Part shown: one piece after another, positions 1 through 52,295 of the stretch
Position numbering within the stretch: position 1 is the stretch's first letter
Layout of the letters: each line of letters starts with the position of its first letter
IMG/VR virus record: IMGVR_UViG_3300045963_000039
Location: 1-52,295 of that record
Length of the DNA: 52,295 bases
Origin: a virus
Lineage: Duplodnaviria; Caudoviricetes
Strand: one strand, 5' to 3'
Notes under the pieces: generated by a model
The model's database searches: none
Told to the model about the DNA's origin: nothing
The model's input: only the letters and a program-made list of their open reading frames with translations
Made by a program: the position numbers and the translations under genes

Positions 1-633
1 AAATTTTAATGCATCTATATGCATACTTGATATTTGTTCATCGTCAAACAAAAACCAGTCTGATATTTTATGTTTTTGGCATCCTATAAACATAAACTCA
101 GAGTTAAAAGTGATGATCCATTTATCAGCATGGATTGATTTAATTTCTTTACAGTTTCCAATCGATCTGGATAAATTAGCTCCAGATAAATTAGCTCCAG
201 ATAAATTAGCTACAGATAAATTAGCTCCGTATAAATTAGCTCCAGATAAATTAGCTCCAGATAAATTAGCTACAGATAAATTAGCTCCGTATAAATTAGC
301 TCCAGATAGATTAGCTCCAGATAAATTAGCTCCAGATAAATTAGCTACAGATAAATTAGCTCCAGATAAATTAGCTAAGGCTAAATCAGCTACAGATAAA
401 TTAGCTCTGTATAGATCAGCTTCGGATAAATTAGCTCTGGATAAATTAGCTCTGGATAAATTAGCTCTGGATAAATCAGCTCTGGATAAATCAGCTCTGG
501 ATAAATCAGCCCTAGATAAACTTACTTTTAAATCAATAGCTATCTTTACTGTTAAAGCAATATTGTTTTCTTCTATTTCATGAGAAAAAATTACATTTCC
601 TGAGTATCTGTTTTTTATTTCTATTTTTGACAT
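1..633 (-). CDS. Pentapeptide-repeat protein (runs off left edge)
   Basis: Manual minus-strand translation from ATG at 633 (TAATG-coupled to the upstream gene): [12 protein letters not shown]...[17 protein letters not shown]...[19 protein letters not shown]...SIGNCKEIK...IGCQKH..W; open to base 1. Missing from the ORF track. Confidence 0.92.
168..520. repeat. 15-bp tandem repeat (gataaattagctcca-like) encoding A(N/D)LxX pentapeptides
   Basis: Directly visible 15-nt period. Confidence 0.95.
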
Positions 634-1871
634 TACATACACTCACTAATTGAATTATAACAAGGATCGCAGTAATCCCTATTAAATTGACTACTTATAG
701 AGCTTAAAGTTTCACAACAGTTCTTACAATGCTTTATGTTTGGATCTGATTTACCGTGTAAGCTCTGATAGTAGTGTTCTATTTGTTTTTCCCATAACTC
801 ATCATCTTCTTCATCCTCTTCTGTTGTTACTAGAACTAGTTCCTTTTTTTTCTTAGATAGACCTATTAAGGTTGCGTAAGCATTGCTAGATGTTACAGAG
901 GTGACCCTAATATCTATTAATTTATCTAATAGGGATTCTGCTTCATTCCTATTTATACCAGTAACATTAATATCTTCACCTAAATAAGTACAAGAAATAT
1001 AGCCATAGTTATTTCCATTCTGATAAGCCACAAATTTCTTTGCAATAACTGATATATTCCCTTGCTTTAACAAAAAACCTTTATCTTTTGCCTCTTCTTT
1101 CTTTGGCAATAAGACAACCTTTTTTGTAGAGTAATAATTCGAGTAGTCATATGTATCATGAGTATGAGGACTAAATTTATTAATAAAGACATCATCATCT
1201 CCGATTGTCTTTATAGCAATATGAACTCCTTCTTTTGTTGATGTAATACTTTCATAGTCTATATCATTTCTAATAAGTAACCATTCTAGCATACCTTTTT
1301 CACTTGCAAAGAAAGTAGATTTACTACCTTTAATAGTAGCAAAATACATTGGCCTCTCTTTATTTCTAGCAAAGTTTAAGGTTTGGAGGGCATCATCATA
1401 CCATACCAGAGAATATGCACCTTTTAAAGACTCTAAAGATTCTTTTATATTCAATGACTTACTAAAGTTAGCTGTAATAGCTTCAGAGTCTACAGTATAG
1501 TTCTCTTTGTTTAGAAGATTATGACTGTTTAAAGTTCCATTATGGAATAGGGTAATATCTCCATGAGAAAACGGATGTGCATTAGTATCATTTATACTTC
1601 CAGTTGTAGCAAATCTATTATGTCCTACTACAAAAGTATTATTGTGTGATATTAGTCTTTTAGTAACTGGCATTTCTAGGAAGTCTATCGCATTCAATGA
1701 CTTCTTATAACTGCTAGACACACCTTGATTAGTAACAGTTAGTAGCCCCGTTGAATGCAAACCTCTAACACTATCACATATCAACATTTGATTGAATACT
1801 TTATCAAAGGTAGTAGGGTATAGCTTTGATCCAGGTTTTTCTTTATTTATATATCCAACTATTCCACACAT
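633..1871 (-). CDS. Class II (Ntn) glutamine amidotransferase with C-terminal Cys cluster
   Basis: N-terminal MCGIVG; GHNRFAT, NAHPF, HNGTL, VDSE motifs; C-terminal CKNC...CDPC. Confidence 0.92.
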
Positions 1872-2974
1872 TAGTCTAACTCCGTAGGTGTTGCTTGATC
1901 AAACGAGATAGGTGCATCAAATAGATCATTAAAGATATTTTCTGCATTAAGTACTATATTAGGTTCATTAGTTTTACTTATATTATTTTTATCTGCATAT
2001 GCCTTAAGTAAAGAGTCTTTACCATATTTAACTCTACTTATCTTAGGTTTAGTTGCATATAACTTCTCATAATATATAACTTCTTTAACATCTGTAATAC
2101 CCTTCCTTAATAGAATATTCATATCTCTATTATTAGATAAGGGTTCAAATACACTTCCTTTAAATATTAAAGACAGAACTTTAATACCCCATCTATCGTA
2201 GTAATCTATTAGGTCTGTTATAGTATACTTAAGAGATGCATTTTTAATTGAGAATATAATATTAATCCAATTTTTAAGACTATTAATATCTGATGTACCT
2301 TGATGATGCCTAAACTCAACACTACCATAATTAGACAAAGGTAAGATATTAAGTGCAGAGTATTTATCACAAGTATTTCTAATAGCATCAACTAGATGTG
2401 GAAACAATCCATTCTCTGAATAATATCTAAAATCTTTTAATAGTAACATGAAGTCAGAATCAGTCAATGGTCTGCAATAGTTATTCTTAGATCTATTAAT
2501 ATTACAATATGTAAAGATAACCCTCTCTACCATAAGATATATCATAATAAAATTCAGAACTTCCTTCTCACTGTTGTCTCTAAAATCTAAGTGAACATGT
2601 ACTGATGTACGATCACTAGGCTCTACTTGTTTATTCTTATATATATACCCTTCAAAAAACATGTGTAAATCATTTAAGGCTGCTGTTATATTAGCCCCTT
2701 TTAAAGGTTGATTAAATGTGAATTCAGCTCCATCTCTTAAAGAACCATCCTTAATAACATGCCAGAAAGTAGACAGCTCATTTAGAGAACAAGCATTAGA
2801 GTATCTAAATCTACTAAGTCTTGGCTCTTCTTTGTTAGATGTAGAGAAATCATATCTACAATTTTCAATCTCAACTTCAACGCCTATTGCATCTGTATTA
2901 GATAGAAGAGTGAGGTCAGTCTGATATAAAAGACGGTCTACCTTCTTACCTAGAACATTATATAGCTGAGTCAT
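1871..2974 (-). CDS. Putative amidoligase enzyme (COOH-NH2 ligase fold)
   Basis: GVEVEIE, DGSL..GAEF, SVHVHLD, KYSALN, SVEFRHHQGT motifs; cluster context. Confidence 0.85.
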   Translation of the reverse strand: MTQLYNVLGKKVDRLLYQTDLTLLSNTDAIGVEVEIENCRYDFSTSNKEEPRLSRFRYSNACSLNELSTFWHVIKDGSLRDGAEFTFNQPLKGANITAALNDLHMFFEGYIYKNKQVEPSDRTSVHVHLDFRDNSEKEVLNFIMIYLMVERVIFTYCNINRSKNNYCRPLTDSDFMLLLKDFRYYSENGLFPHLVDAIRNTCDKYSALNILPLSNYGSVEFRHHQGTSDINSLKNWINIIFSIKNASLKYTITDLIDYYDRWGIKVLSLIFKGSVFEPLSNNRDMNILLRKGITDVKEVIYYEKLYATKPKISRVKYGKDSLLKAYADKNNISKTNEPNIVLNAENIFNDLFDAPISFDQATPTELD

Positions 2975-3608
2975 ATTTTCTCCTAAAAGGTATTCCTAGA
3001 TCTGATAATTCTTCATTAAATATATTTATATTTAGTTCAAAGAGACCCTCATCTACATTAAAAGACCCTATAGACCATGAGTTTTTAACTAGATCCATAG
3101 TATTAGTAATTCCATTAAGTTTAATGGCTATTGATGGGGTAATGGCAGTTGATAGCCTAGCCAGTGTAAGCACTGATTCTATAGCTTCCTCAAAAGTATA
3201 GAACTTAGGGTTGAATAGATCATCTACTATTTTTGTTATAGGATCACTATAGCTAAGTGACATATAGCTTTTTTCTACATATGAAAGATCCTTATAAGCT
3301 ATAGTGTCTAAATGAAGAGCTCTTTTAAACCTAGAACTAGAATCTCTCTTATGTTTACGTGTTACATTTACTACACTATCTTTTATATTTATAAATCCTA
3401 ATTTAGGTAAAGTAAAATCATACTCCTCTTGATTAAAGAGGATAGATGGAACTGATAACAAGTTTTTATTTTTAAATGTATTATAGTAAATGTATATCGG
3501 AGATTCTGAACCATCTTGAGTGAACTCTTCTACTCTTATAATAGAATCTTTGTATTTTACAAAACATTTAGAATACTTTACTGTTAAATCATGCGCTGTC
3601 TCAAGCAT
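2958..3608 (-). CDS. Hypothetical protein in ligase cluster
   Basis: 216-aa ORF overlapping both neighbours. Confidence 0.75.
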   Translation of the reverse strand: MLETAHDLTVKYSKCFVKYKDSIIRVEEFTQDGSESPIYIYYNTFKNKNLLSVPSILFNQEEYDFTLPKLGFINIKDSVVNVTRKHKRDSSSRFKRALHLDTIAYKDLSYVEKSYMSLSYSDPITKIVDDLFNPKFYTFEEAIESVLTLARLSTAITPSIAIKLNGITNTMDLVKNSWSIGSFNVDEGLFELNINIFNEELSDLGIPFRRKYDSAI

Positions 3609-4407
3609 ACAAGTTATTCCTTGTCATAATAATCTCTGCTAAATTCTTATCAGACTGATTAATGCATTGAACTATATGAGCTTTTTCGAAGATGGCTATC
3701 TCGCTAAGCTCTTCTAAGTTATCATATACTCTCTTAACACTGTCAAATACCCAACCCATCAACCCTTCTGATCTAAGCCAGAAATTAGATAGGGTACGAT
3801 ACTCCACCCCATCGTACGGATCTTCATTAAGAGTATCTTTAGGTCTAAAAGACCCTGCTTTACCATAGAGTGACCTCCTATCTATATCATCATCTAATAG
3901 GACACTAGGTACACCTAATACTAAATCTAAAGCTTTAACGAACTTAGCTCTATTCTCATAACTGCCTTCAGCTTGATCAAATGATATATGTAAATGGCCT
4001 CCTGCTGCTCTCTTATTAGTTTTAGAGTAGTCTACCTTTACATTCTCTCTCCAATTCCACACATCAAAGTCAGGTTCACAACCGGCCAACTGAGCCAATG
4101 GATCTGATAGTAGTGATTTAGTGCATAGGCTACTAGCAATAAAATCTAACTTAAGATCTAAAGGCTTTAATACTTCTTCTAAATCTTTTATAATAAGACG
4201 ATGATTATTAATAAAGTCTAGTTTATTATCTGCTGGAATACTATTAAACTCAGCTAAGATATTATCATGCTGAATATAACCATGATTAGTTTTATGAGGA
4301 GAATATTTAGTACCTGGGATATACTTAATAGCAGATACTAACTTTCCTTTCTTATCTCTTAAAAAAGCTTCTGGATCTGAACCAACTTTTAAATATTTAT
4401 TCATCAT
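3601..4407 (-). CDS. phiEco32-like COOH-NH2 ligase type 2
   Basis: VGSDPEAFL, DNILAEFN, GCEPDF, RAAGGHLHI, RRSLYGKAG.FRPK, GVEYRTLSNFW. Confidence 0.9.
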   Translation of the reverse strand: MMNKYLKVGSDPEAFLRDKKGKLVSAIKYIPGTKYSPHKTNHGYIQHDNILAEFNSIPADNKLDFINNHRLIIKDLEEVLKPLDLKLDFIASSLCTKSLLSDPLAQLAGCEPDFDVWNWRENVKVDYSKTNKRAAGGHLHISFDQAEGSYENRAKFVKALDLVLGVPSVLLDDDIDRRSLYGKAGSFRPKDTLNEDPYDGVEYRTLSNFWLRSEGLMGWVFDSVKRVYDNLEELSEIAIFEKAHIVQCINQSDKNLAEIIMTRNNLYA

Positions 4408-4413
4408 GTTTTC

Positions 4414-5202
4414 CTATAAGTAATGTATCTTAAAAGCATCTATATATTTCTGTACAGTATTACCCTCTAAACCTGGAGATGTATTAACTTCTAGTGCGTA
4501 TACTTCTCCCTCTTTAGTTACAATAACATCTACAGCTCCAAAATCAAGGCCTAAGGAAGAAACAGACCTTACCCCTATACCTACTACTGCTTGATAAATA
4601 TCAGAGTCTAAGTCATGCTTAAGATTCGTAGAAAAGTAATAGCCATTCCCATGGCAACGTACTAGCTGATTATCTATACCAGCCTTCCTCTTCTTCTGTT
4701 GGATGTGTATTACATTCCCAGAGACTACATGAACTCTATATTCCCACATCTTAGGAATATATAAGGTATATAAGCCAGCCTCTACTAACTCATCAGGATT
4801 TCTAGCTATAACAATTCCAGATCCACCTGATCCATTAATCTTAGTTCTACAAAATACTATAGCTTTACTATTATTATCAAAGAACATTTCTGCTAGTTCA
4901 GGTTGTAGTGTCCATTGAACTGTATTAATATTATAATCTTCAAACAGTCTTAAAGTAGCTATCTTATTAATAGCACATGAAACACTCCAAGGGTGGTTAA
5001 AAAGAATACCAGATCGCAACCAAGGTATACTACTACACCCCCAATTAATCATAGGTTGCATTTTATCTTTAGGTTTAATTCTAGGTGTATATATTTTAAG
5101 ACCTAAAGATAGAGCAATTTGTGTAGAGTAGAGATGAGATAGCTCGTTCTTATTACCTTTGTGATATTTTCTACGTTGTATAAAGATCATATTAACACCC
5201 AC
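4414..5202 (-). CDS. ATP-grasp ligase (RimK/YheCD-like)
   Basis: INWG, GSGGSGI, EYRVHV, LGLDFGAVD, LEVNTSPGL; true start possibly ATG 5190. Confidence 0.9.
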   Translation of the reverse strand: MGVNMIFIQRRKYHKGNKNELSHLYSTQIALSLGLKIYTPRIKPKDKMQPMINWGCSSIPWLRSGILFNHPWSVSCAINKIATLRLFEDYNINTVQWTLQPELAEMFFDNNSKAIVFCRTKINGSGGSGIVIARNPDELVEAGLYTLYIPKMWEYRVHVVSGNVIHIQQKKRKAGIDNQLVRCHGNGYYFSTNLKHDLDSDIYQAVVGIGVRSVSSLGLDFGAVDVIVTKEGEVYALEVNTSPGLEGNTVQKYIDAFKIHYL

Positions 5203-5611
5203 ACCCTATCAACTCTGATAGGCTTACTTTATTCTTATAAGACCAGTCGATTACTGTAGAGTCTGGAGATATTCTAGGCCTATTAAGAATAGTCTCCTCT
5301 TTTACTACTTTATAAATATAAGGGCTATACGTAATACCATTATTAAATACCTCAACCTTATCTCTACGGTAGAAATGAGGGTGGCCTTCTAACTGGTCTA
5401 ATCTTTTTAAAGTAGCCTCATCAACCTCATATATCTCTACCTTAATAATCTTACCCCCTGATATAATGCTAGGGAATGATCCCATAGATACCATATCATA
5501 CTCTTCGTTGGTAATTCCTTCAGCTACAAATGTACTATCTTTAAGTAGATAATGATTAGACTCACCTTTCTTCAATGTACCATATACTGCCACTAATTCT
5601 TTATTCATCAA
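5192..5611 (-). CDS. Gamma-glutamylcyclotransferase (AIG2-like)
   Basis: VAVYGTLKKG..NH and LKRLDQLEG.P..Y.R motifs. Confidence 0.92.
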   Translation of the reverse strand: MMNKELVAVYGTLKKGESNHYLLKDSTFVAEGITNEEYDMVSMGSFPSIISGGKIIKVEIYEVDEATLKRLDQLEGHPHFYRRDKVEVFNNGITYSPYIYKVVKEETILNRPRISPDSTVIDWSYKNKVSLSELIGCGC

Positions 5612-5783
5612 GTTTCTCCTTTAATCTGACAATCTCTCTTTCTAGTTCTACACTATAACTCTCAAAAGCTCTAAGTTGTAATTCAATAGCATCTTGAATG
5701 TTATAAGCTACATTAACTTTATCATAGCAATCTATAAATGAGAATTGGCCTGTATTATATTTTATTTCAGTTGGTCTTTTCAT
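5601..5783 (-). CDS. Small hypothetical protein, paralog of 6087..6278
   Basis: 60 aa; shares PT.I, SF.D, E.Y...LER.IVR. Confidence 0.75.
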   Translation of the reverse strand: MKRPTEIKYNTGQFSFIDCYDKVNVAYNIQDAIELQLRAFESYSVELEREIVRLKEKLDE

Positions 5784-6094
5784 TTATAGCCATCTCTTAA
5801 CGGCCTAATATGCTCTTTAATCTCAAACTTATGATTAGGATTTAATCTAAGATCATATTCTACAATACATGTATAACCTGATAGTAGTCGAGCCTGCCTA
5901 ATTTCTGAGTGTTTAATTTCTTCTGCGATACATTTGACATATTCTTTATTTATATCTATCTCTTTACAGTAAGCTTGTTTAGTGATAAGAAATGTACTAA
6001 CTATTAATACTAAAGATATTAGTAATCTTTTAATAAATAGAGTATTAACTATAGCGAGTAAGAGACCGATAGGTGTTATTAAGATGTTAATCAT
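5780..6094 (-). CDS. Hypothetical membrane protein
   Basis: Two hydrophobic N-terminal segments; overlapping start/stop junctions. Confidence 0.7.
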   Translation of the reverse strand: MINILITPIGLLLAIVNTLFIKRLLISLVLIVSTFLITKQAYCKEIDINKEYVKCIAEEIKHSEIRQARLLSGYTCIVEYDLRLNPNHKFEIKEHIRPLRDGYK

Positions 6095-6278
6095 AAGTTA
6101 CTTCTAGTGCTTTACTTATTCTAACTATATCTCTTTCAAGTGCATTGCAATATTCTTCAAGAGCAGTCATACGTTGAGTAACTAAACATATATTGCTACT
6201 AGACATGATGATAGTTTCATTATGATCTACAAAAGACCATGTTGAATTGTCTTTACGGATTTGTGTAGGCTTTTGCAT
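6087..6278 (-). CDS. Small hypothetical protein, paralog of 5601..5783
   Basis: 63 aa; AAGGA RBS. Confidence 0.75.
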   Translation of the reverse strand: MQKPTQIRKDNSTWSFVDHNETIIMSSSNICLVTQRMTALEEYCNALERDIVRISKALEVTYD

Positions 6279-6280
6279 TA

Positions 6281-6400
6281 TTATTCCTTCATTGAATTTG
6301 AAGTTAAGTGTTGATCATTAAAATCTTGATTGCTTACATAGGCATAGCTAATAAAGAGTAAGATGATAACTGTTATTGTGTAAAGGATACTTTCATTCAT
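6281..6400 (-). CDS. 39-aa single-TM peptide
   Basis: MNESILYTITVIILLFISYAYVSNQDFNDQHLTSNSMKE; packed between neighbours. Confidence 0.6.
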   Translation of the reverse strand: MNESILYTITVIILLFISYAYVSNQDFNDQHLTSNSMKE

Positions 6401-6509
6401 CTTTATCTAAAGACTTACTATATTTAGCAATAGCAATCAACCCCATGAATACAGGAAAGATTATAAAGACGGCTCCAGAACGGGCTAGCTGTTGTATGAG
6501 TTCTAACAT
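6393..6509 (-). CDS. 38-aa single-TM peptide
   Basis: MLELIQQLARSGAVFIIFPVFMGLIAIAKYSKSLDKDE; AAGGA RBS. Confidence 0.65.
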   Translation of the reverse strand: MLELIQQLARSGAVFIIFPVFMGLIAIAKYSKSLDKDE

Positions 6510-6529
6510 TTAGTTTTCCTTTTAGTAAG

Positions 6530-6661
6530 TTAATCTTTCTTGCCTTTAAGTATATAAAGACCTGCTATAACATGGAAGGCTACTACAAAGACAGTAGCAA
6601 ATCCAGTGATAATTGTTCTAGGTGAAAGGCCTAGTGAGAATATAAAGTTTATAGCTTTCAT
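6530..6661 (-). CDS. 43-aa single-TM peptide
   Basis: MKAINFIFSLGLSPRTIITGFATVFVVAFHVIAGLYILKGKKD; GAGG RBS. Confidence 0.65.
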   Translation of the reverse strand: MKAINFIFSLGLSPRTIITGFATVFVVAFHVIAGLYILKGKKD

Positions 6662-6669
6662 AAGACCTC

Positions 6670-6698
6670 TTGACAAATTAAAAAAGGTATGGTATAAT
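6670..6698 (+). promoter_or_regulatory. Consensus sigma70 promoter, antisense to the early operon
   Basis: TTGACA-17 nt-TATAAT with extended TG. Confidence 0.8.
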
Positions 6699-6735
6699 AC
6701 TCATGTCCCCGAGAGGCTATGGAGTTCTATATAAT

Positions 6736-6906
6736 CTATAGATCTAATAGGGAATAAATCTTATCCATATATAAGTCAATATCATTTAACTTAGAATCTA
6801 TAGAGTGATTATCTTCATTCTCTTTATGTATCTGTTTAAGTTTATAATAGATAATATTGAGATATGTTTTAAGATACTTCTTATCTTTAGTTAATAGTAG
6901 TTTCAT
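6736..6906 (-). CDS. 56-aa hypothetical, paralog of 6917..7090
   Basis: MKLLLTKD...LKQI...IYSLLDL; GAGGAG RBS. Confidence 0.75.
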   Translation of the reverse strand: MKLLLTKDKKYLKTYLNIIYYKLKQIHKENEDNHSIDSKLNDIDLYMDKIYSLLDL

Positions 6907-6916
6907 AAATACTCCT

Positions 6917-7090
6917 CTATAGGTCTAGTAAAGAATAGAGTGATTCTATCTTAGAGTCTATCTCTTCTAGTCTAAGATTTATTAGCTTATCATCTTCTAG
7001 CGTATAAGACTTTATCTGTTTTAATCTTATCTTTATATTCTGTAATAAGACAGAGGCAGTAGCTTGATCTTTAGTAGTAAGAAGTTTCAT
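6917..7090 (-). CDS. 57-aa hypothetical, paralog of 6736..6906
   Basis: MKLLTTKD...LKQI...LYSLLDL; ATGA coupling. Confidence 0.75.
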   Translation of the reverse strand: MKLLTTKDQATASVLLQNIKIRLKQIKSYTLEDDKLINLRLEEIDSKIESLYSLLDL

Positions 7091-7167
7091 CTCATTCTCT
7101 TACTTATTAATTCAGCTAAGATCATTACAACTATAATAACTATAGATATAATAAGTAATTTAATCAT
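7087..7167 (-). CDS. 26-aa TM peptide
   Basis: MIKLLIISIVIIVVMILAELISKRMR; AGGAGG RBS; ATGA overlaps at both ends. Confidence 0.6.
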   Translation of the reverse strand: MIKLLIISIVIIVVMILAELISKRMR

Positions 7168-7304
7168 CTATCCTCCTTAGTTACATTCTTATGTACTTTG
7201 TAGAGTAGTTGTGATAGATCGTGAGATTCAGATTTAGATAGCTCTTGTTTATCTATAGAATCTACTACTTTCTTTAGTGTTAGGTATTCAGAGTGAGTAA
7301 ACAT
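7164..7304 (-). CDS. 46-aa hypothetical
   Basis: MFTHSEYLTLKK...; TAAGGA RBS. Confidence 0.6.
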   Translation of the reverse strand: MFTHSEYLTLKKVVDSIDKQELSKSESHDLSQLLYKVHKNVTKEDR

Positions 7305-7421
7305 AATTATTCCTTACTATAAAATATAGCATTTAATAGGATTAGGACAACTGAAATTATGATTGTTATCTTTATGAAAAGCATAGGCTTAGTGAGTGAT
7401 GGACATCCTTGTCCGTTTCGG

Positions 7422-8219
7422 TTAATTCATTAAAGCAGCAGCTAAAGACTGGTTGTCAGTAGTTGTAAAATAGAACCCATCCATACCTTCAGAGAGTAGC
7501 TCTTTTACAAACTCTGGAGTTACTTCATCAGATTGATTTAGAGAGTCTCTAAAGTCAGTAGCTGAGACAGTGCTAGGCTCTTCTTCTTTCGTTGAGCTAG
7601 GGGCATTTTTAGCAGCTTCCTGAGCTAGATAATTACTTACCCAATCTTTTACTTTCTTGTCATTCTCTAAAGATTTAACTTTCTCGAACATATCTAAGCA
7701 GGCTTGTTGTACTTCTTCAAGTGTTACAGTACCAGCTACCAATGCACGAGCCATCTGAATTTCAGCACCTAAAACAATCTTACTCAGGTCATCAGGCAAT
7801 TTCAGTTCTTTTACTTCGACAGGAGCAATCTTATAGAATCTATATTTATCTGCCTTACAGAATGTGTTCAAATGATCTGCATTAAAGGTGAACCTTACCT
7901 CTTTGAAGGCTTTTGACTCTGAAAGTTTAGAAAACTTAACAGACCAAGTTTCACTCTTTTCATCATAGCTAGGCTCTAATCCTGAAATATGTTTATACCA
8001 GTAGGCAACTGCTTCAACCCTAGCAAAACCTTTTAAATGGGTAATAGAATCTAAGACCATCAATACAGCCTCATCACCTTTATACTTGTAAGTGTGAATG
8101 ACACTATCAATTAAGATAGAGTGTACTGTTTCTTGAATTGTAGTAAACTTTTTAGAGAAGTCTTTAAGTTTACGCTCAATTGAGAGTAGTGATTTAGTTT
8201 TTTCTTGGGACATATTCAT
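7422..8219 (-). CDS. Early hypothetical protein (265 aa)
   Basis: Long ORF with AGGA RBS; no family recognised. Confidence 0.8.
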   Translation of the reverse strand: MNMSQEKTKSLLSIERKLKDFSKKFTTIQETVHSILIDSVIHTYKYKGDEAVLMVLDSITHLKGFARVEAVAYWYKHISGLEPSYDEKSETWSVKFSKLSESKAFKEVRFTFNADHLNTFCKADKYRFYKIAPVEVKELKLPDDLSKIVLGAEIQMARALVAGTVTLEEVQQACLDMFEKVKSLENDKKVKDWVSNYLAQEAAKNAPSSTKEEEPSTVSATDFRDSLNQSDEVTPEFVKELLSEGMDGFYFTTTDNQSLAAALMN

Positions 8220-8291
8220 AATAATTCCTATTAAAAGTTAATGATAAATAGACTCTAATATAAAGCCTATTTGAATTAAATCTTAAGGCAT

Positions 8292-8325
8292 AAAAAAGCC
8301 TATCAAACTTTGCAGAATGATAGGC
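8292..8325 (-). terminator. Rho-independent terminator
   Basis: gcctatca-loop-tgataggc followed by T6 on the minus strand. Confidence 0.75.
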
Positions 8326-8343
8326 ATATTCCTTAGGAGGGAA

Positions 8344-8469
8344 TTAGTTAACTATAAATTTAGTGTAGCCTAGCTTATAAGCTAGTTTTACTACATCTAA
8401 ATGTCTTTTGAAACCTAGTATAACTTTAATTTTACTTGTCAGTAAGTCGGTTATATAAAATATTTTCAT
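8344..8469 (-). CDS. 41-aa hypothetical
   Basis: MKIFYITDLLTSKIKVILG...; TAATG coupling. Confidence 0.55.
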   Translation of the reverse strand: MKIFYITDLLTSKIKVILGFKRHLDVVKLAYKLGYTKFIVN

Positions 8470-8756
8470 TATGCAGCCTCAATCCAAATTTTACGAGTAG
8501 AATCGAACTGCACATGAATTTGAATGCCATGTTTATTTAGAGTTCTGCCTTTGATTATTCCTGAGTTATGAGATTCGACGTAATCTATAGTCCTAAAATA
8601 AACTTGATTTTTAGTCTCTTTACTAGTGAATAACTCTTTTGCTTTTGATACATTTACACTGTTAAAAAGATTCTTAACAGATAACATTTCATCGAAAAGT
8701 TTTCGAGTTACTACTATTTGTTTAGTTTGGCTCAATAGCCGCTTTGCTTGCTTCAT
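8469..8756 (-). CDS. Early hypothetical protein (95 aa)
   Basis: ORF track; coupled to neighbours. Confidence 0.7.
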   Translation of the reverse strand: MKQAKRLLSQTKQIVVTRKLFDEMLSVKNLFNSVNVSKAKELFTSKETKNQVYFRTIDYVESHNSGIIKGRTLNKHGIQIHVQFDSTRKIWIEAA

Positions 8757-8911
8757 AAGACACCTATATTATCAGTAATGTTCCATTTAAGAGCATACCG
8801 GCTTAACCTTCTTAAGAGTCTGAGACGGGTATAATCACTAAAATTATCAGCTCTTTTAAATCTGAGAGCTAATCTATCTAAATGATTTTGTTTGTCTAGT
8901 TTAGTTTTCAT
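8753..8911 (-). CDS. 52-aa basic protein, first gene of the early operon
   Basis: MKTKLDKQNHLDRLALRFKRADNFSDYTRLRLLRRLSRYALKW...; GGGG RBS; ATGA overlap. Confidence 0.6.
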   Translation of the reverse strand: MKTKLDKQNHLDRLALRFKRADNFSDYTRLRLLRRLSRYALKWNITDNIGVL

Positions 8912-8929
8912 AATAACCCCATGTTAATA

Positions 8930-9252
8930 ATTAAGTAAAAGACTCTAAATAGAACCTTTTAGTTAATCGAAAGTGTACAATCAATAAACTGTACACTTTC
9001 AAAACATAAAAGTTTTTATTATTTCCATATGCCGGTGTTATCGAATATTCCTATTTAAAGGCTGACTCTAATCTTAAAAGATTAAAGCCTATTCACACTC
9101 GAACCGCAATAGTTTCAATTGCTCGTTTATCTATACGAATATAGATAGTCCCTTAAAGTTTTGATATGCTTTAGCTAGTCCACTGCTGATAGACTAGTCT
9201 TTTATATGCTAAATCCTACACTCTTTAATTCAGACTGAATCATTCAATCTGG
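8930..9252 (-). ncRNA. Candidate structured leader/ncRNA
   Basis: About 7 consecutive hairpins whose mismatches become G.U pairs only on the minus strand; UUCG loop near 9136-9139; no ORF. Confidence 0.4.
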
Positions 9253-9257
9253 TATAC

Positions 9258-9286
9258 ATTCTAGCAGGTTTAACAAGATTTATTAA
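9258..9286 (-). promoter_or_regulatory. Early sigma70 promoter
   Basis: TTAATA-17-TAGAAT with extended TG. Confidence 0.55.
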
Positions 9287-9323
9287 ACCCTAGTTAAAGC
9301 CTAAAACTCTTTAACTGGTAAAC

Positions 9324-9352
9324 AGTATATCAGGATTGTAAAACCTTTACAA
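9324..9352 (-). promoter_or_regulatory. Early sigma70 promoter
   Basis: TTGTAA-17-TATACT with extended TG. Confidence 0.65.
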
Positions 9353-9394
9353 CCCTCCCGAATCCATCCGGGCTAACTTTCCCAACTGGACTCT

Positions 9395-9423
9395 ATTAAA
9401 TCACATATAAAAGAGAATTGCAA
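9395..9423 (-). promoter_or_regulatory. Early sigma70 promoter
   Basis: TTGCAA-17-TTTAAT with extended TG. Confidence 0.6.
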
Positions 9424-9656
9424 TAGCCTAGAGAGATAACAGGTTGTATATTACATTATATGTATGTAGGTTAGAAACTATAGAAACACTAGATATAGTA
9501 TACATATCAAAACCTATCTACTATATATAGTATCTCATATATATCAATGACCTATCTATACTCCAACTTACTCATTCTGTCATAACTAATAGAATCTAAT
9601 AGACCCTAGCCTATCCCTATAGACTTAATATACTCATCAGGCTTGGCGGCTAATAC

Positions 9657-9685
9657 ATTATAACATGAGAAAAAGATCTTGTCAA
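9657..9685 (-). promoter_or_regulatory. Consensus early sigma70 promoter
   Basis: TTGACA-17-TATAAT with extended TG. Confidence 0.85.
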
Positions 9686-10093
9686 GTTTTCACATAATTC
9701 TATGTTAAAGTGCACTGTGAGGATCTGACAAGGAAAGAGTACCTCATCATGATGACATGTCTAGGAGATCCTGTCAAGACCTAGGGGGGAAGGTTAGAGA
9801 TAGAGAGTATCTTGACTATATGTACTATATAATCCATGTCACATACCTGTCTTAACTAATATACATAATAAAAATAATAACTTAATATAGAGCAGGCCTG
9901 TCTTACTTAATATATAAAATAGTTTTTAATATACCTTCCAGAGCTTCCAGGGGCACTTTTTATTAAGGAGTAAAAGAGATAAGATATAATATATATAATA
10001 GATTCTCTATGTTCTGTATTTGTTCTATATTTATAGGTATTTAAGAGTTTTAAAAAATATAAAAATAAAAATTATAAAATAGATTTATAGATT

Positions 10094-10120
10094 GAACTTT
10101 CTTTAATAAAAGTTGTCTAT
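10094..10120 (+). promoter_or_regulatory. ECF/sigmaE-type promoter candidate 1
   Basis: GAACTT-16-TCTAT. Confidence 0.6.
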
Positions 10121-10283
10121 CTATAATTTATTAAGATTAAAGATTATATACTTTTATAATTAAGTAATTAAGAAGTAAGTCTATTCTTACTTTAAAAAAG
10201 TAAGCAAAGATATACTTCCTACTATATATAATATATCTAGATAGATACTGGAGTATTGATAATAATATTTAAATATAGTAATT

Positions 10284-10310
10284 GAACTTATTCGAAATAA
10301 TACTGTCTAA
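10284..10310 (+). promoter_or_regulatory. ECF/sigmaE-type promoter candidate 2
   Basis: GAACTT-16-TCTAA. Confidence 0.65.
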
Positions 10311-10465
10311 AAGACTATTAGGCCCTCCGGGAATACTATAATACACTATAGAGTCTTAATGATAGACTTAATTAAGATACTATAAGGATAGAAGATTGAG
10401 TACTATAGAAGCTATGAATAAGCTAGACTTATTAATTAATACATTTAAAGAAATAAAGATCTTAT

Positions 10466-10729
10466 ATGCCTTCATCTAAAAATTATGTAAGAGATTATAA
10501 AAAAGAATATTCTAATTATCATTCCTCTGATACTCAGAAAGCTAAGAGAGCTTCTAGAGGTAGAGCTAGATATAAACTTATGAAGAAAGGTAGAGTTAGA
10601 CTAGGAGATGGTATGGATGTAGATCATAAAGATACTAATGCTAATAATAACTCTTCTTCTAATCTTAGAGTTAAATCTAAATCTAGTAATAGATCTTTTA
10701 AGCGTAATGCTAATGCAGGAAAAAAATGA
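10466..10729 (+). CDS. Small HNH-type endonuclease, probably packaging-associated
   Basis: DVDHKD...NN...NLRV.....NRSF; first gene of the late operon, upstream of TerS. Confidence 0.75.
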   Translation: MPSSKNYVRDYKKEYSNYHSSDTQKAKRASRGRARYKLMKKGRVRLGDGMDVDHKDTNANNNSSSNLRVKSKSSNRSFKRNANAGKK

Positions 10730-10902
10730 AATCTTATAAAGTAGTATTCTACTATAAGAATGATATATCCTATAAAGGAATTATAGGCATTCAAGCAGAC
10801 TCAGAAGTTATAGTGACTAAGATGGTCAAACTATTAGAACTCTCTGATTCTCCATCTCTCCCCCAGAATTATGATCGTTATGAGATCAAGGAAGATATAT
10901 GA
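10726..10902 (+). CDS. 58-aa hypothetical
   Basis: MKSYKVVFYYKND...; ATGA overlaps at both ends. Confidence 0.6.
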   Translation: MKSYKVVFYYKNDISYKGIIGIQADSEVIVTKMVKLLELSDSPSLPQNYDRYEIKEDI

Positions 10903-11105
10903 AGGAGTACTCTATAGACCTAGCTTCTAGAAGACCATACTCTATCTCTCCAGTAGATGAGAGTCAATTAGCTACTCCTAGAGGTTGGGTATGCCCTGTA
11001 TGCAATAGAGTCTTAGCTCCATCTCAACCTTTCTGCATGTTCTGTTTAGCTAATAATAATAAACAACCTATCTGTCCTGTAGACTACCCTCCTCCAATCG
11101 AATAA
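10899..11105 (+). CDS. Small zinc-ribbon protein
   Basis: GWVCPVC..VLAP....CMFC. Confidence 0.7.
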   Translation: MKEYSIDLASRRPYSISPVDESQLATPRGWVCPVCNRVLAPSQPFCMFCLANNNKQPICPVDYPPPIE

Positions 11106-11106
11106 T

Positions 11107-11598
11107 ATGGAAGTTAAAGAGGAAGAAAATATAGTCTCTATTAGAGCCCCTAGACTAGATGCTTTAGAGAAGTTGTATGTTAGAACTTATCTCTCTACTC
11201 ATTCTCATCCTAGGGCTCATACTGCCGTCACTCCTAATCTAAAGAATCCTAGAGAAGATAATCCATATTCTCGTAGAGAGAATGTACAATTTCATATCTC
11301 TCTAGCTCTACAGGAAAGAGCTGAATCTTTAATGCTAACTCCAGATTTAATTATGGAGAAGTTATATAAGGAGGCTACTAGAGAGGGAAGTGGCTCTAAT
11401 CACTCTGCACGTATACAAGCTTTAACACAGATAGGCAAACATCTTGGTATGTTCCAAGAGAAGAAAGAGGACACCTCTCCTATCTTTAATATAATTAATT
11501 ACTCTTCAGAGCCTATTAAAATAGAGCATATAGAAGAAAAAAAGACTGAAGAAGTAACTCTTCTCCCAGATAATATAATACTAGAAAACTACTCTTAA
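11107..11598 (+). CDS. terS: Terminase small subunit
   Basis: RIQALTQIGKHLGMF motif typical of the TerS C-terminus; position. Confidence 0.75.
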   Translation: MEVKEEENIVSIRAPRLDALEKLYVRTYLSTHSHPRAHTAVTPNLKNPREDNPYSRRENVQFHISLALQERAESLMLTPDLIMEKLYKEATREGSGSNHSARIQALTQIGKHLGMFQEKKEDTSPIFNIINYSSEPIKIEHIEEKKTEEVTLLPDNIILENYS

Positions 11599-11608
11599 GG
11601 AAATATAA

Positions 11609-12193
11609 ATGGCTCTTAGCTATAATGCTACAATTAGAAATGCTCGTTTAGATCAAATTACAACTGGAGCTGGTGCTTCTGCTTTCTTAAGAATCTATGA
11701 TTCTACTAGACCGGCTACAGGTGGTACAGCTACAACACTATTAGCAGAGCTTACATGTAATGCTACCTTTGCACCTGGGGCATCTGGTGGTGTATTAACT
11801 CTAAATGCTATCACTCAAGACTCTTCTGCTAATGCTTCTGGAACTGCTACATGGTTCCGTATAGTTAAGTCAGATGGTACTACTCATGTTCTAGATGGTA
11901 ATGTTGGAGTGCAGGTTGTAACTACTGCCACTGGATCATCTGGTGCTGCAACAATTACTGTCGGCTCTAATACTGGTCTTGCTATTGGTATGACTGCAAG
12001 TGGAACTGGCATAGCTACTGGAGCAACTATTGTTAACATCTCTGGTACAACTATTACCCTATCTATTAATAATACTGGTGCTGTATCTGGTAATGGTACA
12101 TTTGGAACAGATCTAAACTTAACGACGACTACAATTGTAATCACTCAGCCAGTCTCTGTTACCTCCTTTGTAGTTACAGAAGGTAATGCATAA
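11609..12193 (+). CDS. Virion structural (tail/fibre-associated) protein
   Basis: RNARLD..., LRIY...RPA, ATWFRI, DG.VG...DLNL; Gly/Thr-rich. Confidence 0.7.
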   Translation: MALSYNATIRNARLDQITTGAGASAFLRIYDSTRPATGGTATTLLAELTCNATFAPGASGGVLTLNAITQDSSANASGTATWFRIVKSDGTTHVLDGNVGVQVVTTATGSSGAATITVGSNTGLAIGMTASGTGIATGATIVNISGTTITLSINNTGAVSGNGTFGTDLNLTTTTIVITQPVSVTSFVVTEGNA

Positions 12194-12780
12194 TGGGTTT
12201 CTATACTCAGGCTCAGATTATTGCTATGCACTCTGCTGTACTCGCACAGGCCGCTATTGATACAACTCTTGCAGCAGCTCTTGCTATAGGAGATGAGACT
12301 AAAGGAGCTGATTGGCTTAATGCACCTTCAACATTTGTTGTATGGCGGTCAAGCACGCCGGTTAGTGATATTCAGGCGGCTATTGTCGGTGCTAACTTTA
12401 CACCAGTTAATCCAGTGGCCGGAGCAGGTCAAGACGCTGCCAACTGGATGATAGCTTGCCAAGGAAAGCAGATGAACTTGCAATTAGTGCTTGGTACTAC
12501 TGGCTATGTAGCGACAATTAACGCTAATACACGAGCCTGGCTATTCGATGCATTGACAGCAGTCCCCTCTGGAAAGAACGTATCTAATGTTATGGATGGC
12601 TCAACAGGCAACGTCGGGTTAGCGGCTGTTAAGACTATAATCCAAAGATTTGCTACTAATGCAGAGCATATATTTGCTACTGGAACAGGTACTGCTGCAA
12701 CTCCAGGCGATCTAAACTTTGAACATACTATTCAATATGCTGAAATGCCTTATATTATGCAGAGGTTCCCACAACCATGA
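12193..12780 (+). CDS. Hypothetical virion protein
   Basis: 195 aa; TAATG coupling. Confidence 0.7.
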   Translation: MGFYTQAQIIAMHSAVLAQAAIDTTLAAALAIGDETKGADWLNAPSTFVVWRSSTPVSDIQAAIVGANFTPVNPVAGAGQDAANWMIACQGKQMNLQLVLGTTGYVATINANTRAWLFDALTAVPSGKNVSNVMDGSTGNVGLAAVKTIIQRFATNAEHIFATGTGTAATPGDLNFEHTIQYAEMPYIMQRFPQP

Positions 12781-13262
12781 GTACTGAATTTAGCTGGGCT
12801 GCACCTAGTAGTGCAGTTAATGTAATAGACTCTACTGGAACTTCTGGTGATGGCGGCGGTGCTGATCTTAAAAACTTAGCAAGTGGTACATATGTCATTA
12901 CTCCAGTTATAACTCCAGCCTCCCCAAGACCTTTGTTCTGTTCATATATGGCTAAAGGGAAGTCTGGAGTTGCTGTAACTGGTGTACCTTACCTAAAAGG
13001 CTGGTTCTTAGATATTATTGATGGAACTAATATACTAAGTGATAGTGGTACAAACTTACCAACTAACTCTCCTGACTTTATAATCTATTGGCCTAGTATA
13101 TCTAGTGTTGGCCCATTTATAATGCGTTCAACTCCTAGATTTATACAAAGACCCCCTTGGGCATATAAGATACTCTTACAGAATAATCTTGGACAAGCTA
13201 CTACTAACGTTAATAATGATAATATTCTGTACGAAGTTACTACAGATGAGTTAGGTACATAA
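12777..13262 (+). CDS. Hypothetical virion protein
   Basis: 161 aa; coupled. Confidence 0.7.
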   Translation: MSTEFSWAAPSSAVNVIDSTGTSGDGGGADLKNLASGTYVITPVITPASPRPLFCSYMAKGKSGVAVTGVPYLKGWFLDIIDGTNILSDSGTNLPTNSPDFIIYWPSISSVGPFIMRSTPRFIQRPPWAYKILLQNNLGQATTNVNNDNILYEVTTDELGT

Positions 13263-14347
13263 TGCAGCGAATATGGGATAAGTCAAAATTCCCATCGGGT
13301 CCGTTTACCATCAATAAAGACTGTTGGCAGGCGCAACAGCTTGTTAACTGGTATCCCTTAGGTGGAGTATCTAGTCGATCATACGCACAAGATTTAGTAT
13401 CGGGTAAAAATGCAACAGGGACAAGCTCACCTATAATACTTCCTGATGGATCACCTGCTAATACATATAATGGTATTTCAGATAGATTATTAAGTAATTC
13501 ACCGCCTTCTATCTATTCATCACCTTTAACTGTTAGTGCGTGGGCTGTACCAGCAAATACAGGTGCAGGAGGTCTTAGTTCATTTGGCGATCCTACTGTA
13601 GGCTCTATTAATAGGTTCCAATTCGATATTACTGCTGGCTCTTTAAGATGGATTGCTGTAGGCCAGGGCACTAATGGGACTGCATCAGTTACTGGAATAG
13701 TAGCGGGTAAACTACAACATTGTTTAGCTTCTCAACTAAGTGCTACAAGTAGAACAACGTATTTAAACGGTAAACCTGGAACTACGGATACAACAAATGT
13801 CACTCCTGCTGGTACACCTAGTTATTTACTAATTGGTGCCATACAAGATAATAACCTTATTCAAGGGTTTTTTACTGGTTCTATTGGAGAGGTCTGCATA
13901 TGGTCTAAAGCCATGTCAGCGGCAGAGGCGGCCTACTTAGCTGATCCAGGAAATCGATTTGAACTGTATTATCCACTTAGAAGTAGAAAATGGTTTTTAA
14001 AAAATCCATCAAGTATTGCTACCATCTATCGTAATAAAGGCGATAGTGTATCTTCTACCGGCTCTGATGTAAACCCACAACATGGAGTGATCCTACTAGA
14101 CTTTAAAAATAATAATAACGAAGCCTCTATAACTATAACAAATCCTGCCATTTTATCTACATCTAAAGCAGATTCTTACTTTATAGGCTATGGTTCTACA
14201 ACAGATCACTCAGTATCAGACCATAGATATGCTCCATTATTTATAAAGCTCTCATGTGAAGCTTTCAATGGCTCTATGACCATCCATGCAAGAAGTAAAC
14301 AAAAGATGTCAGGAAAGTTCTTAATTAAATACTTATGGGTTAACTAA
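13262..14347 (+). CDS. LamG/concanavalin-like lectin domain protein (receptor-binding candidate)
   Basis: LTVSAW, YLNG, LLIGA, FFTGSIGEVCIWSKAMS. Confidence 0.75.
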   Translation: MQRIWDKSKFPSGPFTINKDCWQAQQLVNWYPLGGVSSRSYAQDLVSGKNATGTSSPIILPDGSPANTYNGISDRLLSNSPPSIYSSPLTVSAWAVPANTGAGGLSSFGDPTVGSINRFQFDITAGSLRWIAVGQGTNGTASVTGIVAGKLQHCLASQLSATSRTTYLNGKPGTTDTTNVTPAGTPSYLLIGAIQDNNLIQGFFTGSIGEVCIWSKAMSAAEAAYLADPGNRFELYYPLRSRKWFLKNPSSIATIYRNKGDSVSSTGSDVNPQHGVILLDFKNNNNEASITITNPAILSTSKADSYFIGYGSTTDHSVSDHRYAPLFIKLSCEAFNGSMTIHARSKQKMSGKFLIKYLWVN

Positions 14348-14640
14348 TGGCTACAGGATCAGGATCAGCTACCATAGACTTCGGAGCATTACCAGGCTCT
14401 AATGAAGCACAAGTAGACGTAACAGGTCAAACTACAATCTCTTCTACATCCTCTGCTGAAGCATATATCTTTGGAGGTGATACTTCATCTAGTCATACAG
14501 CCTCCGATCACCGCTATCTAGGTACAGTATGCTCTGTTACCTGTGGAGTAGCTACTGCCGGTACAGGATTTACAATTTACGCTAGAAGTCTAGAAAAACT
14601 TACTGGCACTTTTACTATTAGATATATATGGGCAGATTAA
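14347..14640 (+). CDS. Small virion protein, paralog of the LamG protein C-terminus
   Basis: Shared DF...NEA, STS.A..Y, H..SDHRY, TI.ARS..K..G.F.I.Y.W. Confidence 0.75.
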   Translation: MATGSGSATIDFGALPGSNEAQVDVTGQTTISSTSSAEAYIFGGDTSSSHTASDHRYLGTVCSVTCGVATAGTGFTIYARSLEKLTGTFTIRYIWAD

Positions 14641-14641
14641 T

Positions 14642-16123
14642 ATGGCGTTAGACGCAAATATAAGAGGGAGTTCCTCTGGAAATGGTGCTGAGGTTACAGC
14701 AACTAATGAATTAAGAGTTACTGGAGGTAGTGCAACTCTAGCAAATGCAGGCTATGCTGTTCATGCTTTCGAGAACTCAGATGGCACATATACTTCTGGA
14801 GTCCCTTATAGGATGTCTCCAAGAGTTACTGCTAATAAAGCGTTAAATGTAGGACAAGAGACTCCACTGTTCGACTATACATTCAACGCTACAGCTCAGA
14901 ATACCTCTCTATGGAAACATGTCTTTGTTACTCAAACAATGACACAATCCTCTGGATTCTTGAACGTTAATGCAAATGCTACAGGAACTACAACTACTCA
15001 CTGTTATCTACAAACATGGGCGCACTTTGCCCTTCGTGGTGGAAGTGGCATAAATGTATCCTTTTCTGCTCAAACTTCTCTAGCAGTACCAGCAAACCAG
15101 GTATTTGAAACAGGCCTGTTTCTTGGAGTAGCTAATGCTGTACCTGGAGATGGTGTATTTATACGTTGGACATCTGCTGGATTATATGGTGTTCTTTTAT
15201 ATAATGGTACAGAAACTGCAACATCAGTTTTCTCAGCTTTTACGCCATCTGTAGGTGTAAACTATACCTTCTATATTAAATGTCATGAGAACGAAGTAGA
15301 GTTCTATGTAGCACCACAGGGCTCTGAGCCACACCTTCTAGGAGAAATCTCTACTCCAGCAGGTAATGGACAGCCTTTTACAACTACAGCTCTTCCATTT
15401 ACTATCTCCAATAGAAACGCTGCTGCTGTAACATCTGCCACTACTTTTAAAGTATCTGATGTCTTTATAAACGCAATAGATCTTAACTATAATATTCCGA
15501 TCTCTCAACAGCAAGCAATGCTTGGTTTGATGGGTTCACAAGGGCAAGATGGCGGCACTTTAGGTACTACTGCTGTGTTTCCTAATGCTGCTGGTGCAAC
15601 TACTGTAACAGGTGGCTCATTATCACAGACTGTAGCATTATCTACAGGTCTTGGCGGTCAAGTAGGTATTACTGCCACTGTACCAGGTGTTGATGGTATG
15701 GTTACTAACTTCCAAGTCCCTACAGGTGGCGTAGCACAGACTCCTCGTAGGCTTGTTATAACAGGAATGAGAGTATCATCAGTTAACATCGGTGCTGCTG
15801 TTGCTGGTACAGCCAGTACACTATCTTGGTCATTGGCATATGGTGCAACAGGTGGCTCTATACCATCATTAGCTCAAGCAGATACTGGTTCTTTTGTAAC
15901 TGCTACAGCTAAATCATGGAGAAGAGTTCCAGTCGGTATGCAATCTTGGATTATAGGTGCTGCTGTAGGTCAACGAGAAGTTGATATAGATGTTAAGTTT
16001 ACATCACCTATAGTTGTAAATCCAGGTGAATGGGTCGGTGCTTGCGCTAAGTTTATTCAAGGTACTACTACAGCCTCTCAAGTTATCTTTACTAATGTGA
16101 TGTTTGATACCCACTATATTTAA
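14642..16123 (+). CDS. Tail fibre/spike-like structural protein
   Basis: 493 aa, G/T/A-rich, beta character; context. Confidence 0.65.
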   Translation: MALDANIRGSSSGNGAEVTATNELRVTGGSATLANAGYAVHAFENSDGTYTSGVPYRMSPRVTANKALNVGQETPLFDYTFNATAQNTSLWKHVFVTQTMTQSSGFLNVNANATGTTTTHCYLQTWAHFALRGGSGINVSFSAQTSLAVPANQVFETGLFLGVANAVPGDGVFIRWTSAGLYGVLLYNGTETATSVFSAFTPSVGVNYTFYIKCHENEVEFYVAPQGSEPHLLGEISTPAGNGQPFTTTALPFTISNRNAAAVTSATTFKVSDVFINAIDLNYNIPISQQQAMLGLMGSQGQDGGTLGTTAVFPNAAGATTVTGGSLSQTVALSTGLGGQVGITATVPGVDGMVTNFQVPTGGVAQTPRRLVITGMRVSSVNIGAAVAGTASTLSWSLAYGATGGSIPSLAQADTGSFVTATAKSWRRVPVGMQSWIIGAAVGQREVDIDVKFTSPIVVNPGEWVGACAKFIQGTTTASQVIFTNVMFDTHYI

Positions 16124-16141
16124 GTAGTGGTATAAACATAA

Positions 16142-17536
16142 ATGTCATTATTATTAGCACTCTTAAATACTACAAGTGGAGTTACTGGAACTGAAGTTAG
16201 AACTAATAATAATGACTCACTAGTCTCTAGCGGTACAACTTCAGTACTAGGTGCTTCTACCTATTTAAATAAAAAAGATTTCGGAGTTATCTCTGGAACA
16301 ACTACAATTTCAGGGTCATTATCTTATAATAATAAATTTGACTCTATAAGTTCATCAGGAAGTGTTGGAGTCTCAATCTCCGGTACACTCTCCTATAATA
16401 ATATAAGTGATACTGTCTCCTCCTCTGGTACTGGGGTTATAGTAGCTACACTTAATAGAATAAATATAAATGACTCAGTAGTTTCATCAGGAACTTCTAT
16501 AGTTTCTGGAACTATTTCATTTATTAATAAAAATGATACAATATCTTCTATTGGTACAAGTACAATCTCCGGTAGTACTTCTTATCTACTCTTTAGTGAT
16601 AAAGTAGTCTCTAGTGGTAGTGTAGGCTCAGCAATATCTGGAACACTCTCCTATACTAACAAGAATGACACCTTAGTTTCTGCTGGTAATATACTAATAG
16701 TAGGCTCTACTTCTTACTTAAATAAGAATGATTTTTTAGTTTCTATAGGGACAGTCTTAGTATCTGGATTTGTAGCATTTCTTAATAAGAATGATACTAT
16801 AAGCTCTACTGGTTCCCCAAGTGTATCAGCTACTCTAAATAGAATACTATTTAATGATACTATAGTTGCATCTGGAAGTTCTGGAACAGCAGCATTTGGT
16901 ACTCTAGCCTATACAAATAAAGATGACAAAGTAGTATCTGCTGGAGTTGTATCAATACTAGGCTCTTCTAGTACTCTTAATAAGAATGATACTTTAATCT
17001 CTGCTGGTAATATACTAATATCAGGAAGTAGTTCTACTCGTAATAAGAATGACAACTTATTATCTTCTGGTAATGTAGGAAGCCCTATATCTGGAGCACT
17101 ATCTACTACCAACAAGAATGATACTATAAGCTCTTCGGGAACAAGTATAGTCTCTGGAACTGTTAGTAGAAATAATAATCCAGACTCAAATGCCTCTTCT
17201 GGAACTACTAAGATATTAGGTAGTCTAAGTTATACTGAATCTAGAGATAGAGTAAGCTCTACTGGAAGTATAGTACAAAGTTCAACAGGTACAGTATCTG
17301 TAAGAAATAAGAATGACTCAGGAGTGGCAGTAAGTGTTATACAAATTACTGGGTCTGCAAATGTAAAAGAAATAAAAGATGCTATATTCTCTTCTGGGTT
17401 TACTGGATCATTTAATATAGTTAATTCACAAGTTAAAGCTTATGTACTAAGATCTACTCCAATTATCATAGTCTCAAGTAAATCACCAAATATAGTATCT
17501 GTTTCTAGTACTATTAAAGTTATAAATACAATATAA
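16142..17536 (+). CDS. Repeat-rich fibre-like protein
   Basis: About 22-aa repeats with N(K/N)ND(T/S)..S.G core along most of the length. Confidence 0.75.
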   Translation: MSLLLALLNTTSGVTGTEVRTNNNDSLVSSGTTSVLGASTYLNKKDFGVISGTTTISGSLSYNNKFDSISSSGSVGVSISGTLSYNNISDTVSSSGTGVIVATLNRININDSVVSSGTSIVSGTISFINKNDTISSIGTSTISGSTSYLLFSDKVVSSGSVGSAISGTLSYTNKNDTLVSAGNILIVGSTSYLNKNDFLVSIGTVLVSGFVAFLNKNDTISSTGSPSVSATLNRILFNDTIVASGSSGTAAFGTLAYTNKDDKVVSAGVVSILGSSSTLNKNDTLISAGNILISGSSSTRNKNDNLLSSGNVGSPISGALSTTNKNDTISSSGTSIVSGTVSRNNNPDSNASSGTTKILGSLSYTESRDRVSSTGSIVQSSTGTVSVRNKNDSGVAVSVIQITGSANVKEIKDAIFSSGFTGSFNIVNSQVKAYVLRSTPIIIVSSKSPNIVSVSSTIKVINTI

Positions 17537-17544
17537 GGTAATAA

Positions 17545-18063
17545 ATGACAATACTATATGTCGATGATTCTGGGCCAATAATATGGCCTGATACTGACTC
17601 TCATGATATTAACTCTAAGAAGTTCTACTATATTAACTATAGGCCTTCTACTCGTATAAACTCTACAGAATATATAAAGGGGGTAGATGTTATCATCCCC
17701 TCTACTTCTAATGGTTGTATGTATGAGTGTGTGTCAGGGGGTATTAGTGCAATATCAGAGCCTATATTTGATACTACAGAGGGTAAATTTGTAGTAGATG
17801 GCACAGTAAAGTGGAAATGTAAGCCCTTCTTGGCTAGATTAGGTTCTGCTGATGTTATTACAATATCCTCTTGGACTGGAGATGTGGGAGTGACTACTTC
17901 CAGTCCTATTATATTGAATAATATAGCTACAGGAGTTAGAGTTGACTCAGCACCTTCTACAGTTAAGAAGATCACAATAACAAATCATATTACAGTTCTT
18001 AGATCTTCTGGTCGTACAGAAGAGTTTGAGAAAAGTATTATAATTCCTATTAAGACTTTATAA
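17545..18063 (+). CDS. Hypothetical virion protein
   Basis: YEC...G.S...EP.F.T..G..V.DGTV.W.C module seen in fibre proteins. Confidence 0.65.
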   Translation: MTILYVDDSGPIIWPDTDSHDINSKKFYYINYRPSTRINSTEYIKGVDVIIPSTSNGCMYECVSGGISAISEPIFDTTEGKFVVDGTVKWKCKPFLARLGSADVITISSWTGDVGVTTSSPIILNNIATGVRVDSAPSTVKKITITNHITVLRSSGRTEEFEKSIIIPIKTL

Positions 18064-18560
18064 TGAGTACTGCTACTGTACAAGAAGAAAGAAGAAAGGC
18101 AGATGATCTAGCTGCACTATATACTAAATTAGGTGAACTAGCCTCTAAGTCTGAGACAAATGCAGATAGCATATCAAAGTTATGGGCTAGTCATACTACT
18201 GTAGAGAAAGAGATAGAGGCTAAACTAAGCTCGTTGACCACCTCTGTAACTACTTTCTCTACTCAATTTCAAGTATATATGGCCTCTCAAAAGTCATCTA
18301 GTGAAACTAAATATGATATATTTAAAACAGGATGGCCTGTATTAGTCACTCTGGTGGGTGCTGCCTTCTTTCTATTTCAACTAATAGACTCTAGACTTCC
18401 TCCTAAATTCGTACAACAACCCCCCGTAAAAGTAGAGTCTAGTACAGAGTCTCTAGAGTTTCTTAGACAAATGATGAAAGAGCAGAGTGAAACTATGAGT
18501 AAGATTAATGACTCTTTACTCGATATAAGTAACAAAAAGTCTGTTAAGTTCAGTAAATAA
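18063..18560 (+). CDS. Coiled-coil membrane protein (lysis-associated?)
   Basis: Helical N-terminal region, one TM (WPVLVTLVGAAFFLFQLI); adjacent to holin. Confidence 0.65.
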   Translation: MSTATVQEERRKADDLAALYTKLGELASKSETNADSISKLWASHTTVEKEIEAKLSSLTTSVTTFSTQFQVYMASQKSSSETKYDIFKTGWPVLVTLVGAAFFLFQLIDSRLPPKFVQQPPVKVESSTESLEFLRQMMKEQSETMSKINDSLLDISNKKSVKFSK

Positions 18561-18575
18561 TTATATAGGAAAAGT

Positions 18576-18998
18576 ATGTTTGATATACCAGCAGCAGTAG
18601 AAGCAGGATCTAATTTAATTAGTAAGATCCTAGATAAAGTAGCACCTGATGCAGACTTTGCAGAAAAGAATAGAATTACTCTAGCTCTAACAGAGATGCA
18701 GAATGAGTATAATGTAGTTCTAGCACAATTAAAGATCAATGATACAGAGGCTGCATCTCCTAGCTTCTTTGTTGCTGGAGCAAGACCTGCTGCTATGTGG
18801 GTAGGCGTTATCTCATTGGCATACTCTGGCATTGGTATTTCACTCTTATCATGGATCAGTCTTCTATTCGGTGGAGCACCTCTACCATTCATAGATACCT
18901 CTACCCAAATGAACTTACTAATGGGTCTATTAGGTCTTGGTGGTATGCGTACTTATGAAAAGACTAAAGGTGTAGATACTAAAACTATGGGGAAATAG
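18576..18998 (+). CDS. Holin (GTA-holin 3TM family)
   Basis: EA.S.S.FVAGARPA..WV and LLGLGGMRTYEK motifs. Confidence 0.85.
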   Translation: MFDIPAAVEAGSNLISKILDKVAPDADFAEKNRITLALTEMQNEYNVVLAQLKINDTEAASPSFFVAGARPAAMWVGVISLAYSGIGISLLSWISLLFGGAPLPFIDTSTQMNLLMGLLGLGGMRTYEKTKGVDTKTMGK

Positions 18999-19276
18999 TG
19001 CTAATAAAAGTCTCTGATATAAGAAAAGATTCTATACACATAAGATTTATACGAAGAGAAGATGCTAATTTAGAATATCCAGAGTATCTTACTCATACAA
19101 TATTAGAACCGATAGGTGATGGTGGGGCTGAATTAAAAGGATTTAATAATTCTTTTAAAATGACATCTAAAATATATAAAATGGTTTTAGAAGTAGCACG
19201 TCAACGAGGTTATATATATGTTAATGTTACTCGTATTAAAAATGATAAGCCAATAAAGAAGACATTCTGGCTATAA
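18998..19276 (+). CDS. Hypothetical protein
   Basis: 92 aa; GTG start coupled to the holin stop. Confidence 0.65.
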   Translation: MLIKVSDIRKDSIHIRFIRREDANLEYPEYLTHTILEPIGDGGAELKGFNNSFKMTSKIYKMVLEVARQRGYIYVNVTRIKNDKPIKKTFWL

Positions 19277-19283
19277 GGATACT

Positions 19284-20621
19284 ATGTCAGTTATAACAAT
19301 ACCATACCAATTTACTCCTAGAATATATCAAAAGGAGCTATTAGCTGCTAGAGATCATGGGTTTAAAAGACTACTGGCTATCTACCACCGTAGAGCTGGT
19401 AAAGATAAAACTATGTTCAACATGACAGTCAGAGAGGCTGTAAAGAGAAGAGGTGTTTATTACTACTTCTTTCCAGAGTATGCTCAAGGAAGACGGGTAA
19501 TATGGGATGGGATGGACTCTTCTGGATTCCCATTCATAGAGCATATACCAGAGCCTCTCATCCAATCTAAGAATAGTACTGAGATGAAGATAGTCCTTAC
19601 AAATGGGAGTGTTATTCAAATTATGGGGACTGATAAGTTCAATAAAGTTCGTGGTGCTAATCCTGTAGGATGTGTATTCTCAGAGTATGCTTTCCAAAAC
19701 CCTAAAGCATGGAATATTATCAGACCTATTCTAGCAGAGAATGAAGGGTGGGCAGCATTTAACTCCTCTACAAATGGAAAAAACCATTTCTATGATATGT
19801 TCCAAATGGCCTCTAGAAATCAGAATTGGTTTGTACAGAATTATAATGTAGAACAAACCTTAGATGAGAATGGAAATAGATATGTATCTGATGAGGTAAT
19901 AGAGGAAGAAAGAGCCTCTGGTATGTCTGAAGAAATGATACAACAAGAGTTTTATAACTCATGGACTGCAAACTCACAAGGTTTTTATTATCTATCTCTA
20001 CTAGAAGACCTCGATAAAAGTGGTAATATTACTAAAGTTCCTCATGATCCTTCAGCTCCTGTAGAGACATGGTGGGATATTGGAATGGGAGATAGTACTT
20101 GTATCTGGTTTACTCAAACTATGGGTAAGGAAATTCATGTTATAGATTACTATGCATCCAACAATAAAGGATTAGATCACTATGCTAAGAAATTACAGAG
20201 TAATAGGTATGTCTACAAGTCTCATAACTTTCCTTGGGATATGATTAATACTGAGTTTGGTACAGGACGTACTCGCTATGAAGTTGCAGAAGAGCTCTTT
20301 AAAGGCACTAGACTTAACATACTCCCTAAACTAAGTAAAGAGGAGGGGATCAACGCAGTACGAATGATCCTCCCGCAATGTAGATTCGATAAGAAATTAA
20401 CACTAGATGGATTAGATGGATTAAAGAACTATAGAAAGGAGTGGGATGAAAAGAATCAAGTATTCAAAACAACACCAGTGCATGATTGGGCATCAGATCC
20501 AGCAGACGCATTTAGATATTTAGCAATAGGTATAACAATGCCTAAATCTAGATCTTTTAAAAATGAATTTATGAGAGCTAACTCTAAGTTAATCTCTACT
20601 AGAAATTGGAAGACAGCTTAA
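19284..20621 (+). CDS. terL: Terminase large subunit
   Basis: HRRAGKD (Walker A), VFSEYA (Walker B), STNGKNHF, WDIG..D and HDWASDPADAFRY nuclease motifs. Confidence 0.95.
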   Translation: MSVITIPYQFTPRIYQKELLAARDHGFKRLLAIYHRRAGKDKTMFNMTVREAVKRRGVYYYFFPEYAQGRRVIWDGMDSSGFPFIEHIPEPLIQSKNSTEMKIVLTNGSVIQIMGTDKFNKVRGANPVGCVFSEYAFQNPKAWNIIRPILAENEGWAAFNSSTNGKNHFYDMFQMASRNQNWFVQNYNVEQTLDENGNRYVSDEVIEEERASGMSEEMIQQEFYNSWTANSQGFYYLSLLEDLDKSGNITKVPHDPSAPVETWWDIGMGDSTCIWFTQTMGKEIHVIDYYASNNKGLDHYAKKLQSNRYVYKSHNFPWDMINTEFGTGRTRYEVAEELFKGTRLNILPKLSKEEGINAVRMILPQCRFDKKLTLDGLDGLKNYRKEWDEKNQVFKTTPVHDWASDPADAFRYLAIGITMPKSRSFKNEFMRANSKLISTRNWKTA

Positions 20622-22633
20622 TGGCAATAGAAGATTTAAAAGACTATGATTTAGCTACACGACACTGGCTCCGTTATCAACACTCCCTTCTAAGAGGACA
20701 TAATACCTACCAACGCCAAGCACGTCTCTGTGAGGACTTTTATTTAGGTGGTGGTAGGCAGTGGTCAGATGATGATAAACAGGCCTTAGATGACCTTGGA
20801 AGACCTTGGTTAGAAGAGAATATAATCTTTAGTACAGTTAATACTGTAGTAGGTTATCAAACTCAGTCTAGGATGGACATAGCATATAAACCTAGAGAAG
20901 ACGATGATCAGAAAATATCTGATGTACTCTCTAAGGTAGCGATGTTCTTAACAGATCAGAACAAGTTTCCTTGGAAAGAGAGTACAGTCTTTGCAGATGG
21001 GTTAATACAGCAAAGAGGTTACTTTGACATTAAAATGGACTTTAATGAGAATGTATATGGTGATATATCTATAGAGGTGTTAGATCCTCTTGATGTTATA
21101 CCAGATCCAGATTCTAAGAGTTATGACCCAGATGACTGGGCAGATGTAACAACTACCTCCTGGATGACCTTCGATGATATTAAGACTACCTACGGTCTAG
21201 CTAAATGGAGACAAGTTCAAGCTCAAATTGAGTCATCTCCTGACTTTGGTAGAGGTACTCTAGAGCAAGAAAGAAATAAATTTGGTACTACTAATAACTT
21301 CTCTTCTTTTTATGTAAGTGAAGCGGATGTACCACATGCTCGTATTATCAATAGACAGTACTGGAAGTTACAAAATAGAGAATTCTTCTTTGATCCAGTT
21401 GTAGGTGATCTATATCCTACTTCTGACTCTATGACTACTAAAGATAAAAAGAAGTATGCTAAAGATAATAAGTTTGAGATTATTAAGAAGACCACTAAGC
21501 GAGTAAGATGGACAGTATCTACAAAAGATGTAGTTCTATTTGATGAGTGGAGCCCTTATGATCACTTTACAACAGTCCCATACTTTCCTTATTTTAGGAG
21601 AGGTGTAACAGTAGGTCTTGTAGATAATCTTATTAAGACTCAAGAGATGCTTAATAAAGTATTCTCTCAAATATTGCATACAGTAAATACTACAGCAAAC
21701 TCTGGATGGATTGTAGAAGAAAACTCCTTATCTAATATGGATACAGAAGATCTTGAAGATGTAGGTGGTCAGACCGGCCTAGTATTAGAGTTTAAAGCTG
21801 GTAGACAAAAACCAGAAAAGATTGAACCAAATCAGGTTCCTAGTGGTCTAAAGGATTTAGTCACTTCAGGAATTGATCTAATAAGATTGATATCAGGAGT
21901 CTCTGAAACATTCCAAGGTGGAAAAGGCCCAGAGGTATCTGGTGCAGCTATACAATCTAGAGTTCATCAGTCAGCCATCCAACTGGCAAGTCCAATCGAC
22001 AACCTATTTAGAACTCGTAATATGATAGCTGACCGTATATTAAAGCTACTACAAGCTTTCTATACACAAGAAAGAACATTCATGATTGTTGGGCCTAATC
22101 CTAATGGGAAACATGTACCACAGAAAGTCACAATTAATAAAGAATCAGATGATGGTTCTAGCCTTATTAATGATATTACTGTTGGTAAATATGATGTTGT
22201 AATTGCAGATGTTCCTACACAGATTACCTTCCAAAATGCTCAGTTCTCTCAAGCTATAGAACTTAGAAAATATGGTGTTCAGATACCTGATGATGAAATG
22301 GTTCTAATGAGTACTCTATCTAGAAAAGTTGATATAGCTAAAAAGTTATCAGGAGATCAAACACCTGAACAACAACAGCAAGCTCAGCTTCAAGTTGAAA
22401 CAATGAAGAAGACTATCGAAGATATGGAGTCTAAAGCAAAAGCTAAGAATGCTGAGGCACTAAAACAAATAGCAGATGTTGCTACACTTATTGCAGCTAA
22501 TCCTAAATTAAGCCCATTAATGGATGCACTATTATCCACTCTAGATTCTGATGAGTCTACTGAATCACCTAATGAACAAGATCAAGCTCCTTCTGTACAG
22601 CCTGCTCAACCACAGCAATTAGGACAGACATAA
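20621..22633 (+). CDS. Portal protein
   Basis: FY.G..QW, GRP.L..N, Q..LNK..S..LH, SG.AI..R; follows TerL; ATG 20621 by TAATG coupling. Confidence 0.9.
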   Translation: MAIEDLKDYDLATRHWLRYQHSLLRGHNTYQRQARLCEDFYLGGGRQWSDDDKQALDDLGRPWLEENIIFSTVNTVVGYQTQSRMDIAYKPREDDDQKISDVLSKVAMFLTDQNKFPWKESTVFADGLIQQRGYFDIKMDFNENVYGDISIEVLDPLDVIPDPDSKSYDPDDWADVTTTSWMTFDDIKTTYGLAKWRQVQAQIESSPDFGRGTLEQERNKFGTTNNFSSFYVSEADVPHARIINRQYWKLQNREFFFDPVVGDLYPTSDSMTTKDKKKYAKDNKFEIIKKTTKRVRWTVSTKDVVLFDEWSPYDHFTTVPYFPYFRRGVTVGLVDNLIKTQEMLNKVFSQILHTVNTTANSGWIVEENSLSNMDTEDLEDVGGQTGLVLEFKAGRQKPEKIEPNQVPSGLKDLVTSGIDLIRLISGVSETFQGGKGPEVSGAAIQSRVHQSAIQLASPIDNLFRTRNMIADRILKLLQAFYTQERTFMIVGPNPNGKHVPQKVTINKESDDGSSLINDITVGKYDVVIADVPTQITFQNAQFSQAIELRKYGVQIPDDEMVLMSTLSRKVDIAKKLSGDQTPEQQQQAQLQVETMKKTIEDMESKAKAKNAEALKQIADVATLIAANPKLSPLMDALLSTLDSDESTESPNEQDQAPSVQPAQPQQLGQT

Positions 22634-23136
22634 TGAAATTTGATGAAGCTTTTGAGAAACTAATAGGTAATGAAGGTAGTTACTCTGGAAATAGTAATGA
22701 TTCTGGGAATTGGACAGGAGGAAAGATTAGCTCTGGTACTCTAAAAGGTACTAAGTATGGTATCTCAGCGGCCTCTTATCCATCTATAGATATTAAGAAT
22801 CTTACTCTTGAGCAAGCTAAAGGGATCTATATTAAGGACTACTGGAATAAGTTAGGTCTTGATAGACTGCCTCCAGAAATGGCTTTTGATATGTTTGATA
22901 CAGCAGTAAATAGTGGTGTGTCTAGAGCTATTAAGCTTTTACAACATACTGTTGGAACAATAGAAGACGGTATTATAGGGCCTAAAACATTAGATATTGC
23001 ATCTGATTTTATACCCTCAGTACTAAAAATGAGATTTAATGCAAATAGACTACTCTTTATGACTAATCTAAATGCATGGGATGATTTTGGCAAAGGATGG
23101 GCTAGAAGAGTAGCAAATAATATGCTACTTATTTAA
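22633..23136 (+). CDS. Endolysin, glycoside hydrolase family 108 with PG-binding domain
   Basis: NEG.YS...D.GN..GG, TKYGI, FDTAVNSG, DGIIGPKT, FGKGWARRV. Confidence 0.92.
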   Translation: MKFDEAFEKLIGNEGSYSGNSNDSGNWTGGKISSGTLKGTKYGISAASYPSIDIKNLTLEQAKGIYIKDYWNKLGLDRLPPEMAFDMFDTAVNSGVSRAIKLLQHTVGTIEDGIIGPKTLDIASDFIPSVLKMRFNANRLLFMTNLNAWDDFGKGWARRVANNMLLI

Positions 23137-23189
23137 CTCGTTTCACTGAACGTATCAGTGTTATAGTAACCTAACGATATAGGAAATGT

Positions 23190-24107
23190 ATGGCGTTTAA
23201 CGAAGAATATGATGATTTAGATGAAACTCTTGAAGATGAAGATCGTGGTAATGATCTAACTGGAGAAGATGATGAAGAGGCTGAAGATGAGGATTCAGAT
23301 GATACTGAAGAGTCAGAAGAGGAGGGAGATGATGAGGAAGTTGAAGAAGAGGAAGAGCCTGCTAAACCCAGTCCTGCAAGAATACCTAAAGCTAGATTAG
23401 ATGAAGTTATTCGTCAAAGAGAAGAGGCTAAAGAAAGGAATCTTTGGTTAGAGGAACAATTAGAGAAACTAATAAATCAAAAATCTTCTACTCAAGAGGC
23501 TGCAAAACCAGCAAAGCTAACTTATGATTATGCTACTGCTGAAGGTAAGTATATAGATTTAATCATAGAAGGTCAGACTAAAGAAGCAGCAGCTCTTAGA
23601 TCAGAGATTGATAGATTTAGACGTGATGAAATGATGGAGTTAATCTCCGAAGTTAAAAATACATCATCTGCTCAAGCTAAAACAGAATCAGCTCAAGCTC
23701 TAGATCAAGATAGATTTAATACTCTAATTGAGAACATGGAGTCTAAGTATAAGTTCCTAGACTCATCTCACAAATCTTATAATGAAGAAGCAGTAGATAC
23801 TATAAATACACTGTTAGCAGGCTATATAGCAGCAGGCAAAACTAAGTCAGAAGGACTCAGATTAGCAGTAAATAAAGTAGCACCCTTATATGAAAAAGAA
23901 GTTACACCTGTTAAACAAACTCTAGGTAAAAAGAGGATAGAAGAGTCTGGTAAGAAGGCTGTTGTAGCTGCTAAATCTCAACCACCTAAATCTAAATCAT
24001 CATCTGTAAAGAGTATAGATCTTGACGCTATTAATATAAATAAGTTGTCTGATAAAGACTTTAAGAGTCTTACAGAGAAAGAAAGGCGTACTCTAAGAGG
24101 TGACTAG
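23190..24107 (+). CDS. Capsid scaffolding protein (putative)
   Basis: Acidic N-terminus, IPKARLDEV, coiled coil; between portal and capsid. Confidence 0.75.
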   Translation: MAFNEEYDDLDETLEDEDRGNDLTGEDDEEAEDEDSDDTEESEEEGDDEEVEEEEEPAKPSPARIPKARLDEVIRQREEAKERNLWLEEQLEKLINQKSSTQEAAKPAKLTYDYATAEGKYIDLIIEGQTKEAAALRSEIDRFRRDEMMELISEVKNTSSAQAKTESAQALDQDRFNTLIENMESKYKFLDSSHKSYNEEAVDTINTLLAGYIAAGKTKSEGLRLAVNKVAPLYEKEVTPVKQTLGKKRIEESGKKAVVAAKSQPPKSKSSSVKSIDLDAININKLSDKDFKSLTEKERRTLRGD

Positions 24108-24153
24108 TTTGGTTTGCAGCTTACCATTCTAAGCTGAGTAAATTGGAGATTAA

Positions 24154-24492
24154 ATGAGTTTCGTAATTAATAATGGCTTTAAACGTGTAGTAACTATTAC
24201 TGGTTATTTTCAAGCTGATGGTACTCCTGGTCAGATCCAAGGTGTTCCAGTATGGTCTGTATCTAAACCAAGTGCATCTTTGGTAGTTGCTCCAGATGGT
24301 ATGAGTGCAGAGGTATTCTATGTCTCTCCTGATACTGCTGTCGAAGTAACTTCAGTTGCTAATGGTGATCTTGGTACTGGCGTATCTCATGTAACTATTA
24401 CTGATGTTTTCGATATGGTGGAACTTCCCGTGGTTAGTACTATTAGTGCTGTATCTGGAACATCTACTGTATCTGATCAAATCCCAGTATAA
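24154..24492 (+). CDS. Small beta-rich (Ig-like?) virion protein
   Basis: 112 aa; WSVS...SLVVAPDGMSA.V; GGAG RBS. Confidence 0.65.
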   Translation: MSFVINNGFKRVVTITGYFQADGTPGQIQGVPVWSVSKPSASLVVAPDGMSAEVFYVSPDTAVEVTSVANGDLGTGVSHVTITDVFDMVELPVVSTISAVSGTSTVSDQIPV

Positions 24493-24860
24493 TGTCTAAC
24501 CTAGACTCACTCTTAACAGAGTTAAGGTATGCTTTCTTAAATGAAGAGAAAGTAATAAAAGGATATGTAGGACTCTTAGCCTTACCTAAAGAATTCTTAA
24601 GTGATGAGGCTAGGTTTCAACTAGATATATTATATACAAAAGCAGTTGTAAAACTGTCTACTATAAAAAATACGATAGACTGTCTATTAGCTCTTCAAAG
24701 TATGGGTTATCCTAATACATTAGAAGATAAGGTATCACACGATACTCTCTTAGAACTTCAAATGGAAGCTAGTGCTATACAGTCTGCAATAACTAATCTA
24801 GTAGATGGCGGGACTTTGATAGGTAAGTCCGAGGTTTCTCCTCAAATACCAATCATATAG
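24492..24860 (+). CDS. Hypothetical protein
   Basis: 122 aa; TAATG coupling. Confidence 0.7.
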   Translation: MSNLDSLLTELRYAFLNEEKVIKGYVGLLALPKEFLSDEARFQLDILYTKAVVKLSTIKNTIDCLLALQSMGYPNTLEDKVSHDTLLELQMEASAIQSAITNLVDGGTLIGKSEVSPQIPII

Positions 24861-25075
24861 TTTAGTACTCTAAAGGTACTCGGGATGAGATCAGCTAGTC
24901 CGATAACCTAGCGAGGGATTGTGTAACCCTCACTCTAAGCCCTATAGTATACAATTGTGTATCAATCATCTATAGGCACTCAATTTTTTTCGTATACCTT
25001 TACGTTAGAAGGTCGGCAAGGACTCCGTATGTTCACAATAACTTTAATATTAACATATAAAATAGGAAGCCTAAA

Positions 25076-25452
25076 ATGGCGTTAACAAACTTCGCTGGCT
25101 TAACATCCCAGCAAAAACTTGTCTGGTCTAGAGAGATCTGGCAGGCAGCTCGTGATTTATCATTCATCAATAAATTTGTTGGTGGTCCTGATGCTGTAAT
25201 TCAACGTATTACTGAGTTGACTAAAACTGAAAAAGGCGAACAGGTAATCATGTTCCTCTTGGCAGATTTGGTAGATGACGGTGTTGTTGGTGATAGCGAA
25301 AGGGAAGGTAACGAAGAAGAGATGAAGTCTTACAACCAGACTATCTCTATTGATTTGTTGTCTCACGGAGTTAGACAGAAGGGTAAATTAGCTGAGCAAA
25401 AGACTGTAGTTGGTTTTAGAGAAAATGCTCGTGACAGATTAGCATATTGGCT
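25076..25452 (+). CDS. Major capsid protein exon 1 (N4-gp56/DUF4043 type)
   Basis: MALTNF..L, IQRITELTK..KG, GV.GD...EGNEE, FRE.ARD.LAYW; ends in CT before the intron. Confidence 0.88.
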
Positions 25453-25613
25453 TAACGATACCAGGCCCTTAGCAGCGTAAGTTGTTTAGCAAATCCCTCT
25501 AATTGCTGGAAACTCTTTAAAATAGTTAAACTACAACATAATCTGAAAAGATAAGTGTGAATGTCAAAAATTAACTATTATAAGACAATCAGCAGCTAAT
25601 ACCCTAAAAAGTC

Positions 25614-25641
25614 TTGACAAACTAAAAATTTGTGATATACT
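25614..25641 (+). promoter_or_regulatory. Intron-internal sigma70 promoter for the homing endonuclease
   Basis: TTGACA-16-TATACT with extended TG, upstream of GGGGGAG RBS and ATG 25712. Confidence 0.6.
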
Positions 25642-25711
25642 ATATGGGTAAAGTTCAGAGACTAGTCGAAAGACGTAGAGTTATAGTATTAACTTGAAAT
25701 GGGGGAGTAGT

Positions 25712-26297
25712 ATGCATTATTGTAAGTCTTGTAATGAGACAGATTTAAGTAAGTTCGGAGTTCACTCAACATCTAAAAAGCCACATGGTTATTGCAGAGT
25801 GTGTAGGAACTCTAGGTATATTGAAAAATCTAGAGAATATTACCAGTCAGATAAAGGCAAGTGTATAAAAGCTAAATCTGATAAAAAATACTATATAGAT
25901 AATGTAGATAAAAGAATATAATAAACTTTATAGACTTAAAAATGCTGAGCATATAAAGAAGTCTAGAAGGGATTCATACCTTAAAAATAAAGATGAAATA
26001 CTATTAAAATTATCTAATTATAAAAAGAATAATAAAGATAAAGTAAATAATCTATGTGCAAAGAGAAGAGCTAGTAAATTATCAGCTACTCCAGATTGGG
26101 GTAAGTTAAATTTATTAATTATAGAAGAAGCATATAATCTATCTAAACTAAGAGATGAGTTAACGAATATAAAATGACATGTTGATCATATAATACCTTT
26201 AAATAATAATAAAGTATGTGGATTACATGTTGGAATAAATCTACAAGTTATACCAAGAATAGAAAACTTAATAAAATCTAATAATGTAAGACTATAA
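25712..26297 (+). pseudogene. Intron-encoded HNH homing endonuclease, disrupted
   Basis: CxxC...CxxC N-terminus; +1 frame change near 25908-25918; RRASKLSATPDW; in-frame TGA at 26175 just before HVDHIIPL...VCGLHV..NLQVI...EN..K.N. Confidence 0.85.
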
Positions 26298-26355
26298 GAT
26301 ATAGTCCGATCTCTATAGAGATATAGAGTGAGAAAGGATTTCTCGTAACATAATG

Positions 26356-27082
26356 TGCCAATCGTATGGATCAGCTAGCTTTCTTAACTATGGCAGGTAT
26401 TTCTTATGCCTTTAACAATGATGGTTCTCCTAGAACCTCAGGAGCTTTCGCAAGCTTGTCATTTGCATCTACTGTCGCTGCACCTACTACCAACCGTGCT
26501 AAACGTTGGGATGGGTTAAATAGCCAGTTAGTAGCAAGTAACACTGCTGCAATGCTTGCAACAGATACTTTAACTTATAAAGCTATCGTAGATACTGTTG
26601 TACAAGCTAAAACTCATTATATTAAGCCTTTGATGCAAGGTGGTAAAGAATACTATGTAGCCTTTATTCGCCCTGAAGGTCTTGCTCAGCTTAAGAAAGA
26701 TCAAGATTATCAAAGAGCAGTTGTAACTGGTGCTGATCGTGGCAAAGATAACCCTTTCTTCTCTGGTGGTATTCTGACTATTGATGGTGTTGTTTTCCAA
26801 GAACATCGTTTAGTCTATAATACTAAAGGTGCTTTATCTGGCTCTAAGTGGGGCGCATCAGGTACTATTGACGGTTCTAGAATGATGCTTTGTGGTAGCC
26901 AAGCTTTAGGTATGGCTGATCTAGGCGCTCCAGAATGGAATGAAAAATGGTTTAACTATGCTTCATCTCCTGGTATTAACGTAGATAAGATGTTTGGTTT
27001 ATTGAAACCTAAATTCTTCAGCATCTACGATAAGAGCGTTGAAGATTTCGGTGTATTCTGCGTAGATCACGCTATCTCTTAA
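26356..27082 (+). CDS. Major capsid protein exon 2
   Basis: (L)ANRMDQLAFL..., IKP, NPFFSG, CGSQAL, K.FGL.KP.F, EDFGV..VD.A; spliced product 367 aa. Confidence 0.88.
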
Positions 27083-27092
27083 TAACTATTAA

Positions 27093-27127
27093 ACTGCCTA
27101 TTGGGGATTCTCGGTGGGCAGTCTTTT
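27093..27127 (+). terminator. Stem-loop/terminator after capsid gene
   Basis: actgcctattggg-gatt-ctcggtgggcagt then ctttt. Confidence 0.6.
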
Positions 27128-27137
27128 AAGGATTTAT

Positions 27138-27209
27138 ATGAAAAAGACACCTAAAGTACCAGCTAAGATGCCAATGAAAATGCCTACTAAAAAGAAAGGC
27201 AAGTGCTAA
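27138..27209 (+). CDS. 23-aa Lys/Pro/Met-rich basic peptide
   Basis: MKKTPKVPAKMPMKMPTKKKGKC; TAAGGA RBS. Confidence 0.6.
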   Translation: MKKTPKVPAKMPMKMPTKKKGKC

Positions 27210-27235
27210 TTAACATACAACTCGGAAATAAATAA

Positions 27236-27673
27236 ATGGCTATTACAAAAAAAGCAGGTCGTCAGGAAGTCATCCTGGCTACTTCAACATTCGCCTTAGC
27301 AGATTTGGTAAGTGGTACAGCGGTTGCTGCTATTGATCTACCATCTAAAGCTAGGGTTATCAATACTCTCTTGCGTATTGATACAGCTTTCAATAGTGGT
27401 ACTACAGATGCTTTGGTAGTCCAAAGTAACGAAGGTACTCCTAAAGCATATATTACCATCGCAGCAGCAGCAGGTTCTCTTGCAGCCGGTAAAGTCTGGT
27501 CAGGTGATCCAGGTTTGGCAGGTACTGCCTCCTCTAACACCGCTTTCGTAAACCCAGTAGTGTCTACTATTGATATTAAATGGACTGGCGCTGGTACTGT
27601 AGCTACTACAGGATCAGGCGTTCTGTTAGTTGAATATATTAGAGATGATAGAGCCGAATTCTCACAAGGCTAA
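27236..27673 (+). CDS. Capsid decoration/cement-like protein
   Basis: LP..ARV......IDTAFNSGT...L motif; follows capsid, precedes terminator. Confidence 0.7.
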   Translation: MAITKKAGRQEVILATSTFALADLVSGTAVAAIDLPSKARVINTLLRIDTAFNSGTTDALVVQSNEGTPKAYITIAAAAGSLAAGKVWSGDPGLAGTASSNTAFVNPVVSTIDIKWTGAGTVATTGSGVLLVEYIRDDRAEFSQG

Positions 27674-27681
27674 ATAACACG

Positions 27682-27718
27682 GCCCCCTTATATACTTGTA
27701 TATCTAGGGGGTTTTTTA
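27682..27718 (+). terminator. Rho-independent terminator
   Basis: gccccct...aggggg(t) then T7. Confidence 0.8.
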
Positions 27719-27734
27719 GTATATAAGGAATATA

Positions 27735-28127
27735 ATGTCAGAATTTAAGAATTTTAGAAGTCCAGCAGAGGATATAAGAGTTACCTCTGACTCTGGACAT
27801 ATTGCAGTTATTGGTAAGGAATTAACTCCAGTACACTCTTCCATGTGGAGAGAGGCATACTCCTTAGGCGCTTTATCTGAAGGTATGCAAGATCCAAGTA
27901 TGAATGATTATATAGCTCAAAAGAAATTAGAAAAAGAAGAAGAATTAAATGAGTTATATAAAGAGTTAATAGTTGCCCTGGAAGGGGTAGTGCATGACCC
28001 AGTTACTTATCTTGATGCATCAGGTAAATTGATATATCGTAAAGTTATAGCACTGATAGGTCGTACAGAAAAGAAAGATATTATAGATAAAGCATGGGCT
28101 GAAGTAACATCTAAGTTAGAGGATTAA
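27735..28127 (+). CDS. Hypothetical protein
   Basis: 130 aa; AAGGA RBS. Confidence 0.75.
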   Translation: MSEFKNFRSPAEDIRVTSDSGHIAVIGKELTPVHSSMWREAYSLGALSEGMQDPSMNDYIAQKKLEKEEELNELYKELIVALEGVVHDPVTYLDASGKLIYRKVIALIGRTEKKDIIDKAWAEVTSKLED

Positions 28128-28128
28128 T

Positions 28129-28824
28129 ATGAATTTACTAGAGTTGGTCACACATCTCAGAACTGCTATATTAGATGATACAGGTGGACAGGGTGTTGAC
28201 TGGACTGGCTACTCTAAGGATGACTTTGACTCTATACAACTGAGATGGTCTAATGAGGAATTGGTAGCCAATATAAATGAAGCTATTAATCTAGTCTACC
28301 GTAGAATAGAACCAGTTAAAGACTCTATAGATTTTGATATAAGTTCAGGAGTATATACCTATGTCCTTCCTGACTATATTATAAAGACGCTAAGAGCTAA
28401 GAGGGGAGATGGAAAGGAAGTCCATGAGAAAGATATAAATGACTTTTGGGAAAGAAGAGGTCTTAATACTAAGATTGGAGAGATAGAAGAGTACTTTCCA
28501 GATATAACAACTGGCTTCTTTAGAGTATACCCTATCCCAGTATTGGATGATACACTTACCTTAATGGTTTATAGAACTCCTATCACCACTCTATCTTGGG
28601 ATGATAATGAGGCAACTCCAGAACTGAAGCAGCTCTTCCATCTACCAATGCTATACCATGCTGCCTTTAGATGTTATCTTAAAGACGAGGCTAATACTCT
28701 AGATCCTAGAAGAGCTGCTACATTTAAACAACTATTTGATGCTGAATTTCCAGAGACATCTGCATACTCTAATCAAAGAAAACTTAGAACATCTAATAGA
28801 CCTGTTAGATATGGTGGGTTATAA
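28129..28824 (+). CDS. Head-tail adaptor protein (putative)
   Basis: L..LR...LDD, WS.EEL...INEA, RVYP.P, PE....FH...Y.A..RCY.K. Confidence 0.75.
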   Translation: MNLLELVTHLRTAILDDTGGQGVDWTGYSKDDFDSIQLRWSNEELVANINEAINLVYRRIEPVKDSIDFDISSGVYTYVLPDYIIKTLRAKRGDGKEVHEKDINDFWERRGLNTKIGEIEEYFPDITTGFFRVYPIPVLDDTLTLMVYRTPITTLSWDDNEATPELKQLFHLPMLYHAAFRCYLKDEANTLDPRRAATFKQLFDAEFPETSAYSNQRKLRTSNRPVRYGGL

Positions 28825-30095
28825 TGCCTCTTCATCCTAAAGTAGTTACCTACTCCTCTTTTAAAGGGATAAATAGTGTAGGTAATCCAGAGAATGTAGA
28901 TCCTTCATACTTAATGAAGGCATTGAATATAGATATAGATAAGACAGGTAATCTGTCTAAAAGAAAAGGTTATAGCAAAGTTGATACTGCAAACTATACT
29001 TCCTTATGGGCTTCAGAGAATGGCCTAGGCTGTTATGCTGTAAGAAATGGAGATCTAGTAGAGGTACTACCTAACTACTTACATGTTACTCTAAAGAGTT
29101 CTATAGGAAATATAAGGCTTTCATTTGAAGAGGTAGATGGTACAATTTATCTTTCATCTCCTATCCTAAATGGAACTATAGTAAATCATACATTTAAGAA
29201 TTGGGGTATAGAGAAGAATCATCTTTCTCCTACCCTATCTATAGGGGCTGGTACATTACCTGCTGGAGATTATCAAGTATCATTTACTTATGTAAATACT
29301 TCTGGTATAGAATCTGGTACAGGGCCAGCCTCTCTAATTAATGTACCTAATAATTCTAGTATCTTAGTTACAATTCCAAATATAACAGATCCAGAGATAT
29401 TATATGCTAGAGTTTATTCTTCAACACCAAACGGAAATAGTCTTTATTTTAATAACATTGGCTTATCTGGATCTACAGTAACAATCTCCTCCATATCAAA
29501 TCTTATAGATCCTCTTAGAACTTTTAATATAGATAAAGCTCCTCTAGGACATATAGTAAAGTATTATAGAGGAAGAATGTACATCGCACAAGATAATATC
29601 TTATGGTACTCTGAACCATTTCAATATACTAACTTTAAACTTGCATCTAATTACTTTGAGTTTCCAGAAAGAATACGAGAGGTAATGCCAGTTGAGGATG
29701 GCATATGGTTAGGTTCTGATAAGCTTTATTATCTATCTGGTGAAGAGCCTGAGAAGTTTAAACGAACTACCAAAGAACGCATAAAGGTAGTAGAGGGTAC
29801 GTCTACTCTTTTCTCTGGAAGTTATATACATTTAGATAATACTCCAGTAGGCTATAAATGGTTAGTAACATCTGATCTTGGAATCTTTGTATTATTTAAT
29901 CAAGGTTTGGTTATAAATCTTACATCTCAAACTATCTCTCTTAAAAAAGCTAATCAAGGTACGTCTATATTTTTACAAGAAAACGGTAATAATCAATACT
30001 TATCCATATTGAAAATAAATGAAAACCCTAACAATTCTGTTATGGGAGATTTAGTAGAAACCTCCATTATAAGAAATGGATTAATAATAACTTAG
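28824..30095 (+). CDS. Tail tubular/nozzle-like protein
   Basis: F.GIN, A.NIDID..G...R.GY, GR.Y.A....LWYSEP; follows adaptor. Confidence 0.7.
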   Translation: MPLHPKVVTYSSFKGINSVGNPENVDPSYLMKALNIDIDKTGNLSKRKGYSKVDTANYTSLWASENGLGCYAVRNGDLVEVLPNYLHVTLKSSIGNIRLSFEEVDGTIYLSSPILNGTIVNHTFKNWGIEKNHLSPTLSIGAGTLPAGDYQVSFTYVNTSGIESGTGPASLINVPNNSSILVTIPNITDPEILYARVYSSTPNGNSLYFNNIGLSGSTVTISSISNLIDPLRTFNIDKAPLGHIVKYYRGRMYIAQDNILWYSEPFQYTNFKLASNYFEFPERIREVMPVEDGIWLGSDKLYYLSGEEPEKFKRTTKERIKVVEGTSTLFSGSYIHLDNTPVGYKWLVTSDLGIFVLFNQGLVINLTSQTISLKKANQGTSIFLQENGNNQYLSILKINENPNNSVMGDLVETSIIRNGLIIT

Positions 30096-30103
30096 GAAAA
30101 TAA

Positions 30104-30631
30104 ATGACTTTAGAAAATGTACCTCAAGAAAATGAGTTAAAAGTTGGTGGTGTTTTTACTTATGAACACATAAGAGATGGAAAGGTAATTGACGTTTGGA
30201 AACAGCCAAATCTAGTTGTAAATGAAGGATTAACATATATTCTAGGATCAGCATTCGCTGCATCAACACCTCTGACAACATGGTTCGTAGGACTCTTTAA
30301 AAATAACTATACACCTATTGCATCTAATGTAGCTGCTACTTTTGGTGGAGCTGGTGTTGCTAATGAAGTGACTACAGAGTATACAGAAACAGTTAGGCCT
30401 ACATGGACTCAGGCTGGTGTAACCTCTAATACTATTACAAATTCAGCGTCAGTAGCAGTCTTTACTTTTGGAACTACCGTTACTATATATGGAGCTTTTT
30501 TAATATCTAATAATACTAAAGGTGGTACTACTGGTTCTCTAGCAGCAGCCTCTAAGTTTGCATCGTCAAGAAATATGTTAGTATCAGATAAACTCAACGT
30601 AACCTATACACTTACTGCTTCTTCTGTATAA
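30104..30631 (+). CDS. Tail structural protein
   Basis: NLVVNEGL, WFVGL, TIYGAFL, D.L.VTYT. Confidence 0.7.
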   Translation: MTLENVPQENELKVGGVFTYEHIRDGKVIDVWKQPNLVVNEGLTYILGSAFAASTPLTTWFVGLFKNNYTPIASNVAATFGGAGVANEVTTEYTETVRPTWTQAGVTSNTITNSASVAVFTFGTTVTIYGAFLISNNTKGGTTGSLAAASKFASSRNMLVSDKLNVTYTLTASSV

Positions 30632-30634
30632 TAG

Positions 30635-32917
30635 ATGACACTCATACCGCCGACCATTCATATTAAAGGGGATCATAGCAAATCTTCTCTGTTAATACCG
30701 AAAGCTAGGCAACTCTATTCTTTTGTAGCTAATAAAGCTACACTGGCTAACTTAGACTTCCTAACTGAGGATACTGTCTTTTCTGATGGTTCTGAAATAT
30801 CTATTTCAGTAAAAAGAAATGGTGTATATGGATATCAGCACGGGATAATAGATATAACATCAATCCCCAAAGAAACTAGTAGTCTACCAAAAGAAGTATA
30901 TATGGAGAGCGGTTTTCTATTTCATGGTAGTAATTTTATAAATAATGAAAAATCATACCTTCCTTCTACTGTATATTTTAATACTTTTATAAGCAGTACT
31001 ACAGAGGCAGCTCCAGATAATAATGTATTAACCTTAATCAATGCTTCTGAATCTAGAAGAATAAAATCTGGGGATGAATCCTATGCTGTTGGTTCTAAAT
31101 CTAAAAAAGTTAAGGTAATAACTACTACAGACTCTTTAGGTATAGAGACAACTTTTAGAAGCCCTACAAATATATATGTAGAGAATCTATGGTTAAAGAA
31201 GTTATATCAAACTTTTTGTCCGGCAAGTGTCTTTACAGGAAAATTAAGACTAATGGTACAGGCCATCTATGGTAGTCTACGCTCTGACTATAGTATGGTT
31301 TTGGGAGAGAATAAAAGACCATTAAATCCAATTCCTCACTTAGATTTACAGATTACACAAGGTACCACTCTTACACTCCTATCTGAAGGCTTGAGTACAA
31401 GCGGATTATATAGAGATCCTACTGACGAGTACTGGCTAATTACTCCTAGAGGTAATGAAGTCTTTGCTAGGAATATGAAGTATGATAAAAAACTATTATC
31501 TAAAGTAAATAGATTAGATAATAAATTAAACGAGGCTTACATACTCTCTACTCTAGTCCCAGATAAGATTGAATATAGCATTGGTATTAATGATAATATA
31601 CTCGATTTTAAACCACTTACTTATGGGTGGAAATTTAATCAACTAGGTGATAAGTTTAGTGCTGTTCTATATAGACCTGCTAATAATCTAAGTACAGAGG
31701 CTGGTGTAAATGGTTTTGAGACAATTTTAATGACTGTCTCTTTAGTATACAATGTATCTAAAAAACTACCAGAGGTATCTTACACTCTTATAAGTTCTAG
31801 AGGGTTTCATATACCCTACGCACAAACTAAAGTCTTCTATCCTGCATATTTTCTAAACTCTATGCAATGCCTTCGTGGAAGTAGCGGTCCAGGCAATACC
31901 TATGCAGATCTATCAGCACCTCTCTATTGCTATTATACTAATAAACCAGGGGCTCTTGAAAGCGATAGCTCATTAGTTGTTTTTAATATTAATAATGGTC
32001 TAAGACAAACAATAGATGGAAATAGTTGGTCATACGAGGGACAATTGGATTGGTCATCAGGCGGCTCCGTCTTAATATCAGGATTAGTAGATCCCATGTT
32101 TGGGATATATAAATATACTTATTTTAAAACAAATAAATCTGGCGTCTCATCAACAACTACCTCTGAACCATGTAATTTTATTCAATCATTTGAAAGCTAT
32201 GAGAATGGTCTTTCAACACTATCTGAGTATTTAGAATTAAATAATACTCCTCAAAACCCTATAGATGGTGTTGAGGCTAACCCTGCCAATAGATACTCTT
32301 ATCTACCTGCACATACTGAAGCAACTAGATATGATACTGCATATACTTCAATAAGCATAGATTATACTACCCTAGCTGTTATACCTATGTTTGACGCAGA
32401 AGCTATTATGGTAGGTGAAAGAAAAAAAGTAACTACAATACTAGCAAGTCAGTTTTCATATGTATATGAAGGTAATTTCTTTTGGAAAAACGATTACTGG
32501 AACTGGAGTGGAAGGGATTCTATAGGTGGGTATCTCTGGACAACATTTAATCACTCAAATCTTCTCTCGGGAGTAGCTGCTACAACTGCTTGGGCTTTAA
32601 ACTCAGGGTTTCCAGAAACGGGAGATCTAGCAGGGGATCACTATAAAATAAATACAGGCTCTTCTTTTAAAAAGGCCACACTATATACTTCTAGAGATGA
32701 TAAGATTTTATTAGTAGAAGGGGGCTCCTTAATATCTACAAATATGGAGGCTCTTCTTTCCGTCTCTTTTCTAGATCCGTTTTTTAATACTCAACTAGAA
32801 GTAAGAGCAGGGTACTCTAGTGGAATGAAGTGGAATCTTTCAGGAACATTGTCTGGAAAAGATGAGTGGCCTATTTACGAAGATATAGATTTTTCAGGCC
32901 CAGTAGGTTGGGCATAA
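30635..32917 (+). CDS. Large hypothetical virion protein (760 aa)
   Basis: Long ORF in the tail module. Confidence 0.75.
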   Translation: MTLIPPTIHIKGDHSKSSLLIPKARQLYSFVANKATLANLDFLTEDTVFSDGSEISISVKRNGVYGYQHGIIDITSIPKETSSLPKEVYMESGFLFHGSNFINNEKSYLPSTVYFNTFISSTTEAAPDNNVLTLINASESRRIKSGDESYAVGSKSKKVKVITTTDSLGIETTFRSPTNIYVENLWLKKLYQTFCPASVFTGKLRLMVQAIYGSLRSDYSMVLGENKRPLNPIPHLDLQITQGTTLTLLSEGLSTSGLYRDPTDEYWLITPRGNEVFARNMKYDKKLLSKVNRLDNKLNEAYILSTLVPDKIEYSIGINDNILDFKPLTYGWKFNQLGDKFSAVLYRPANNLSTEAGVNGFETILMTVSLVYNVSKKLPEVSYTLISSRGFHIPYAQTKVFYPAYFLNSMQCLRGSSGPGNTYADLSAPLYCYYTNKPGALESDSSLVVFNINNGLRQTIDGNSWSYEGQLDWSSGGSVLISGLVDPMFGIYKYTYFKTNKSGVSSTTTSEPCNFIQSFESYENGLSTLSEYLELNNTPQNPIDGVEANPANRYSYLPAHTEATRYDTAYTSISIDYTTLAVIPMFDAEAIMVGERKKVTTILASQFSYVYEGNFFWKNDYWNWSGRDSIGGYLWTTFNHSNLLSGVAATTAWALNSGFPETGDLAGDHYKINTGSSFKKATLYTSRDDKILLVEGGSLISTNMEALLSVSFLDPFFNTQLEVRAGYSSGMKWNLSGTLSGKDEWPIYEDIDFSGPVGWA

Positions 32918-32938
32918 TATACATTATTAGGAGTTAAT

Positions 32939-33343
32939 ATGGCAGGTCTTTTGCCAAATGAAGGTGAGAACTTAGTAGCTAATTTACTATTTAAGAATAC
33001 AAGCGTTGATAGAGGTACTAACTTACAGTTAGGCCTATTTACAAACTCTACTATTGGCGAGACTATAACAGAGGCCCTTATCACAGAACCTACTGGTGGT
33101 GGCTATGCCAGGAAGACACTTACCGATGCATCTTGGACTGTTGTTAATGATCTAGCTAGTTATGCTATTCAAACCTTTCTAGCTACAGGATCTGATTACA
33201 CTGGAGTTGTTTATGGTTACTTTATATGTACACTAGGTACTACTAAACGTATTATTGCAATTGAAGCTAATACTGTTGCTGGTGGTGTTAGTTTGATACA
33301 AGGAGACTCTTATACAGTTACTCCTCAGATACTAGTAGCTTAA
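32939..33343 (+). CDS. Tail structural protein (related to 30104..30631)
   Basis: LGLFTN, E..GGGYARKTL, VYGYFI, GDS.TVTP. Confidence 0.7.
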   Translation: MAGLLPNEGENLVANLLFKNTSVDRGTNLQLGLFTNSTIGETITEALITEPTGGGYARKTLTDASWTVVNDLASYAIQTFLATGSDYTGVVYGYFICTLGTTKRIIAIEANTVAGGVSLIQGDSYTVTPQILVA

Positions 33344-33344
33344 C

Positions 33345-35183
33345 ATGTCTGTAGATGCTGATTATGCAAGCGTTAGTTTATTACTGCATTGTAATGGTAC
33401 TACTGGCTCAACAACCTTTACAGATAGAAGCCCGTCCCCACATACAGTAACTGTAACAGGTATTGCTGTATCTACTGCTCAAGCTAAGTTTGGGAGTGGT
33501 AGTGCTCTAGCAGCGTCATCAGGTAAATATTTTACATTAGATGGATCGGCAGCCTTTGCATTTGGCACTGGTGACTATACTATAGAGTTTCAGATATATC
33601 CAACTGCTCCGGGTAATGGTCAGTACCTCTATGACTCTAGACCACAATTAGGTACAGGGCAATATCCTGTTATCTATATGTCAAGCTCAGCGAATATAGT
33701 TGTCGAAATAAATGAAACTACAGTCATTACAGGGACTGCACCTACTGCAAACACATGGACGCATATAGCTGTATGTAGATCTGGAACTTCTACACGCCTA
33801 TTCCTCAACGGGACTCAAGCAGGTTCTACATTTACTGGTAGTAATAACCTTGTAAATGGAACTAATAGGCCTGCAATATGCCAGTTTGGTAACAATATAG
33901 CTAACCCAAATGGTTTAATTGGCTATATGGACGAAATTCGTGTTACAAAAGGGGTTGCTAGATATACAGCGAATTTCACAGCCCCAACTGAAGAGTTTTA
34001 TATTAGAGATAATATAGTTACAGCTATTACAGGAAACTCTCCAGTAACAATAAATCCAACTTCAGTTCAAAGAAAAACAATATTATATCCTATTGTATCT
34101 TCTCTATCTATACAGGTTATACCTGTTTCTACATTATCTACCTTAAAAATACTTAATATATCAGATAATGTTCAGGTGGTTGACTCTCAAATAAGTGATT
34201 TTATATTTAATATAATAGATTCTATAAATACTTTATCTTCTTTTGATAATACTGTTTATGGAAATAATACTATAGTAGATAATTTACAAACTATTTCAGA
34301 ATTACTGGTTACTATTATAGCTTCTATTTCTGAAAGTGTAGTATTATCAGACTCTATAAATAATATTCTAGTTGTTCTAAAAGACATATTAGAACTAAAT
34401 ACTTTTAACTCATCAACCTCTTCTAGTTCTATATTTATAAATACTATTATAGATATAGTAAATTTACTAGATATATTAGACAAAGGAATTAAAGGGGATA
34501 TATCAGAAAGTATTACTATTTTAGACTCTATGTCTATTATATCGAATCTATTATCTACGATCATAGAAGCGCTAATACATTCTGATACTATAAATAGTAA
34601 CTCTGTTATTATGCTTTTTAATTCAGATAATGTAGGCATCTCCTCATCTGTTCAGAGTTCAGCACTACTTGCATCTTTAGTACAAGAAGGTATTATAATA
34701 TCTATACCTACTGCTAGAGGTCAAGATACTTACTTAGGCTATGTACTCTCTCCAGAAACTAATTCTATATCCACATATGATAATTACAATTTTGATGGAG
34801 TTGTCAATTATAACGGAAACTACTTATTGTATAATTCTTCTGGAATGTATAAATATGGAGGAGTTTTAGATGATTCAAGTAAAATTACATCTTATATAGA
34901 AACAGTAGCTTATAATTTTAATAGCTCTAATCTTAAACAAGTACCAAGTGTTTATCTAGGAGTTAGTTCTACAGGGACTTTTATATTAAAAGTTAGGGTA
35001 GATGGTAAAGCAGAGACTACTTACAAATTAAACAAAAATACAAATAACTTACAAACTCAAAAAATTGATATAGGTAAAGGGATGATAGGTCGGTATTTTC
35101 AATTTGAATTGATTACTGATGCAGATACTTTTAATATGGAGAGTGTGGAGTTTTATCCAGTTGAAATGAAAAGGAAACTATAA
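33345..35183 (+). CDS. Tail protein with N-terminal LamG-like domain
   Basis: VSLLLH.NG, FGTGDYTIE, WTHIAV.RSG...RLFLNG, GYMDEIRVTKGVARY; Ile/Ser/Asp-rich middle; C-terminal GKG..GRY.QFEL. Confidence 0.8.
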   Translation: MSVDADYASVSLLLHCNGTTGSTTFTDRSPSPHTVTVTGIAVSTAQAKFGSGSALAASSGKYFTLDGSAAFAFGTGDYTIEFQIYPTAPGNGQYLYDSRPQLGTGQYPVIYMSSSANIVVEINETTVITGTAPTANTWTHIAVCRSGTSTRLFLNGTQAGSTFTGSNNLVNGTNRPAICQFGNNIANPNGLIGYMDEIRVTKGVARYTANFTAPTEEFYIRDNIVTAITGNSPVTINPTSVQRKTILYPIVSSLSIQVIPVSTLSTLKILNISDNVQVVDSQISDFIFNIIDSINTLSSFDNTVYGNNTIVDNLQTISELLVTIIASISESVVLSDSINNILVVLKDILELNTFNSSTSSSSIFINTIIDIVNLLDILDKGIKGDISESITILDSMSIISNLLSTIIEALIHSDTINSNSVIMLFNSDNVGISSSVQSSALLASLVQEGIIISIPTARGQDTYLGYVLSPETNSISTYDNYNFDGVVNYNGNYLLYNSSGMYKYGGVLDDSSKITSYIETVAYNFNSSNLKQVPSVYLGVSSTGTFILKVRVDGKAETTYKLNKNTNNLQTQKIDIGKGMIGRYFQFELITDADTFNMESVEFYPVEMKRKL

Positions 35184-37042
35184 TGGCAGGTTTAAGTAAT
35201 ATAGATGTCTCGGTTAATTCTCCTGATATTAATAGTTATTTCATAAAACTAGATAGTTATGCAAAATCAGCAATCACCTCTGCTGGTACGATTGCTAGCT
35301 CTTTAAATAATTTCTATCCAGTACAGTACTCTCCAGTAGTATCTTTCGATTCTACATCAACAAACACTACTCTAGGAGCTTTAACAAGGCCTACAGTGCC
35401 TACCCTATCTCTAGGATCTAGAGTTCTACCAGCATCTCCTTCTATAGTTTCTCCAACAGTAGCCTTAGTAGCAGCACCTCTATTTACAGAAATCTCTCCT
35501 GATATTAATCTACCTGCTGTTCCGAGTCCGCTTACAGCTCTCACCCCTGTAAAAGACTTTATAGTTAATACCTCTTTTGACTACCCAGTTACACCAGATA
35601 CTACTCTCCCTATAGTTCCTACATTAAGAAGTTTAAACCTACCTACCCTAGATATAATCAATCTTCCTACTTTCGATTTAGCATTTCCTACTAGCAATGC
35701 TTTGGTAGTACCTGGGATTACCTTTAGTTACTCTGATGGCCCATTCTCTTCTACTCTGTTAGATGGAGTGAAGAATGAACTATTATCTAGATTATCTAAA
35801 AGCACAGGGCTTAATCCTACTGTCGAACAGGCACTTTGGGATAGAGGCAGAGATAGAGAGTCAAGGGCAGCCCTCTTAGCACAAAGAAGTTTATTAGTAG
35901 ATCAAGCAAGTTCAGGGTTTACTAGGCCTACTGGGGCAATTAATGCTTCATTAGATTCAATTATACAAGACACTCAATCTAAATTAATTGAACTTAGTAG
36001 AGAAATAATGATCAAACAAGCTGATCTAGAACAAGAAAATATTAAGTTCTCTATTCAGCAAAGTATAGCTTTAGAAGATATATTAATAAGAGAGCATAAT
36101 AATATAGCTCAAAGATCTTTTGAAGTTGCTAAGTATATTCAAGATATTCAAGTAGAACTATTTAAAGCATCTGTTGCAAAATATACTAGTGAGGTAGAGG
36201 CCTATAAAGCTTTCTCTAATGCATATCAAAGTAGAGTTCAAGCTGAACTAACTAAAGTAGAGATTTTTAAAGCTAAGATAGAAGGAGAGAAATTAAAAGG
36301 GGATTTGAATGAACAGGACATTAGAGTTTATCTTGCTCAATTAGAAGGAATTAAGAGCAACGTAGAGATCTATAAATCTTTAGTTGCTACTATATCTGAA
36401 AAGTTAAAGGCTGAAGGTTTGAAGTTAGATGTATTTAAAACTGACATAGAGGCTTACTCAGAGTTTGTTAAAGCTAAGGCTAGTGAGTATAGTATCTACT
36501 CTGAACAAATCAAAGGAGAGCTTGCTAAGGTTGAAATATTCGATAGTAAAGTTAAAGCTTTTACATCTCGTATACAAGCTTATGCTGCTCAATCAGATAC
36601 TGTTCTTAAGAAAGCTGAAGTAGAATCCTCTATTCAAGGTTTAAATATCAAGAAGTATGAAGCTGACATTCAATCTTTCATAGAACAAGTAAGAGCAGAT
36701 CAATTAATATATACAAGTGCTGTAGAGTTATATAGAGGACAGTCTCAGATCTACTTAGCAGATGCGGGTGTTAATAGAGCGGTAGCTGAGTTAGAACTTA
36801 AAAACTCTGAGAATATTATTACTCAGAATAAGTATAAGGCAGATGTATCTCTCCAGAATGCACAGATTACTCTAGAGTCTTTAAAGAGTGCTTATGGTGC
36901 AACTCTAGAAGGTAAGAAAGCTGCTGGTTCTATCTACTCTCAAATTGGTGCTAGTTCATTATCTGCACTTAATGTCAGTGCAAGTGTTCAAGGTCAAGTT
37001 AGCATTGGTGCTAGTGAATCTCATAACTATACAGATCAATAA
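35183..37042 (+). CDS. Virion protein with Pro-rich and coiled-coil regions
   Basis: Pro-rich N-terminal third, repeated Y.A..E/Q helical repeats. Confidence 0.75.
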   Translation: MAGLSNIDVSVNSPDINSYFIKLDSYAKSAITSAGTIASSLNNFYPVQYSPVVSFDSTSTNTTLGALTRPTVPTLSLGSRVLPASPSIVSPTVALVAAPLFTEISPDINLPAVPSPLTALTPVKDFIVNTSFDYPVTPDTTLPIVPTLRSLNLPTLDIINLPTFDLAFPTSNALVVPGITFSYSDGPFSSTLLDGVKNELLSRLSKSTGLNPTVEQALWDRGRDRESRAALLAQRSLLVDQASSGFTRPTGAINASLDSIIQDTQSKLIELSREIMIKQADLEQENIKFSIQQSIALEDILIREHNNIAQRSFEVAKYIQDIQVELFKASVAKYTSEVEAYKAFSNAYQSRVQAELTKVEIFKAKIEGEKLKGDLNEQDIRVYLAQLEGIKSNVEIYKSLVATISEKLKAEGLKLDVFKTDIEAYSEFVKAKASEYSIYSEQIKGELAKVEIFDSKVKAFTSRIQAYAAQSDTVLKKAEVESSIQGLNIKKYEADIQSFIEQVRADQLIYTSAVELYRGQSQIYLADAGVNRAVAELELKNSENIITQNKYKADVSLQNAQITLESLKSAYGATLEGKKAAGSIYSQIGASSLSALNVSASVQGQVSIGASESHNYTDQ

Positions 37043-37050
37043 GGAATAAC

Positions 37051-38148
37051 ATGGCATCAGATGCAATGAATAAGAAGAATCAGTTAACAGCAGGAGGCTC
37101 TGGTAGTCTAGGAGCTACTACCGGAGATAATAGTGGTACTGGTGTTTTAACTGATATAAAGAATAGATTTGCTAATACTATACCTAATATACAACAAAAA
37201 GGTCTCTTAGGTAGTATAGCTCAAGGGGTTGTTGATGCTGCTACTCTATCTACTAATGCTAGTAAAGGTTATATAGATGGAGCTAAGAAGTTTGGTAGTG
37301 ACTCTATTCAAGGTGCTAAGAGTGTTCTCTTTGGTAAAAGTTTAGATAATACGAATACAGACCCTACACCAACCACCGTTCTAGTACAGGATAATCTAAC
37401 AGGCCCTCAGACACAGGTACCAGCCTTTAAACCTACCCCAGTTCAGACACCTCTTCAGGAACCTGCATCATATCAAAGGATAGGAGGTACAACTGGTTTC
37501 AGTAATGGTCAAGGTGGAAATGCAAGTATTACCTCTGATAAAGGGTTCTCAGCAGATCAAACAAATTCTCTTAATAATACTCTAGCTTTTAATGCTAAGC
37601 AGTCTACTAAAGATATGTTTGCTAGAGATGCACAGAATACTGCTGATCAGAATGCTAAGTATGGAAACGGTTTAGAGTCTCCGCAGGATAAGCTAAGATC
37701 TTTTTATACTCAGCAACTCCAACAAGAAGCATCTCAGCCTTTTAAACGAACCGCTCTCATTAATCATTATGTAGATGCATTGCAAGGTTTAGATAATGGT
37801 AATACAGCTAAATCAAACCAGGCTATAGAAGCTCAGAAGCTAGGTTTTACTCAACAGTCTAAAACTACAGATCAGAATATAGAAGCTCAGAAGCTTATTA
37901 ATAATAATAAGGATAATGCTCTTAAGCTAATAACAGAGAGTAATAAATCTGGTATACCTAATCCAGCTTTTAATTATCAAGTATATAAACAGCATGGGCT
38001 TACTCCTTCTCTAGGAGATTTACCCGCCCTTCTATCTCCAGAAGATCTTAAATCGTATGGTGAAGCATCTCCAGAAGATAAGGTAGCTCTCCTAGATTCT
38101 AGGTTTGGTAAGAGTGCTAGAGATGAGTTATTAGGACAACAACAATAG
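37051..38148 (+). CDS. Putative internal virion/ejection protein
   Basis: G/Q/N-rich low complexity; immediately precedes the giant gene. Confidence 0.6.
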   Translation: MASDAMNKKNQLTAGGSGSLGATTGDNSGTGVLTDIKNRFANTIPNIQQKGLLGSIAQGVVDAATLSTNASKGYIDGAKKFGSDSIQGAKSVLFGKSLDNTNTDPTPTTVLVQDNLTGPQTQVPAFKPTPVQTPLQEPASYQRIGGTTGFSNGQGGNASITSDKGFSADQTNSLNNTLAFNAKQSTKDMFARDAQNTADQNAKYGNGLESPQDKLRSFYTQQLQQEASQPFKRTALINHYVDALQGLDNGNTAKSNQAIEAQKLGFTQQSKTTDQNIEAQKLINNNKDNALKLITESNKSGIPNPAFNYQVYKQHGLTPSLGDLPALLSPEDLKSYGEASPEDKVALLDSRFGKSARDELLGQQQ

Positions 38149-38155
38149 GACCACA

Positions 38156-41100
38156 ATGGCAGCTCTAGGACAAATAGACAATAATGCAGTTAGTAAATAT
38201 TTAGGAACTGGTAAGAAGTTAGGATCGACTCCAGCTCAACCTAGTGAAGAATTAAACGCTCTTAGAACTGCTGCTAGTAACGTAGACTCTGGAGATGGAC
38301 AAAGTACTCCAGGGCTTGCTAGAAACTTAGGTAAAACCTTCTTATCTAGTACTGTTAATCTAGGTAATGCAACTATAGAATCTGGTAGACAGCTCGGCCT
38401 AATCTCAAATGAGACAGCTAATCAACAACAAAAATTAGGCTCAGAATCAGCTCAAAAACTAGGTCAGTCTACCTCTCCTTCTTTTCAGAAAGAAGCTGCT
38501 AAACAAATATTCGATGAGAATGGAAAGTATACTGGAGATTTCTCTGGTACTACCCTTCTGCATAGACTTGTATCATCTACTCCAGATTTATTAGCTACAG
38601 TAGGACCAGCAGGTCTAGCGTCTAAAGGTCTTAAAGCCTTAGGAGCATCTAGTAAGATTGCAGGTGCTTTAGGAGCTGGAGCAGCAGAGGGAGTTGTTGC
38701 AGGTGCTGAAGGTGCTTCACAGAAACGTGGAGAGGTACTAAATACTCCTATAGAACAATTAAGAAATAGCCCAGAGTTTCAAAGCTCTCTTGTATCTCAA
38801 GATCAATCTATTCCATTAGATCAAAGAGAACAGAAAGCTAGAGAAGATATAGCAGGGAAGGCTGCATCTGATGTATTTGGACAGACTGCTGCATCTACTG
38901 GTATTATTGGGGTGGCTACAGGTGGTGGTGCTCTAGGAAGTATTCTAGCTAGTTCAGGTGGAAAGATTACTAAGAGTATTATTAAGTCAGTTGGTAAAGG
39001 ATTTGCTGAAGAAGCTCTACAAGAAGCTCCACAGTCTTACAATGAACAACTCATCTCTAATGCTGCCACTAAGAAGTATGTAGATCCTAATAAGAATATT
39101 ATGGATGGTACTCTTAATGCATTAGCAGAAGGTGCAGTTACTGGAGGTGTGTTAGGTGGAGTAGGGGCAGGTGGTGCTCATGTGACTGGTTCTATTGGAA
39201 GTAAACCAGTAGATCACTCAGAAGCAGTACAAGATCTTAATCCGCTTACAGGTGAGAAGTTCCAGAATAAAGATGTAATAAATGCATATACTAAATATAA
39301 TAATACTTTCAAGAATGTAGGGGATACTCAAGCTCCTGCCTACCAAGAAATTTATAATGCTGCTAAGACTAATTTAGATGGTATAATTCAGAAAGAACAA
39401 GAGAGTTCTCAACCTGACGCTATTAAAGTATCTGAAGCAAAGACTGTCCTCGATTTAATTCAAAGATCTCATGAGTCTTTATCTAAACAAGAAGACCTAG
39501 TAAAACAACAGGATCAAGAAGCTACTAAGCAAGTAGATGAAGCTACTAAAGTAACTCCAGAATCTTTTAATCCAGATAATTTATCTGGAACTGCCAATGT
39601 GACTGATAGTAGTCCAGCAGCTATAGATAATACTGTGTCTCCTGAAGCTCCGAATGTAAATGATATTACATCTGCATTTGATAATAAAACTACTATACAG
39701 CCTATAGAGGGCATTAATGCCAACCAAATCGAAAGCACAGCAACGACTGATGTTAGTAGCGGAGCACAACCCCAAGTTCAGGAAGCAAGTGGGCCTACCT
39801 CTGAAAGTAGCACAGGACTTCACACAAGCGGACAAGAAACTGGGCAAACTCAAGAGCAAAAAGTAGGCAATAATGGATCTAAGATAATACAATCTCAAAT
39901 TGAAAACTTAGATAATACTATTAAGCAGTTACCTAAAGATAGTGAAGAGCTTCCTAATATTATAGCTAGGAGAGATGCTTTAGTAACTCATCTTAATACT
40001 AATAATAATTTAGAATCTATTGTAGATTCTTCCAAAGTTAGTCAGTCTACTCCAGAGCCAGTACTTGATAGAAGAGACAACACTTCTAAACGTGATAGAT
40101 ACTCTAAACTAATATTAGATAGAAAGATAGCAGAGAATAGAACTCTTAAATCAGACTTGGCTGATGCTAACAAGGAATTAAGAACATCTTCAGTTACTGG
40201 CCTTCCTAATAAGAAAGCATTTACTGAGCTAGCCCCACCTCCCTTCGTTGCATCTGTTGATATAGATTCATTAAAATATATTAATGATAATCTAGGGCAT
40301 GATGCAGGTAATGAACTATTAAAGACTGTTGCTAAGGTTATAGCTAAACACTCTGATGCTTATCATATCTCTGGAGATGAAATATTAGTTAGAGGTAATT
40401 CTCAACAAGAACTTGAGACTCAACTTAGAGCTGCTCAGACTGAACTTAGATCTGGTGAGCATATTATTACTGGAGATAAAGCTACCTTCAATAAGCCAGG
40501 TTTCAGTTATGGTATAGCTCCTGTCTCTCAAGATGTACCTAGTGCAGTAAAGCAATCTGACTTATCTATGTTAGATAATAAAATTGCTAGAGAGGCTACA
40601 GGTGAAAGGGCGGCTCGTGGTGAGAAGCCAGATGGTTTTCAAGATATAGCTCTTACTCCAGCAGAAGAAGATGTTAAGATTAAATCTTTATCTAATATCC
40701 AATCTATTAAAGATGCTTTAGAGTCTGAAGAGGTAACGGTAGATAATGGAGTCATAGAAGATAACTCTATAGAACCAAATCTTTCTCCATACTCTCTAGA
40801 AGATCTACATACCCTCGATCAAGTAGTAGAAGCTATCTATAATAAAGATTTAGAAATAAAAGAAGCTAAAGATAATGGAGAATCTCTGGAAGTTCGCAAG
40901 AGTCTTCAACAAGAGAGAACTCAATTAGGTCTTAAGAAGGCTGAGATAGAAGGGGTTACTAGAACTACTCCAGTTAAAGTATCTCCTAAAAATAATTTAT
41001 TTAATGATGAAATAGACGAGGATGATAATGGTGACTTTACCGAAATTTCATTTGATACATCAGGTAGTATCTTTCAAAGTAAAACAACTTTTGAGCAAAA

Positions 41101-44100
41101 TAAAACTACTCTTAAAAGGTTAACTGATTCACTTAAGAAGAGTGTTCTTGATAATATATCTTTCCATTATATAGAAGATTTTAATACACATGACTGGGCT
41201 AATGAACCTAACATGTCTAACAGTATTAAGTCTAGAACTTTCTCTTCTAAAGAAAGGGCTTTCATAGTTACATCTAAAGGAAAGAGTTCTGTATACTTTA
41301 ATGATAAACTGATAGACTCTACTGAGCGTTTAGTAGGTACATTTGCTCATGAGGTGATAGGTCACTTTGGATTAAGAAAGATATTCACTAATCGTAATGA
41401 TGAGATCTCTGGAAGTAGAACAGGCTATGATACATTCTTATTAGATCTAGTAAATAATAATCCTAAGATGAGAGCTGATATTCTTTCACTCTTGCCTAGA
41501 TGGAAAACCTATTTAATGGACTATAATCTGTCACGACCTGAAAATCATATAAACACTTTATCATCAGATCAGGTGATTCAGTTCGGTAGAGAGAAGGTGC
41601 CTGTTGAAGTTGCTATTAAATTGGCAGATGAATACATGGCAGAGCTTGCCAAAGCTAAATTCCTTAATAGACAATTCGTAGATAAGGAAGTTGGTCTAGG
41701 TGCATCTCTTGGTAAAAAGAGATCTGCTTTAAGGATACAGAGAGATAACTGGTTTAATGGGTTTATTAGAAAAGTAAGACATATGTTTAGAAGAGTCTTC
41801 GGAGATGTGTTTGCTAATAATATATCTGATCAAGACTTAGAACAAGTTATAGCTAAGAGTGTTGATGATCAATTTGAAGTCTTATCAGACAAGTATTTAG
41901 ATACTCCATTTGATAGCAGTAATTATCTGGTATATGGAGGTTTAGATACTCCAGAAACTAATATTCCTTATCAGAGTAATGGTGAAGTGCAATTTGATTC
42001 AGAAGAGTTAGATGAGGATTTAATAACTCATAAGATGACTTTGATAGATGATACTTCTGCATTTATCACTGGAACATTAGATGGCTTTGGTAGTTTATCA
42101 GATACTATTCGTAGTAAAGCTTGGAAGGTTATAAATCAAAAGATTAATGATAGTCCAATACTTGCCTCTTTTAAAACATTTGGCAACATGTCCTATCAAG
42201 ATGCATATACCTCCATGCAGAATATCTTTAAAGGAAATATATCTCAGGTTGAAAAGAGTACTCATGCATTGGCTAAAGCTTTGAATGGTCTTAATGCTTT
42301 ACAGAATCAAGCAGTCTTTGAATACTTTACTACTAAAGATGCACAAGTAGACTCTCTTCCTTTAACTCCTATACAAAAGAATATAGTAAAAAATGCTAAA
42401 GATAATATACGAAACGTTGGTAGATCATTAGCAGATCTTAATATTATTAATAAAGATTCTTTTGAGAAGAATGAAGATGCTTACTTACACACAGTTTATC
42501 TAAAGTATGTAGATCAATATAGAGGTAGCAACAAGAAAACTTCTATGCTAAGTTGGGCTAAATCTCAGAAGAATTTAAGTGAAAGAGAGAAGTTAGCCTT
42601 AGGTCAGATTAAAGATGTTAAGTTCTTAGTACCTGAAACTCTAGGAGTTCTATTAAGAGATCATACTCTTCTTACTATGTTCTCTACTCTTAATCAAATG
42701 TCTAATGAAAATAATCTATTTTGGGTTATGACTAATAATGCTAAGATTAAGTATGGGACTACTAAGTTGGATATTGATTCAGCTTATGAGCAATTAGATC
42801 GTAATAATTTTATTATAGATCAACACTCTAAAGTTGATAAGAATACATTCGGTACTACTGATACTCAAATAGAACAACTTAAGAAAGATACAGAATCTCT
42901 TAAAGTTAATATAGATGCTGTAGAGAATGCAATATTATCTCAAGCTCATTCTCATGCTCTATCTAATAATCAGACTACTGAGCAAGATAAACACGCCTTC
43001 TTAAGACAACACTACGTTCGTTTACCTAAGAAGCCTCAGTTAGGCCGTCTTAGTAATAAGTGGGTACGTAAAGAGATTGCTAACGATCTTGATGCTATAA
43101 CATCTGCTTATACTCTACACGATAAGAATACTATAGAGAGGTTCTTTGCCCAGGGCGGTACTCTTGAAAGAATCAATAGATTCTGGAAAATGAGTATGGT
43201 TGCTTTAAATCCTGGAAGTTGGGTTAGAAATACCTTTGGTAACTTTGCGTTATTAGATTTATCTACTTCTACAAATAAAGCTAAATTGATAGGTATGCTT
43301 CACCAAGAAATCTCTGGTACTTTATCAGGAAATCAAAGTGAGTACTGGAGATTGGCAGATCAGTATGGTCTATTCGGTAGCACTTGGAGTGCTGTAGAGT
43401 TACAGGATATTTATAATAACTATGGAGATGATCTTAAGAAAGCTCAGATTGAATTTCATGCTAGAGAGAATACACCTATAGATCAAGCTTTACATTTTAC
43501 TGATGAAAGATTACTAGCATTTGGTAGAATAGCTGGACATAAAATAGGTAATAGTACATCAAAGGCTTATGCTCTATTAGAAGGTACATTTAAAACTGTA
43601 TCCTTTAGGGATTATATTCAACAATGGGAGTCTCAGAATAAAGATCAATATCCTAATGGATATAAAGATCAGCAATTAACTGCTTCTCAAAGACAAATTA
43701 TTTTCTCTAAGGCTGCATCACATGCCAATGAATCTCTATTTGATTATAGTCAAGTAAACAGTATGGTTAAGACTCTTCGGAGGGTACCATTTGGCGCTCC
43801 ATTTATAACATTCTCTTATAAAGCTGGCCCTGCTGCTATTAAAGCTATGGTCAATCATCCTATTAAGTTTGCTCAATATGCTACTCTTCCTGCTTTATTA
43901 ACTACCATCGCTATGATGGCTAATGATTGGGATGATGATGATATAGCTAAATTTAGACAAGCTCTTCCAGACTATTATAGAACTAATCCAGGAGTAGCTT
44001 TCTTACCTTTTAAAGATAAGGTTGGGAGAGTACAGATTCTACCTTTAGACTATATAATACCTTGGAGTCAGTACACAACTGCTGCTAGAGCAGTCTATGA

Positions 44101-44647
44101 AAACTTTAAGGTGGATGGAGGTGAGAGCCCTATTTCAACTGGAATAAAGTCAGGTGGTACAGTTCTTAATAAGTTTGGATTTTTAGGAGGCCCTACTCCT
44201 AGTGCAATCTCTGCTATGCTATCTGGTAAGGATAAGTTTACTGGACAATCTATTATAACTCCAGGTGCTTCAGCTTCTCAGCAGTTAGGGGAAAGTATGA
44301 CATTTGCATATAATATGATAACTCCAGCATGGCTAAGTAGTCATGGTTGGTTTGCTAAGATGTATGATGCTTTTAAAGATAAACCTACTACCAATAAGTT
44401 TGGGGATATTAAGTTTACTCCATTACAAGCAGTAGCAGATATAACAGGCTTTAGAGCTACATCAGTAAATGTACAAGCTGGGCTCCAGAATAGAAAGACT
44501 GGATTTGAATACAGACTTAAAGAAACAGCAACTCTTCGATCTAAGATCATTCATGATCCTAATGAGACTAATAAGGCTGCTAAATTAAGAGATGTAGCTC
44601 AGAGAGAGAAACTTATTCGTATACAGATGAGTGAAGCTTTAAAGTAA
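38156..44647 (+). CDS. Giant ejection-type polyvalent protein with GGDEF-like and zincin-like domains
   Basis: 2163 aa; Gly/Ala-rich N-terminal segments; aa ~676-810 GGDEF-like; HEVIGH at aa 1065 plus downstream E; last gene of the structural operon. Confidence 0.85.
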   Translation: MAALGQIDNNAVSKYLGTGKKLGSTPAQPSEELNALRTAASNVDSGDGQSTPGLARNLGKTFLSSTVNLGNATIESGRQLGLISNETANQQQKLGSESAQKLGQSTSPSFQKEAAKQIFDENGKYTGDFSGTTLLHRLVSSTPDLLATVGPAGLASKGLKALGASSKIAGALGAGAAEGVVAGAEGASQKRGEVLNTPIEQLRNSPEFQSSLVSQDQSIPLDQREQKAREDIAGKAASDVFGQTAASTGIIGVATGGGALGSILASSGGKITKSIIKSVGKGFAEEALQEAPQSYNEQLISNAATKKYVDPNKNIMDGTLNALAEGAVTGGVLGGVGAGGAHVTGSIGSKPVDHSEAVQDLNPLTGEKFQNKDVINAYTKYNNTFKNVGDTQAPAYQEIYNAAKTNLDGIIQKEQESSQPDAIKVSEAKTVLDLIQRSHESLSKQEDLVKQQDQEATKQVDEATKVTPESFNPDNLSGTANVTDSSPAAIDNTVSPEAPNVNDITSAFDNKTTIQPIEGINANQIESTATTDVSSGAQPQVQEASGPTSESSTGLHTSGQETGQTQEQKVGNNGSKIIQSQIENLDNTIKQLPKDSEELPNIIARRDALVTHLNTNNNLESIVDSSKVSQSTPEPVLDRRDNTSKRDRYSKLILDRKIAENRTLKSDLADANKELRTSSVTGLPNKKAFTELAPPPFVASVDIDSLKYINDNLGHDAGNELLKTVAKVIAKHSDAYHISGDEILVRGNSQQELETQLRAAQTELRSGEHIITGDKATFNKPGFSYGIAPVSQDVPSAVKQSDLSMLDNKIAREATGERAARGEKPDGFQDIALTPAEEDVKIKSLSNIQSIKDALESEEVTVDNGVIEDNSIEPNLSPYSLEDLHTLDQVVEAIYNKDLEIKEAKDNGESLEVRKSLQQERTQLGLKKAEIEGVTRTTPVKVSPKNNLFNDEIDEDDNGDFTEISFDTSGSIFQSKTTFEQNKTTLKRLTDSLKKSVLDNISFHYIEDFNTHDWANEPNMSNSIKSRTFSSKERAFIVTSKGKSSVYFNDKLIDSTERLVGTFAHEVIGHFGLRKIFTNRNDEISGSRTGYDTFLLDLVNNNPKMRADILSLLPRWKTYLMDYNLSRPENHINTLSSDQVIQFGREKVPVEVAIKLADEYMAELAKAKFLNRQFVDKEVGLGASLGKKRSALRIQRDNWFNGFIRKVRHMFRRVFGDVFANNISDQDLEQVIAKSVDDQFEVLSDKYLDTPFDSSNYLVYGGLDTPETNIPYQSNGEVQFDSEELDEDLITHKMTLIDDTSAFITGTLDGFGSLSDTIRSKAWKVINQKINDSPILASFKTFGNMSYQDAYTSMQNIFKGNISQVEKSTHALAKALNGLNALQNQAVFEYFTTKDAQVDSLPLTPIQKNIVKNAKDNIRNVGRSLADLNIINKDSFEKNEDAYLHTVYLKYVDQYRGSNKKTSMLSWAKSQKNLSEREKLALGQIKDVKFLVPETLGVLLRDHTLLTMFSTLNQMSNENNLFWVMTNNAKIKYGTTKLDIDSAYEQLDRNNFIIDQHSKVDKNTFGTTDTQIEQLKKDTESLKVNIDAVENAILSQAHSHALSNNQTTEQDKHAFLRQHYVRLPKKPQLGRLSNKWVRKEIANDLDAITSAYTLHDKNTIERFFAQGGTLERINRFWKMSMVALNPGSWVRNTFGNFALLDLSTSTNKAKLIGMLHQEISGTLSGNQSEYWRLADQYGLFGSTWSAVELQDIYNNYGDDLKKAQIEFHARENTPIDQALHFTDERLLAFGRIAGHKIGNSTSKAYALLEGTFKTVSFRDYIQQWESQNKDQYPNGYKDQQLTASQRQIIFSKAASHANESLFDYSQVNSMVKTLRRVPFGAPFITFSYKAGPAAIKAMVNHPIKFAQYATLPALLTTIAMMANDWDDDDIAKFRQALPDYYRTNPGVAFLPFKDKVGRVQILPLDYIIPWSQYTTAARAVYENFKVDGGESPISTGIKSGGTVLNKFGFLGGPTPSAISAMLSGKDKFTGQSIITPGASASQQLGESMTFAYNMITPAWLSSHGWFAKMYDAFKDKPTTNKFGDIKFTPLQAVADITGFRATSVNVQAGLQNRKTGFEYRLKETATLRSKIIHDPNETNKAAKLRDVAQREKLIRIQMSEALK

Positions 44648-44665
44648 TTAAATTTTAGACAAAAT

Positions 44666-44715
44666 AAAACCCCTATAGATCTAGTAGAATATACTAAGTC
44701 TGTAGGGGTTTTTTA
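44666..44715. terminator. Bidirectional terminator between convergent operons
   Basis: aaaacccctataga...tctgtaggggtttttt. Confidence 0.85.
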
Positions 44716-44719
44716 TTGT

Positions 44720-44920
44720 CTAGAGATTACAGAATATTAGATCAGCATATGCTTTCTCTAAAGCTTCTTCTTCTATCATCTTCTCTGTTTCTATATTATC
44801 CTGAACTAATCCAATAAATACATTCTGTAAGTATTCTCCTAAATGAGGGTTTCTATTTAGAAGCCATTGCTTATCAAAGAATGCATTATCAACATGAGTT
44901 CTTTCATTACGATCTATCAT
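44720..44920 (-). CDS. Hypothetical protein
   Basis: 66 aa; ATGA coupling. Confidence 0.65.
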   Translation of the reverse strand: MIDRNERTHVDNAFFDKQWLLNRNPHLGEYLQNVFIGLVQDNIETEKMIEEEALEKAYADLIFCNL

Positions 44921-45555
44921 CTCACTACCTCTATTTTCTCTATAGGATATATTATATCTAATGTACCATCTTTAAGAAGCTTCGCCATTTCTCCTTTCTT
45001 TATAATACTATCTCTTATTTTCTTAGCTGACTTATGAGAGGTAGTATATATTAAGATCTCAGCATTAGCTGGAGAGTATACTTTAGAGAGTTTATATATC
45101 TTCTTACGAAGAAGTTCAGGTTGAAACTTGGCTAGGCCTTCCTTTATAATCTTCTTCATTCTTGTATAGAAGGTATACTCCCATTTCCACTCTAAAGACT
45201 CACCTCTTCTAATCTCATTAATCTTACAAGGGGCCATATCATATAACTTAGCAACTTTAATAGAAGGATCATAAGAACTCAATATAAAGAGGACATCAGC
45301 ACTTGTTAATTTACCACGAGGATTATGTACAAAGTAACCTGCCTTAGGTCCTTGTCTAGCAAATGCATATATCCTTCTCTCTTTATCTAACTCTTCTTTT
45401 GTTAAAGATTTATTAGATACAGCATAATCTAATATCTTATATAGATATTCAGATGTCATATCAAAAGCTTCTTTAAGTTCCTCCTCAGTACCTTCTGGCT
45501 TTTGATCATACCAATATTTTCTAGTTTTCTGAGCTTCTCTTCTTCTCTCTTGCAT
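44917..45555 (-). CDS. Hypothetical basic protein (possible DNA-binding)
   Basis: 212 aa; KLT..DV..I, A..Y.M....I..IRRG..W motif. Confidence 0.7.
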   Translation of the reverse strand: MQERRREAQKTRKYWYDQKPEGTEEELKEAFDMTSEYLYKILDYAVSNKSLTKEELDKERRIYAFARQGPKAGYFVHNPRGKLTSADVLFILSSYDPSIKVAKLYDMAPCKINEIRRGESLEWKWEYTFYTRMKKIIKEGLAKFQPELLRKKIYKLSKVYSPANAEILIYTTSHKSAKKIRDSIIKKGEMAKLLKDGTLDIIYPIEKIEVVR

Positions 45556-45558
45556 TTA

Positions 45559-45723
45559 CTATTTCTCAGTTAAATCCGGTCTCATATCAGATGTACACAT
45601 AACATGCCTACTAGGATCACTAAATTGACTACAAGGGTTTCCTGAGTCTATCTCCATGAATAACCACCCTACCAGCATTAAACCTAATACAAATATTCCA
45701 AACGCATTAATCATTTCATTCAT
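45559..45723 (-). CDS. 54-aa TM peptide
   Basis: MNEMINAFGIFVLGLMLVGWLFMEIDSGNPC...; GAGG RBS. Confidence 0.55.
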   Translation of the reverse strand: MNEMINAFGIFVLGLMLVGWLFMEIDSGNPCSQFSDPSRHVMCTSDMRPDLTEK

Positions 45724-45725
45724 AA

Positions 45726-47408
45726 TTAGCCCTCACAAGCTACACATTCACCTTTACTGGTACTAACACCAGACTCACTTCTTATATAGTATAAAGATTT
45801 AATGTTGGGGTCTTTGAAGGCCATTTGATGAACTTCAGATATATACCCTTCATCTTCATCAGCACTAAAGAATAGATTGATAGACTGAGCTTGATCTATA
45901 TATCTCTGTCTAGTAGATGCCATTCGTATGATGGCCTTCTGATCTATTTCAAATGCGGTCTTAAATACATCCTTCTCATGATCTGATAACCAATCAACTC
46001 CTTGTACACTTCCTTTATTCTTTATAATATCTGAAATAGTTTCTTTAGAATATACCCCCTTCTCTTTCATAACTTTAAGAAGAGAGGGATTCACTCTATC
46101 CATTTCTCCTGATGCACTGCCTTGTATATAGGCATTCTTATATATAGGCTCTATACCTTGACTAACTCCACCGCATATCAACGATGAGGAGAGATTAGGA
46201 GCTATAGCTAATAGAGTAGAGTTTGCTCTTCCTGTAGCAAATGTAACCTTACACTCTTTAAATACATCTACTAACCATCTACTAGCATTATTGCTTTCAT
46301 GATATATCTCTTTAAATAATTCTATATTCTTAAGATGTGCTTCTAAACTCTCAAAAGGAATACTCTTATCTTGTAGATATGTATGGAAACCTAATGCTCC
46401 TAATCCTAAAGCCATATGATTACGTGTAAAGTTTACAGCTTTCTCTAGACCTTTTATCTTAGACCCAATCTCTATAAAGTTTAATGCTACACAATGCAGA
46501 AATACTATGCTATCAAAGATTGTATCTGTATCTTTCCACTCATCATATTTAGAAAGATTAAGTGAAGATAATACGCAAGTAAAAGTTTCATCATGATTTG
46601 ATGGAAGAGCTATTTCTGTACAAAGATTAGAGGCTAGGATTGGCATATCAACATAGAAATCTGGAGCTAGTCTATTCACTTTATCTGTAAAGAAGTAATA
46701 ACCTTTACCAGAGATCATTTTTAACTTTAGAGACTTCTGATAACGATCTATAGCATCAGGATCTCCTTTATCTAATCTATCTATAAAATCATCAGATATA
46801 CACCAACCAATATTAGCATCATCAGGATTCTTAGATATATAGTTTAATAGCTCATAGAAATCATCATGATCTATGGGTAGATAGCCAGCCCATGCACCTC
46901 TTCTACTTCCTTGATTAATATCTCTGCTAACTTGAACGAAGTCTTTGAAGACTGGCAAAACTCCAGAACTACTCCCTCTCATACCAGTTATCTTACTTCC
47001 TCTAGGTCTAATATCTCCTAGATAGCCTGAAGTACCAAACCCATTTTTAGAGAGAAGTGCAGCTTCTAATTGTCCTTCATAGAAACCATAAACACTATCA
47101 TCTATATACCCTCCAGAACAAGATACAGGACAACCTTTACTTCTTCCCATACTAGAAAGAACTGGAGTAGATGCCGCTAACCAACCATTCCAAAGTAGAT
47201 TGAAGAACTTCTTATTCCAGTAAGGTCTCTCTGGCATATATCTGGAAGCAGTCCTTGCTATCATTTGGAATCTAGCTTTGAGAGTCTCTCCTTCTTCTAG
47301 ATACTTATCCTTAAGCATTTGATAGGAGTTAGTTGTTACCCATTCTGGCATCTCTCCAGCATCTTGTAACTCTTTCCTCTCTTTAGATAATTGTTTATAC
47401 AGATTCAT
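45726..47408 (-). CDS. nrdA: Ribonucleotide reductase class I alpha subunit
   Basis: PVSC, QG.RRGA.A.Y, SNLCTE, CVLSS.N, AIAPN.SSS, IDQAQS.NL, SLYY, C-terminal CVACEG. Confidence 0.95.
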   Translation of the reverse strand: MNLYKQLSKERKELQDAGEMPEWVTTNSYQMLKDKYLEEGETLKARFQMIARTASRYMPERPYWNKKFFNLLWNGWLAASTPVLSSMGRSKGCPVSCSGGYIDDSVYGFYEGQLEAALLSKNGFGTSGYLGDIRPRGSKITGMRGSSSGVLPVFKDFVQVSRDINQGSRRGAWAGYLPIDHDDFYELLNYISKNPDDANIGWCISDDFIDRLDKGDPDAIDRYQKSLKLKMISGKGYYFFTDKVNRLAPDFYVDMPILASNLCTEIALPSNHDETFTCVLSSLNLSKYDEWKDTDTIFDSIVFLHCVALNFIEIGSKIKGLEKAVNFTRNHMALGLGALGFHTYLQDKSIPFESLEAHLKNIELFKEIYHESNNASRWLVDVFKECKVTFATGRANSTLLAIAPNLSSSLICGGVSQGIEPIYKNAYIQGSASGEMDRVNPSLLKVMKEKGVYSKETISDIIKNKGSVQGVDWLSDHEKDVFKTAFEIDQKAIIRMASTRQRYIDQAQSINLFFSADEDEGYISEVHQMAFKDPNIKSLYYIRSESGVSTSKGECVACEG

Positions 47409-48421
47409 TAAGAGACCTCATAGTTTACTAAAGACCCACTCCACTTAAATGCGGTCTCACTCCAATTTCTATTATAATCTGACCCCTGACGAACAAAGAA
47501 ATCATGGAGTACAGAACTATTCAAGTTATTATAAAACCAATCTTTAATAGGATTATATTTAGGTAAATAAATCGGTTTAATATTTAATTGAGATAAACAA
47601 ATATCTAATCTAGATTCTACAAAGTTTATAAGTTGATGAGCTGTTATCCCTTTTATCTCACCTCTCTCAAATATCTTATTAATGATTACAGTTTCATGTT
47701 CTAATATAATCTTAGAAGTATCTACTATATCTTCTACAAGCTCTGTAATATTGAAATTAGGATTCTCGGATAGAACTTCAGATAGGTACGTGTTATATAA
47801 CCAAGCACCTCCTTGACTATGAAGATCTTCATCTTGTGCAGAGAAGTTAATACCAGCATTAATATTGACAAGTTTATTCTTTCCTTGTGTTTGAAAGTGC
47901 TTAATAAAAGCAAATGAACTATAAAGTACAGCCCCTTCTATCATAGAGAAAATTGCTATACTCTTCAATCTATTAAAATGTGTATCTCTTTTTTCAACTC
48001 GCTTTCCTATCCACTTCATTCTATTAGTTAATATAGGATCATCTAAGTATGAGTTATAAAACTCATCAGTATCCAAACCTAGCAGCTCATTAAGTCTACT
48101 ATAGAATGGTGCATGAACACCTAACTCCATAAAAGAGAATGTAGCTGCCATACGCTGAATATCAGGGCGAGGGAAGATACTAGAAATATAGTCTTTCCAG
48201 TATTCGTTCCCAACTGACAACTCGTAGATTGTAAAAAGCTTAAGAACAGAGATGATACCATGATACTCACTAGCAGTAAAATTAGTTTTAAGATCATGTA
48301 TATCCTTTTCTATTTCTATTTCATCTGGCAACCAGAAGATTTCAGATTGTTGTCTAGCAAATGAGACAGCCTGTGGATAGTCTATTGTATATGTAGATTT
48401 AGGTTGTAGAATTTTTATCAA
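47408..48421 (-). CDS. nrdB: Ribonucleotide reductase class I beta subunit
   Basis: FWLPDE, E..VH...Y, EG..LYSSFA, DEDLH, DFF...Y; TTG start. Confidence 0.93.
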   Translation of the reverse strand: MIKILQPKSTYTIDYPQAVSFARQQSEIFWLPDEIEIEKDIHDLKTNFTASEYHGIISVLKLFTIYELSVGNEYWKDYISSIFPRPDIQRMAATFSFMELGVHAPFYSRLNELLGLDTDEFYNSYLDDPILTNRMKWIGKRVEKRDTHFNRLKSIAIFSMIEGAVLYSSFAFIKHFQTQGKNKLVNINAGINFSAQDEDLHSQGGAWLYNTYLSEVLSENPNFNITELVEDIVDTSKIILEHETVIINKIFERGEIKGITAHQLINFVESRLDICLSQLNIKPIYLPKYNPIKDWFYNNLNSSVLHDFFVRQGSDYNRNWSETAFKWSGSLVNYEVS

Positions 48422-48551
48422 ATAATAACCTCGTTAGTTTGCCTATTAAAAATATAATAGATGTAAAAAATATACTTAGTAAAATAAAATCTGAAAGAGT
48501 GGCTATATTAAATATATAATATATAAAGTAGTATAACAAATATAGATCCAT
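48399..48551 (-). CDS. 50-aa hydrophobic peptide
   Basis: MDLYLLYYFIYYIFNIATLSDFILLSIFFTSIIFLIG...; weak RBS, very AT-rich. Confidence 0.35.
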   Translation of the reverse strand: MDLYLLYYFIYYIFNIATLSDFILLSIFFTSIIFLIGKLTRLLFDKNSTT

Positions 48552-48561
48552 ATCTTAAACC

Positions 48562-48726
48562 CTATGAGTTGTTAATAAAGTGGATTACCGGCACTACTTC
48601 ATAATCAGATGATCCTTCTAAGATCATATACCTATGAACTTGGTCTAAGGTATCGAACCTAAGGATAGATTCGCATAACTCTCCATCTATAGCGATGATT
48701 CGATACTTTGTTGTTTCTGTTAGCAT
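48562..48726 (-). CDS. 54-aa hypothetical
   Basis: MLTETTKYRIIAIDGE...; AGGAG RBS. Confidence 0.6.
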   Translation of the reverse strand: MLTETTKYRIIAIDGELCESILRFDTLDQVHRYMILEGSSDYEVVPVIHFINNS

Positions 48727-48735
48727 TGGGTTCTC

Positions 48736-50403
48736 CTATGGTTTAGGTAAATTTGGATCAGTTGCTGACCATTGAATCTCATAACTAGCAGGTTGTACTT
48801 GGCTTAATGGGTCTTTAGTTGACCAGTATAGGAAGGAGCTATTAATAACAATAGTTTTACCGTTATTAATAATATACCAACCATTATCAGCACTATTCGG
48901 CATGTGTGCTTCTATTATCCCTATTAATGCATTTAATATTGGATCAGAAGTTGTAGTATTTCCTGTCCAACCTGTACCTAATGTTACTGGATACCATTTT
49001 TTATTAATAATTGGTTTACACTTCGGCAACTTCATCAGCTCATCCATGACCTTTTTAAAGTTAACTACTCCGGTTTTTACTTGGCTATTAGCTATATTAG
49101 TTATATGAGCTACTCTATTTAAAGCTTGATCTGGTAAGTTTTCCAAGAAGTCTTTTTTAAGCGGAGTAGCCGTAGCAGCCATAGCCTTATAGACGTCATC
49201 TCTATTAACCGAAGGGCACTGATCTTTAATTAGCGTACCCATTGCTGCCGAATCACTAGTAGCAGTAGAAGAGCCACCATAATAAGCAGGTTTACTTGTA
49301 ACACCACCGCCATCAGTTACTTTCTGTGCAAGCCCACTCATGTGAACACAGAAGTCGGGCCCGTCTACTCCAGAATCGGATGCTAAGGTAACTGCTCCTA
49401 ATACTGGATTATCAACACACATACCAACTCGTAAGATACTAGGGTTATACTTCTTACCGTGATCAGTAAACCCATTATTGCCCATTGCTTGGAATACTAG
49501 TGTATTATGCTTACTAGCAATAGAAGTCATCATGGCATCTTCTTCTGGCCTATTACCGTTAGCCTTATCTTCTGAGAGTGATACCACTGACTGATCTGTA
49601 TGTGCTGGAAAATTTAACTCCGCATCTACTTGTGTAAGCCCTGCCTCTATATCTCTATCCGCAATATCAGCACCCTCAGATACAGCAACTGGAAATACTT
49701 TAGTCGTCTCATGTGTTAGACTACACACGTTATTATCCATAATATTTCCGTGCTCTTGTATTTCGCTAGGTAGTTTTTCATAAGGCTGTTGATATCCTTT
49801 AGCCTTAGCTGTACCGGTTACTTTACCAGGAAGTAGTTTAGGTGGGCATCCAATTACTCCAAATGGTTCATTCCGTTCCGAATCTACAACGTAAATTTTA
49901 GCTGGTACTCCATCTATACCTTTATGTGGGTAAACTTGTAGGAACTCATTAAGACCTAACCAGGTAGGTTCATCATAAACAGGTATACCAAAAGGCTCTG
50001 ATACTGTCCAGGTACTTTCTGCGGCGTTACCGATAAAAGTTAAACATTTATTATTTAACGTAAGCTTATTGGAAAATCTTTTTAAGATAGTCCTTAGGAA
50101 AACCTGGTATGACACAGCCCCTTTAGGTGTTACCCTATTCTTATACATAGCCATATAAAGAGGGTCAAGCTGAGGAGAGCTAATAACGTAGTCTATGTAG
50201 GTAACACCTAAAGATTTATGGGTTAAGCTAGCCTTATTATACATAGGCCCATCATTTAAAAATACGGAAGTACCCCTAGGCATCGACACTTGAGCCATGA
50301 AGTTTTTGTAAGTACAAGAAGGAGTTTTTGTAACATGAACGCCGAGTATAGGGGCTGCATTTAAACTTGAACAAAACAACATCAATATCAAAAGTTTCTT
50401 CAT
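48736..50403 (-). CDS. Secreted subtilisin-like (S8) serine protease
   Basis: Signal peptide MKKLLILMLFCSSLNA; IYVVDS (Asp), EHGN (His), AMGNNG (oxyanion Asn), GGSSTAT (Ser) in S8 order. Confidence 0.72.
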   Translation of the reverse strand: MKKLLILMLFCSSLNAAPILGVHVTKTPSCTYKNFMAQVSMPRGTSVFLNDGPMYNKASLTHKSLGVTYIDYVISSPQLDPLYMAMYKNRVTPKGAVSYQVFLRTILKRFSNKLTLNNKCLTFIGNAAESTWTVSEPFGIPVYDEPTWLGLNEFLQVYPHKGIDGVPAKIYVVDSERNEPFGVIGCPPKLLPGKVTGTAKAKGYQQPYEKLPSEIQEHGNIMDNNVCSLTHETTKVFPVAVSEGADIADRDIEAGLTQVDAELNFPAHTDQSVVSLSEDKANGNRPEEDAMMTSIASKHNTLVFQAMGNNGFTDHGKKYNPSILRVGMCVDNPVLGAVTLASDSGVDGPDFCVHMSGLAQKVTDGGGVTSKPAYYGGSSTATSDSAAMGTLIKDQCPSVNRDDVYKAMAATATPLKKDFLENLPDQALNRVAHITNIANSQVKTGVVNFKKVMDELMKLPKCKPIINKKWYPVTLGTGWTGNTTTSDPILNALIGIIEAHMPNSADNGWYIINNGKTIVINSSFLYWSTKDPLSQVQPASYEIQWSATDPNLPKP

Positions 50404-50483
50404 TTTAACTCCTATTATTTATAGTGAAAAGGATGCTCTGAATCTCACAGAGCTAGTATTTTTCTAATACCTAAATATACTCA

Positions 50484-50861
50484 TTAGTAATAAATCATGT
50501 TACTAATTCTAATCGGTTTATAGGGTGTATCAAATCTTTTACCTAGTCTTACATGGTTAAAGAATTTACGATTACCTATAGGATTGGCGTGTTTACCAAG
50601 TAAGTACTGATGAGCGATCTTTTTGGCCCTATTAAATGACTCTTCTTCGCTAATCTTTACATGACTTTTAGTCCATGAGAAAGCTTTCTTTTCATATACA
50701 ACTCTACAAATGGTAGTTGGATAGTCCTTATCAACAACTCGATTAAGTGTAATAGCTGCTACTGCGATCTGGCCTTTCAAAGACTCTCCCCTAGACTCAT
50801 GATAGATATTCATCGCTAAGCATAGAAGAGCTGCCTGTAGTATTATCCGTATCCTACCCAA
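50484..50861 (-). CDS. SleB-like cell wall hydrolase (Hydrolase_2)
   Basis: CLA.NIYHESRGE...GQIAVA...LNRV...YP.TIC.VV.....FSW. Confidence 0.9.
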   Translation of the reverse strand: MGRIRIILQAALLCLAMNIYHESRGESLKGQIAVAAITLNRVVDKDYPTTICRVVYEKKAFSWTKSHVKISEEESFNRAKKIAHQYLLGKHANPIGNRKFFNHVRLGKRFDTPYKPIRISNMIYY

Positions 50862-50923
50862 CCTGCTACATCCTGTCTCAGATACTCTTTAGTTTTAATA
50901 GTCATAAAGTTTCCTCTATAGTT

Positions 50924-50948
50924 AAAAAAATACGGTTACGGTTCCGTA
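50924..50948 (-). terminator. Possible terminator
   Basis: tacgg-loop-ccgta then T7 on the minus strand. Confidence 0.45.
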
Positions 50949-50974
50949 GCAATCTAGCCGTTATAACATCTATG

Positions 50975-51388
50975 TTATTTTTCTACCTCCAACTCCCTTA
51001 AAGCTAGTTCAAGAACTGCCAAGGAATTCCAAGCTTTATGTGCCTTATGTAATAATCCTGAATCAGAATCGTAAGGCCCGTCTATCTCATCATAGAACTG
51101 ATGTCGTAGTTCAGCAGAGGTATATCTTCGGATGCCGTTAGGTACATGCAACCAACCATGCTCCGAATACTTCTTAGCTCCGAAGGTTCCTACTTTACCT
51201 ACTTCAATTAAAGCCCTACTAAAATCACCGAGTACCAAACCAAGATCAGGCTTTCCATGATCTAACTTAGCGCCTTTATCTTTACTAGAAAGTCCAGTTG
51301 GATCTGCCTCTTTTATAATAGTAGTATCTTCTCCATCAATATTATTATCTAAATTCTCAGTTACTAGAAATTTATATAGTTTCTGCAT
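50975..51388 (-). CDS. dATP/dGTP diphosphohydrolase domain protein (DUF5664)
   Basis: GAK.D.GKP, V.TFGAKKY...GW, RY..A..RH, D.DSGLLH.AH.AWN.LA. Confidence 0.85.
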   Translation of the reverse strand: MQKLYKFLVTENLDNNIDGEDTTIIKEADPTGLSSKDKGAKLDHGKPDLGLVLGDFSRALIEVGKVGTFGAKKYSEHGWLHVPNGIRRYTSAELRHQFYDEIDGPYDSDSGLLHKAHKAWNSLAVLELALRELEVEK

Positions 51389-51578
51389 TACTATTAACTA
51401 TCTCCTGTTCTTGTCGCTTATATAATAGAATATCGGCTAATAAATCATCTAACTTATTAGCTCTATCATATAAACTAACTATCTCTCTAATTGTATAGAT
51501 TCCAATATCATATCCTGTGTCATCATAGTCTTCTTTTTCAGCATTTAAATCCCCATCACAATCTACATATACAAACAT
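51372..51578 (-). CDS. Hypothetical acidic protein
   Basis: 68 aa; packed in operon. Confidence 0.6.
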   Translation of the reverse strand: MFVYVDCDGDLNAEKEDYDDTGYDIGIYTIREIVSLYDRANKLDDLLADILLYKRQEQEIVNSNAETI

Positions 51579-51579
51579 A

Positions 51580-51954
51580 CTATTTAAAATTAAGCATAGC
51601 TTTAATATCTAAAAGAGTAGACTCTTTAGGAAGATCTGCTTCTTTTACAAAGACTCCATTAATCATTTTACCTTTACGATCTTTAATTTCATTCCATGCT
51701 AACTCTAAACACTTTTCTACAGAAGTATTATGTAATGCTGCATTAATGATAAGAGTTACAACTATATCTCCTATATCATCTTTAATACAAAAGCCACGAG
51801 CAGCATGATTAGCAAACTCTCCAACCTCACTTACACACTTAAGAGCTTGAGTAGCCTTGTGTAATGGAGTAGGATTATCCAATAATCCTCTATCCTTAGC
51901 CCAGAATATTACATTTTCTTCTAGCTCATTAAAACCTTTATTTCCCATTTGCAC
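51580..51954 (-). CDS. MazG-like nucleotide pyrophosphohydrolase
   Basis: WA.DRGL, Q.LK..SE.GE, D.IGD..VTL, CL..AW.EIKDRKG.MING.FVKE. Confidence 0.88.
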   Translation of the reverse strand: MQMGNKGFNELEENVIFWAKDRGLLDNPTPLHKATQALKCVSEVGEFANHAARGFCIKDDIGDIVVTLIINAALHNTSVEKCLELAWNEIKDRKGKMINGVFVKEADLPKESTLLDIKAMLNFK

Positions 51955-52141
51955 TTCTCTTAAGTTTGTTATAGTGGAATTTAGTACATTTATTATTCAG
52001 AGTAAGAGTATGATGGAGAACACTATTCTTCATATCCCTACTAAAAAATCTCTTTTCTTTATGATCATATGATGCCCAAGGGAGTCCTTTAGTCACACCT
52101 TTTGCTAACTTTCTTAATGTCTTACATTTCTTTTGATTCAT
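51938..52141 (-). CDS. Small basic hypothetical protein
   Basis: MNQKKCK.LRK; ATGA coupling. Confidence 0.65.
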   Translation of the reverse strand: MNQKKCKTLRKLAKGVTKGLPWASYDHKEKRFFSRDMKNSVLHHTLTLNNKCTKFHYNKLKRSANGK

Positions 52142-52295
52142 ATAAAAGATCTCAATTGATTCCAGCCTTTAAAATTACTACTACTAAGTACTGCTTCAGG
52201 AAATGCCACATGTTCAAATGGACTTAAGTGCCTTTCAGATTTTAAAGTATCATATAAAGTAATATCCTTATCATAGTCTAATACTTTATCATGAT
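52138..52295 (-). CDS. thyX: FAD-dependent thymidylate synthase, C-terminal part
   Basis: Manual translation: ...DITLYDTL...HLSPFEHVA....SNFKGWNQLRSFI*. Confidence 0.8.
   Translation of the reverse strand, partial: HDKVLDYDKDITLYDTLKSERHLSPFEHVAFPEAVLSSSNFKGWNQLRSFI

What the first reader, a model, noticed from the sequence alone, without database searches (positions are those of the whole stretch)
40181..40590. Variant GGDEF nucleotide-cyclase domain inside the giant putative ejection protein
Seen: aa ~676-810 read ELRTSSVTGLPNKKAF...VDIDSLKYINDNLGHDAGNELL...YHISGDEILV...FSYGIA...SDLSMLDNK, matching the diguanylate-cyclase pattern (TGLxN, DID.FK..ND..GH..GD, GGDEF, SxG, AD.AM..AK). A likely coiled coil precedes it. 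Metal-binding D702 and the DE of the signature (SGDEI, aa 739-743) are kept. No canonical RxxD I-site is present, and the guanine-reading Asp of GHxxGD is Asn (N719). Known: Asp-to-Ser at this position in Hypr/GacA GGDEFs shifts output to 3',3'-cGAMP. Inference: a virion-delivered enzyme could make or bind a cyclic dinucleotide at the moment of injection, before gene expression. Possible uses are rewiring motility, pili or biofilm, receptor shut-off, or interfering with nucleotide-signal immunity.
Basis: partly seen in the sequence, partly recalled or inferred. Interest (0 to 1): 0.88.

Follow-up and report, generated by a model that had tools for sequence, protein, structure and literature searches.

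The report
GGDEF cyclase module in phage giant protein
An uncultured wetland phage carries a genuine, intact-looking copy of the bacterial enzyme domain that makes cyclic-di-GMP-type signals inside a 2,163-residue protein it probably packs into its particle and injects, a design predicted from sequences in 2017 and still untested.

Summary
Residues 681-830 of the 2,163-aa ORF (38156-44647, +) are a GGDEF domain: Pfam 35.2 bits against a cut-off of 23.8, AlphaFold pLDDT 95.6, and only GGDEF structures among the top PDB fold matches. A 36-residue stalk helix precedes it, and a homodimer model passes its controls. D702, N710, D741, E742 and K809 are kept, there is no RxxD I-site, and the guanine-reading Asp is Asn719.

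It belongs to a large clade (649 cluster representatives at E<=1e-10; I examined the best 150). Members sit mostly in giant phage polyvalent proteins and share an SGDEF signature, a shortened alpha1 and a conserved GERAxRGExPxG tail. Asn719 is a recurrent minority variant (29 of 162 domains, at least 22 switches), so it is not unique to this phage.

The two closest phages have the same giant protein without the GGDEF module, so the module is swappable cargo. Iyer et al. (2017) already catalogued GGDEF domains in polyvalent proteins, and this scan has found the design on other DNA (35 notes in at least 34 genomes), including the Asp/Asn dimorphism.

Verdict: a new member of a known, experimentally untested kind. 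Product, packaging and injection remain inferred.

The parts
38156..44647 (+). Giant ORF, 2163 aa. It is the last gene of the + strand structural block and a probable polyvalent or internal virion protein.
   Evidence: It starts 8 nt after the preceding 365-aa ORF. The portal, split major head protein, Hc3-like and baseplate-like genes lie upstream.
38387..39784 (+). N-terminal Ala/Gly-rich region (aa 78-543), shared with other giant virion-type phage proteins.
   Evidence: PHROG matches to phrog_10089 (DarB-like, E 1.1e-13), phrog_2206 (virion RNA polymerase, E 2.6e-11) and phrog_938 (E 1.9e-9).
39356..40072 (+). S/T/Q/N/E-rich, low-complexity linker (about aa 401-639) between the N-terminal region and the cyclase module.
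   Evidence: S, T, Q and N together make up 0.35-0.44 of the residues in the windows aa 401-600. This stretch and the GGDEF module have no counterpart in the syntenic giant protein of MW202615.1.
40073..40180 (+). Stalk helix (aa 640-675), predicted to form a parallel coiled coil.
   Evidence: The AF2 model has a helix at model residues 5-40. The homodimer model has in-register contacts at model residues 15-40.
40196..40582 (+). GGDEF catalytic core (aa 681-809).
   Evidence: Pfam PF00990 at 35.2 bits against a cut-off of 23.8. AF2 pLDDT is 95.6. The best Foldseek PDB match is 7e6g_A at E 1.5e-10, and all listed rows are GGDEF structures.
40259..40261 (+). D702, the metal-binding Asp of the DxD motif.
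   Evidence: Aligned to the DxD of solved cyclases. Asp in 161 of 162 clade domains.
40310..40312 (+). N719 (codon aat), at the position of the guanine-reading Asp of GHxxGD.
   Evidence: In the clade this position is D in 131, N in 29 and T in 2 of 162. The same letters occur in a contig of run X3.
40370..40384 (+). Signature SGDEI (aa 739-743), equivalent to GG[DE]EF.
   Evidence: In the clade: S 138 of 162, G740 162, D741 161, E742 159, F 143 and I 7.
40583..40645 (+). Clade-specific C-terminal tail IAREATGERAARGEKPDGFQD (aa 810-830).
   Evidence: Conservation in the clade: R812 151, G816 159, R818 158, R821 152, G822 158 and P825 152 of 162. The clade profile aligns to most solved cyclases only up to profile position about 152-154 of 174. 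It is modelled as a loop plus a last strand at pLDDT about 89-96.
41348..41365 (+). HEVIGH (HExxxH) motif, aa 1065-1070, in a conserved module of about 300 aa that may be a zincin-like peptidase.
   Evidence: 41 of 158 local proteins, this one included, have the module, mostly as HExxGH. The fold model is weak (pLDDT 65.2) and has no significant PDB match.
42023..44644 (+). C-terminal 874 aa, conserved in related phages and possibly a divergent LPD38-type region.
   Evidence: 62% identity to L083 and 54% to MW202615.1. The nearest Atlas clusters carry PF18857 LPD38 at score 0.98, which is a lead only. BLASTP to an LPD38-bearing protein is not significant.

Best explanation
Residues about 640-830 of the giant protein form a self-dimerising, feedback-insensitive GGDEF nucleotide cyclase. 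It is carried as a swappable cargo module of a phage polyvalent protein.

Shown: the fold, the intact catalytic residues, the stalk helix, the absence of an I-site, clade membership and the cassette behaviour.

Inferred: the protein is packed into the virion with the other structural-block products and enters the cell with the DNA. The stalk holds two domains with their active sites facing each other. Each half-site binds a purine NTP through N710 and N719 and Mg2+ through D702 and D741. E742 acts as the base across the dimer, and the pair condenses two NTPs into a cyclic dinucleotide without product inhibition.

The likeliest product is c-di-GMP. Asn719 can in principle pair with guanine or adenine, so a mixed or adenine-containing product is possible. 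The resulting burst would reset c-di-GMP-type signalling in the host (motility, pili, surface polysaccharide) or interfere with nucleotide-based immunity before any phage gene is expressed.
For: Family and fold:
- Pfam GGDEF is above its cut-off.
- The clade profile hits 48 solved sequences at E<=0.001, best 6zxb_A at 1.3e-13.
- The AF2 model has pLDDT 95.6 and pTM 0.84.
- Foldseek gives 96 PDB matches at E<=0.001. All listed rows are GGDEF structures, led by the stalk or coiled-coil cyclases SiaD 7e6g and DgcB 6ttr.

Purifying selection on the catalytic set across 162 clade domains: D702 161, N710 162, G740 162, D741 161, E742 159, K809 160.

No I-site: RxxD occurs upstream of the signature in 4 of 162.

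Dimer: ipSAE is 0.61 against a best of 3 controls of 0.00.
- That mark was reached by 20 of 30 proteins solved as pairs of one chain and by 1 of 23 solved as single chains.
- The runs agree in at least 96% of contacts and partner pLDDT is at least 87.
- Contacts lie along the helix and between the two S739-G740 loops.
- Similar coiled-coil GGDEF dimers are solved, so the pass may reflect likeness.

Polyvalent context: of 18 sampled relatives, 6 carry LPD38, 5 InPase, 4 ART-PolyVal, 3 RadC and 1 MuF_C. A pyrophosphatase in the same polypeptide fits an NTP-condensing enzyme.

The gene ends the structural block, and the N-terminus resembles giant virion-protein PHROGs.

Cassette behaviour: orthologous giants in MW202615.1 and L083 lack the module (0 of 2 records match profile A1; the positive control on the own record gives E 1.4e-59). 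P0002 and P0024 keep it.

A standalone clade member in Bordetella phage CN1 lies next to an anti-restriction gene, which fits an early role.
Against: - No activity, product, virion proteomics or injection data exist for this or, in my searches, any clade member.
- P0001 itself has no Pfam polyvalent-associated domain besides GGDEF.
- The guanine-reading Asp is replaced, and the canonical NRR after TGLxN reads NKK (KK in 3 of the 160 domains with D or N at position 719). This particular copy could therefore be weakened.
- alpha1 is about 11 residues shorter than in solved cyclases.
- The host is unknown, so whether it uses c-di-GMP is unknown.
- The dimer result is a prediction.
Confidence: 0.55

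Rival explanations
1. The domain is an active cyclase but is not delivered at injection. The giant protein, or a released fragment, acts in the producing cell late in infection, for example by altering surface structures or biofilm state before lysis. Alternatively the module is cleaved off and never packaged.
For: The gene is a late structural-block gene, so the protein is present in the cell late in infection. A zincin-like HExxxH module in the same protein could process it. Iyer et al. note that P1 DdrB is processed before packaging (PMC5512222, passage). There are no proteomic data.
Against: Relatives fuse the same domain to MuF_C and LPD38. Iyer et al. link MuF proteins with the phage head and list LPD38 as a phage-type-only domain. 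A standalone clade member sits among early genes beside an anti-restriction gene, pointing to an early role.
Confidence: 0.2
2. The domain condenses or consumes NTPs but its product is not c-di-GMP. It could be a mixed or adenine-containing cyclic dinucleotide, a linear pppNpN, or simple NTP hydrolysis, and it serves as a decoy or jammer of nucleotide-based immunity rather than as a c-di-GMP signal.
For: - Asn719 replaces the guanine-specific Asp.
- The clade uses only the GGDEF-type central Asp (161 of 162). According to Hallberg et al. 2019 this is the only background in which altered base readers stay active (PMC6456294, passages).
- D and N switch at least 22 times on the domain tree.
- By recall, GGDEF domains with ATPase activity exist (YybT/GdpP); I saw only the reference title.
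Against: 131 of 162 clade domains keep Asp. No pocket residue co-varies with Asn. The sugar-face Asn710 is invariant. I found no measurement for Asn at this position.
Confidence: 0.15
3. The domain is catalytically dead in this phage. It would then be a structural spacer or a nucleotide-binding module retained from an active ancestor.
For: It has non-canonical SGDEI, NKK instead of NRR, N719 and a shortened alpha1.
Against: SGDEF and the short alpha1 are the clade norm under strong conservation. All metal, base and transition-state residues are present. There is no I-site to serve as a binding site. The module is kept intact across 40-57% identical relatives.
Confidence: 0.1

Closest known systems
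GGDEF domains in phage and prophage polyvalent proteins (Iyer, Burroughs, Anand, de Souza, Aravind 2017, J Bacteriol; PMC5512222; example Acetonema longum WP_004096050.1)
   Same: A GGDEF domain embedded in a giant multi-domain protein of a tailed phage, encoded with virion genes and proposed to be injected with the DNA. Relatives carry the same LPD, InPase, ART-PolyVal and RadC partners.
   Different: That paper calls GGDEF 'not very widespread' in polyvalent proteins. Here the clade has 649 cluster representatives at E<=1e-10 (best 150 examined). This copy has only GGDEF by Pfam, plus an unrecognised HExxxH module, and has Asn at the guanine-reading site. I read passages only; the paper's supplementary alignments were not available to me.
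Stalk or coiled-coil diguanylate cyclases: P. aeruginosa SiaD (7e6g), Caulobacter DgcB (6ttr), GCN4-WspR fusion (3i5c)
   Same: A helix followed by GGDEF. These are the best structural matches (E 1.5e-10 to 2.7e-9, TMq 0.53-0.69). The predicted parallel dimer places the signature loops face to face.
   Different: Identity is 19-22%. The phage domain has no sensor or partner, no RxxD I-site, alpha1 about 11 residues shorter, SGDEI instead of GG[DE]EF, an extra conserved tail, and Asn for the guanine-reading Asp.
Hypr GGDEF enzymes (Geobacter GacA; PDB 5VS9 as named in PMC6456294, and 6d9m)
   Same: A changed Watson-Crick-face residue on a GGDEF-type (central Asp) signature, which is the background Hallberg et al. 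report as required for altered specificity.
   Different: Hypr enzymes have Ser or Thr, not Asn. They are Rec-regulated bacterial signalling proteins with an I-site. No product data exist for Asn.
Short standalone GGDEF proteins of YuA-like Pseudomonas phages and Bordetella phages (e.g. CN1 APL99421.1, 152 aa)
   Same: Same clade features: short alpha1, [AS]GDEF, and the K..RE..G.RAARGE.P tail. tblastn identity is 33-39%. The BFVD match is E 3.7e-12 with TMt 0.80.
   Different: They are free-standing early-region genes with only a short N-terminal helix and are not part of a virion protein.
Virion-packaged, injected phage enzymes (T4 Alt ADP-ribosyltransferase, N4 virion RNA polymerase), as summarised in PMC5512222
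   Same: The working logic is the same: an enzyme delivered with the genome that acts before phage gene expression. The N-terminal region matches a PHROG annotated as virion RNA polymerase.
   Different: The chemistry is unrelated. Packaging and injection are demonstrated for Alt and N4 but only inferred here.

Membership tests
GGDEF domain (Pfam PF00990) | Profile score above the curated cut-off | tested here: met
   35.2 bits against 23.8 for the whole protein, and 41 bits for the 220-aa piece. The six-frame search gives 38.9 bits.
GGDEF domain (Pfam PF00990) | GGDEF / class III cyclase-like fold | tested here: met
   AF2 pLDDT 95.6. There are 96 PDB matches at E<=0.001 and all listed rows are GGDEF structures.
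Catalytically competent diguanylate cyclase | Metal-binding Asp of DxD, the Asp/Glu and the Glu of the signature, the sugar-face Asn, and the Lys of the C-terminal helix | tested here: met
   D702, D741, E742, N710 and K809 are present and aligned to solved cyclases. Each is conserved in at least 159 of 162 clade domains. The roles of these residues are taken from PMC6456294 passages and from recall of PleD work.
Catalytically competent diguanylate cyclase | Guanine-reading Asp of GHxxGD (PleD D344 by recall) | tested here: not met
   GHDAGN: Asn719, codon aat. In the clade: D 131, N 29, T 2 of 162.
Catalytically competent diguanylate cyclase | Homodimer with the two half-sites facing each other | tested here: inconclusive
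   Prediction only. Score 0.61 against a best control of 0.00. The mark was reached by 20 of 30 solved homodimers and 1 of 23 single chains. Contacts agree at least 96% and pLDDT is at least 87. Similar dimers are solved, so memory is possible.
Catalytically competent diguanylate cyclase | Synthesis of c-di-GMP from GTP | not testable with these tools
   Needs an enzyme assay.
Feedback-inhibited diguanylate cyclase | RxxD I-site just upstream of the signature | tested here: not met
   KHSD at aa 731-734. RxxD occurs in 4 of 162 clade domains.
Hypr GGDEF (cGAMP-forming) | Ser or Thr at the Watson-Crick-face position together with GGDE[F/Y] | tested here: not met
   The residue is Asn, not Ser or Thr. 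The central Asp is present (SGDEI).
Polyvalent protein (Iyer et al. 2017) | Two or more domains of unrelated activity in one giant polypeptide | tested here: inconclusive
   GGDEF is firm. The second module (HExxxH, aa about 985-1300) has no Pfam hit, a weak model (pLDDT 65.2) and no significant fold match. It recurs in 41 of 158 local proteins, this one included.
Polyvalent protein (Iyer et al. 2017) | Polyvalent-associated domains (LPD, MuF, ART-PolyVal and others) in the protein or its homologues | tested here: inconclusive
   None in P0001 itself. Among 18 sampled GGDEF-clade relatives: LPD38 6, InPase 5, ART-PolyVal 4, RadC 3, LPD22 2 and MuF_C 1. There is an Atlas lead to LPD38 for the C-terminus, but BLASTP is not significant.
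Polyvalent protein (Iyer et al. 2017) | Encoded among virion genes of a portal-terminase phage | tested here: met
   Portal, split major head protein, Hc3-like and baseplate-like genes lie upstream on the same strand.
Polyvalent protein (Iyer et al. 2017) | Packaged in the virion and injected | not testable with these tools
   Needs virion proteomics and infection assays.

The most novel reading that the evidence does not exclude
The repeated Asp/Asn switching at the base-reading position of an unregulated, injected GGDEF enzyme reflects an arms race over product identity. On this reading, Asn719 enzymes such as this one make an adenine-containing or mixed purine cyclic dinucleotide at the moment of DNA entry. 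The product would pre-empt, jam or mimic the host's cyclic-nucleotide immune or lifestyle signals, giving a virion-delivered counterpart of Hypr enzymes that arose many times in phages.
Probability: 0.15. Interest if true: 0.8.

Novelty: new member of a known kind. Interest (0 to 1): 0.5.

Why it matters
If the module is active and injected, phages would be delivering a second-messenger synthase as a protein. That would change host signalling in the first seconds of infection, before transcription.

Reviews of c-di-GMP signalling still list very few phage elements (PMC10333796, passage read). The clade seen here is large and mostly confined to giant phage proteins. It also offers a natural Asp/Asn series for asking how GGDEF enzymes choose their base.

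The value lies in the clade rather than in this window. This copy is one of many, and the design has been in print as a prediction since 2017.

Tried and rejected
- Megablast of the giant gene against the phage collection gave no match.
- Pfam found nothing in the orthologous giants P0016 or L083, so I could not name what replaces the GGDEF module there.
- Local BLASTP of P0001 against P0016 listed only the C-terminal HSP. The N-terminal likeness rests on the two-piece, 77% coverage tblastn result.
- I looked for positions co-varying with Asn719 and found none that stood out (highest total-variation distance 0.48).
- I looked for published data on Asn at the guanine-reading position. Searches and passages of PMC6456294 deal with Ser/Thr only. 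The 2016 Hypr paper was not read.
- I looked for experimental work on phage or polyvalent GGDEF enzymes. Only the 2017 prediction, reviews and unrelated systems turned up; I saw listings and abstracts only, except where passages are cited.
- I could not map the cross-dimer Arg of Hallberg et al. onto K686/K687 with certainty, so that point is left open.
- The C-terminal 874 aa against the LPD38-bearing P0013 gave BLASTP E 0.41 at best. The LPD38 reading stays an Atlas lead.
- The HExxxH region model has pLDDT 65.2. Foldseek PDB gave 0 matches at E<=0.001; the best was human MATCAP at E 0.13-0.2, which by my recollection is an HExxxH metalloprotease. This is a weak lead only.
- Sequencing runs: no RNA holder is listed. 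Run X1 laid no contig.
- Host: the best bacterial-genome hit is a 6.8-kb contig binned with a Methylobacter MAG (55% identity). I rejected it as host evidence because the contig is short and may itself be phage.
- Supplementary files of the papers were closed. The alignments of Iyer et al. may already show the clade features that I describe.
Full report
**What is there.** The window is a 52,295-bp linear IMG/VR virus record, 81% complete by CheckV. ORF 38156..44647 (+) encodes 2,163 aa. It is the last gene of a + strand structural block that holds the portal, a split major head protein, an Hc3-like head-closure protein and a baseplate-like protein. Ribonucleotide reductase genes follow on the opposite strand.

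The finding's coordinates correspond to aa 676-812. Motifs lie at TGLPN 681-685, DID 702-704, GHDAGN 714-719, SGDEI 739-743, FSYGIA 783-788 and LDNK 806-809.

**Is it a GGDEF domain?** Yes.
- Pfam PF00990 scores 35.2 bits (cut-off 23.8; E 1.3e-8) over aa 698-809, and 41 bits on the excised 220-aa piece. It is the only such match in six frames of the record.
- phmmer against PDB sequences finds 22 entries at E<=0.01, best 6eib at 2.6e-6.
- A profile of 35 clade members finds 48 PDB sequences at E<=0.001, best 6zxb at 1.3e-13.
- AlphaFold2 on aa 636-835 with that alignment gives pLDDT 95.6 and pTM 0.84: a helix at aa 640-675 followed by a compact alpha/beta domain.
- Foldseek finds 96 PDB matches at E<=0.001. 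All listed rows are GGDEF structures, led by SiaD 7e6g (E 1.5e-10, TMq 0.69), DgcB coiled-coil-GGDEF 6ttr and GCN4-WspR 3i5c.
- Among predicted viral structures, 8 match at E<=0.001. These include a giant viral protein (E 1e-18) and the Bordetella phage CN1 GGDEF protein (E 3.7e-12).

**Residue calls.**
- Alignments to solved cyclases place D702 in the DxD metal site. They place N710 at the conserved Asn of 'ND', N719 under the Asp of GHxxGD, and SGDEI under GG[DE]EF.
- The four residues where an I-site would lie read KHSD.
- Relative to solved enzymes, about 11 residues are missing between the TGLxNRR segment and the DxD strand.
- Codon 719 is aat. A 432-nt contig from a wetland-metagenome run of a different study, not flagged as a possible source, is identical over 40195-40626.

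**The clade.** A whole-library phmmer search with aa 636-835 returns 3,895 cluster representatives at E<=0.001, 649 at E<=1e-10 and 13 at E<=1e-30. I examined the best 150.
- Together with the 14 other proteins, this makes 155 other proteins. Their median length is 2,103 aa; 120 are at least 1,000 aa and 9 are under 400 aa.
- A local phmmer found 164 domain hits in 156 proteins. I dropped 2 partial hits and aligned 162.
- The clade consensus is T-G-L-P-N-R-R-A-Y ... D-x-D-S-L-K-W-V-N-D-N-x-G-H-x-A-G-[D/N] ... Y-H-I-S-G-D-E-F ... S-Y-G ... A-D ... K-x-x-R-E-x-x-G-E-R-A-x-R-G-E-x-P-x-G.
- Counts of 162: D702 161, D704 160, N710 162, G718 161, S739 138 (G 13), G740 162, D741 161, E742 159, K809 160, R812 151, R818 158, R821 152, P825 152.
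- The tail lies beyond where the clade profile aligns to most solved cyclases (profile position about 152-154 of 174).
- RxxD lies upstream of the signature in only 4 of 162.
- SGDEF, the short alpha1, the missing I-site and the GERAxRGExPxG tail are therefore clade characters, not peculiarities of this phage.

**Asn719.** Position 719 is Asp in 131, Asn in 29 and Thr in 2 of 162.
- On a FastTree of the domains, built without that column, the states need at least 22 changes. The tree of a 170-residue domain is weakly resolved, so this count may be inflated.
- No other column tracks the Asn state.
- Among the nearest relatives, P0019 and P0022 have Asn, while P0002, P0024, P0003 and P0004 have Asp.
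- Hallberg et al. 2019 show that Ser at this position lets a GGDEF enzyme accept adenine. They also show that only GGDEF-type (central Asp) signatures tolerate such a change (PMC6456294, passages). This clade is 161 of 162 central-Asp.
- I found nothing on Asn. It is my inference from chemistry that a carboxamide could pair with either purine.

**Dimer.** A two-copy model scores 0.61 (runs 0.60, 0.61, 0.61) against a best of 3 controls of 0.00.
- That mark was reached by 20 of 30 proteins solved as pairs of one chain and by 1 of 23 solved as single chains.
- Runs agree in at least 96% of contacts and partner pLDDT is at least 87.
- Contacts run in register along aa 650-675 and between S739-G740 of the two chains.
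- Coiled-coil GGDEF dimers are in the PDB, so this shows likeness rather than proof.

**Context: a polyvalent protein.**
- The 14 other giant proteins found carry precomputed Pfam accessions alongside GGDEF. In some searches these accessions resolve to LPD39, InPase, ART-PolyVal, LPD22, LPD1 and LPD38.
- For a wider sample I took every fifth of the 101 proteins of at least 1,000 aa among P0025-P0157, which gave 21, and dropped the 3 longest to fit the size limit. In the remaining 18, Pfam finds LPD38 in 6, InPase in 5, ART-PolyVal in 4, RadC in 3, LPD22 in 2 and MuF_C in 1.
- Iyer et al. 2017 defined these proteins, proposed that they are injected with the DNA, and explicitly listed GGDEF among their nucleotide-metabolism domains as 'not very widespread'. 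They listed LPD38 and InPase as phage-type only (PMC5512222, passages).
- P0001 itself shows only GGDEF by Pfam.
- Its N-terminal aa 78-543 match PHROGs of giant virion-type proteins.
- Its C-terminal 874 aa are nearest to Atlas clusters carrying LPD38, which is a lead only.
- An HExxxH module (aa 1065-1070 within about 985-1300) recurs in 41 of 158 local proteins, this one included. It could not be assigned a fold.

**Cassette behaviour.**
- The complete podovirus genome MW202615.1 has a syntenic 2,166-aa protein. It is 54% identical over aa 928-2162 and similar at the N-terminus.
- IMG/VR record L083 (66,846 bp, 100% complete) has a 2,420-aa counterpart that is 62% identical in the C-terminal part.
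- Neither record matches the clade profile (0 of 2). The same profile finds the window at E 1.4e-59.
- More distant orthologues P0024 (40% over aa 51-2162) and P0002 keep the module.
- The cyclase, with its low-complexity linker, is therefore exchangeable cargo.

**Standalone relatives.** tblastn finds 52 phage records, mostly YuA-like Pseudomonas phages and Bordetella phages. The 152-aa CN1 protein has the clade's short alpha1, AGDEF and tail, and lies beside a gene annotated as anti-restriction protein.

**Mechanism and rivals.** The best reading is a constitutive, feedback-free, coiled-coil-dimerised purine-NTP cyclase delivered with the genome.
- Shown: fold, residues, clade membership and cassette behaviour.
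- Inferred: activity, product, packaging and injection.
- Rivals: the enzyme acts late or is not packaged; it makes a product other than c-di-GMP; or it is an inactive relic. The last is the least likely given the conservation.

**Novelty.** The design is in print as a prediction. A 2023 review still lists only a YuA-type short GGDEF among phage c-di-GMP elements (PMC10333796, passage). My searches found no experiment.

This scan has noted the same design on other DNA: 35 notes in at least 34 genomes. These include the Asp/Asn dimorphism and an SGDEF module in another giant protein. My own tests agree with those notes.

I rate it a new member of a known, untested kind, with interest 0.5.

Noticed in passing
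window 41108-42055 (aa 985-1300; HEVIGH at 41348-41365): A conserved module of about 300 aa with an HExxGH (HExxxH) motif recurs in 41 of 158 GGDEF-clade giant proteins, this one included, while the relative P0016 has HELGH. The AF2 model is weak (pLDDT 65.2) and has no significant PDB match. The best, non-significant hit is human MATCAP.
   Followed up: partly
window 25076-25480 and 26366-27082: The major head protein is split.
   Followed up: no
L002 (MW202615.1) 11938-18438 and L083 1360-8619: Orthologous giant proteins of two complete related phages carry a different, unrecognised middle segment where this phage has linker plus GGDEF. Pfam finds nothing in either, although GenBank calls the first a 'DNA repair protein'.
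   Followed up: partly
proteins P0017, P0021, P0023 (478-544 aa): Some small clade members contain two tandem GGDEF modules in one polypeptide (two matched stretches each). This could give an intramolecular pseudo-dimer.
   Followed up: no
window 40583-40645 (aa 810-830): The tail K-x-x-R-E-x-x-G-E-R-A-x-R-G-E-x-P-x-G is nearly invariant across the clade and has no aligned counterpart in most solved diguanylate cyclases. Its role is unknown; extra phosphate contacts, a dimer contact or a processing site are possibilities.
   Followed up: partly
window 45726-48421 (- strand): Ribonucleotide reductase large and small subunit genes lie immediately downstream of the structural block on the opposite strand. 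A 555-aa ORF at 48736-50403 has no PHROG match.
   Followed up: no
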